64,000 bases of DNA, taken from the NCBI GenBank assembly GCA_045837725.1, contig JBEWZL010000198.1, positions 124,001 to 188,000 of the forward strand. The letters run 5' to 3'. A program made the position numbers and the translations under genes. Source of the DNA: Vermamoeba vermiformis (taxonomy: Eukaryota). The notes under the pieces are model-generated. The model saw nothing but the letters and a program-made list of their open reading frames with translations. It was not told the DNA's origin and did no database searches. Shown here one piece after another: positions 1 through 64,000 of this stretch (its first letter is position 1; every line of letters starts with the position of its first letter).

Positions 1-1779
1 GATCATGAACACCGAGGCGACTCCTGCGCAAGTGGGTGCATTCTTAGTATTACTGAAGTACGTAGAATACGTTTTATATGGTATTAAGCTGCTTTCCTAT
101 CCGAATTTTCTAGCCAATTTTCAGCTTCGAGAAGAAATTTTTAGATAATTTTAAAAATTACAAAATATACCTATAATACTATAATATGCTTTTAAAATAG
201 TTAAACATTATTCTAATAATTATAAATAAATATCAAATTTTATGCCAATAAGTTTACGCTCCAGCCGCTCCGTATTCGTTACGCTTTGTTCTAATAGCGT
301 CATATTATATTAGATCACATTACATATCCCCGCAAGTCCTTCACGAGTGTTCGCAAGTCCTCCTCGGCTACGCTATGCGTTGTCACGTGGAGTCCAATGA
401 ACCTGTGCTGGACATTGTAGGCACAGGCGGTGACTCGTCATCGATTGATACATTCAACGTCAGTACTGCTGCTGCTATTGTTTGTGCAGCCGCGGGGCTA
501 AGGATATCCTTAACAACTTATAACTACAAAATGAACTTTCAGACCATTTTTATTCTCGTTCAAAATTTTTCAATATCCGTAATTCAAATTAGCCGCTAAT
601 ACCTTATATTTATCGATACTATAAGAGTATATAATACAATGTATATTAAAGCAAGTATCTCCTTAACTGACGATCACGTGGCCAAACACGGCAACAGATC
701 TAACTCCGGCAAATGTGGCAGCGCTGATTTTGTCGAGGCTTTAGGTACGATAATATACTATGTAGGTACCGTAATAACAATATATTATAGGTGCAAATAT
801 TGCAGCGGATTGCTCAGTGGCACAAGAGGCGTTGAACAAAACTGGCTTCTCGTTCTTGTTCTCGCAGAAATTTCATCCGACAATGAAATCAGTTGCGCAA
901 ATTAGACGAGAATTAGGCGTGAGGACGATATTTAACATATTAGGACCGTTAGTCAATCCTGTCAGGCCTGCTTATATTGTTGCTGGTACGTACGGATCCA
1001 ACAACCAGTTCAAATTTCTCAGAATCAATCCACATATTATTTACAAATATAACATTGTTAATCTTGCTTAATTATGCTAATGAGGCAGCAGTTTGTCGTC
1101 AAACATTTATTCTAATGAATGGTTTGTTATTGATGCAGGTGTGGGTACCAAAGAACTAGGTCCGCAATACGCCAAGACGTTAGCGCTGAACACAGATCTC
1201 AAGCGCGGCATTGTCATTCACAGTTCACTCGGAGTCGATGAGTTGTGCACGCAGGGTGAGACGCACGTGTGGGTCGTGGAGAACGGGCAGATTGAAGAGA
1301 CGACTTGGAGCCCAAAGGACTTTGGCTTGCAAGAACATCCTATTGAGGCTTGTGCTGGTACGTTTGTTCGTTACAAACCCGATCTGTTTTTTCATTTTTT
1401 TATGGTTACAAATTTATTTGCATTTCATGAACTCTTTGAAGCCCAAATAGCGTCCATACCGTATTATAGACTAATACCATTCATTATCATTATTAATGTG
1501 ATGATTTTTGATGAAGTTATATGTCGCTAACGGGTGTATTAATATACAGGTTCCACGGCACCAGAGAACGCAGAAATGTTCCGACGAATCTTGCGCGGTG
1601 AAGACAAAGGCGCCGTACTGGACTTCTTATTGATGAATTGTGCAGCGGCGTTGTGGTTATGTAAAAAAGTGACGAGTTTGGTTGAAGGCGTGGATCTGGC
1701 ACGAAAGACGATTGAGAACGGCAAAGTTACAGCGTTATTGGATCAGTACATTAGTATCACGAACACGTGTAGCAATTAA
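1..1779 (+). CDS. trpD: Anthranilate phosphoribosyltransferase, 5' end outside window, multi-exon
   Basis: Spliced product has TPAQVGAFL, DIVGTGGD, TFNVST, VAKHGNRS-SGKCGSAD, RTIFNILGPLVNP and GVDEL motifs; stop at 1779. Confidence 0.95.
504..677 (+). other. U12-type (minor spliceosome) AT-AC intron in trpD
   Basis: 5' end ATATCCTT at 504, branch motif TCCTTAAC at 660-667, terminal AC at 676-677; removal joins AAAGLR|VAKHGNRS in phase 0. Confidence 0.93.
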
Positions 1780-1913
1780 AAGTTCAACGTCTTTTCAGAT
1801 CTTATGAAATTTCGGGGTTTTTATTTGGCTCAAAACAGGTCGTCTGTTGCTGCCCAGATTGTATATTTATTTATTTTATTTGATTGTAGTACCACACGAG
1901 AAATATTTTATCG

Positions 1914-2881
1914 ATGGAGCATAAGCCAGTTTATACACCAAAGCAAGCTGTAAATTTTAAAGGTGCCCTTCATTCGGATCTGACGTGCGTTGAAGACAAA
2001 ATAATTTTTAATTGATTTAGGATTACAAAAAATAGTGTCAGGTGGCCAAACAGGTATTATTCTGATTTATTTAATCGATAATAATTGAGAGATTAATTCT
2101 GCGAATTTACAGGAGCCGACAGAGGAGGGTTAGAAGCAGGAAAATTGTTAAATATATTAACGGGAGGTAAAGAATATTGTTTCCACTTTTTTTCTTCTCG
2201 GGTGATCCAATAGGACCGATCCACAATATTCCAACCAGTTTCCCAACTGTGTTTTCAAGCTTGTCAGCACGATTATACCTTATAATAACTCAAATTCCGT
2301 AGGAATTGCCCCAGCTGACTATAAAACGGAAAACGGGCCTGATCCGTCATTGAAAAAGTTTGGATTGACAACAATTGCGGGCAGTTACGTAGCACGAACA
2401 AAAGAAGTATGGGTTTGCGCTATGGACGTATAATATTGACCATTTTTCCTTAGAATGTAATTCAATCTGATGGTACATTGGCGATCCGATTACACGATAG
2501 TAATGGAACAGATAAAACTATTGGTTACGCACACGATAAGACATGGCACCCCGCTTCAACATCTAAAGACGATGGGTTCAGGTAATAATATTTTAATAAG
2601 GTTAATAAATCGCTTACAATTGATTTTTAAGACCTGTACTGGTGATCGACAATTTGGATCCGGAAAGGTTCGAAGAAAACGCCAAGTTATTGACAGAATT
2701 TATTACGAGGAATAGAATTAAAGTACTTAACGTGGCTGGTCATCGACAAACTACAGCAGGCATCGAGAATTATCAAGAAAAAGTGACTGATTTCTTAGTG
2801 AGGGCTTTGCCACCAGTACTGGATGTTGAAACAAACGCTATATTAAGTAAATACGCTAAAAAATCAGTAGGAAAGAAATAA
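1914..2881 (+). CDS. Circularly permuted YpsA-like SLOG protein ('putative molybdenum carrier' family), at least 5 introns
   Basis: Spliced: KIVSGGQTGADRGGL..TGG.AP..YKTENG..FGL..Y..RTKENV..SDGTL..RPVLVID..IKVLNVAGHR. An extra upstream exon from ATG 1804 is possible. Confidence 0.8.
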
Positions 2882-3419
2882 AAAAATCTGTAGTAAAATG
2901 GCACTGCCTTATCGAATTGCTCTAGTTTTCAATGAAGTTCTTTTTGGCAGCACCACAACCACAACCCATTGATGTAGACCTTTCAAATCCATCAAATAAT
3001 AGGTATAAAAGATACGCCTAAACACGGGTGTATACGTTGTTACGCACGTAACAACTGTCCTATTGCTAAATCCAGCCGCGTATCTTAGACGTCATGTTTT
3101 ACCGAATTGATTATTTATATATTCAATTCACAGCTACTGTAATATCCTTGTAAAGCTTTAATGTGCCAGTTTTTGGTTTAATTTAAAATTTTTTTGTTCA
3201 GATGCGACCGATTTCTGGGACTGTCGCCTGTAGCTGAATCAGAATGGAGAAGTGCGGAAAATTTGAGAATATTCTAATACAACTGTGGGTTAAATTAAAT
3301 TCGCAAAATGTCAGAAGAGCGCATTCTCAAGAAGATGCTAATGCTGAGAAGATTCTGGTCGAGCAGACAGATATAAAAATCAACACTCTTGATACAATAT
3401 ATTCAATTACAAACCAGAG

Positions 3420-4652
3420 ATGAACACCACACGATATCCTTTCAACTTGCAAGAATTTCGCGCTCTCAATCTCGATCCGGATGCGTGCACTTCTTTGGAG
3501 CTCCAGAAAGATAAGGATAGCTACGACTCTTTATGCAAGTACTTGACCGAAGTATGTGGTTGCAACACGAGCTATCGACTTGGTTCACAATCAAATATCG
3601 ACGAGGAAGATAAGCAAGACGAAGGATCTGTTTTGGTTTTGGGCCTAGGCAACTTCAAGGTTGAATTCGAAGGCGAGACTATGCACGTCATTCACACTGC
3701 ACATGGAAAGCCAGTCGGTACCAGTAGAAGCGCTGTTTACTTACAAACACTCGTCTTGGTGGTGGATGGCGCCGGCAAGAAGGATCTGCTCAAGAAATTC
3801 ATCGACCATGTTGAAGAGTGGGATAATAAGGTCAACAAGGCCCTTATTAACATCTATTCATTCGATGTGGACTACAAGTACTGGCCCAAAGCCATCGTCA
3901 AGCGAAAGCGTGGAATGGACACGGTGATCTTGCCTGAGACCATCAAAAAGAAGATTGTGAACGATATTGACGCCTTTATCACTAAGGATACTGCGCGTTG
4001 GTACGCTCAACATGGTATTCCATATAAGAGAACTTATCTGCTGTATGGTCCACCTGGTACTGGAAAGACATCCACCATCGCCGCTTTAGCCTCCCACATT
4101 GACCGACATATCGCCTATTTGCACATCTCTGACCCCAAGATGACGGACAACCTCTTGAAGACAGCCTTGCAGAAGGTGCCGAAGAACTGCATTATTGTTT
4201 TGGAAGATGTGGATTCGCTCTTTACAGCGGATCGCAACAAGCTCGAGAATATTCCATTATCCTTTAGTGGTCTATTGAACGCATTGGACGGCATTGGTGG
4301 CAAGGACGCCTCAATCTTCGTGCTTACTACAAATCATATCGAACGATTGGATCCGGCTTTGATTCGTCCTGGTCGTGTAGATATGCATGTGGAATACCCT
4401 TCTGTTATTACGGACGAACAGATTCAACAAATGTTCTTGCAGTTCTATCCTGAAGCAGATGCCGCCCTTTCATCCGAATTCGTTGAACGAGTCGCGAATT
4501 TCCGTTCAACGCACCGAACTTTGAGTACTGCGACCTTGCAACAATATTTCATTGCGCACAGAACATCAGACGCACGAGAGGCAGTCGACGCAGTTGAAGG
4601 AATGCCATTGCCTTACAGCAAGGTCAATCTTGGTTCGTTGCTGTACACCTAG
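3420..4652 (+). CDS. BCS1-like AAA+ ATPase, intronless
   Basis: 410-aa ORF with WY..HGIPYKRTYLLYGPPGTGKTS (Walker A), IIVLEDVD (Walker B), SGLLNALDG and LDPALIRPGRVD. Confidence 0.9.
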   Translation: MNTTRYPFNLQEFRALNLDPDACTSLELQKDKDSYDSLCKYLTEVCGCNTSYRLGSQSNIDEEDKQDEGSVLVLGLGNFKVEFEGETMHVIHTAHGKPVGTSRSAVYLQTLVLVVDGAGKKDLLKKFIDHVEEWDNKVNKALINIYSFDVDYKYWPKAIVKRKRGMDTVILPETIKKKIVNDIDAFITKDTARWYAQHGIPYKRTYLLYGPPGTGKTSTIAALASHIDRHIAYLHISDPKMTDNLLKTALQKVPKNCIIVLEDVDSLFTADRNKLENIPLSFSGLLNALDGIGGKDASIFVLTTNHIERLDPALIRPGRVDMHVEYPSVITDEQIQQMFLQFYPEADAALSSEFVERVANFRSTHRTLSTATLQQYFIAHRTSDAREAVDAVEGMPLPYSKVNLGSLLYT

Positions 4653-5105
4653 ACAATTAGGCCGTAGTTGCACCTTGTAAGTTGTAAATTAGTCAAAAAA
4701 ATTAAATTGTAAATAACTAGCAAGTACGAGTACGCTTTATCATTACCATAGGTATTGTGACTTGCATAAAACATACGCTTCGAAGAGAAGAAAGCGCGTT
4801 TTTGCTTACTACTAAAAAAGGAAAGTGTTCTTTCGTAATCGAAGAAAATTTGGTTTCGCATTCTACTTTTTTTGGCGTCCAACTTCCAACCTAACCACCC
4901 CTTTTGGTCCAACTTGCATTAAATATTATTATTACCAACCACAGTACTCTTTCCTTGCAAAGTACGTTGTTTATAATACACATTCTCTGCCTCTATTTTT
5001 ATTCAGAAAATGGTTGGCCGAATTAAATTGTACCTACAGAAAAAAGTGGGCTATTCCAAAAAAGGCGTCGCGCTTTATTTGAATTAATTATTTGAAGAAG
5101 AGATC

Positions 5106-7516
5106 ATGGCTCGTACTAAGATAAATAAGGACGTAAGTTAGCCCTATTATATTGGAGGAGCCCTGTCAGCCGGATTTGTACCGGGATCTAACGCTAAAAT
5201 AATAGGGAGTCCAAGGCTTCTATGATATATTTCAACTTGCTTTGCGGCACCGAAGAGGCTTGTACGCCTTTATTATTATCGGCAAGTACAGAATGGTAGT
5301 AGGTTTTGTACGAATCTGGCTAATTTCTTAAATGTAGGTCGTCTCATTACCGGTGCCTTGCCAGCAGTAAATGCATATTTTTACGGTCTTATGACTGAAG
5401 TTATTCGAACTCTGAAGCCAGGCGACGACTTCAAGCAAACGGACTTTTTTACTTATTTCTTGTTGCTTTTGTCGTTCGATATCTTCGCTCAATTAATTAC
5501 TGTGGTCCCTAATGCCCTACTACGTCGTCACGTATCAGTATGCCTTCGACGATTGGCTTTGGAAGGTTTATTGAACAAAAAGGTAAGAGATTTGGATTTG
5601 GAGTACTAAATTCAATAGACCTTGTGTTAATATTTTCGCAGATGACATTTTTCGAACAATATTCTAGTGGTCAATTACTTGCCAAATCAATGAACGGTAT
5701 AGCTGCAGTTGAAGCCTTGATCAACACGATCCCTGGCGTAAATATCAACAAATTAATTTAAATATTCCCGTATTAATTAGAAAATATTATCTTTCATACA
5801 GATGATCGGCACGTTATCGCAAATTATTTATTCAACAATTTTGGCATTCCAACTGAACTGGAAATTGTCCCTGATCGCCTTGTGCGTCGTGCCTCCTCAA
5901 GTAGCCATCATTTTAATTAGCAGAAAGTATCGTTTGAAGAATGCAAAGATGATTCGAGAGACTTCTGCTCAAACGGGAGGATTTTTGGGTGAGACAGTGC
6001 GAGCAATGCGCATTGTTTTTGCCTACGTGATTGAAGGCTTTATTTCGCGACGATTCAAGTCCCTGACGACTAAATGGAAGAAAATCTATAAGGACATGTT
6101 GTCTATTGAAGTCTCGACAGCTTTCATTCAATGTAAGTTTGACCACATCCAGAAACACCTGATCTAACTTTCTTATTTCAACAGCTTTGATTAACCAAGG
6201 TGTTACTGTCGCTTTCTTCTTGACAGCTTTTGACGATTTGGCCAATCCTAAGCCCGATGATCCCGATATTACAGGTCAAAAGATTATGACCGTCTATTTC
6301 TCTGCTACATCCGTTCAAAGTGCTCTTAGTTCGGTAAGAATATAATTATTATTCAATCGTATTACCTCAATCTAATCATTATATTCCAGATGTTGGGTCT
6401 TATTCCCGATTTGATCAAGAATCAGGCTCTCGCTAAGGACGCGTACGATCTGTTGCGAGGCTTGCAGATCGAGAACTTGACGCACCCGCCAGAGGACTAC
6501 TCGACCGACCCTAATGCTCGCGGCGAGATCGAGTTCCGCAACGTCACATTCGCTTATCCCTCTGACCCGCCAGTGACTGCTTTGCACAAGAGTCTCGTTC
6601 AGAGTTGGACCGGGTCAACACATCGCTTTAGGTACGTTACACTTTATTTACTATAACTCGCAAATATATTACTGTATAGTACCCGAGACCAACGAAGTAT
6701 GTTATAAATAGTGGGTTCGTCCGGTGCAGGCAAGTCGACAATTTTGGCGCTCATCTTGCGGTTCTACGAGGGTCTGGCTGAAGGATCCGTGACGTTTGAC
6801 GGGCAAGACGTGACAACGCTCGATTACAAATGGCTGCGCAGACAAATGGCCATTGTGACGCAAGAGCAGGTCTTGTTCTCGGGCACGATCAAAGATAACA
6901 TCGCTTTGGGTGCTGAAAATGTTAGCATGGAAGAAATTGAAACCGCTGCGAAGGTACGAAAACACTTTAGTGCGCTACTTAAACGCAGCATATGACTAAT
7001 GTGTATATAGTTGGCTAATGCACATAGCTTCATTGTTGAACTGCCGCTCGGTTACATGACGCAGTGCGGTGAAGCCGGTGTGAAACTCTCAGGAGGTCAA
7101 CGCCAACGCATTTGCATCGCTCGTGCTCTGTTGCGCAAGCCTAAGGTCCTTACTGCTCGATGAACCTACTAGTGCCTTGGATAACGGTACGGATCTTGAT
7201 CGCATTGATGTGTTTAACGAGAAAGTACTAACATGCCTTATAATTGATTATAGAGAGTGAAAAAGAAGTACAAAAGACTCTTGAACAGATTTCAAAGCAA
7301 GTTACGACTATTAGCATTACGCATCGTTTGCACACGGTCAAGAATGCTACCTGCATCCACGCTATGCACCGCGGTCAAATTATCGAGTCTGGCACGCACG
7401 AACAGTTGTTGAGCAAGAACGGATTGTACGCTGCTTTGAGCAAATTGGGCGAGATTGATCAACAAGTCGCTAAGCCTCCACCAGATGTTAGACCTGGTCG
7501 TAGTGAAACTTTGTAA
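5106..7516 (+). CDS. ABCB-type half ABC transporter (TMD-NBD), multi-exon, two apparent +1 insertions (6590/6591, 7149/7150)
   Basis: TM helices followed by [46 protein letters not shown] and THRL. Confidence 0.9.
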
Positions 7517-7755
7517 AGTACTTCGGAATCTTACAATAAATTATCACATATATATAGCAGCTTAATTTACCTCTTATACTCTTATATGTTCCTATCAAAC
7601 CTTTCGTTCACAATCCGCGAGTTTTTTTGCACGTGCGAGCCATTTTTCTCGTTCAGCTGGTGGTCGCTTCAAATTTGTTATTGTATAATTCATTGTGCAC
7701 AAAAGCACTAATATATCTATTTCTATTATCGCCAAACGAGTCGTGACTTGAACAA

Positions 7756-9114
7756 ATGAAAGGAGTGAAGCTAGATCACGTTGCGTGCGCTGTAAAAAAG
7801 ATAGAAAATTGCTTTACCTTGGTAAAGAAGCTTAGTGGCATTCCATTGAAAGGTAAGGTTGCATAGGGCGGTGTTGTTAGCATGTTGGGTCGTTTTTGGA
7901 TCACATCTGCATTAAAATTGCTTTCCAAAAATTATTTTTAATCCGAGAAAATAAGCATTAGCATATTTTACATGTTTTATATTCGTATATATTACTAGTT
8001 AATTAATTTATAATTTAGGAGGTCAAAATTCCGAATTTCGTGGCGGTCAATGGCTGACAATGAACAACGCCAAGTTAGAAGTACGTTTTAATTATATAAA
8101 ATACACGTATTATTTTAAGTACTAATTTTGGTATTAATGTGTAAAGCTAATTGAACCTGTGGGTGAAGATCACGAGAACAACTTTTTACATAAATTTTTG
8201 AACAAACGAGGACCAGGTAATTTTAGCATTTTAAACCTTAATATCGATACTAACGCATTATATATAGGCATTCATCACGTGACTTTCACTGTTCCGTCAT
8301 TAGCAGAAGGTACAGCGCGATTAGAACACTTCATTTCCAAATTAGGAAAAGTCACTAATGATATTCGTTCTAAGCCATTAAACGCGCTCAAAAGCTTAAT
8401 TTCCAAGTACTTGATGTCGATGAGAGCAAGCCTCACTGGAAAGAAGCGTTTTTGCATCCCAAACAGACAATGAACATGTTGATCCAACTCGCCGAACATA
8501 ATCCTTCGTTAGCTAAGCCTGGCGAGGCTTGGGACGGTAATTGGTCAGGTAATTAATACGAGTATATAATTATATACGTATTGTACTGTTATTTTGTGAG
8601 TTGGAATAGGATTTAAATTTGGATGTGTTTTTAGGATTCCAAGGCTATCCTCCTAAGGGTGCTACCGAAGATTTCCGTATTAAGGGTTTATCTGGCGTCA
8701 ATTTATTGACCAAACAAGAGAATTTAAGTCACGCTCAACGCGTATTTTGCGATTTGTTAGGCGGTGAGATGCATCAACCTTCTTCATTCCCAGTACTCGT
8801 TCCTTCACGGTTCTATGTATTCACTTGGCCTGATTCACCATTGAATATTGCTATTAATATTGAGGTAGGTCAATATGAAGTAATTAGAACGAATTTAAAT
8901 TTCGGTGATCTTTTTTTGGTTTGTGGATGCAGCCTTTCAGTTTTAGGCACTAATTTAACTTTATGTTATTATGTAGCTTTATAAAGAGCAGAAGGCAAAA
9001 GAAGGTCCATTAGGCATTGAAATGCTCGTTAGTCGAGACTACAATGATAGAAGCATTATTGATCCGGATCTCGGTGCTATTTTGATTCCTTTGGTTAAGA
9101 ACTCGTCTCAATAA
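7756..9114 (+). CDS. VOC/glyoxalase superfamily protein (methylmalonyl-CoA epimerase-like N-terminal domain plus C-terminal extension)
   Basis: Spliced: LDHVACAV..KLELIEP..FLHKFLNKRGPGIHHVTF..WKEAFLHPK..LIQLAE. Confidence 0.75.
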
Positions 9115-9389
9115 TGCCAGTTACTAATAAATATAGTTTTTCATCCATAGGCTAGCTCATGAATTCTTCTTACGGATCCCCCGTTACACGCGTCAAGAAA
9201 AATCAACATTTGCGACCTATTATTTTTTGTTAACGACAAAATTATTCAGCTATCTGCAGTGAAGCAACAACATTGCATAATAATCACAAAGTAGCTACTT
9301 TTGCTTGTTCGACGAGCAAGCAAATCCAGCCAGATTGTAACGAAGGATCCACGAGAGGAATCAAAAACTAGCTTTGACCGACGCATTTA

Positions 9390-11731
9390 ATGAACACAAA
9401 ATTATTATTAATTTTGGCAATATGCTTGATTGCGATTTCTTCGTAAGTAGCTCGAGTTTGAATAGATCTGAAAAATCAATTAATTGCCAAAATTAGAACA
9501 TTAGCTCTGGGCACATTAGAAGGCACTATATACATTAAATCAACCAAAAAATATAGCGGTATGGTGATATTCTACGTAGACTTCGAATTTTGTATTGACA
9601 CTTTCATTTCAGATCCTCAAGTTGTTATTCAAGCCTTCTCTTGTGCTGTTGATCAGCATGGCAACCCTTCATTTGCATGGACTAATATTTATGCCTACCC
9701 GCCTGTTGCACAATTCACATTCGGATCCAGCAGCGGCGCGAGTTTGAATTTTGAGATCAAATTGCCTTCTAATAACTACTACGCGTAAGTTTGTTAAAAA
9801 TATAACATTATTAATTAACTAACAATTATGTTTAGTCTTTTTGCGTTCTTGGATGCGAATAATAACGGAGTTATTGATTTGGATCGAGCCGAGCCACTTG
9901 GTTGGTACACGACACAGCCGCGCGGACCCTTCGTCCCTGTCTATGTCAAAGAGAATAGCATTACTGCAAATATGTCTATTACTCTAGAGCCATCGAACCC
10001 ATTTGATTATCAGTTCACTAGCAAGATTGGTACGTAGACTTGGATATGCCGTTCAAACCTACTTTTGAAACACGAAATCTCATTTGAAATTTCAGAGCGT
10101 GAGTTGTCATTGAACGGTACTTTAAAGCTCGTCGATGGCTTTAACGTGATGCATTTGCGCGGTGATCCCGTGTCACGTGGATACGCCCATGGAGCTCTTG
10201 CTGGCAAGCAGATCCTCGATTGGTTCAGGTACAAAACAAAGATATTTATCAACTCCAATTACTTACTATATACAAGGTTCTATTTGCTCGAGCAAACAGT
10301 AAAATCAGCGTCTTTCTACGAGTCAAACTTCGTTCCATTCCTTCGCCAAAACTTCACGATGGATCCTGACTTCAAAAGCGAAGCAGAGGCTGTAATTCGC
10401 GGAATGAAAGATTCTGGTGTCAAGCTCTACGTCGTAAGTTATTTTAGCATCAATGCTATTGTTCTTACAAAAAATTTAGGATGAAATAGGACGCGAGTTT
10501 TCGGTGATTGATATTCTGGGCATTAATGCGTACATTGAACTCGGGGGCTGCAGTCAGTTCGTGGCTTGGGGCTCGCAAACACATTCACAGCAAACTATTG
10601 CGGCTAGAAACATGGACGGTGAGATTGAACCGAGAAAAATCACAGTTAGTCATTTGACCATGTTTTTGATCGATCCAAGCCAAGACGAGATTGCTCAAGG
10701 TAAATACTACGATAACATTATTAGTAGTGGTATAATAACAAACATTAATAGGTCGTAAGCGATATATTTCGATCATGTGGCCGGGTTTCATTGGCACGTT
10801 GACCGGCATTAACGAGCACGGTTTGTACGGCATGATGGACACTGGTCATACTTGGGACGGTCCTGCTGTACAGAACTTGCGTCCTGGTACGTGATTCCAA
10901 AATATCTCGTGAAAACAACTACTGCAAGCGTTTCTTCAACGTGCGCAATGACACGTGTCAGTCGATTGACGTTTTGTTCTTTGTAGTTTCTTGGGCACTT
11001 CGTGAGGCACTGTTCACGTTAAAACCAGAAGAAGCACAGCCTAATGTCACATTGCACGTGATGAATAAGTTCAAATCGACTGGCGGTGGAATTTCATTTT
11101 CAGGAGCCATCCTCGTGTTCGCACGACCCTCGTTCCAATTGATAGAAACAACTCCTACAAATACTCCTGGATACGGTAAGAACTATATTGTATTCTCTAC
11201 TATCGAGTATTAATGGTTATTTTTGCGCAGTGTTTGAAGGCGACAAGTACAATGGAATCATGAGACTTCCTGTAAGTTAAATTGATACTTCCAAGTTAGT
11301 ATTGTTTATAATATGCATTCGATTGTAGGCACAAGTCGATCCTATTCAAAATAACTGCATTATGGCGACGAATCATTTCTTGATCTACGGAGCAGATCCG
11401 TTCAATCCAGATCTGAACTTTGGTGCGCCAATATCGTTCAGTTCGAAGTACCGCTATTATACTGGCATGATGGCGCTTGCAGTCCTGGAACAGAACGAAC
11501 CACTTGATCAGTCCTGATCTTGCTCGTCAATGGCTACAACGTGTTTGCCATGGCAGTACCGAGCATAGTGTTATTTACACGCCCATCTACGACGCAGCGA
11601 CGAAGAAAACTCGTGTAGTATTCCACGTAGCCAACGCGAACATGAATCCGTCAGTGTGGGATGCGCCGTACCAAAACTTCAAGAGCTTCGAGTTTGGCGA
11701 GTTATTTTCGAAAATTAGCTTAGCTAACTAA
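9390..11731 (+). CDS. Secreted Ntn-hydrolase (peptidase C45 / acid ceramidase-like) with extra N-terminal domain; +1 insertion at 11476/11477
   Basis: Signal peptide MNTKLLLILAICLIAISS; LRGDPVSRGYAHG; GGCSQF (Cys nucleophile); ARNMD; GTLTGINEHGL; ATNHF. Confidence 0.75.
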
Positions 11732-11804
11732 ACTTTAATCGAAATATCTAGTAAAAGTAAGATTTATTGCGCTTTGAGACCCGATATTAAATTTTGTCTC
11801 CAAG

Positions 11805-11915
11805 TCAAGCAATGTGTGACGAAAGGCGTGTTGACGCTGCCAAATTGGCGACGGATGATTGGGTCGTTCGTACTCCACTGACATGTGACTGCGATGATTG
11901 CAAACCGGTAAGAAA
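11805..11915 (+). pseudogene. Orphan fragment of the 2OG-Fe(II) oxygenase family C-terminal exon
   Basis: RRVDAAKLATDDWVVRTPLTCDCDDCKP|gtaag matches KRVAAAKARADDWSVQSAVSCKCAECKP|gtaag at about 19300-19385, including the donor position. Confidence 0.7.
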
Positions 11916-12297
11916 CTCTCAACACTTATCGAATACCTTATTAGGCATAGAGCGCCATTCTAATATTAATTTACGTTAGTTAATGAATCGGTAGTGGCAA
12001 CTCAAAGACGAGATCGTTCCTTTGCGGGAGTACAACGAGTCGCATTAAGCGACCCTACAACACGTTAACATGTTGGCGAGTCTTATCAAAAGGGTAGAAC
12101 GAATATTTGGCTTTGCGACCCTGGAATTAAAGAATTTTTGTATTTTCAGGGGCGACCACGTTTTTCAGTCACGCCAACTTGAATACCAAAAAGGGCACAT
12201 CGACATCAATTTAGTGAGACAAAAGATACATTAGGAGATAGCGTTCGACAATGCTGCGAGGATTTCGACCCTAAACAAATTCCGATTTTTAAATTCA

Positions 12298-13607
12298 ATG
12301 GCAAATAATTGGAAAAAGTATTGGCTACGTGCATTTGATGCATCTACACTAGTTCTAGGTAATAGTAGTAATTTAAATGACTACAGAAGAAAATGTTGAT
12401 TTTGTGATTTATTTTCTGTAGATCAAAATATTCCTCCAAGAGAGCGATATTATCCTGCAGCCCGGGATCAGTGGCCACGTTTGATAACATTCAAAAACAA
12501 TCATATCTACTTAGAGCATCTTTTTCTATTTTATGGGCAACTGCCCAAAGAAGTGGAAAATGAAATAATAAATTATCTCGACACGGTAACACTATTTAGG
12601 TTGCTCATAAGCTAATAAATATTTTACGAAGATCCATGGCTACATGCCGGGCTTGGGAAATAATTCTGCTAAGCAACGTCACCTCCCTGGAATTTCATTT
12701 GGATAAGGCAGTGCGTCACTCCCAATTCGATGCAATACTCCAGAAGATAGATGTCAGTCATTTAACATCACTGATTTTTCAATCGCTAAGTGGCCTTCCT
12801 GCAACTGACGTGCCAAGCACGGTCACTTTTGACTTGCTTTTTCAACTTAGCAATCTCACAAAATTGGACTTTCTTTCATACCATTCACTTAATTTCGATT
12901 CAATCACAATGGAGATCTGGAGCACAGCTTTAACGAAACTACAAGAACTCTCGTTACACCACTGCGGAGTACCGGTAGAAGAATTCAATATGTTTCTTTC
13001 GAGCACAATTCACTTGACTTCATTGACACTGTTATCAATTACCTGTATTGTTGATGATTCAGATTCATTCGATAGTTCCTCCGATGATGATGAAATATAT
13101 TCTTATATTTTAGACGCTTTACCAAGTTTGACAAATTTAGTCTCATTGACGACAGATCAATTAGTCGATGGAGTCATTTCGAGCTGTACACAGTTAGAGT
13201 GTTTGCATTTACGAAAATCATTAGATTTGCAGCACATATCGGCACTTACAAATCTTCGGTCATTAAAAGTTAGACACGAGGCGATGAACTTGGACTTCTT
13301 GTCAACTCTCACTCAGTTGCAAAGATTATCTTTGTGTGACATGCCGTTTGAGGGAATTAGGAACTTTCCAAGGCTAGTCAACTTAACCTACTTACAAGCG
13401 CCAGTAAAACGCAATGGGGCTTTCCTAAAACAAGTGCCAAATTTGCAAATATTGAAGATGGTCTTTCCGACTGATCGAGAAAGTGTCAAGAAATGGCCCC
13501 CACACGATAATCTTCAAAGGATTTACTCGGGCAATCGTGAACTGAACTGTACGGAAGAATACAAAAAAAAGTACTCGAAGCTATTGTATTGTTTGCTTGA
13601 TAAATAA
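12298..13607 (+). CDS. F-box/LRR protein
   Basis: LPKEVENEIINYLDTVTLFR|SMATCRAWE across a 32-nt intron (12600-12631), followed by LxxLxL repeats. Start exon less certain. Confidence 0.75.
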
Positions 13608-13717
13608 CCATCTTCCATTACTACATCATTGTTCTGATTATTCTTTTTTATTATTGGTTTGATCTGCCAAAAAATTGTTGGATCGCAACATGTCATTTTG
13701 CTCTATCAGACGAGAAC

Positions 13718-16690
13718 ATGTACTACAGTTCATCAAATGAAAGCAATACTGAGAATTATAGCTCCGAAGAAAACGACTATGACAAGCAAACAACGCGTCG
13801 CAAACTCGACTCTGAGTCCGAAGAAGATCCGCGTCCGCAGGTCTTACTCGATTTGTGGACCATCCTTTCGAAGCTGAAAGCTCCAAGTACTTTTGCCAGC
13901 AGTGGAGAAGTAGTGTCTATTCCTCCAGGTAAGCTCCCCAAGCTGTTTAGAAAGCAAATCCGGATATCTTGTTCCGATTTCAATTAAAATAATTCCAAAA
14001 AATTCATTGTTTAGAAATATGAAACCTACACATCGAATAAATTAATTTATTTAATCAAATGCAATTAAAATCCAACTACTTTTGACCAACGAAATTCTGC
14101 GCAAATGGATCCGAAACAATTTATGCTCTGATTTTGAGATTAGCCGGTCCATTCTATTTACAAAATTATTTCTTGCTATTCTGTCCTTCGAAATTTAAAA
14201 AAAAAAGGGCGCGAACTGAACCGATCGGATTCAGAATTCTAATCCACAATACAACAGGCTTGCGAATTAAGAGCTATGGAGATCTAGGCCTTCCTTTGCG
14301 AGAGCGCGATGCTAAGGAGATCTTTGCTCAATATCAAAAGACTCCAGTACGTCGTGGGCCAAAGAACAAAAATAGCGCCACCTTACAGATCGGTAAGACC
14401 GAAGAACTTAGCATACTGCAGCATATAAAGTATAACACATCATTTCATTATAGATGCCTCAGAAGTTGAACTATTGAACGACAAATTTGTCGAGCAGATC
14501 AAGTCAGCAACTTCTGCCGTTGCAGTTGAACTAGGTTTGGATCCCGCGACAAAGGTCGAAGCTCAATTAAGCAAGTTGCTTCTCTTTGAGACCGGTGGAA
14601 CCTTCTCGCTGCCAAAGGACAAGACGAAAGGAGCGTTCGCTTCGTTAATCGTGACCTTGCCAAGTACATTCGAGGGCGGCGAACTGACCGTCAGTCATCA
14701 AGGCATTGACATGCATTTTGTGCCCCAGAATACGACATTTACGACATCCTATGCTGCATTCTACTCAAGTTGCAAGTACACCATTCAGCCAGTAACATCG
14801 GGCTATCGCTTGGCATTGCTCTACAACATCGTGGTGTTAGAGGGTCCAGTGCCTCGTGTTCCAAACAACAGCGCTGTAATTAACGCAAAGAAGTGTCTTC
14901 GTCGCTGGGAAACTCAAACTGGATCAGGCGTGCCCACCAAGGTACACGATCACTTCCGCTTGTTGATCATCTGATTGTCTAACCTAACCTTTCAGGCTGT
15001 CATTGTAATGAAGCACAAATACGCAGCAGACAAAATTTCAGTTCATAATCTGATAAAAGAAGATCGGGCAATCGCACAAGTGCTCCAAGAGGCCGTCAAA
15101 GGAGAAGAGTTTGAGCTGTTTATAGGCCTCTTACACTACCGCGAGTCGGGCGATTATGAAATGGAAAAAATTGACGACAAAACATTTAAAATTGAGGCTC
15201 TATATGATGTAAGAGGAGAGCCGTCGAATGCCCAGATTAACTGGGTCAATAGCACGGGTAAGTATTCGGAACGTTAGAGTCAATGGAACTTTAGTTCTAA
15301 CCGAACTCGTTTAGGCGTTTACCCGCCTGACGCGTTCGAGGATGAAAACTATGATTACGTTGAGAAGGATAAAGATGATTGGTGGCGAACAGGGCATTAC
15401 AAACGAGCCGCTCTCGTCGTGTGGCCAAAAAACAAATGGATAGATTTGCTTTGCGAGGGCCATTCAAATATCGTCATTAAAAATTTAGAGGAGCTGATAG
15501 CAAAGTGCTCCGACGAGCCGAGAGATTCTCCGGCATGGAAAGCAGTGGAGAGAATGGCATCGAAATTGATGACAAAGATTATCATCAGACTGACTGCTAG
15601 TCACAGTTTTTTGAACTCTCTTGGCACAATCGGCGACTTTCAAATGATTCAGAAATATTTAACCGAGCTGGGCAAATTGCATTTAACCGAGGTAGAAACC
15701 GAAAAATTTTGCATTGCTTTGGACCGATGCTTGGAGCAATTTGGCTGGGAGGCCCTCGGTGATCCAATTGAAAAGTTATTGACGAGTACGTTCGCGTATG
15801 CTTTGATTGATCAATATGAAAATCTGACGTGTTTCAAACAGAATGTGATGTGGAATCTGCTGTCGCTTTCTTACAGCATTACACTGCGAAAAAAATCAGC
15901 AACAAAAAAGCGCAGCAAGCAATATTTGCTATTGCTAATAAGCTGATCAAAGAAACGTATCCTAGCGACTATTTCTCGTCCGACAGAAACACTTAGCAAG
16001 GTAGTCAACATCGCTTGTGCTATCGATCAGCGCTTAGTCACGGATGTAAGTTAAATTTCATCAAATTGATGCGGTATTAATCGTTTCTTCATGAATTCAG
16101 ATCTTTAACTTCATCGCAAAGCGCTACGCTAATATTGATACGGAGCTCATTCCGACGTTAACAAAGCTGCGAGAACTTGACTGCTAGCATTGAGAAGAAC
16201 CCCGAATACATCAACCTCGTCAATCATTGCATTAATTTTATCAAAGACCGTATTGCAGCTGCAAAGGCGCGAAGGGACGATTGGAGCATTATCTTTGCCC
16301 AGTTGAATTGCAAATGTCAACACTGTGCGCCGGTACGACTAGATAGATCATGGATAATAGTCTCACTGTTTGACTTTTTTTTGACTATAGATTACCCAGT
16401 TCTTGAAGAGCCCAACTGAAATTACCTACAAGTTCACGATTTCATCTAGCCACATCCGCGACGCAATGCGCCCGTATTACAAGCAACGGTACAGCTTTGC
16501 AGGGCTGGTGGAGGTGCGTGAAGATCGGAATGGCAAGCGCATCGAAAAGCTTGGCAAAGAAGCTGATGTTGTCAAGAAAGACGTGCTGAAAGATGAAGCG
16601 AAAGTCGCTGAGTTGAAAAGCTTAATTGCAAGCAACTACGCTACTAACGGCAGAGAGGCCAAACGACGAAAAATAACCCATCAGAAATGA
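13718..16690 (+). CDS. 2OG-Fe(II) oxygenase-family protein, copy A, iron ligands degenerate; +1 insertions at 15975/15976 and 16176/16177
   Basis: Colinear with copy B; TFSLPKD replaces FFVPHKD and CKYTIQPV replaces CKHEIKPV; CxCxxC and C-terminal KRRK retained. Confidence 0.8.
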
Positions 16691-16813
16691 ACGGTCTTTG
16701 TATCTTGAATGTGCCCGCGTAAACTGTTTGTTTGCAACAAAATAAAAGTCACTGGCGGACTTTCGTATTTGTTTTTCAAACAAAGGGTCACGTACACCTG
16801 ACCAATAATTAAA

Positions 16814-19783
16814 ATGTCGGACGAAGATGAAATATTTATTTCGTCAGATGATAGTGAAGAAGCCAACGAGGAAGGATCGGATGCATCTGGTTCAGAACAT
16901 TCAGAATCAGGCGATCATTCACCCGTCCTGCTAAATTTATGGAATATTATATCGGGCTTAAATGCACCGGGCACATTTGCTTGTGGTGGGCCGATGAAAT
17001 TGATCCTGCCAGGTAAAAATCTTCCAAAATTAAACTTAATTTGATTTGATATAATTTTAAAAGCTACTCAATTTAGTCAGTTAATTTCGAGAGCTAGTTT
17101 AAATTAAATCAATTATTTAAAATTGAAACAAAGATTTTCAACAGATCTGAAAATTGATACACGTTCTGACGACGCAGTTTAGGCCTGCATATTAATGGCT
17201 TCGGAAGTGTTGGTCTTCCATTGAGCGAGCGCGATGCCAAAGAAATTATAACTCTTTGTCAGCGAGCACCATTTGGTCGTGGCGCAAAAACGATTGTTGA
17301 TACCAATGTTCGAAACACTTGGCAATTAAGTACGTTATATCCAATATTACGACATCCATAATATAATAGTATTGAGTCATACGAGTTATCTGAACTAACA
17401 TTTTTCGAACAGATCCATCGCAAGTACAGTTGTTGAACGAAGAGTTCGTCAGTCAGATCAACTCACTTGTCGTAGACACCGTTGCTGTGGAATTAGGCTT
17501 GGGACCTTCAGCTAACGTAGAAGCTCGATTATACAAGCTGTTATTATACGAGCCTGGTGGCTTCTTCGTGCCACACAAAGACACCGAGAAAGAAAAAGGA
17601 ATGTTCGCGTCGTTGGTCGTGACATTGCCGAGCACATTTGAAGGCGGTGAGCTGATTGTGACGCACAAAGGCATGAGCAAGAAGTTCAAGCCCGAGAAGC
17701 CCTCCTACAGCACATCTTACGTGTCATTCTTTGCTGACTGCAAACACGAGATCAAGCCCGTGACATCAGGGTACAGATTAGCCCTTGTCTACAACGTTGT
17801 CAGTCTCAGTAAGGGCCCGTTGCCTAGTCCCACAACAAATAAGAGTGCCCTCCAAGCTCTCGAGTGCATTCAGAAATGGAAGAAATCAAAGTCCGCACCA
17901 ACGAAGGTAATTCCCACAAAATTAAACCCTTTCTCACATTTTATATTTCTTAGATCGTCATATAGCATCATATAGTTAAATAACATTAATATTGTTTGTT
18001 CTAGGCTGTGTTCATCTTGCAACATCAATACACGCCGTCAGGACTGTCAGTCAATGTGCTGAAAAACAAAGACCGAGCAATGGTACAAATACTGCAAGAA
18101 GCGATTAAAGACGAAGGATTCGATCTCTATTTGGCACTACTCGATAAAACGAAGTCCGGTTCAGCGGAATGTGAAGGATACAGATCGGGCTACTCCATGG
18201 GTGAAGTCTACGAGGAAGATATCACTCTTCACTCATTGGTCAATGCAAAAGGAGAACAAGCAGATGTTGACATCACAATTGACGACTCCGGTAATAATTT
18301 TTCTTTTTAGGAAGGTGTACTTTTTATTGACGCCGCAATTTTTTGTCATAGATGTTTATCCGCCGAAAGCTTTCGAGGATTATAACGCCGATTCTGAGTC
18401 CGTAGAAGAAGCCACAGGCAATGAAGGCGCAAGTATGGAGCTAAGGTATCATAGAGCTGTGGTCGTATTGTGGCCGAAAGATCGCTGGATCGACATTATT
18501 TGCGAAGGTTCTACTTCAGATGCTGTCAAACATATGCAGGGACTGCTGTCAAAATGTCCTATGAAAGGGCCGAAGAACACGCCTGATTGGGAAAACGTCA
18601 AAAAAATGGCCAAAATTTTGGCTGGCAAAGTCTCGCTGGATGCGGAATTTTTGGAAGCCTTACTTAAGATCGACGATATTGAATTGCTTCAAGACTATCT
18701 ACACACTGCTAGTTTGCGAAATCGTTACTCTGAAGGCAAAGAAATGGAAGCATTTTGCCTCGTACTGGATAAATGCCTCGAAAAATATGGCTGGAAAACT
18801 TTAGCTGATGCATTGGTCCAGTTTGCGAACGGTAAAAACCCAATATGCCAATCAACCAATTCTAATTTTTATTTATTTTTAGGCTTAAAAACGGACGGAA
18901 CATTAAGTTTCCTGCTACATTTTTGTTCATTCAAAATTGAAGATAAGAAAGCGAACGATGCTCTCCTATCAATTACTCGCAACGTAATTAAGGTCAAGTA
19001 TCCGGAAGAATCTAAATATAGCAATGATCATGGATCGAGTTTGCAACATGGCGAAAGTTGCGAGTGTAATGGATCCAGCTTTGTTGGCTGAAGTACGTAT
19101 CATATACGATCAACACTTACCCTAAATAGTACATTTTACTTAATGCGCTATTTATAGGTCTTTAAGTACGTCAAAAATGGCTTCAAAGATGTGGATGCAG
19201 ATCTGATCCCGACGTTACAAAAGATGCGCGAACTCGTTCCGAGTATTTACGAACGAGAAGAGTTTATTGATTTGACCAATCACTGCATTACTGCCCTAGA
19301 AAAACGTGTTGCTGCAGCTAAAGCAAGAGCCGATGATTGGAGCGTTCAAAGTGCAGTCTCGTGTAAATGCGCTGAATGCAAACCAGTAAGTCAATATCAT
19401 ATTATAATAACAGAGGCTTAAATCAATTAATTATATTCTTCTAGTCACTAATATGTAATTATTGAAAGGTAGAGAAATTTTTGAAAAGTCCAACCGAAAA
19501 AGTTTATCGCTACAAAGCTCCGCAAGCTAAACGCAACCATATTGAAGAGTCCGTCTCCGGCCGCTACTACGCTAAGAGGCTCGTTGACGTGCTTAAGTGC
19601 ACTACTGATAAGAGCAGCTCGCCGCAAGTACTCGTCATTACAAAAATAGGTAAAGAAGCAGATGTGGAGAAGAAAAAAGCTGCTAAAGATGAAGCCACTA
19701 TCGCTGTATTAAAAAGCATGCTCGATGGTCCTGCTGCACAAGAACGAGCGACTAAGCGACAGAAAGTAGCGCACAAAAAGTAA
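16814..19783 (+). CDS. 2OG-Fe(II) oxygenase-family protein, copy B; +1 insertion at 19028/19029
   Basis: LYKLLLYEPGGFFVPHKDTEK..FEGGEL..DCKHEIKPVTSGYRLALVYN; C-terminal CKCAEC and KRQK. Confidence 0.88.
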
Positions 19784-20061
19784 TGTTCGTTGTACGGCGC
19801 CTTATGTACTTTATGTGCAGAGTAATCTCAGTAAACACTAGTAATATTGACCTTTGGTATTAATATTTGATGCGCCATGCACACAAACCCTTGACCAATG
19901 TTCGTACCGCGTAAAAACAATAACTCGACAGGAAAGGCCACAGCTTGCAAGGTTCAAGCTAAAGTAAATAATAGACTGAATGACGAATTGACAGCAGGCA
20001 GAATTTTGTTGATACGCGGCAAAAAGAAACAGATCTTTCGAAACCAAAACACCTGAATAAA

Positions 20062-21036
20062 ATGGCAGAAGACGTAATTCCTATTTCTTCTGGTGAAAGT
20101 GACGCAGAAGATATACACGATGAAGATGATGAGAATGAAGATGAGGATGAGGACGACGAAGATGAGGAACACGAGGGACGTTCCAAGATCTTGCTGGATT
20201 TGTCAGATGTAGTTTACGAAATAGCTGCGCCAGGCACTTTCGCGTGTGGTGGACCTATCAAGCTTATTCTGCCAGGTAAAGAGCGTTATTTATGCACCTA
20301 GTAGATTTTTCCGAATATTTTTTCGAAAAAAATAAATAATCCAATCGCAATCTTTTAATCTGTACAAGCAATTAAGATATAATTGGAATTTTTAGAATAT
20401 TTTCGAAGGATTTTTAACAAGTCAATTAATCGATTAGTAATTTTACGATGTAATTTCTAGGCCTGCACATTAATGGCTTCGGCGAGGTTAGTATTCCATT
20501 ACGAGAGCGCGATGCCAAAGAAATTATAACTCTTTGTCAACGAGCACCGTTTGGTCGTGGCGAACAAACGATTGTTGATACCAATGTCCGAAACACCTGG
20601 CAATTAAGTACGTAAAATACAATATTTTTCAAATATTACTCGTATTAAATTGGATTTCTTATAGGTCCCTCGGAGATTCAGATATTGAACAAAGATTTTG
20701 TACAGCAGATCCACTCACTCGTCAAAGACACTGTTGCTGTGGAATTAGGTTTGGGACCCGCAGTTGCCGCGATTATATGTTAAGAAGAGGAAAGAAAGAA
20801 TTAAAAACCGCAAAAGCAAACGGCCACGAGAGCTTAATATCATCGATTTCCGCACTGAAACTAGAGGCTCGCCACATACACTTGTCATCAGCAAGTTGAA
20901 TAAGGAGTTGGATCTCGCAAGGCAAAATGCGAAGAGAGATGAAGTGATTATTGCACAGCTGCACAGTTACATTACTAGCGATGACTCGGAGCAGGAAAGA
21001 GCTGCTAAACGACAAAAAACTGATCATGTAAGCTGA
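20062..21036 (+). pseudogene. Internally deleted 2OG-Fe(II) oxygenase, copy C
   Basis: First exons match copy B up to VELGLGP (about 20760), then jump out of frame to last-exon-like sequence ending AKRQKTDHVS; catalytic core absent. Confidence 0.75.
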
Positions 21037-21267
21037 GGTCAAGAAGCCAAAATAAAAATGGAACTTCTGATCTGTACCGTTAATTCGAACGTTATTCTAC
21101 TGACCAGTAATATTGATACTTCTGACCAATATGATGTGATGATGCTACCGTCTTTTAAACTTACTTTGGACGTTCACAATCGCTAAGGCAAGAACAAAAA
21201 CCGGAAATTTCTGTTCGTTGATTTTCAAGTCTCGCAAGATTTTCATTATTAATGTAAATAGTGCCAT

Positions 21268-24267
21268 ATGACAGAACAGAAGGTTACTCGTTCTAATTCT
21301 TTGAACACCAACGACGATGTGACCGAAGGGCGTTCAAAGATCTTGGCGGATTTGTCTGAGATCGTTTGTGGAATAGACTCACCTGGTGCATTTGCCTGTG
21401 GAGGAAAAATTAATAATATTTTTCCAGGTATTTACCGCGAAATAATACGATTGAATTTTTGCAACGGTTTCAGTATTAAAATGAATATGTTTTTGATACA
21501 CTAAATTTCGGTCACTGGTTTGAATACGACGAGTAATTTCCGCGATTTTATTGTTAAATTATTCATTACTTTTAGAATGCTAAAAAAGCAAATAAATTGA
21601 GAGTATTTTATTAAAATTAATGTTTTATCTAAATAATTTTTTGGGCTGCTTGCATAACGTCTTAATATTCACTCAAGACATTTGTCAGGTCTGCATATTA
21701 ACGGCTATGGCGAAGTTGGCCTTCCATTCAGAGAGCGAGAGGCCAAAGAACTTATTGGTCTTTTCAAGAAGAAAGAAATTAGTTACGTCAGGAACACGTG
21801 GGAACTAGGTACGTATTTAAGCCAGGCTAATAACAACAACCTAATAATATCAAATTTAATGCTAAAAATAACGCCTTATAACTTGCAGACGCTTCTGAAG
21901 TTCAGATATTGAACAAAGATTTTGTGCAGCAGATCCACGCACTCGTCAAGGACACCGTTGCAAGTGAACTGGGCTTGGGACCTTCAGCAAACATTGAAGC
22001 TCGATTATACAAGCTACTCATCTACGAGCCTGGAGGCTTCTTCGTGCCACACAAAGACACAGAGAAAGAAAAAGGAATGTTCGCGTCGTTGGTCGTGACA
22101 CTGCCGAGTCATTTTGAAGGCGGAGAGTTCGTTGTTAGTCACCAAAACACAGTCAAGACATTCAAGGCCGAGAACGCTTCGTACACCACAACGTACTTTG
22201 CCTTCTTTGCAGACTGTGAACACGAGATCAAGCCCGTGACATCAGGGTACCGTCTTGCCCTGGTCTATAACATTGTCAGTCTCAGTAAGGGCCCATTACC
22301 ACGTCCAAAAGGCAATGAAAGAATTGTTAAAGCAAAACACTGTCTTCAACAGTGGCAGAAATTGAATCCAGGACCGTCGAAGGCAAGTCTATGTGTACCT
22401 TTAAATTCCAAGAACTTTTCTGACAATTTGCTATTTAAGTTCGTGCACGTGTTAGAACATCCGTACACGCCTACAGGAGTATCACTTCAGGCGTTGAAAA
22501 ATCAAGACTGCGGAGTGGTGCAAGTGTTGCAAGAGGCTGTCAAAGTCGAAGACTTCGAGCTGTATTTAGGACTGCTTTTTTACAGCAAGAAAGGCGCGCC
22601 TGAATATGGTGAATACGATCGCTACGGCAATTATGAAGGCAATTATCACATTGACGAAGTGTTCGAAGAAACGATACAGTTTCGTTCGTTGTTCAACCTG
22701 GACGGAAATCGACTCGAGAAAAACCTTCCTTTGTCCGTTAAAGGTAAAAATATAATGACTAATTAATCCATTTCATTACACACATTATTATGTGCGTTTC
22801 AGTTTTCTACTAAAGATTTTCCGGACTAATCGAGTTCTTCTGATCACTTTTTCTAGATGTTTATCCTGTGGATGTTTTTGAGGACGATGATGCAGACTCA
22901 GAATCGTACGAAGAGAGAAAGTACCCCACGATTGAACTCCGCTATCGCAAAGTAGTGGTCGTACTGTTCCCTAAAAGCAAATGGATCGATATTATGTGCG
23001 AAGGAAATGAATCAGATGCCGTGACTTATTTGGCCTCGTTAGTGTCAAAGTGCTTGACCAGCGAGTCCAAAGACGAAAGTGACTGGCAAAACTGCAAACG
23101 AATGGCGAAAATTCTACTCGATAAAAATCAGCATCCGAGAGTCAATAATAGCTTTTTGGAGTCACTGAACACTATTGGTGACGTGGAAATGGTGCAAAAT
23201 TACATTGGAAAAGTCATTACAAATTTCTGCGGCAAGGAGTGGGAATCATTTTGCGTGGTGATTGATCAAAGTTTGGCCAAGTTTGGCTGGGAACAATTGA
23301 CGCCGTCAGTGACAAAATTTATTAAAGGTAAGCTATATACTTTAATCGACTTGTATTTTATTAAATTATTATTAAAATATTAATATTAAGGATCGGATTT
23401 GGGTACCAAACTCAAGCTGCTGCTTCGTTTTACTGCGGTGAAATATGACGACCCAAAAGCCGTTGTATGCTTAGGATCAATCGCACAAGATATGATCAAA
23501 GTAGACATAGGCGAGAATACACTCTATGTTCCTGACGCAGAAACAGTCGGACAACTGGCTCGGATAGCCAATGATACGGATCCAGCAATGTTAACAAACG
23601 TGAGTATAGTTTTCGAAAATCTCTATATGCCCTAAATATGGTCAATATCATTGTTAATAGGTTTATTAGATCTTCGCCTTAATCTACTCTCGGTTCATGA
23701 ACGTGGATCTGCAGTACATTCCAACAGCGAAAGTTTTGTACGAGCACATTCCGAGTATCCGTCAACGCCCCGAATTCATCAATTTAGTGCAACAGTGCAT
23801 AGCCTTTCTTCAGAATCGCATTGCAATTGCTCAAGCACGAGCGGACAATTGGACTATTCTGACACCGATGTCTTGCCATTGTTTGGAATGCGTACCGGCA
23901 AGTATAATATAATAACAATAATATGCCTCCTATCAATCTAAACCTATTGTTGTAGATCGCAAATTTTCTGAAAGATCCCAATCAAGTGGTGTACAGGTAC
24001 AAAGCACCAAGCATGGAGCGTGATCACGTGGAGCAGTCAATCAGCAAGGATCTGACGACAACGTTTCGTATTCTGACGCTGTCCACTGAAGGACGAGGCA
24101 AAGCTACAACGCTGTTAATACAAAAGACGAACAAAGAATCCGATGTTGCGAAACAAACGGCTGCTAAAGATGCTGCGACTATTACGGATCTTACTAGCAT
24201 GATTGGCGGCAATGATTCAGAGCAAGAAAGACCTTTAAAAAGACAAAAACTAGAGCATACGAGTTAA
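21268..24267 (+). CDS. 2OG-Fe(II) oxygenase-family protein, copy D, with two GC-AG introns
   Basis: Intact HKD...H...R motifs; CHCLEC; KRQK tail; GCAAGT donors at 22383 and 23898. Confidence 0.88.
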
Positions 24268-24439
24268 ACCGGCACCTACTGATAAATAATAATGGCTTTA
24301 ATATAACAGTCCATATTCTTACCCAAAACTACGACCGCCGTTTCGGGGTTAGAAATTTCTATTTCACGTGCGAATAATTTTTGTTTCCATTTAAAAATTT
24401 ATTGCTAACTAAAGACAATGCTACTATAAGCAATTACTT

Positions 24440-27400
24440 ATGGAAAAAGAGCCCGAAGATAACGAGTCAGATTCATTGCCGTTGGGTACCAAATCTGTAC
24501 CAACCTCTCCGCGAGTTGATATCTTACGAGCAGAAGCAAGTGGAAAAATTGATGAAAATAATTCAAATATTTGGAGAAAAATAGTCCCTTCTGAAATGAG
24601 CAGATCGGCAGAATCTGAAAGCAAGTTTGGTACAGATTCGGATGCAGTCCCAGGAAAACCCAGACCAGCCTTTAGAAAAATTGCTAGCAGTGGGTCATTA
24701 AATAATAGAAGTTTGAAACGACGAAGTTCTTTTGGCGGATCAATTGGCGAGTACAGAAACCCCGATCAACCCGCTAATTCTAAATCACCAACACGTAAAC
24801 CCTCCAAACCGTTATCAATTCATAAGCATCGTTCAAGCAAGCAAGAAGAGCGTTATAGATCATCCACAAACGCTCCGCAAGCGGTTAAAAGCAGCACGAG
24901 CCCCATCCGAAAACCAAGCTTGCTTCGTCTTCGACGAAAAAGTAATGAAAACGATGGAAATAATGTAAATATACTAAACGCATCACCTCCTACCCCGAGA
25001 AATGAACAAGAACCTTCGGTCGTTTCCCCAAGACCAAAACTCAGTATTTCCGTCCCAGAAGCAGCTGTTTTGGAAACTTCCGAAGAATATAGCTTGGAAA
25101 TGAGATCCGTTGGTAAGATATTACCTAAAATAATGCAAATTACCAACCGTCAAATCTTTCGAATCACTTTGACGCGAGGTAAAAATTAGTTTCGCCTTCA
25201 AATCATTATTTATGTAAATATAAATATGAGTAGCAATAATATACCAAGGTTATCCGTAACCGATAGTGATTTTTTCGATTCGGAAAGCTTAAACCGAGAT
25301 CTAGGTTTGTTTCAATTTCAATAACAGGATGTGCTTAAACTAAATTTATTTAATAATACCACTCACATAGCCGATTTTATTAATATTGTTTTATTCAAAG
25401 TAACACGTACGCGGTGCAAATAAAAATATTAATTTTTTTTTTAGAATTTAAATTTGACGAGGAAGAAGACGAGAACCAAGAAGGCAATATATTTACAGCC
25501 AACGAAAAGGGATTCAGTGAATGGCTGGAAAAACGAGAATTTAGCGACGTCATTCTAATTACGCCAAAAAACCGCGAATATTATTGTCACAAAATTATTC
25601 TGGCTTATTGCTCGGAGTATTTTCATGATTTATTTGTCAATCAAAGCGCAATATCAAACGAAAATAATTCAAATAATTCCAACCAAAAGACAATTAAAGC
25701 ATCCAGTAAGTCCCCGCCAGATTTTTTCAGACAATTAAAATAATACTAATTTTATTATTATGCACATATTAGGTAAAAATTTTGATTTGGATTCGGCGCT
25801 GGAATCATCAGATAGCGAAGACTCTCAACCTTTATCAAATAATTCAAATGCCAAAGACTCCATTTCATCAATAGAAGCATACAATAATAATAATTCGTTG
25901 CCTATTCTTCCAACTTTGGCATTACAATCGGTGCAGTCCATGGCAAAATCATCGGATGAAATTTCAGCCCCGTTAACTCCGACGGGCACAACTAGCTCAA
26001 GTTTATCAAATACCACGGATTCAATCGAAAAGAAACGAAAACCAAAATCAAGCAGCTTTATTAAGAGTCCTAGAGCTGATTCAAAAGATTTAAATGTAGA
26101 AAATAGAAGCGTTAGTCCGAAGAAACGAAGTCCGAGGAAAGAGTTGAAAGAAAGCAAAGACGGTGCTATTAAAGAAAAAGAGAAAGAAAAATCAAAAGAA
26201 AAACGAGATAAAGATAAAAAAGAAAAGCGAGATAAACGAGATAAAGAACCGAGGACACCGAGGAGATCTGCGCCCTTGAGCACGAGCCCAAATCAATTAG
26301 AAAGCTTAATGAACCCTTCTAAGGATATGAAGCCGGAGCCTATTGACGAATCCACAGAACGAAGTGAAGAAATTCTAAGGTAAGTGCGAGATCTACTGTC
26401 AAAATTTCACGGATCCACCAAGATATTTTTGCTAATTTTTTCAACTACTCCTTAGGCTAAATATCGATTTTGACGGCGACGAATCGAATTTTGATGCGTT
26501 TATTATGTGGATGTATAAAGGTGCATTGGATCTGAACATCGTGAACTGCATCCCGTTGTTGGTCTTGGCGCAACGATTCAAAGTTTTGACTCTTTTATCA
26601 AAAGTTAGAACATACATAAGGTAATATCAAAACATACGATTATAACGCTTATTATTAACGTTATGTTTAGGTCAAACTTGCAACGCGATACGGTGTTGAA
26701 ATTTTTATCGGAGGCTGTCAAGTATGGCACACCAGCTGAAGGAATTTTGAAGCGATGTATTGACGTCATTGCACGAAATTTCTGTCACTTGCGAGCACCG
26801 AACTTCAACGACATCGCGTTCGAAATTTTCAGCAAAATTTTGAGTCACCACAAACTTGCGATCAGGCAAGAATTTCAACTGTACAAAATCATCTGTGACT
26901 ATCTGAAGGCTCATCAAGACTTGAATACAGAAGTAGGTCCCGGCCTTAATACAATCATATAGTAACTAATCGATTGCCTTATTTAGCAAATATACAAACT
27001 GATGTCAAATGTGCGGTTCAGATGGCTCACTTTTTCAGAATTCGAAGAAGTCTCAGATAATCCTATCGTGCCCAAATCGTTAATTATTGAAGCTGCCATG
27101 GCTCGATTAATGAATTTTGAATGTTCTGCGCCAGAAATTGAAAAAAGAATTTCATCGTTGCCGCCGAGGTTACAACCAAGACCTAAATTCAGCATGGTGT
27201 TTGAATACTCTAAGGATAACACCGAGCTATTTAAAGGCATCGTAGGATTCTTAGCCACAACTGATATTTCAAGCGACACTGGTCTACCTGTATTTAAAAA
27301 TCCTCATAAGGCCGGTAGAGTAAGTCACATCCGGATCTTGATCCAGTCCAAACAAACTCCTAAAGAACTCATAATACTATTAGGTTAAAGTACATAGCTC

Positions 27401-27857
27401 TTCGCTAGCAAAAGGCTCCAGATTTACATTAGTGGATATGAATCCGGCGGATGTATGGACAAATGACGTTCCGTCTTCATGGTTCTCAATCGATTTTGGG
27501 CCTCATAGACATATATGCTTGACATACTATAGTCTGAGGCACGGAGGAAACTATAAAGCGGACTCACTAAGAACATGGGACTTGCAAGTAAGATCCGAAT
27601 CGGCTGCGCTACATCCGGTTCAAAATTGACGTTAAATTTGTTAGGGATCAATGGACGGTATTCAATGGAAGACGCTTAAGAGGCATAATAACGATAAGTC
27701 GCTAAATGGACCTTACGCAATGCATTCATGGCCAGTACAAACGACAGAATCGTATCGATTTTTCAGGATCCTGCAGACAGGTCATAATAGCTCTAATCAT
27801 AACTTTTTAGTCTTATCAGGCTTTGAATTTTATGGAATGTTGTATGATAATGCTTAA
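24440..27857 (+). CDS. BTB-BACK protein with C-terminal galactose-binding/discoidin-like domain
   Basis: FSDVILI..YCHKIILAYCSEYF; F..FIMWMYKG; BACK-like VIARNF..VRFRWL; WFSIDFG..YYSLRHG..LRTWDLQGS.DG..W..L..H..YRFFRILQTG..LSGFEFYG. Exon structure near 25110-25440 is ambiguous. Confidence 0.8.
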
Positions 27858-28036
27858 ATTTTTCAAGTTCACCTTGGATCCACGACCCAAATTTTTCATT
27901 TCTTACGGTTTTCTCTAAACTGACAGATCTGCAAAGCAAAATTTTATCTGTCAACCAAAATTTTTTGTTATTTTAATTACATTTTCACTATACAATACAA
28001 CATCTATTGAGTTTAAAGGTTCGGAACTGTTGCAAC

Positions 28037-29118
28037 ATGGAACGAAAATTGAAAGAGACAAAGGATCGGCTTCTTCTGGAATGCGAGATGTCTAAGGTAA
28101 GTCTCTTATATAACATATATAATAGCATACTATAAAAAACTTTATTACTACTGTAATTGAGAACAAAGTTTGACGAGCGATCTGATCTGCAAATTTTTTT
28201 AGGGCTTGACGCAAGCTGAGCTTCAAATAGCAATGCCGCATACATCCGTCGATGAAATAGTGTTTGCTATTAATCAGTTATTACAAGAGAACAAATTAAA
28301 GCTTGTTACAAAGTTCAACCGAGATCTATTACAAAACGGTGGATTTGGCAGAGCACGAAAAGTACGCACGCAACACATTCCGTATTATAATCGATAATTA
28401 CATTATCTATAGGTTGAAGAGTTTGGAGCCTAAGCACTTGGTTGTTTATCGGTTGATAGAACAAGAAGGAGCAAACGGGATTTGGAGCAAAATCTTGCGA
28501 GATAGAAGCTACATTGCAAAAGCCGAGTTTCCAAAGGTCATCAAAGTGCTAGAGAAGAAGAAATTAATTAAGAGGTTTAAGTCTGTCACGGCCAAGAACA
28601 AAGTTTTTTTCATCGTCGCGAATCTCGATCCAAACACGCAACACACTGGCGGAATTTTCTTCGATGCATCGACCCTCGACCTTGACTTAGAATTTATTAA
28701 CGTAGTCTCTAACCATTGCTACCACTTTATTCTGCAACGAGGATCTGCTACTGTAGCGGATGTGACTGAACACATTGCTACAAGCGGGATCGCGCACGTA
28801 GAAATTACAAAAGATGATATTCAGAAGCTATTATATACGCTGGATCTCGACGCCAAGATTGAGTCGTTTATTCCAACAGGCATAATTAAGAACCAATTTT
28901 TCTTAGGCAATACTGAAGTTCATTACCGACCGACAAGATTGAAGTTAAAGGCCAACGGACTTACAAATACTCCTTGCAGCACATGCCCAGTACGTACAAT
29001 ACTATATACTATTATCAGGCTCCTAATTGAAATTGGTCAGGTGTTTGATCTGTGTTATCCGGATGGGCCTATTAATCCGAGAAATTGTGTTTATTTAGAA
29101 GAATGGTTATCGTTTTAA
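28037..29118 (+). CDS. POLR3F: RNA polymerase III subunit RPC6/Rpc34; +1 insertion at 28302/28303
   Basis: VYRLIEQEGANGIW..LEKKKLIKRFKSV..P..HTGG.F; C-terminal Fe-S motif PCSTCPVFDLC..INPRNCVYLEEWL. Confidence 0.93.
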
Positions 29119-29137
29119 TTAAATAATTATTATAATA

Positions 29138-31987
29138 TTACAATAATGGTGCTACAATTAAAGCAAAAATCATGCTAGCAAAAGGCAGTCTAGCCGCTGA
29201 ACTGTTCAAGATCGTTTGTTGAACCGGTGGCGAGCTCGAAATTGAAATTGGCTTAGCGGGCTGTCCTCTCGTTTCAATAACACTAGGTGTAATGTCCTTG
29301 ATCACTGGATTGATTTCTTCAAGTCCTTTTGTCAGACCCGAGTCAAGTTCTGTCTTTCGACTTCTGGATGTCGCTCAACAAGTCCCTGTTAAACGTAAGA
29401 AATCACGTTGTAAGTATCATATTTAATATCGCCTTACTTAATAACTTGATCTGACGGCTGTTCTGTAGAGTTGGGAGCACCACCGATAGTGACGATAATA
29501 AGGTAAGTATTGAGACCTTGTGAGTTAGTAGAGACCAATGTATACTCAGCACTCAATCGATACTCGCTAATGTTGTACTTGGATGCGATATTTTGCAACA
29601 GCTTCTGAACCAGGACATCAGTCAAGTTGCCGAAAGTTGACAGTGTCAAGTCGACGCTCAGACCTGCAACAATATTAGCGTTAGTAGAATAGGTAATTTG
29701 ACTGTCAAAGTAACATTCAGATCTGAAACGAGCGTTAGAGGAGTTATTAACTCAATCAGTGCTTATGATACGTACTCTTTGGACATTGTAATAACGAAGG
29801 ATTTGTCAAATCAACAGTGAGATTGTACGAGCTGAGAATCCATGTGATCGATTGAGTGTCATTTGTCACCTCCGTAGAATAAGGCGATACTGGATATGTC
29901 AGCGATTGACCTGCCACAAACAGTGTAGGTCTGTCCCTCTATTGTATTATGACATTAGATCGGGTATTAATATCGTTCTGAAGGGAAAACATACGCCCAA
30001 AGTAGCAGGTGTGAACGAGTTCAATCCTCCGTATTCGATTGTCTCATCAAATCCATCGTTGTTGATAAAGCTAAAATGAAGCAATAGACCATTGGGAGTA
30101 GTCTCAAGGCAATCAAATTGTGGCTTGACATTTGGCACGAACTCTTTCGGAATCAACTGACATCCTTGAGCACGAGGACTCATCGGTTTGTATCCTGGTG
30201 CACATTTACAGTTAACGCAACCCGTACCCGAGTCGCAGTCCTCATATCCAGTCGCGATTCCGTTGTTGCATTCTGCCATTTACGTCACTCGATTTCTCAA
30301 AAAATGACACTTTTTGACACTTACGATCAAGACAAGTTCCATTCACTGCAACTGTTCCGAATTGACACTTGCACTGATATATACATCCTAATGAGCCATC
30401 GCATTCTTCGTTCAAATCAAGTACTCCATTGCCACAGAATGTGATTTTTCGAGACATGACTTGAGTGCCTGTCACATCCTTTGCAACAACGATGATATCA
30501 GATCCAATGGTGCTTGCCATCGACACTGACATTGTCGTACTTGGTGCTGCAATGCATCGTCAGGAGGTTTCGTCCACTCATTTGGTGTTACTTACCATCG
30601 TGAGTTACTTCGGGACCGATTAAAACTGCTGTAGTTTGAGACAACTTCACCATTTGATCTGAGCGAAAGATCGATCAGCATAACTCTTTTTCGTTAGGCG
30701 TTAAATACTTACAGCTAATGCGCTTGTCCGTTTTGCTGTACGCTACCAAGACAACATTGCTTCCTAACTGAAGAACAGAGGGTGCGAAGTTAGGGTCTGC
30801 ATTGCTGGTCATGTCAAGTTGGTACAACGGCAGTAAGCCAGGGCCAAAAGTAACTATTAATATTGATCTGTTAGCATAGCACTCGTTCGACAGTTTCTTA
30901 CTTACTTAGTTGGATCCGGCCATCAGAAGTAACAAACAGACCACCAACAATATTCAAATCGTCCATAACGAAAGGAACACCGTTTGTCACGTTTTTTACG
31001 CTGCCTAAAGTGAAGTCTGAGGCGTTCACAGTGGTTGCTTGAATCCGGTATTGGTCAAATTGAAATGTCGCCAAAGTGTAGATGATTGGATAACCACCAA
31101 CTAATTTCCGACCGACTGCCGAGTGAATAGACAATACCTATACTCTATTTAGCCTATTGTGAGATTTAAATTTAACGTACGAGTGAAAATGCGGGATCGC
31201 TAACGAGTGTTCCCGAAACTGGATTGTGATACAAGAAAAGAGAGACTGAATCGCTAGATAATCCAATGGCGTAGTGGAGCCAACTTGAGCCAACAATGTC
31301 GATGTAATCAGACTTAAAAGCAAGGATTAGAAAAAATTTGCATCGCGATCTGAAATTTCAGTCGTCATTTTTGGGGTCCCCAAGCCTGTATTTGGCGAAA
31401 ACACTCACCGAGTTCCAATTTCCAAAGTCTGAAGAATAAAATGCGACGGATGCGATGGTACCGGTTTCCTGCATTGAGGCTCCCGTGCATTTGATAATTC
31501 CGGTGGTTTCCCAGACAGCGTATGCACTATAGCTCTAAATTAGACATTGGACGGAGGTAACATTTATCATTAACTTACGTGTCATCGGGAAAAACGACGA
31601 TATTTTGGGCTGTCAGAGGACCCAAATCCGAATAATCGCCCGCTGGGATTAAAGGTGATTCCTTTTCGAATGTATCGTATGGCATCGCTGTAGTTGCATT
31701 AATTCTTAGTATTCGAGTGCCGCTCATATTGTTCGGAGCTGCATAACCGTAGATGATTGCGTAATTTCCGCTCTTGAACGACGCAACGCGAGGATAAGAG
31801 TAGCCTTCTGTAGTAGCATCACTACTGATGACTTGCCAATCTGTCTTGCGTAATGGCTGCGCAGTTACTAATAAGGAGGGGAGTCAGTCGATAACGGATT
31901 CAAATCCACCGCTACTTCGATGTCGAACTTACCGTTGGCGACGATACAGAACAGCGTCACCACTGAGATAAAATGTATGACGTGCAT
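29138..31987 (-). CDS. Cys-rich, probably GPI-anchored surface protein, copy 1; +1 insertion at 29351/29352
   Basis: Signal peptide, YSYPRVASFKSG domain, CGNGVLDLNEECDG and CNNG..EDCDSG repeats, hydrophobic C-terminus SSAARLPFASMIFALIVAPLL. Confidence 0.75.
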
Positions 31988-32239
31988 TTTACGTGTGGTA
32001 TGATGATATTAGGGCGTAAAAAATGATACTTGTCTGTCAAAAACAAATGTTGTAGATCGAACCTTTAGTCCCGAATTTCGTCCCAAACACGCAAAATAAA
32101 TAAATTATATCTTCGTCACGCGCTTTCAGCTTTGTGAAACAACCGTAAATGTGCCAGTATTTAGATCTCGACAGCGAGATAAAAAGATAAACAAATGTGA
32201 TGCATTTCCGGTGTAAATTAAACGATATGGGTTTAAATA

Positions 32240-35036
32240 TTATAATACAGTAAGAGATGCAATCATAAGCGAATAAATGACTGCTAATTGAATACAAACA
32301 GCTGAAGATCCGCTCATCTGCTCCATGCCTAGGAGTACCCGTGGGCGTAAAAACAGAAATTGGAGTGCTCGTACCTCGCGACTCGATGATACTTGGAGTG
32401 ACTGACTTGATCACTGGATTGACCTCTTCAAGTCCTTTTGTCAGATCCGAATCAAATTCGTCTTTCGACTTCTGGATGTCGTCTAGTAGATCTCTGAAAC
32501 ACAAGCACCAATTAGAAATTGAAACAGAATAAAAAACCTATCTCCAAACGTACTTGACCACGTTTACTGATGACTCTTCTGACGAAGTAGAGGCGTTGAC
32601 GGTGACGATAATAAGGTAAGTACTGAGACCTTGTGAGTTAGTAGAGACCAACGTATACTCAGCACTCAATCGAGACTCGCTAATGTTGTACTTGGATGCG
32701 ATGTTTTGCAACAGCTTTTGAACCAGGGCATCAGTCAAGTTGCCGAAAGTTGACAGTGTCAAGTCGACACTCAGACCTGGAACAACATTAGCGTTTATAG
32801 AATAGGCGATATAACTTACTCTTAGGGCACTCTAACGATGGCTTGGTCAGATCAACAGTGAGATTGTAAGAACTGAGAATCCAGGTGATCGATCGAGTGT
32901 CATTTGTCACCTCTGTAGAATAAGGTGATACTGGATATGTCAGCGATTGACCTGCCACAAACAGTGTAGGTCTGTCCTTCTATAGAATTATGATATTAGA
33001 TCACGTATTAACGATTGTTCTTAAATAATAACATACGCCCAAAGAGGTGGGTGTGAACGAGTTCAATCCTCCATATTGGATCGTCTCATCAAATCCATCG
33101 TTGTTGATAAAGCTAAAGTGAAGCAAAAGACCAGCTGTAGTAGTCTCGAGGCAATCAAATTGAGGTTTGACATTCGGCACGAATTCTTTTGGAATCAACT
33201 GACATCCTTGAGAACGAGGACTCATCGGTTTGTATCCTGGTGCACATTTACAGTCAACACAACCGGTACCTGAGTCACAGTCCTCGTATCCAGTCACGAT
33301 TCCATTGTTGACACTCTGTCATTCATGTCAGTCTATTTCTCAAAAAATGACACTTTTTGACACTTACGATCAACACATGTTCCATTCACTGCAACTGTTC
33401 CGAATTGACATTTGCAATGATCGATACATCCTAATGAGCCATCACACTCTTCTTTGAGATCAAGTGCGCCATTGCCACAGAAAGTGATTGTTCGAGACAT
33501 GATCTGAGTGCCTGTCACGTCCTTTGCAACAACGATGATATCCGATCCAATGGTGCTTGCCATCGACACTGACATTGTTGTACTTGGCGCTATGACAGTC
33601 GTTAGAATAACTGCAAATGATCATTGGCTTTACGTACCATCGTGAGTTACTTCGGGACCGACCAGAACTGCTGTCGTTCGAGATAACTTCACCATTTGGT
33701 CTAAACGAACCAAAATTAGTACTTGAGCTCTTTGCACGCCATTTCCTCACTTACAGTTAATGCGATTGTAAGACGTACTGAAAGCCACCAAAACTACGTT
33801 GTTACTCAATTGAAGAACAGAGGGTGAGAAATTGCTATCAGCGTAGCGAGTAACATTGATTTGATACAATGCAGATACTGCAATTGTATCAAAGGCCACT
33901 ATATGAAATACTTTAATGAGGAATGACCAAAACATATAAATTTAAAAACGCTTACGGAGTTGGATCCTGCCGTCAGAAGTAACAAACAGGCCAGCAACTA
34001 TATCCAGATCGTCCAAGACGAAAGGAATTGCCTTCGTGGCATTGATAACAGTATCGTCATAATTAAGTGTTGCGCCGACATTGAGCGATTGGAGTGTGAA
34101 GTAGCCTCCTTGGCTCGAATACACAACAAACGAAAAGATTGTAGGATAGCCCGAATAAAGTTTCCGAGTGACTGCCGAATGAATGGTTGTGCCCTGTAGC
34201 ATAAATTAGCTTAAAACAGGGCAGATCACGGAAAGAACTTACCGATCCGAAAGAGCTTGGAAGTACTTGGGTCGTAACGTCCGGATTCTTGTATAAGAAG
34301 TTAGAAACATCCGTATCGCCTGAGTACCCAATGGCATAGTGGGACCAACTTGAACCAGCGATGTCTAAGTAATCAGTCTAAAAAAGGAAAGTTACAAATA
34401 TTGTAAATTTCTTCGGATGCGTTTAAGTAAACTTGAAGTTAAGGCATTTTAGAGATACTTACCGCATTCCAAACTCCAATATCCTGATAGATAATATTTG
34501 TCGAGGGCAGGAAATAAGTCTTCGGTAAAAGAAAAGCCTACACACTTAGCCAGTCCTTTCATTTGCCAGATTGCCAACGCACTGATTATAAACATTAGAA
34601 TATTATTATTCTTGCATAATTAAATGAAGCTATCTTACTTATCATCAGGAAATATGACTAAATTTTGAGCTGTCATAGGTCCCAAAAGGGGACCAACTTC
34701 TGCAACCGTTGAGTATTCCGCTTCGCTCACCGAATATATTGCCCCATTAGTAGCATTAACTAGTCGGACTTGGGTGACGCTCGTATAATTCGCCGCTGAG
34801 TAACCAAAGATGATTGCGTAATTTCCGCTCTTGAAAGATGCGACGCGAGGATAAGAGTAGCCATCTGTAGTAGCATTGCTATTGAGGATGACCCAATTTG
34901 TTTTGACTAAAGGAGGACCACTCGCTAGCCGAGGAGTCGACGGCAACTGAAGCAAATCTGCCGCTACGATCGGGAAAGTTCGCTGCAAAATGATGCAGAG
35001 CAAGACCACCAACAAGAAAAAGCTTCTTTGTTGCAT
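32240..35036 (-). CDS. Cys-rich surface protein, copy 2; +1 insertion at 32330/32331
   Basis: Same exon series as copies 1 and 3; the frame-corrected tail is MSGSSAVCIQLAVIYSLMIASLTVL. Confidence 0.75.
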
Positions 35037-35319
35037 GTGAGCTGTGGTTTTCGAAATCGGAAGTAAATTTAAATTACGAACGCAATTCGAAACATGTGAC
35101 ATTGACATCGAACCTGAAGTCCCAAATTGTCCCAAAAAAAGAGCTTTCGAAAAGTCGGATAGAAATTTCGCATATTGCTACTTATAAAGTATACTTAGAG
35201 GAGCACCACTCGTATTCATTGAGTAACGGTCAAGCCAAACGGCGGATCAAACGTAGTACTACGGATTCGTATAAAATGACCGAAAAGTGGACTCAAATTC
35301 CTTTCGAAATAACGTAAAT

Positions 35320-38094
35320 TTACATTATAAGTGCTAGAATAAGTAGATAAACTGCTAATCGAATACCAACAGCTGAAGCTTCGCTCATCTGGTCCGTACC
35401 TGTGACAGGAGTACCCGTGGGCGTAAAAACAGAAATTGGATTACTCGTACCTCGCGACTCGATGATACTTGGAGTGACTGACTTGATCACTGGATTAACT
35501 TCTTCAAGTCCTTCTGTCAGATCCGAATCAACTTCTTCTTTCGACTTGTGGATGTCGTTCAGTAGGGTCCTGTGATTTGCAATTTAAATTAGAAATTCAT
35601 CATTATGTATAGTAATGAAGACCTACGTGACAACATCCGTTGCTTGAGTCTCCGACGTATCAGACGCACTGACGGTAATTGTAATAACATAAGTATTGAT
35701 GCCTTGTGCATCCGTTGACAGCAAGGTGTATTCAGCACTCAATCGAGACTCGCTAATGTTGTACTTTGATGCGATGTTTTGCAACAGCCTCTGGACCAGG
35801 GCATCAGTCAAGTTGCCAAAAGTTGACAGTGTCAAGTCGACACTCAGATCTACAACAACAATGTTAGGTTTGATTAGTCTGCGCTATGATACCTTACTCT
35901 TAGGGCATTCCAATAAATAAGGATTTGTCAGATCAATAGTGAGATTATACTGGCCAAGAATCCACGTGATTGAGTTGGTGTCATTTGGAGCCAAAGCGGC
36001 AAAAACCCACGCAGGATAAGTAAGCGATTGACCAGCCGGAAAGAATTGAGGTACCGTCTATAATAATATCACGTTATTTTTGGCGTCAGAAAAGTATAAA
36101 CATCGCGGTAAACTTACGCCCAAACTGGCCGGTGTTAACGAGTTGAATTTTCCAGGAGGAATTGTCTGATCAAAGCCGTCCATATTGTTGAAGCTGAAAT
36201 AGAGCACGAGACCAAATGATTTAATGTCAAGGCAGTCCAAATTTGGCTTGACATTCGGCACGAATTCTTTCGGAATCAGCTGACAGCCTTGAGCACGTGG
36301 TGTCATTGGTTGATAGCCTGGGTCACATTTACAATTGGTGCAGTTTGCTCCCGAGTCGCACTCTTCAAAACCAGTCACAACTCCGTTGTTGCATTCTATC
36401 ACCCAGCGTTAGTAGATCTACAAAGTGACAGCTGTCAAAACAAACACTTACGATCATTACAGACGCCCGACAACCAGCTGCTATTTCCAGCAACTGTACC
36501 AACTGCACATTTACAGTCGGTATTGCAGTTAATCGAGCCATCGCATTCTTCGTTCAAATCAAGTGCTCCGTTGCCACAGAAAGTGATGGTTCGAGACATG
36601 ATCTGAGTGCCTGTCACGTCCTTTGCAACAACGATAAAGTCTGAGCCAGTGGTGTTTGCGATTGAAACTGACGTCGTGGTGCTTGGAGCTATGAGAGATC
36701 ATCGTTAGATTGAAATTTCGCGCCATTTATCCTGACGTACCATCGTGCGTTATCTGAGGACCAACAAGAATCGCTGTGGTTCTGAATAACCTCACCAATT
36801 GGTCTAGATTAAAGCGACGTTAGCGTATATGACCCTTGGCGTATCAGTATATTAGTACTTACAGTTAATGCGATTTGAAGTTGTGCTGAAAGCCACCAAC
36901 AAACCATTGCTGCCCATAAAATTGAAACTTGGTGCAAACTTAGTATCAGCATAGCGAGCCACGTCGATCTGGTACAGCGGTTGAAGTGTAGTACTATTGA
37001 ATGCGACTAAATATAAGTGAATATTAGTTAGTGTTCGGTGAATACGAATGAAAGTTCAGATCTCGTCTTACGAAGTTGGATCGTGCCATTAGAGCGAACA
37101 AAAAGGCCTGCAACGACTTCCAATGCATCTACAACGAATGGAACAGCATTCACCATGTCATTCGCGATACCTTGATAAGTGTTCGTGCCTCCAATGGCGC
37201 TGGTTGATGTGATCTCGTAAACCCGGTTAAGGCCAGACGGGTGAACAATAAAAGCATAAAACACTGGATAACCAAGAGTGCTACTGGAAGTCAAATGAAT
37301 GACCGTCGTGTCCTATTTCACGAAGTTAATGAACTAATTCGAATGGATCCAAAAAAAAAGACGAGTAACTTACTAATCCTCCCAAAGATTGGTCGAAATT
37401 AAAATTTGGACTTGGACTTCGAACCAAGAAGTTCGAAATATTAGTGACACCTGAATGTGAGAGGGCGTAGTAAGATTTACTTAGGCCAGTAATATCCAAG
37501 TAGTCGATCTAAAAAAAGACTGACGTTAGATCTTCGAGTTATCAACTTGATTTAACTCTATAGTTCGACTAAATATGTCACCTAATCATGACTTACCGAG
37601 TTCCAATGGCCTACAGCTGATTCATAGAGTATGTCGGTCGACATCAGACCAGCTTCAGGCGTAAAAGACATGCCCATGCACACAGCGCCTTCTCTCATTT
37701 GCCAAATTCCATATGCACTTAAGAATATGATTATTACATATTTATAATCATGATTGCTTTCTTACGTGCCGTCTGGAAAAACGAAAACATTCTGCGCTGT
37801 CATTGGTCCAACGAATGCCGAGCCAGCAGTGACCGTTGAATATTGCGCCTCGTATGTTGAAAATTTATCAGGACCAGCATAGACTCGTAATTGAGTGACG
37901 CTCGTATTGTTCGCCGCTGAGTAACCAAAGATGATGGCGTAAGTGCCGCTCTTGAAAGATGCAACGCGAGGATAAGAGTAGCCGTCAGTAGTAGCATTGC
38001 TATTGAGCACAATCCAGTCGGTTTTGCGCAAGGGCTGCGCATGAACTATAATTAAAAATATTAACAATGCATAAAGGTGGACCAGATGCACCAT
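35320..38094 (-). CDS. Cys-rich surface protein, copy 3
   Basis: MVHLVHLYALLIFLIIVHA signal peptide; same repeats; tail MSEASAVGIRLAVYLLILALIM. Confidence 0.78.
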
Positions 38095-38422
38095 GCGTAC
38101 CGCTCAAAAAGGCTAGGAACAGGACAACTAGCAATGCAGTAACTCGGGACATGTTGCTGTTGTCGATTTAAAACGAAATTGAAATAAATTCTTCGAACCG
38201 GTCCAATTCATTCGAACTGGACCGGACTTGCAATGTCCCAAATCGTGTCCCACGATGTGCCAAGCAAAACGATAAACATTTCGAACATTGCCGGTCATCA
38301 TAAAATCACTTGTCATGGATACGATTAAGCAACAAAAGGTAGATTATAATGATCATGTAAGCGAGATCTGATCTGACAGGCACATCTGAAGTCTGAAAAG
38401 GATTTAACTTACGTATTGGCCT

Positions 38423-40617
38423 TTATTTCTTGGCTTGCTTTTTGAACATCATATCCAGCGTTTGCATGCCCTTTGTAGAATTTTCCGTCTTTTGTTTCTT
38501 CTTTGGAGGCGAAGCAGTCGATTTTTTGGTAGTATACTTTTTGCCATCCGCTTTCTTCTTCACCAGAGCCAAGCACTTCTTCATGCCCTTAGCAACAGCT
38601 AATGTCTCGAAATCCGATTCTTTGACCCACTTCATCAAGGGCTTTCTATAAGGTCGTTAATATTGTCCGTAGAGTAGATCTCCCAACTGGTCACGTACTC
38701 GATGAACGCGGTCTCTTTACCATCATGTTTATACTTCAAATGCTCCACTAATATAGTCTGTTTTATATGCGAGAACAAGTGTTGCGTATCGCCAACATAG
38801 CGTCGCTCATCTGGATTTCGAAAAGTTAGCAGCTAACTTCAAAATTAGATTGAACTTACGTTGTTCGGCTATACTCAACTTTAAGCTATTTTTCATGAAG
38901 CTGAACATCTTATCTTTCCATTCTTTGTACTCTACTATTGCTTGGCTCTTCTTGCTCTTCGCGTCATCTTCATCCTCTTCTTCGTCTTCATCACCAGTCT
39001 TGCCGCCATTCGTTATTAACTCGATTGTCGGAAATTCCCAGAACGATGCCAATAAGCCCGTTGAAGGTCTTTGAACTAACAAAAACTCTTCCTCGTCTGT
39101 TCACATTGTCAGATCAAAGTAGGCAAAAAATTTCTGCGGAGAACTTACCTCCGGATCGTTGAAGAACGCAAACAGCAACAGTATCTTCGCGAGGCTTCTT
39201 TTTCTCAGATTTCATGGGGTATTTGGTCACTGCTAATGTCTTCTCGAAGTTCGTGCACAACTTGCACAGATCTTTGTCCTCGACTTTAACACCCTTGCTC
39301 GGTCCTTGGATATCAACGACTTCTTTGTGAGCCGAACAATATGGTCGTATCGGACACGAGCTGCACTGTGGTTGATGTTGTGTGCATACAGTCGCCCCTA
39401 GTTCCATCACGCTTTGATTGAAATCTCCGGGTCTACTCTCATCCACGAGCTCCCCTGACAACTTCCTAATATAGATATTACATTAAGTCACTGGTACTTC
39501 GCGTACGATTTTGCGATATCCTACGCACCATAAAAGCTTTTGAAGGTTTGTATTCTTCGCATCCACTGCGAGTCCCCTAACACGTGTCAACACTCTGATT
39601 ACGTTTCCGTCTTGTACAAGAACGTCAGAATATGCCGCTATTGATAGTAAGTGCCGAGTACTTACCAACTATAGGTGTGACTTCACCAAAGGCTATCGAG
39701 GCTACGGCACCAGCAGTGTACTTTCCAATGCCGGGCAATGTCTCGAGTTCTTTAGCCGTCTTAGGTATAACGCCGTTATGCTTCTCCACGACTGCTTTAG
39801 CGCATTGTTGGAGGAATTTAGCACGCCTATAATAGCCGAGGCCAGCCCACATTTCGTTCACTCGCTCAGGAGCTGCTTTAGCGAGATCTTCAATCGTCGG
39901 AAACTCTTTCATCCATTTAATGAAATAATTGATTACCGTTGCAACTCTAATAATTAAATTAGACCGATCACGCGAGTAATTAACTTTTTCGATCACTTAC
40001 TGTGTTTGTTGCAACATGATCTCGCTGACGAGAACAGCATAAGCGCGCTTATTCAATGTATCGTCATCCGTGCCCGTAGGAATATCATACGTTGGCTCTT
40101 CGCCTTTTTCTTTCAATTTGGCGACGAAATTAGCAGATGGCTTTCTCCACGGCATTTGTCTTTGGTTATTATCGTACCAGGCCAATAATTTCGACCGTAT
40201 CTCGGTTATTTCTTCCGCAGAAAAGTCATGATAACTGCTGGTATGTCTGTTTGGGCCTGGTAATAATAATTGGACCATTTTGAAAATTGATATTCGCTAT
40301 AAATGCGTAATTGTGCGATTATAATTGCATATTATTGTTATTAAATATTTTTATATAGCTAATGTATATTTTTGGTAGTAAATTAGCTTACCATCGTGGA
40401 TTACCACTTGATCAGAACTTTTTGTCAGGCTCGAAGTTGATTTCTCTTTCTTCAGCGTGCCGTTTTTCTTTGTTTTCTTCGGCACCTCTTCAATTTCATT
40501 CTCTTCAATCACTTCCTCGTCTTCTCCATCGGATTTTTGGACAAAATCGTCCTCACCATCCGAAACCTCATCTGAATCTACCACTCGCTTTCGCTTTTTG
40601 GTCTCTTTGCTTGTCAT
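38423..40617 (-). CDS. MUTYH: Adenine DNA glycosylase MutY homolog
   Basis: LLAWY..QMPWR, VSEIMLQQTQV, WAGLGYYRRA, HhH LPGIGKYTAGA, VDGNVIRV, PGDFNQSVMELGATVC, Fe-S C-x6-C-x2-C-x5-C, GLLASFWEFP, HLFSHI, PIP-like MQTLDMMF. Confidence 0.96.
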
Positions 40618-40693
40618 TTTACTAATATTACATAGTTGAATGAGGCAGTAAGCGAAAGAGAGACCGTTGGAAGTCACGAGACCAAGGTAAAAA

Positions 40694-40702
40694 TTTCCCG
40701 CC
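40694..40702 (+). promoter_or_regulatory. E2F-type site in the bidirectional promoter
   Basis: TTTCCCGCC matches TTTSSCGC, within the 199-bp gap between divergent ATGs at 40617 and 40817. Confidence 0.55.
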
Positions 40703-40816
40703 ATAAAGAAGCACGTGCGTTTTTAAAATTTGGTGACCGTTATTCATTAACAAGTTCTTTTTTAGGAGACCTTCTTCTCCTTCTTTTAGCATAATTTTTT
40801 CTATCCTCGAACAACT

Positions 40817-43800
40817 ATGGCGGCCGAAGTCGAAAGGTCTCAAACGATTCAGTTTGCCGATCCGTAAGTAGATTAAGATTTTAATCTTCACCAAATCTAA
40901 CGAGCCGTGGCCCTTAGCTCTCAAATAAACGAGGAATCGCAAGAATCAGTAGATGCCAAGCCACAGACAGTGTATGTATATAAATTCACGTGCCACGATA
41001 GCTCATCTCAATAATTATATTATTCAAATAGCAATTTTGACGATAATTTCCAATTAATGGAAGCTGAATATGTCGAAGAGGACGATGACAACGATAACAA
41101 AAATAATGAACCCTCTAAACCCTCATTACAACAAACAATTTCCTTCAGCCAAAACAATAATGAAAATAGCGACAACAATCAGATCGAAGAAGACGAGGAT
41201 ATTAACGAAGAGGTAAGTAATAACTCACCTATACACGGAAGTTAAATTTAAAATCACGGTTATTAGGACAAAGAAGCCGAAGAAGCTAGGATCAGAGAAG
41301 GTCAAAATAATCCGTTCAGTATTTACTACAAGAAAAAGGTACAGAATACTAATTTATTATTCCATCATATGATTATACTAATACAACGTATTCTGAAGGA
41401 TGCCGGATCTGAGAATCAAGAAGAACAAAGTGCTACTTCTGAGACCTCAACTAAGAAGTCAAATAAGCGTAAGTTGTTGCTCTTACGCCTGTCTGACGTA
41501 CAATACTAACGCTTATTAAAGGCAAACGCGAAGAGCGAGATGACGCTGAGGGTAACAGCGACGATGAGACTCTTATTTCGTTGAAGAAGCAAAAGACGTA
41601 AGTTCATAAAGCTATTGAGAAAATGTATTTCTAACGGGTTATAGTTCTCACAACAAAGAAGAGGATGATTCTGAAATTCAGATTGACGTCAGCGACGACG
41701 AAGGACGCACTGAAAAGAAAAAGAAAAGGAAGCACAAGAAGGAAAAGAAAGAGAAAAAACATAAGAAGGATAAGAAGCACAAGAAAGAGAAATCTAAAAA
41801 GAAGTCCAGATCTAAGAAACAGGACGGATCCGACGTTGTTGATGAAACATCGCAAGATCCTGAAAACTTCCTAGAGACTCTCAAGGTACGCCTTTATTAG
41901 TATATTTGCATCGTGTGATATGTTTTAACATTTCCACCAGCAATTGGGAGCCGACTCGGACGATGACGACGATCCAGAATTCGCCAAAAAGCTTGAAAAG
42001 AAGCTTGAAAACCAACGCATGCTTCCTATGGCAAAGAAAGTCCGCGCTAAGAAGTCAGAAACCGTTCTTGAAGAAGGAGACGGCGAGCCTGTTGTACAAG
42101 AAGATGATGACTGGTTCTTGAAAGACGAGGTCGGATCCGTTGTTGGTGATCTCCCTGCTCCTCCTACGATTAAGGTATGTACCTCGATCGCATCAGCTAT
42201 CCTGATATACTAAACTAAACTATTACAGCAATCTCCCAAGAAGAAGCAAAAGAGACAACACACCGCCTTAACACCTACTAGAAAGGCCGAATTCGAAAAA
42301 GACAGTGTTCAAGCACGCATGTTGCGAGGTGAGTAAAAGCTTACAACTCCTCCGATGTCGCCAAAACTAACGTCGTTCTACAGATGCTGATGTTCGCATC
42401 GAGCCAAAGAAAGCTGAACGCTTGGACGTCGCAGCCTTGTTGAAGAAAGTTAGTCAAAGAACCAAACAAATCCCTACCTTCCAGTACGTAATCATTACAA
42501 ACCACTCGTGTCCTTTTATTAATATATTGCACTAGCATGAACCAAGAGGTCCCTGATGACGAAGACATGGACCTCGAAGTCGAAGATGGACCGACTCATG
42601 ACGACAATGCTGAAGAAGTGCTCATGGAAGACTCCCGCTCTTCAAACGATCTCGCTGCTTTCGTCGCTAAGGATAGCAGCCGAGACAGCTCATCAAAGCA
42701 CGAAGCTGAATCTGATGATGATGATGCTGTCGCCTACGTTTTGCCTCCTGGAGAAGATCCCGATGCCAAGGCCATTCACGAAATTCTCAACCGTGTGCCT
42801 CAAGCTACTTTCCACGATCCGTCGATGACCCAAGGTGCTCCTACAATGTCCATCATGACCGAAAGTGTCGTCGCTCCAGTTGACACAATGACAGCCGAAC
42901 ACAGCGCCACGCAAGTCCAAGTGCCTTCTGAAGCTTCAAACGATTCAACTGAAGAACAAAAGACCGAAGAACAAAAGGCTGTGCTCAACATCCTCACGAA
43001 CTCTAACGCTGGCCCCGCGCTTCACTTGCACTACACTCAAACACAATTTGTTCACGCTAGTGACTTGCCCGCTGACAGCGAGGATAGCAGCGACAAGCCC
43101 GACGAGATCATCAGTGAAAAATCAAACGCTCCTGTTGCTGTTCCTGCTGCTGAAAAGCCTGTTGAGGAAGTTGTCAACACTAAGCCTGCTGAGCAACAAC
43201 AAGCTGTCACTGAAGCCAAAAAGGAAGAAGAAAATGAATCCGATGAGGAGAAGGAATACGACAGCGAGGCAGACGAAGATGATGCTGATGAAGACGACCT
43301 TAGCATGGTTGAGCACGGCGAAGTTGACTCGGGTGACGAAGAGAACGCTCTGTCGTTGCATCAACGCAGAATGCGCGAGGAAGAAGACGCTGAAATGCGT
43401 TACATCAGCAAGATCACCAGTGGTAAATGGCGTGAAGACCGAGAACGTAACCTCGATATCATGGACAGTGATGAAGAAGACGAGGATGATGATGAAGAAA
43501 CAAGCAGTAAGTTCTTCTCTTAAATTCTTAAAATTAATCAGATCTAACTTTTTAATCAGGACAATCTGGCGACAGCAAGGACCGCAAGACGAAAGAAACG
43601 GTAAGATAATTCCACGGTATTTCCAACGACAGTATTCTAATTCCGTTTGTTGCTAGATCCAAGAAGAACAAGAGAAAGAATCCTTACGCCGACCACGCTC
43701 TCGTTGACGAAAAAGAGCTGATCGACGACGACGAGGACGAGGCTAAGGAAGAGGAAGAAATTCAGAAGCTCAAGGAGAGAGTCCACAAGCGCAATTACTT

Positions 43801-44483
43801 GGTAAGTTTTGAACGTGCACTGCGCCGATCTTGATCTAACTTGTCCGTTCAGACTGTAAGCTTCAAGAGCAACAGCTTCCTGGAAGAAGATAAGTCCAGC
43901 CAAGGCCTACTCAAGATGATCGAGAAGAGTCAAACTCAATCTCAAAGCATGAGCTTGTCCTATTCGCAATGTAAGCTCGATCCAGCACTCCCTTTCTTCG
44001 ACTAAGAACGTACTAACGTATTGTTATAATAGCTGCGGAGGTTATGCACGAGATCGCTCAAGATTTCTTGCCTAGCGTAAGTCTTGCTTGCAACGGCTAA
44101 CTAGATTCGCTCGGGCCCTAACACTTTCTTCGACAGGAATCCAAGTCAGTACTTGCTCGCTCGAAGAAGCAACTCAATAGATTGGCCTCTTCATTCAAGC
44201 CACAAACAATGTATTCTTCTTTCATCTTCAACACCAACAGCAGAGGTTCAGGTGGCGATAGCAATGGTTCGGATGAGAACACAAATCCCAACGTCTCTCA
44301 GTCACAGGTAAATCAGCTCGTGCTGGCAACATACCGTAGGATATGATTTTAATGCTGCTTATACAGGACGGAACTGCTTCGAATAAGACTCAGAGCAGCG
44401 GATCCAAGACGAGAGCTAAATCTGTCACAAAGTCGAAGACAAGCTTCTTTAGGGTTTTGGAAGAGTCTTCGCAACAGTTCTAA
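40817..44483 (+). CDS. Large acidic, SQ/TQ-rich nuclear protein, possibly claspin/Mrc1-like; probable +1 insertion near 43588
   Basis: Many exons splice in frame; Lys-rich and acidic tracts; LHQRRMREEEDAEMRYISKITSGKWR resembles the Mrc1-like region; KSQTQSQ and VSQSQ motifs. The gene is secure, the identity tentative. Confidence 0.5.
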
Positions 44484-44708
44484 TCTCATTACCCTTGTAT
44501 TATGTACTAAACGAATTTTAACCAAAAACTTTGTGATCAAGCGAGAAAACGTCCATCTGCCAAGAACTTTCTTTTTTATCGCAAGCTCATCAGCGAACAT
44601 AACTTCCATTGTTATAAAACATTTTATTTGTTTTACAGGTGTAACAGCACTAGGCATCAGTAAGAGGATCAAGTTCCACTAATACAGGAAGATAATAAAT
44701 AATACAGA

Positions 44709-47402
<2,694 letters not shown>

Positions 47403-47599
47403 ATTATAGCACGTGTATTAAATTGGTAAATTAGTTAGTTTTAAACAGCGAAGCAAGCTTTGTACTAAAAGCACTTGAATTCAAAAGATTCTGCTTTAAG
47501 TGTTCGGCCTCATTAGTAACACCCACGAGCGTCCATAATGTTAGGTTTTCGACACGAGTAGATTCACAGGTTGTGCTCGATACAAAATAAAGTTTATGA

Positions 47600-50170
47600 C
47601 TAACAATGACACAGCTGTCTAACTTCAGCAGCAACTTGAAGCACTCGATGATCCGAGACTGTTTTAAATGTGTCTAAAAGCGAGCCGATGTCAAGCCCCA
47701 ACGCCAATTCAACTGCGATAGGGTTATTCAAGAGACAGTGGCCGAGTGAACGAAGTGCTCTGATTACTGTAAAGCAAAGTGGTGTTAATAAATCGTTCGT
47801 GGAAGGATATAGATCCGTTCAAGATCCGGATCTCACGGCGCTTTAGTGCCATTAGGTTGGTACAAATAAAATGATATAAGATATAGTATAGTATAATTGC
47901 CGAGCTGAGAAAGTACATACCAAATTCAGCTTCTTTTGTCATTTGTGAAGGCGGGTTTCGTAACACTTCGATGAGGGCAGACACGGTTTGAACAATCAAA
48001 TCTTCAAAATTTGCAGTCTTCGGGAAATAAATGCAATAATTAAATAAAACTCCAGCGCTGGGCTATAAATCGAACGTTAATTAGCAACTTATTTCCTAAA
48101 AAGGAAAAAATGGTAACTACTTACCAATTCGTAAGAGGTTGCGGTCAGATTTTCAATGAGATGATTATAAATAATATCAGTAGTCTCCTTATGCAACATA
48201 AATTCGCGGCCTTGATGTGTGATAAACAAATTCGAGCATAAAAGTAACGTCATGACGCGAACTTTTTTGTCTGCTGTCTTTTGAAGGTACCGCGAAAGAA
48301 TGCTTCTGAAGTAATTCCGCTAAATTTTAAAAATATTAATATTATTTTACTACATTTAAGTCATGTTTTTCTTACCTCGTCTAGTAACGATTGACTTGTT
48401 GAATTTTTCGTCCGTGACCAACACACGCAGCACGTTGATGAAAAGATCGCAATCATCTGCTTGCAAGTTCTCTAGTCTAGTCACTATAATAAAGATTGCA
48501 TTAGTTAATAATTTCTGTTGGAGTAAAATTTGCTGTGAAAAAATTAATGTTGTGCAGGGTTATGTTTGCGTCAATTGTTATGACTTAGTAAATACAAGAT
48601 TTTTATATCAATTATAGAATTTGTATTTAGGTCTAGGGTTTATATTAAATATATACGTATTATAATGATACGTACTTAAGAAGCTGACAGTAGGTTGCGT
48701 CAACTTGCAACTCTTCGTGTTTGCCAATTCCTGTAACTGCACGCGTAATTCTTCTAATTGGTCCTTATTTTCAGCATTACTAGGCAATGCTACTAATCGA
48801 TCGATAGTTGTCGCAGGTAATACTGCCGCTAGAAGGGGTGAATCATTCTTCTTGATCCACAAAAAATTTTCCACCAACTTATCGTGGTCTACATAAAATA
48901 CACAATTAATATTAATCAATATGAACAAATTTCAACTATTATAAGGGCCGTTTTTATCTTAGCAAGTGTCTTACCGAATGTTACGGATGGCTCTTTGACT
49001 AATTGTGACATGTCAGGCAGTTGTGTGCTGGCATTGACGGGGTTTGTAGGCGTCACTGGCACGGGTCGGTTAGGCCTGCAAATAACACAGAGGTCAACAT
49101 CAAAAACTTTTAAATGTTACACTCGTTCATTCGTATCGTGAGCACTATATTGTCGTAATAGGAGATTTTTGATATATGATTCTAATCAATTAACTTGCAA
49201 CATGTAAGCGGTGTTCGGGGCGTAAGAATCAGGCACGACGTATTGTTTGGCTTGAGACTCCATCTGTTCAATGAACGGACGAATCATTTGACCGAATGGA
49301 GTGCTGAGTACTTGACTTGGGAGATCTTTGACTTCTATATTTGGAAAGTTTAATTAATACTAGATCGATGGTAAGGCTGAAAAAGAAAGCCAGATCCAAA
49401 ATGAATAAAAATTTGCGGTGCGGATAATATGATGACCTATGTAATAACATTACTATAATTTTATAATACGTACCAGTAGGTATATCTTTTCCTAACAAGA
49501 AGTTCGAGACCTCGTTACTGAAATTATTGCAATTGTAGCTGAGAAGGCTGTAGGTTTCAACGGTGTAGTTGTGTTTGATATCACCGAGAAAGTCTTCAAA
49601 TACATCGCGGGGGATGTGAGTCACACCTAGACTATATTTATAATATTGAGTTAGTTGAAGGCACGTTGTTGATTAGAAAAAAGGTCGTGCAGATCTAGCT
49701 GGTCACGCAACCAAAATTTGTTTAATAATTATTGACTTACTCGATAACTTTTTGCGGAGTTCCGTATGGAGATGTTCCCTATTACATAAGGTTAGTACAA
49801 GAATAGCTACAGCAAAATATTATTTTGAACTCTAAAAGGCTCCGTTTTTCCGTCCGTTTGAAAATTTTAATTCCTACTTACTGGTGCTCCAATTTGAATT
49901 ACGCCTCCCCAATAATATTCTCTACCATATACAACAACGCCCGAGTGCCTATGAAATTTATTTGGATTAATTTTGAATTTTATGACAAATTTTTCGTTAA
50001 AGATCTGGCATTTGCAGGAGTTGAATAATTGTAATACAACGTGTTTATAAATATTAAATTTACCATATTCCTTCGATATATTTGCCTAGCAAAGATTGAG
50101 ACATCGATCTTGCCATTCCGTGGCTAATGTCGTACAAATACAATTTAACTGGAAATCCTCCGTCACTCAT
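47600..50170 (-). CDS. PPPDE/DeSI-type desumoylating isopeptidase with C-terminal PUL-like helical domain
   Basis: [58 protein letters not shown]-terminal [10 protein letters not shown]. Confidence 0.85.
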
Positions 50171-50361
50171 ATTTGCTTTTTAGTGCTATGAATATATACT
50201 TAGTGGATAATGAGATCTGTGTTCGATCGAGTTAGGTGCAAAAAATTGAAATGTCCAACAACTGCTTCGCATTATTTTTATTGTAAATTGCAACACCTGT
50301 ACCATATATGTATATTTAATATTTATTATAATATTTGACCTCTTCTCTTCCCAAGTCTTTG

Positions 50362-51648
50362 ATGGATTTCGTTAGCCAAGCCTTTGCTGCAGCCAAACAG
50401 GGCAATCTTGCTTTCTTCAATGTATTTATACAAAACCCTCGTATGGCTGATATGCGCGATGAGAATGACGATACTCTGATGCACGTGGCAGGTAAATCGC
50501 TATTTCCAATTTGGATTGGTTAAATTATTTCTTCCAGAAATTTTTGCTAATTAAATTAGGGCATTTTATTCGATTGTTATTTGCATGTATATTATGATTA
50601 TTGGGATAACCGTATTTAATTTCTGTATTTCGCCGTGTGATCTATTTTCAATTCAAATTTCTCGCCGAAGATTCTGCAACCTGCTTCCCTCATTGAATAA
50701 GCTGCATTAAACAAATCTTAATTAATTATATAACAGCGACATATAACCATCCAGACATAATAAGGCTTTTGCACGACAATTGTGGCTTGAGTGTAAATCT
50801 TTACGGATGTAGCTCGCGCACGCCTTTAGCTTGTGCATCTTACGAAGGTTAGTATCGATTTGGATATAATAACCATAATATATGATCAGGACATTGATAA
50901 TGCTCTTACGAATTAGGTCATCTACGGTGCATCCAAGTTCTCTTAGAACGACGGGCTAATATCTCCCTCACTGATAGTCTCGAGGAAAATGCTCTTCATA
51001 AGGTGAGATAAATTTCTTATTTAATTGTTACTGCTGTAAAAAGATGCGCGGCAAGCATCCGTGTGCATCTCCTAGATCCAGTTCGTTTTTTCGCGAATTA
51101 CTTAAAGCTAACCATACAAAAATTATATAAATAGGCAGCTACTCGCGGCCACACATCATGTTTGGCATTGTTGTTGTCATATGGAGTTCACGAGCTTGTA
51201 CTGAATGAGCAGAACGTGACGGGAGCCTCACCTCTGCACGCAGCCATGGACAATGGCCACCAAGGTATTTTTTTTAACGGATATAATCATGATATTACAT
51301 TACCATCTTAATATACACATTCAAAAGGTTCCTGTTGCTTTAATTAGATCCGTAATTAAAATTGATCCCGAAAATCGAACACAAACAATTTGAAAATTAA
51401 AGTAACAATTCTAATGATCGATCGATCTTCTAGAGTGTTGTCAATTGCTATTACAAGCTGGCGCAAATCCATCACTGGAAGATTTTTTCGGTTACAAACC
51501 AACGTTCAGAGCGAGAACGAAGCGGCCGTACGATCTGATGCGCATTAATGTCGATGTAAATACTTGGACTTTCTTTAAAGGCAGCGGTGACTTCGAGCAA
51601 ATGAAGACACAAGAAGTTGCGCCAATAAACCTTCGAAGATCGGTTTGA
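50362..51648 (+). CDS. Ankyrin-repeat protein
   Basis: TLMHVAA, TPLACASYEGHLRCIQVLL, NALHKAATRGH, SPLHAAMDNGH..LLLQAGANP. Confidence 0.85.
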
Positions 51649-51933
51649 TGGATCGGATCTCGAGAAACATCAATTCAATTGCCAGTGCGTTTCCTGTTCG
51701 TTGTTTGTCACAATGGGACGATCAGTGATCGCAAATTGTAGCACAATGGAAACGAGCTCCGAACTTTACAAAAAGCGTTAACTCACAGAACATAACTTGC
51801 GAAACTTTGTGTGATGCACCAGAAATCCGGGATCGTGCAACTGAATCAATTCAATTTAATAGCAGGTAAGCCCAAGACATTAGATTTATAAAAATTAATT
51901 TACCCGCAGGAGCGAACCCGGTCTTTCCTCGTA

Positions 51934-54900
51934 ATGCGCCCATATCTAGTGATTCTGTTGGTACTATTCGTGGCATGGAATGCAAGTGGTGATCTTATAA
52001 CAAAGCGAGCCCAATTATCATCAAAGCGTGACGGAGTTGGCGGCATCCAAGTTGCAGATCGATTCTACTTTGCTGGTGGCATGGAACTCAACGACTATAT
52101 TCCCACAAATATCGTCGAAATATACAATATAACATCGGGAGAATGGGAAGAGCCGATTTACTTGCAAGAGCCTCGTGCATTCATCTCAACAGCTGTCATC
52201 GGTCAAAATATTTATTTTATTGGCGGATATCGGCTCTCTAATTCCTGTGCAATGCTTTACAACTCTGTTTTACATCAATACGAAGACATTGGATGTGGCC
52301 CAACAGTTCGTCAAGCAATCCAAATATCGGATTACAATTCCACGTTGACAGTTCTTGGAGCGTTCTCTGCTGACTTCTACAATATCACTTCAGCGCAGTG
52401 GTACTACCGGCCAAAGCTCACAACATGGATGCAGAGCATGGGTGGTGGAGCAGTACTGGTTCACGAAAACTTGGTCGTTGGCATCGGAGGTGTCAACTCA
52501 ACGACGTTCGAACAGATCTATGACGCGTGGATTTACGACACTTATACAGATGAACTGACAGTATTCAGCAACGCCACAACAGCAGATATTGTGGTTTCAT
52601 CTTCGGACTTCTCTGTGGCTCACGGCCGTGTCGTCATCTACGTTACTGGCTGGTACTTTGTGCACGAGTTTGGTACGACAGAATGGCACGAAGGCTTTAT
52701 GCCGAATATTTCAAATGTAGCAATCCTCCCTGACGCCATATTCTTGTTCAATATAACTGGTTTCACCATTTACGACTGGAGTTCTATGGAGCCAAGATGG
52801 GTAGTTGGATACGTCATAAACACATTCGTTTTCGACAATCAAATAGTGATAGATCTAGGAAGCAGCCTGCTCGTCTATGAATCAGCACAGTTGACGACAA
52901 TTAACCTTGATTCTCTGATACGACGTGCGGTTCGTTTTGGTCAGTCAGGTGACAAGTACATGTTTTACACCAGCAGCAGTCAACTTCGTCTCTACGATTC
53001 ACAAACAAAGAGCATATCAAACTTGTCTCTAGTCGTAGTAGATGTCAGGTGGATGATCCCTTTTGACGACACAACATTGGTTCTTTTCACGACAAGCACC
53101 GCAACTATCTATTACTTGAACAACGACACGAGCATTGATCAAACAATATCTATGACTTACTCAGGGTACCTCATCGGTACTGATATAGTCAGTGTCAACG
53201 ATCAGAAAGTGTGGATCAATCTTGGCGAAACAAGAGCGTTGAACCTCACCTTATCCCGCTAAATTAATTGACAATGCTGCGATTTTTGGACAGACTGGTC
53301 AAAGTTATTTCTTCATGGACGTATTCAACCACGTGACGAGAGAATGGCAGCCAAGAATACCAATGGACTCTAACCCCTACGGCTTGTATCTACCAGTAGT
53401 CGTGATTGACGACTTGATTACCGTTGGAAAGAGACCTTGGACTTTTCGATATAATGTCACGAGCGGAGAGTCATCTACAACGATGGTGGCTTCAAATTCA
53501 TGGCCTATGGGTCGAGTAGTCAACACTGTGTCCGTTGTGAATCACACAGGTTACCTCCCAGGCACAACTTCGTCCATGATTATCTCTGTCAACTCAACGA
53601 CAGTGACTTTTTCCGATGACTTGCAGCTCAGTGGCGCACCAATACAATTCGTTACCAGCAACGACAACGTCATTTATATGACAGTATATGAAGGACATTA
53701 CTACAGCCTACACACATATGATATAGTGAATGACTTGGTGGATACACTAGTCTTGCCACAACCACAAGACTCCGTGTCAATAGCAATATTCAATGACACG
53801 TTGATTGCCTTAGGAAGCGATGGAAATGCTTATGGCTTATTACGAAGTGACAAATTAACGTGGTACAAAGTTCCGTTGCAAAGCAATTTTTTTCGGCCAA
53901 TCACGGCCATGATGAAAGACGGCACAATGATGGTAGCGGCAGGAAGACACAATATCCTTAAAACTTATACGGACGAGTTACTCTTCATCAATGCATCGGC
54001 TGTCATCGAGTTGGGCACTAAGATATCGATTAATCAACCTTTCACCGACAGAACGCCTAGTACGCCGGACGCAGCCAGCCCGAACCAACAGAGTGGATTG
54101 ACACAAGGAGAACTCGCAGCAGCAGTTGTCGTACCTGTAGTCGTTGTCATTGGAGGCCTCATAGCACTCATAGTCGTATTGCTCAAGAGAAGGCGCAGCA
54201 ACAAGAAGAAAGGCTCATCAAACACTGTTGGTCTCGAGGCACGGTTCGGAGCATGGTTCACTCCGTTCAATCAGATCACTTTCAGAGAGCAGCTCGGTCA
54301 AGGAGGATCAGGTCAAGTGTTCAAAGGCACTTGGAAGAACACAACAGTTGCACTCAAAGTGAGCATGACTCAAGCAAACACGAGTGTCATCGCTGAACTC
54401 GAACTCATGATGCAACTCAGACCTCATCCAAATGTCGTTCAGTTGCTTGGCTTCAGTGTGCATCCAGAGACAGACAGCATCATTTTGATCATCGAGTTCT
54501 GTGAAGGTGGTTCACTTGACGCCAAGCTCTATGACAAGCACCACGATGACATATCACTTCAAAATCAGCTTCAATGGCTCACGGGCATCGCCAAAGGACT
54601 CAGTCACTTGCATTCGAACAACATCGTGCACAGGGATGTTGCTGCGAGGAACATCTTGCTTGATAGAAACGAACCAAAACTGACTGACTTTGGCATGTCA
54701 CGACTCGTTGATGAACAAAAACAACACGGAACAACAAAGTCAGAACTTGGACCAATCAGATGGATGTCACCAGAGTCGTTGAAGAACAAAGAATACTCCA
54801 CAAAGTCTGGTAAGTTTGTAAAGCGAAGCTCTTATTGTGTTTCCTGTGCACACGTCAATAACCTCTTCGTTCAGACGTGTGGTCATTTGGTATTCTGAGG

Positions 54901-55119
54901 TACGAAGTGATTGCACGACAAGAGCCTCACAGCGAAGCAGATCCGATCGAGATTGGTCGACTCATCAGAGACTCAGGTTTGACACCTGTCATTCCATCGT
55001 CGTGTCCTTCTCAGCTCGCTGATGTCATGAAACAATGCTGGCAAATGTCGCCACAATCAAGACCAACTATAGAGGCCATTATTCCATCATTGGAGGCTTT
55101 ACGAATATCGCTTCAGTAG
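51934..55119 (+). CDS. Receptor kinase with Kelch-like ectodomain, copy 1; +1 insertion at 53250/53251; intron 54810-54874
   Basis: Signal peptide, FYFAGG..VEIYN..W Kelch-like repeats, one TM helix, GQGGSG/VALK/HRDVAARN/DFG/PIRWMSPE. Confidence 0.88.
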
Positions 55120-55546
55120 ATTATGATAAAGCTCGGAAAATTAAATTAAAGTTACCTTCTTAGGGTATTAAATCAAGTATTCATGATTATTTAGATTTTC
55201 ACCGATGCTACTAAAAGATGCAGTATGACTGACTTTTTGCCAGATCCCAAGTATCTAATGATTACGCGCGTGTGAATTCCGAAAGCGTAAACACGTACAA
55301 ATTTTGACGTTTTTATCTTTATGGCATTAACGCATATTAGACACTATACCAGTTAGGTATAACGCTAATCAGTCAAGAGTGCTCGTGGCTGCAAGGTAAC
55401 TTTCATGATTAGATCTTCCCTGAATGAGCATGATTAAATGCTGTTCGTTTATTTTATTATTAAATTTACACTTTAAACCTGATTACAGCATTTATTTTTC
55501 TGTCGGCTAAATATTTTTTCAATTAGGGACACGAATCAACGATCCG

Positions 55547-58500
55547 ATGCGGCTTTTGATTCTCTTCGTGCTATATTGCAGCTCATTAGTTGCCACGAGC
55601 AATATAGTTACAAAGCAAACCCAATTGTCTGCAAAACGTGACGGAGTTGGTGGAATCCAAGTTGCAGATCAATTCTATTTTGCTGGTGGCTTCGAACTCC
55701 ATGACTATATTCCCACAAATATTGTCGAAATATACAATATAACATCAGGAGAATGGGAAGAGCCGATTTACTTGCAAGAGCCTCGTGGATTCATCTCCAC
55801 AGCTGTCATCGGTCAAAATATTTATTTTATTGGCGGAACTCGGGTGCTCTACTGCACTGCACTATATAATTCTTCTTCGCATCAATATGAAGATATTGGA
55901 TGTGGACCAACAGTTCGGAAAATACCCGGCCAGATCACGAACCAAAATGCAACAGTTACCATACTAGGAAGTTTCTCGGTGGATCTTTATAACATTACGT
56001 CAAAACAGTGGTACTACTTCCCGAAGCTGACATCATGGATGCAAAATATTAGTAGCGGTTTCTCACTCATTCATGAAAACCTCATCATTGGAGTTGGAGG
56101 TTTCAACGCAACGACGCTGGACCTGATCAATGACGCGTGGATTTACGACACTTTTACAGATGAACTGACAGTATTCAGCAACGCCATTACCACACTCAAC
56201 ACATTAAACACGGCATTCAGATTCACCGTGGCCAACGGCAGGGTCGGCATATACACCGTTGACAGGTTCATTTCGCATCAATTCGGCACGACGGAATGGC
56301 GCGAAGTTTTCGTGAACAATATTTTGCAAGCGGCGATCCTCCCCGACGTTCTATTCTTGGTCAACGACACAAGTTATGCAGTCTATGACTGGAGCACTGA
56401 AACCTTGACATTCACGCTTGACCGAATCTACAACCTTTATCCGTTTGGAAGTCAACTTGTTCTCGATCGAAAAACAGCTCTTCGTATCTATGAAGCTGGA
56501 CAATGGACAGATTTGCAACTCGCTTCATCAATATATACGAACGTTCGTTGGCTCAACAGATTAGTCTTTCAAGGTGCAGACAATCGGTTGCAATTCTATG
56601 ATTCACTCACGAAGAGCATATGGACGTCATCAACAACGCCAGTCAATGTTGTATCGTTTCTTCCATTTGACGACGATAGATTAGTCATATTCATGCCCGG
56701 CCGATTGGCGACCATCTATTACGCTAGCAATGACAGCCTATCAGCAGTTTTCGCCGCTAATATGACGAGTGGCGTCGTCGTTGGCACCGATATTATTGGT
56801 GTAGACTCTCAGACTGTGTTGGTCAACTTGAGTCAGGTGATGCCGTTGACCAGAATGACTTCGTCAGCATCGTCTGATTACACAGTCTTGCGTGGCTACC
56901 TGACTGACTATAATTACATCGATGTCTACAATTATGCGACGCGGTCGTGGCTGCCACAGATATTTATGAACCTAACGCAACAGCTTGGTGTCAACTATCC
57001 AAATATAGTTGTAATTGACGATTTGTTAATCGTAATGAAGAGATTCGGTTATTTTCGCTATAATACCACCACCGGAGAGATATTTGTGAATTTAAGCACG
57101 GCAGTCGCGGCACCCCTGTTCCGCACACTTACCAGAGTTCCCGTCGTTGATCGGATTGGCTATCTTCCTGGCACTGCAGTTTCATCAATGATTTATTTCA
57201 ACTCCACGTACCTCGCATTCGTTGACGCCCTATTCTTACCAGATAGAACCAACCAATTCACTACTAGTCCCGAGAACGTAATATACATGTCGGCTACTTC
57301 TCAAACCGTGTTCTCCAAGATTTTCATTTACAATATCTCAAGCGGAATGTTGGACACGGCGGTATTGCCATCACCACCGTCAAGTGCATTCGTGGCAACT
57401 GTCAACAATGTCACACTTGCGTTCGGCACTGGCGGAGATATCTTTGGATTTTATCATAGTGACCCTTCAAAGTGGTACACGACACCGTTCAACTACAGCA
57501 TATCACCTACTATCATCGAGATTGTGGCTGATGGAACGCTAATGCTGGCCAGCGGAAGACACTTTCAGCTTGGATTTTACAACGACCAGATTCTTTTCGT
57601 CAATGCATCAGCTATCATTGGGCTAGGCTCCGTGGTGTCTGAGCCAGTAACTGGAACAGAACCTACTGCTTACAATGTCCCGCTAGACAGTCCCGGTGGT
57701 GCAAGTGCCTTGGCGACTGGAGAGCTTGCTGCTGCCATCGTTGTCCCGGTTGTAGTTGTCATCGGAGGTGTCATAGCACTCGTCATCGTATTGATCAAAC
57801 GAAGAAAACACAAATCGTCAACTACAATTGGATTGGAGGCACGGTACGGAGCATGGTTCACTCCGTTCAACCAGATCACTTTCGGAGAGCAGCTGGGTCA
57901 AGGAGCATCAGGTCAAGTGTTCAAAGGCACTTGGAAGAACACAACAGTTGCACTCAAAGTGAGCATGACTCAAGCAAACACGAGTGTCATCGCTGAACTC
58001 GAACTCATGATGCAACTCAGACCTCATCCAAATGTCGTTCAGTTGCTTGGCTTCAGTGTGCATCCAGAGACAGACAGCATCATTTTGATCATCGAGTTCT
58101 GTGAAGGTGGTTCTCTCGACTCCACGTTGTACGACGCTGCCGACGACCTGTCACCGCAAACTCAAGTTCAATGGCTCACAGGCGTAGCAAAAGGGCTTGG
58201 TCACTTGCATTCGAACAATGTCGTGCACAGAGATGTTGCAGCGAGGAACGTGTTACTTCACAGAAACGAACCAAAACTGACTGATTTTGGCATGTCACGA
58301 CTCGTTGACGAACAGAAACAACACGGAACAACAAAGTCAGAACTTGGACCAATCAGATGGATGTCACCAGAGTCGTTGAAGAACAAAGAGTACTCCACAA
58401 AGTCAGGTAAGTTCAACACTTTGACACGCGTCAATGACTCGGGACTGATGAAGCATCATTACTAACAAGTAAGTTTTAACAGATATTTGGTCGTTTGGTA

Positions 58501-58727
58501 TTCTCATGTTCGAGGTCATTGCACGACAAGAGCCTCACAACGAAGCAGATCCGATCGAGATTGGTCGATTGATCAGAGACTCAGGTTTGACACCTGTCAT
58601 TCCATCGTCGTGTCATCCTCAACTCGCTGATGTTATGAAGCAATGCTGGCAGATGTCGCCACAATCAAGACCAACTATAGAGGCCATTATTCCAGAATTG
58701 GAGGCAGTACGAATATCGCTTCATTAG
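55547..58727 (+). CDS. Receptor kinase with Kelch-like ectodomain, copy 2; intron 58407-58482
   Basis: 972-aa ORF plus terminal exon; same architecture as copy 1. Confidence 0.92.
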
Positions 58728-59151
58728 ATTATGATAAAGCATCCGGAAAATTAAATTCTAGTTACCTTCTTAGGGTATTAGATCCAGTATTCATGATGAT
58801 TTAGATTTTCCCCGATGCTACTTAAAGATATAGTCTGCTCTGACTTCCAAGTATCTAATGATTACGCGCGTGTGAATTCAGAAAGCGTATTCACGTACAA
58901 ATTTTGACGTTTTTTATCTTTATGGCATTAACGCATATTAGACACTATACCAGTTAGGTATAACGCTAATCAGTCAAGAGTTGTCGTGTCTGGTGCAAGG
59001 TACCTATTCAGATTAGATCTTCCCTGAATGAGCATGATTAAATGCTGTTCCGTTTATTTTATTACTACATTTACACTTTAAACCTGATTACAGCATTTAT
59101 TTTTCTGTCGGCTAAATATTTTTTCAATTAGGACGCGAATCAAAGATCCGG

Positions 59152-62100
59152 ATGCGGCTTTTGATTCTCTTCGTGCTATATTGCAGCTCATTAGTTGCCA
59201 CGAACAATATAATTACAAAGCAAACCCAATTGTCTGCAAAACGTGACGGACTTGGTGGAATCCAAGTTGCAGATCAATTCTATTTTGCTGGTGGCTTCGA
59301 GCTCAACGATTATATTCCCACAAATATTGTCGAAATATACAATATAACATCCGGAGAATGGGAAGAGCCGATTTACTTGGAAGAGCCTCGTGGATTCATC
59401 TCAACAGCTGTCATCGGTCAAAATATTTATTTTATTGGCGGAACTCGGGTGCTCTACTGCACTGCACTATATAATTCTTCTTCGCATCAATATGAAGATA
59501 TTGGATGTGGACCAACAGTTCGGAAAATACCCGTCCAGATCACGAACCAAAATGCAACAGTTACCATACTAGGAAGTTTCTCGGTGGATTTTTATAACAT
59601 TACGTCCAAACAGTGGTACTACTTCCCGAAGCTGACATCATGGATGCAAAATATTAGTAGCGGTTTCTCACTCATTCATGAAAACCTCATCATTGGAGTT
59701 GGAGGTTTCAACGCAACGACGCTCGACTTGATCAATGACGCGTGGATCTACGACACTTATACAGATGAACTGACAGTATTCAGTAACGCCATTACCACAC
59801 TCAACACAGTAAACAAGAGTTTCAAATTCACCGTGGCCAACGGCAGAGTAGGCATATACACCACTGACGATAGGTTCATTTCACATCAATTCGGCACGAC
59901 GGAATGGCGCGAAGTTTTCGTGAACAATATTTTGCAAGCAGCGATCCTCCCCGACGTTCTATTCTTGGTCAATGACACAAGCTATGCAGTCTATGACTGG
60001 AACACTGAAGCCTTGACATTCACGCTTGACCGAATCTACAACATTTATCAGTTTGGAAGTCAACTTGTTCTCCATCGCTTAACCTCGCTTCGTATCTATG
60101 AAGCTGGCCAATGGACAGAATTGCAACTCGCTTCATCAATGTATACTTCCGCTCGATGGCTCAACAGAATAGTCTTTCGAGGTGCAGGCAATCAGTTGCC
60201 ATTCTATGATTCACTCACGAAGAGCATATGGACGTCCTCATCAACAGCGCCATTCAATATTGTGTCGTTTCTTCCATTTGACGACGATAGATTAGTCATA
60301 TTCATGAGCGGCCAATTGGCGACCATCTATTACGCAAGCAATGACAGCCTATCAGCAGTTTTCGCCGCTAATATGACAAGTGGCGTCGTCGTTGGCACCG
60401 ATATTATCAGCTTAGACTCTCAGACTGTGTTGATCAACTTGACTCAGGTGATGCCGTTGACCAGAATGACGACGTCAGCATCGTCTGATTACACAGTCTT
60501 GCGTGGCTACCTGAGCGACTATAATTACATCGATGTCTACAATTATGTGACGCGGTCGTGGCAGCCACAGATATTTATGAACCTAACGCAACAAATTGGT
60601 GTCAACTATCCAAATATAGTTGTAATCGACGATTTGTTAATCGTAATGAAGAGATTCGGTTATTTTCGCTATAATACCACCACCGGAGAGATAGTGACGT
60701 TAAACACGGCAGTCGGGGCACCCTTCTTCCGCACACTTAACAGAGTTCCCATCGTTGATCGGATTGGCTATCTTCCTGGCAGTGCGCCTTCAGCAATGAT
60801 TTCTTTCAACTCCACATCTCTCACATTCGTTGACACCCTATCCTTACCAGAGAGAACCAACCAATTCACTACTAGTCCCGAGAACGTAATCTACATGTCG
60901 GCTAATTCTCAAGGCGTGTTCTCCAAGATTTTCATTTACAATATCTCAAGCGGAATGTTGGACACGGCGGTATTGCCATCACCACCGTCAAGTGCATTCG
61001 TGGCAACTGTCAACAATGTCACGCTGGCATTCGGCACTGGCGGAGATATCTTTGGATTTTATCATAGTGACCCTTCAAAGTGGTACACGACACCGTTTAA
61101 CTACAGCATATCACCTACTATCATCGAGATTGTGGCTGATGGAACGCTAATGCTGGCCAGCGGAAGACATTATCAGCTTGGATTTTACAACGACCAGATT
61201 CTTTTCGTCAACGCGTCAGCTATCATTGCGCTAGCCTCCGTGGTGTCTGAACCGGTAACTGGAACAGAACCTACTTACAATGTCCCGCTAGACAGTCCCA
61301 GTGGCTTGGCGACTGGAGACCTTGTTGCTGCCATCGTTGTCCCGGTTGTGGTTGTCATTGGAGGCGTCATAGCGCTCGTCATTGTGTTGGTAAAGCGAAG
61401 GCGCAACAACAAGAAGAAAGGCTCATCAAACACCGTTGGTCTCGAGGCACGGTTCGGAGCATGGTTCACTCCGTTTGATCAGATCACTTTCGGAGAGCAG
61501 CTCGGTCAAGGAGCATCAGGTCAAGTGTTCAAAGGCACTTGGAAGAACACAACAGTTGCACTCAAAGTGAGCATGACTCAAGCAAACACGAGTGTCATCG
61601 CTGAACTCGAACTCATGATGCAACTCAGACCTCATCCAAATGTCGTTCAGTTGCTTGGCTTTAGCGTGCATCCAGAGACAGACAGCATAATCTTGATCAT
61701 TGAGTTCTGTGAAGGCGGTTCTCTCGATGCCAAGTTGTACGATGAGACACACGAGATATCATTCAAGGATCAAGTTCAATGGCTTGTTGGTGTTGCAAAA
61801 GGACTCAGTCACTTGCATTCGAACAACATCGTGCATCGTGATATCGCAGCGAGAAATGTTCTGATCGACAGAAACGAACCAAAACTGACTGACTTCGGAA
61901 TGTCGCGACTCGTTGACGAACAGAAACAACACGGAACAACAAAGTCAGAACTTGGACCAATCAGATGGATGTCGCCAGAGTCGTTGAAGAACAAAGAGTA
62001 CTCCACAAAGTCAGGTAAAGCGTGCTCTTATTGTGTTACCTGTTCACAAGTCAATAACCTCTTCGTTCAGACGTGTGGTCATTTGGTATTCTCATGTTCG

Positions 62101-62315
62101 AAGTTATTGCACGACAAGAGCCTCACAGCGAAGCAGATCCAATCGAGATTGGACGACTGATCAGAGACTCAGGTTTGACACCTGTCATTCCATCGTCGTG
62201 TCATCCTCAACTCGCTGATGTTATGAAGCAATGCTGGCAGATGTCGCCACAATCAAGACCAACTATAGAGGCCATTATTCCAGAATTGGAGGCAGTACGA
62301 ATATCGCTTCATTAG
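59152..62315 (+). CDS. Receptor kinase with Kelch-like ectodomain, copy 3; intron 62015-62070
   Basis: 1002-aa ORF plus terminal exon; same architecture. Confidence 0.92.
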
Positions 62316-62758
62316 ATTATGACAAAGCATCCGGAAAATTAAATTAAAGTTACCTTCTTCGGTAATTAACTCAAGTATTCATGATGATTTAGATTTTCCC
62401 CGATGCTACTAAAAGATATAGTCTGCTATGACTTTTTGCCAGATACCCCAAGTATCTAATGATTACGCGCGTGTGAATTCAGAAAGCGTATTCACGTACA
62501 AATTTTGACGTTTTTTATCTTTATGGCATTAACGCATATTAGACACTATACCAGTTAGGTATAACGCTAATCAATCAATAGGTCTCGTGTCTAGTGCAAG
62601 GTACCTATTCTAATCATGATTAGATCTTCCCTGAATGAGCATGATTAAATGCTGTTCCGTTTATTTTATTACTGCATTTACACATTTAAACTGGTTACAG
62701 CATTTATTTTTCTGTCGGCTAAATATTTTTTCAATTAGGACGCGAATCAAAGATCCGG

Positions 62759-64000
62759 ATGCGGCTTTTGATTCTCTTCGTGCTATATTGCAGCTCATTA
62801 GTTGCCACGAACAATATAATTACAAAGCAAACCCAATTGTCTGCAAAACGTGACGGAGTTGGCGGCATCCAAGTTGCAGATCAATTTTATTTTGCTGGTG
62901 GCTTCGAACTCCATGACTATATTCCCACAAATATTGTCGAGATATACAATACAACATCGGGAGAATGGGAAGTGCCGATTTACTTGCAAGAGCCTCGTGG
63001 ATTCATCTCCACAGCTGTCATTGGCCAAAATATTTATTTTATTGGCGGAACTCGGGTGCTCTACTGCACTGCACTATATAATTCTTCTTCGCATCAATAT
63101 GAAGATATTGGATGTGGACCAACAGTTCGGAAAATACCCGGCCAGATCACGAACCAAAATGCAACAGTTACCATACTAGGAAGTTTCTCGGTGGATTTTT
63201 ATAACATTACGTCCAAACAGTGGTACAACTTCCCGAAGCTGACATCATGGATGCAAAATATTGGTAGCGGTTTCTCACTCATTCATGAAAACCTCATCAT
63301 TGGAGTTGGAGGTTTCAACGCAACGACGCAGGACCTGATCAATGACGCGTGGATTTACGACACTTCTAAAGATGAACTGACAGTATTCAGCAACGCCATT
63401 ACCACACTCAACACATTAAACAAGAATTTCAGATTCACCGTGGCCAACGGCAGAGTCGGCATTTTCACCACGGACAGGTAAACGACAAGTCTACCATGAG
63501 CTGCAGCGAAGCTAAAAGACGGACAGGTTCATTTCTCATCAGTTCGGCACGACGGAATGGCGCGAAGTTTTCGTGAACAATATTTTGCAAGCAGCGATCC
63601 TCCCCGACGTTCTATTCTTGATCAACGACACAAGTTATGCGGTCTATGACTGGAACACTGAAGCCTTGATATTCACGCTTGACCGAATCTACAACATTTA
63701 TCCGTTTGGAAGTCAACTTGTTCTCGATCGAAAAACGGCTCTTCGTATCTATGAAGCTGGCCAATGGACAGAATTGCAACTCGCTTCATCAATATATACG
63801 AACGTTCGTTGGCTCAACAGATTAGTCTTTCAAGGTGCAGGCAATCAGTTGCAATTTTACGATTCACTCACGAAGAGCATAAGCACGTCATCAACAACGC
63901 CAGTCAATGTTGTATCGTTTCTTCCATTTGACGACGATAGATTAGTCATATTCATGCCCGGCCAATTGGCGACCATCTATTACGCTAGCAATGACAGTCT
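62759..64000 (+). CDS. Receptor kinase copy 4, 3' end outside window, with copy-specific intron 63478-63526
   Basis: Near-identical to the N-termini of copies 2 and 3; the frame is restored by removing 63478-63526. Confidence 0.85.
63478..63526 (+). other. Paralog-specific 49-nt GT-AG intron flanked by a direct repeat
   Basis: ACGGACAG|GTAAAC...GCTAAAAGACGGACAG|GT; absent at the homologous site in copies 2 and 3. Confidence 0.8.

Follow-up and report, generated by a model that had tools for sequence, protein, structure and literature searches.

One of four tandem receptor-kinase genes in Vermamoeba vermiformis, the copy referred to here as c4, carries an insertion of 49 nt that has the sequence features of an intron. 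The insertion lies in coding sequence, and the candidate donor GT and acceptor AG are both drawn from a decamer that is duplicated at its two ends. We infer both splicing and an origin in the repair of a staggered break from the DNA, and consider it somewhat probable that the insert is a spliceable intron born in this way. That it is a spliced intron of any origin, one derived from an introner included, is fairly likely on the same sequence.

The gene array occupies the last 12 kb of the window, which is the whole 64-kb stretch of DNA that was analysed. It consists of four tandem paralogues, c1 to c4, with ATG codons at 51934, 55547, 59152 and 62759. The encoded proteins each combine a signal peptide with a Kelch-like ectodomain, a membrane span and a tyrosine-kinase-like domain. 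The four are Kelch-like receptor-kinase genes in tandem, and the kinase half of c4 lies beyond the window end. The array units share 89.8% identity across 6,353 self-alignment columns. In an alignment of the first 1.2 kb, 48 of 1,193 bases distinguish c4 from c2, and 70 of 1,196 distinguish it from c3. Bases specific to c4 occur, for instance, at 63454-63472 and 63536-63542.

Exon 1 of c4 (62759..63477, forward strand), delimited by its open reading frame (ORF) and translation, consists of 239 codons and 2 bases that encode the signal peptide and the Kelch-like ectodomain. Its protein is 94% identical to those of c2 and c3. The predicted exon 2 (63527..64000, forward strand), which was aligned to c2 and c3, is open to the window end, where the gene is cut. 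The first exons of c2 (55547..58406) and c3 (59152..62014), both on the forward strand, run uninterrupted through the homologous site. The most divergent copy, c1 (51934..54898, forward strand), is likewise uninterrupted there. It has a frame change near 53255-53275, and the surrounding sequence (53240-53300) holds no inserted segment relative to c2 and c3. It reflects either pseudogenisation by a frameshift or an error of 1 nt in the assembly.

In all three of c1, c2 and c3, the kinase domain is interrupted by a common phase-1 intron at ...KS/D(V/I)WSFG, where the first slash marks the junction (54810-54875, 58407-58482 and 62015-62070, respectively). The c3 version (62015..62070, forward strand) is 56 nt long and has the donor GTAAAG, and its junction KS/DVWSFG is also that of the transcript-derived protein P0004. 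The first 8 nt of the c1 version (GTAAGTTT) are gone from c3, where the intron now begins GTAAAG. Because the ORF calls of distant relatives end at the same place, this intron is read as old. An Rfam scan of 62000-64000 gave no match above threshold.

Elsewhere in the window, the minus strand at 29300-38050 holds three tandem paralogous units that are 70-81% identical and have intron positions in common, for example ...attaact/GTAAGT and ...gatc/GTAAGTGT. Of the ORFs in this region, 32040-32537 and 34638-35177 were searched against Pfam, and neither matched a family. On the forward strand, the ORFs at 17394-17972 and 21882-22763 are both 2OG-Fe(II) oxygenases; they are paralogues with 81% DNA identity over 410 nt. 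A BCS1-like AAA ATPase lies at 3393-4649 on the forward strand. Most of the Atlas clusters closest to it are annotated as giant-virus (Nucleocytoviricota) proteins, which is only a weak lead.

The insert in c4 is defined by a short direct repeat. At 63470-63528 the gene reads ACGGACAG-GTAAAC...CTAAAAG-ACGGACAG-GT. In the whole 64-kb window there are exactly two occurrences of the decamer ACGGACAGGT, at 63470..63479 and 63519..63528 (both forward strand), 49 nt apart. Its chance expectation in the window is 0.07, and two or more matches were found in 0 of 100 shuffles. The last two bases of the left repeat form the candidate donor GT, and the CAG of the right repeat (63524-63526) forms the candidate acceptor. 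Between the two repeats lie 39 nt of filler (63480..63518, forward strand) that is unique in the window.

A DNA alignment of the four paralogues places the 49 extra bases in c4 alone. All 49 are absent from c1 and c2, and c3 lacks 46 of them, owing to one extra GAT codon in c3. The insert is the sole insertion of at least 20 nt in the array self-alignment of 6,353 columns. The direct repeat across its junctions is 10 nt, compared with 0-4 nt in 49 introns called heuristically in the window. No inverted repeat involves the insert. A preliminary description of this DNA had reported the duplicated decamer at these positions, an intervening text as quoted above, a 49-nt insertion relative to uninterrupted copies 2 and 3, and no visible terminal inverted repeats; all of these are seen in the present comparison.

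Removal of one repeat together with the filler would restore the ancestral message. The predicted intron (63478..63526, forward strand) is 49 nt long and in phase 2. It has the terminal dinucleotides of a U2-type GT-AG intron, with GT at 63478 and AG ending at 63526, and the paralogue reading frame is preserved when it is taken out. The candidate 5' splice site (63478..63483, forward strand) is GTAAAC in the context CAG/GTAAAC. A branch-site-like CTAAA is found at 63512..63516 (forward strand), with the presumed branch A at 63515, 11 nt before the intron end.

If the insert is kept, the c4 reading frame from 62759 ends ...GIFTTDR and is followed by an in-frame TAA (63479..63481, forward strand), so that the protein ends at residue 240. 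When 63477 is joined to 63527 by script, the result is ...GIFTTDRFISHQFGTTEW..., which contains IFTTDRFISHQ and is open for 397 codons to the window end. Downstream of the insert, the frame of c4 is open for 158 codons. Two earlier claims are thus confirmed, namely that scarless removal restores IFTTDRFISHQ, and that the unspliced message stops at once while the downstream frame stays open.

Introns elsewhere in the window provide a standard for comparison. The 49 heuristic calls required open-frame joining, a G at +5 and a YTRAY motif. The comparison of donors used 45 of them, four nested or overlapping calls having been dropped (starts 5538, 15209, 42793, 30901 minus strand). The heuristic introns have a median length of 61 nt and a range of 43-106 nt, and 4 of the 49 are no longer than 49 nt. 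In 21 of the 49 the intron starts with GTAAGT. The distance from the YTRAY motif to the 3' end is 7-23 nt; in six introns it is 11 nt, as for the c4 insert. The CTAA motif that had been pointed out at 63512 therefore agrees in type and spacing with the branch-site consensus of the window. The full CTAAA deviates from YTRAY at its last base, and an AG follows 3 nt after the presumed branch A.

The donor fits less closely in one respect. CAG/GTAAAC has 7 of 9 matches to CAG/GTAAGT, which is the median of the 45 heuristic introns. It lacks the usual G at +5, a base that the 49-intron set was required to have, so that this set is uninformative on the rarity of GTAAAC. An unconstrained scan found a few other intron candidates without G at +5. 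The closest precedent in the family for a GTAAA-type donor is the GTAAAG of the c3 kinase-domain intron.

The chief argument against a fortuitous likeness to an intron comes from simulation, together with the insert being the single large indel in the array. In 400,000 random insertions into the coding sequence of the family, each consisting of a 10-bp duplication and 39 nt, scarless GT-AG removal was possible in 2.6%. When a purine at +3, an A at +4 and a branch-like motif were required as well, the fraction fell to 0.13%.

The main alternative explanation is that the insertion is disabling. In this model the insert, whether it stems from break repair or from another process, is unspliced or poorly spliced, its likeness to an intron is luck, and c4 is either a young pseudogene or a gene for a truncated, secreted fragment of 240 residues. 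Several observations are in keeping with it. The donor GTAAAC is without G at +5, and the automatically called gene of another assembly stops at residue 240, although this is an ORF call only. The frame change of c1 in the same array also belongs here, because it indicates that decaying copies are tolerated in the array. Against it stand the same simulated frequencies, 2.6% for scarless removal and 0.13% with donor and branch features, as well as the occurrence of one such indel only in 6.3 kb of aligned array. Likewise, the insert is unchanged across three haplotypes, and 158 codons are open downstream of it.

Expression data bear on the same alternative. No spliced read was found in the RNA runs X21 and X23, an observation on the side of a disabling insertion. 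Depth is zero over 62224-64000 in both runs, and equally so on the intact c2 and c3, apart from partial matches that come from other kinases. Of the 8 and 15 reads placed (23 in all), 22 overlap the stretch only in part and map to the conserved kinase region, and none falls on c4. Because the intact c2 and c3 are as silent as c4 in these runs, the silence neither supports nor undermines c4. X21 and X23 carry the same species label as the DNA run X1, yet they contain essentially no reads from c2 to c4 (55000-64000). This means either that the array was not expressed under the conditions sampled or that a divergent strain supplied the RNA. A small DNA run from 2017 with the same label as X1 contains none of the words of the stretch, whereas the RNA-like public runs X9, X10 and X13 contain part of it. 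A protein search with an exon-2 query gave no match.

Substitutions provide further evidence on the state of c4. Of the changes specific to the c4 lineage, 12 are synonymous and 10 nonsynonymous; for the part downstream of the insert the figures are 5 and 4. The neutral expectation would be roughly 1 synonymous to 3.5 nonsynonymous. As read from these sequences, the changes indicate constraint, although much of it may predate the insertion. The 5 to 4 ratio in the downstream codons argues against a disabled gene. The differences among insert-bearing haplotypes, with 6 nonsynonymous and 3 synonymous bases, are compatible with a disabled gene, but they are not distinguishable from neutral and have no power either way. 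Taken with the observations above, a disabling insertion is possible but rather unlikely.

The model proposed for the birth of the putative intron is a staggered-break repair mechanism. In this model, a staggered double-strand break would first occur at ACGGACAGGT in the c4 exon. Next, both 10-nt overhangs would be filled in, and 39 nt of unrelated DNA would be captured between them. This would lengthen the exon by 49 nt and leave a perfect 10-bp duplication at the ends of the insertion. Because AG/GT lies within the decamer, the donor GT would be taken from its left copy and the acceptor AG from its right copy. By chance, the filler would supply AAAC at donor positions +3 to +6 and, 11 nt upstream of the acceptor, the CTAAA branch site. 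Splicing of the U2 type would then take out 63478-63526, comprising one repeat and the filler, and restore the ancestral frame.

The filler was compared with several sources of DNA. No second copy with up to 3 mismatches was found in the 64-kb window, which holds about 50 introns. The best local alignment of the filler to both strands of the window scores 23, compared with a shuffle mean of 23.8, and 45 of 60 shuffles score at least as high. A 10-nt reverse match to the signal-peptide region of c4 itself is at chance level. A 22-mer of the filler had 0 matches in collections of metagenome, genome and viral contigs, a negative of little weight, as this organism is itself absent from them. The closest relatives of c4 in those collections are 59-61% identical and come from metagenomes; there are none in prokaryote genomes. 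In DNA run X1, the contig through the insert is unbranched and has a depth of 489, compared with 611 in the adjoining contig. This unbranched course at ordinary depth speaks against a further identical stretch of at least 31 nt in X1. The filler thus appears to be single-copy, as judged on 64 kb and the X1 contig graph.

Duplication of an exon segment was also considered as a source of the insert. New introns can arise when an exon segment that contains AGGT is duplicated in tandem. One AGGT then serves as donor and the other as acceptor, so that the original message is regained on splicing. The c4 insert resembles these introns in that a duplicated AGGT gives both splice sites and the message would be restored. 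In the known cases the intron copies the adjacent exon, whereas in c4 duplication accounts for only 10 of 49 nt, the remaining 39 being unrelated. Tandem duplication was rejected on these grounds, the 39-nt filler being without a significant match to the flanks or the window.

Another model for the insert is that it is an introner. Introners are intron families derived from transposons (Gozashti et al. 2022, PMC9860276; review PMC11282704). Some of them, such as those of Florenciella, are described as carrying neither splice site and co-opting both from the target (PMC9860276). Applied to c4, the 39-nt core would be a miniature non-autonomous transposon with a 10-bp target-site duplication, both splice sites would come from the target, and copies would be expected elsewhere.

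The c4 insert shares with introners a perfect target-site-like duplication at the exon-intron junctions and splice sites recruited from the duplicated target. The published families also include types with neither splice site and families without terminal inverted repeats (PMC9860276). There are differences as well. Multi-copy status is the defining feature of introners, and 64 kb and the X1 contig graph hold no second copy of the c4 core, whether up to 3 mismatches are allowed or local alignment is used. In X1, the contig through the insert has no branches and ordinary depth, and the other 49 heuristic introns have junction repeats of at most 4 nt. The core, at 39 nt, is very small, has no terminal inverted repeats and shows no notable fold; the RNA fold of the insert is not unusual, with z = -0.49. 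Its duplication of 10 bp also falls outside the 3-9 bp quoted for target-site duplications in PMC9860276.

The preliminary description had suggested an undescribed short introner family. This suggestion is not borne out by the missing second copy in 64 kb, the lack of terminal inverted repeats and the X1 contig. The core would have to be the first copy sighted of an ultra-short introner of an undescribed kind, making 10-bp duplications, having no splice sites of its own, needing an AGGT landing site and being active in a free-living freshwater protist lineage. To our knowledge, introners have not been reported in such a lineage. This explanation is improbable, and a staggered break with captured DNA fits better.

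The closest parallels to staggered-break repair in c4 are found in Daphnia pulex. Among the neointrons of this species, 33 direct repeats of 4-12 bp connect the exon end with the far intron end, which Li et al. (2014, PMC4202315) trace to repair of a single staggered double-strand break with insertion. A model in which new introns are captured during nonhomologous end joining (NHEJ) was given by Farlow et al. (2011, PMC3020277). As in Daphnia, the c4 insert is short and absent from relatives, and the repeat of the exon end recurs at the far end of the intron, with 10 bp falling within 4-12 bp. The repeat likewise overlaps the splice sites, and the filler has no identifiable source. The two cases differ in that the host of c4 is a microbial eukaryote with introns of about 60 nt. 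Furthermore, the c4 case comes from a comparison of paralogues and not of alleles, shows no presence/absence polymorphism, and involves a predicted intron.

DNA of organelle or other free origin can also be captured at breaks as new introns. In that process, foreign filler is ligated into an exon and subsequently spliced out. The c4 insert is alike in having foreign filler that would have been ligated into an exon.

Evidence that the insert was gained, rather than lost elsewhere, can be provided by the related sequences. The site is uninterrupted in nine of nine relatives that span it. These are c1, c2 and c3, the ORF calls P0005/L001, P0006, P0007, P0009 and P0010, and the transcript-derived P0004. 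The five ORF-call relatives lie on other contigs and are 47-51% identical. Of three related loci, only L001 spans the site; L002 stops short of it, and L003, a 26% match, was left out. Because all nine spanning relatives are continuous, the insert is read as a gain on the c4 lineage. This gain is strongly supported by the sequences, and the earlier view of an insertion rather than a loss stands. Two features of neointrons from break repair, a perfect repeat (here of 10 bp) and absence from relatives (nine of nine), are found in c4.

An old intron that was kept in c4 and precisely lost from all other family members is a formal possibility only. The nine uninterrupted relatives include ones only 47-51% identical, and the two 10-bp repeats are still perfect, implying youth. 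Such a history is very improbable.

The insert is real DNA. A contig of DNA run X1 spans 63393-63572 with 0 differences and 0 gaps relative to the window. A contig of X4, a water metagenome from a different study, spans 63125-63855 with 10 differences and 0 gaps. Eight of these 10 differences were listed, and all eight lie outside the insert. A fourth data set is represented by P0008, an ORF from another assembly. P0008 was found with a protein query from the N-terminal part of c2, alongside two distant proteins, and is an ORF call on DNA. It is 240 aa long, matches c4 exon 1 at 236 of 240 residues (98%) and ends at the same residue as unspliced c4, ...FTTDR. With contigs from two runs of different studies spanning the insert gap-free, and the ORF of a third assembly stopping at the same codon, an assembly or sequencing artefact is scarcely credible.

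The same data place bounds on the age of the insert. The window, X1 and X4 represent three haplotypes about 1% apart, and the insert is identical in all. No joint that skips the insert was reported in the X1 or X4 contigs, which can drop rare variants. No insert-free c4 was seen among the window, X1, X4 or the fourth data set, in which P0008 implies the insert. No presence/absence polymorphism was seen. The insert is younger than the c2/c4 duplication (dS about 0.08) and older than the haplotype split of about 1%. The perfect 10-bp repeats argue for its youth. It had been described as a very recent gain, caught at birth. The gain is retained, with nine of nine relatives uninterrupted and both repeats perfect, but "at birth" is an overstatement, as every sampled haplotype has the insert.

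Downstream of the insert, X1 differs from the window at four positions within 63641-63696. These differences are at full depth and are common to X4. At 63641 and 63670 the X1/X4 variant is the base of both c2 and c3, at 63696 it is that of c2 only, and at 63656 it is that of neither. They may be due to either ancestral polymorphism or gene conversion between array members.

Cases in which the mechanism of intron birth is still readable from the DNA are uncommon, and those discussed in PMC3020277 come mostly from Daphnia, Drosophila and Aspergillus. At the c4 locus the flanking repeats are intact, three neighbouring paralogues preserve the ancestral sequence, and the duplicated target provides the GT as well as the AG. 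Staggered-break repair is an already known route to new introns, and c4 is probably a further case of that kind. If the insert is unspliced, it is an ordinary pseudogenising insertion. If it is spliced, c4 would be a compact example of how, in a microbial eukaryote, break repair can give rise to a functional intron in a single step. The insert would then also offer a natural substrate of 49 nt for studying the minimal sequence needs of the spliceosome in this lineage.
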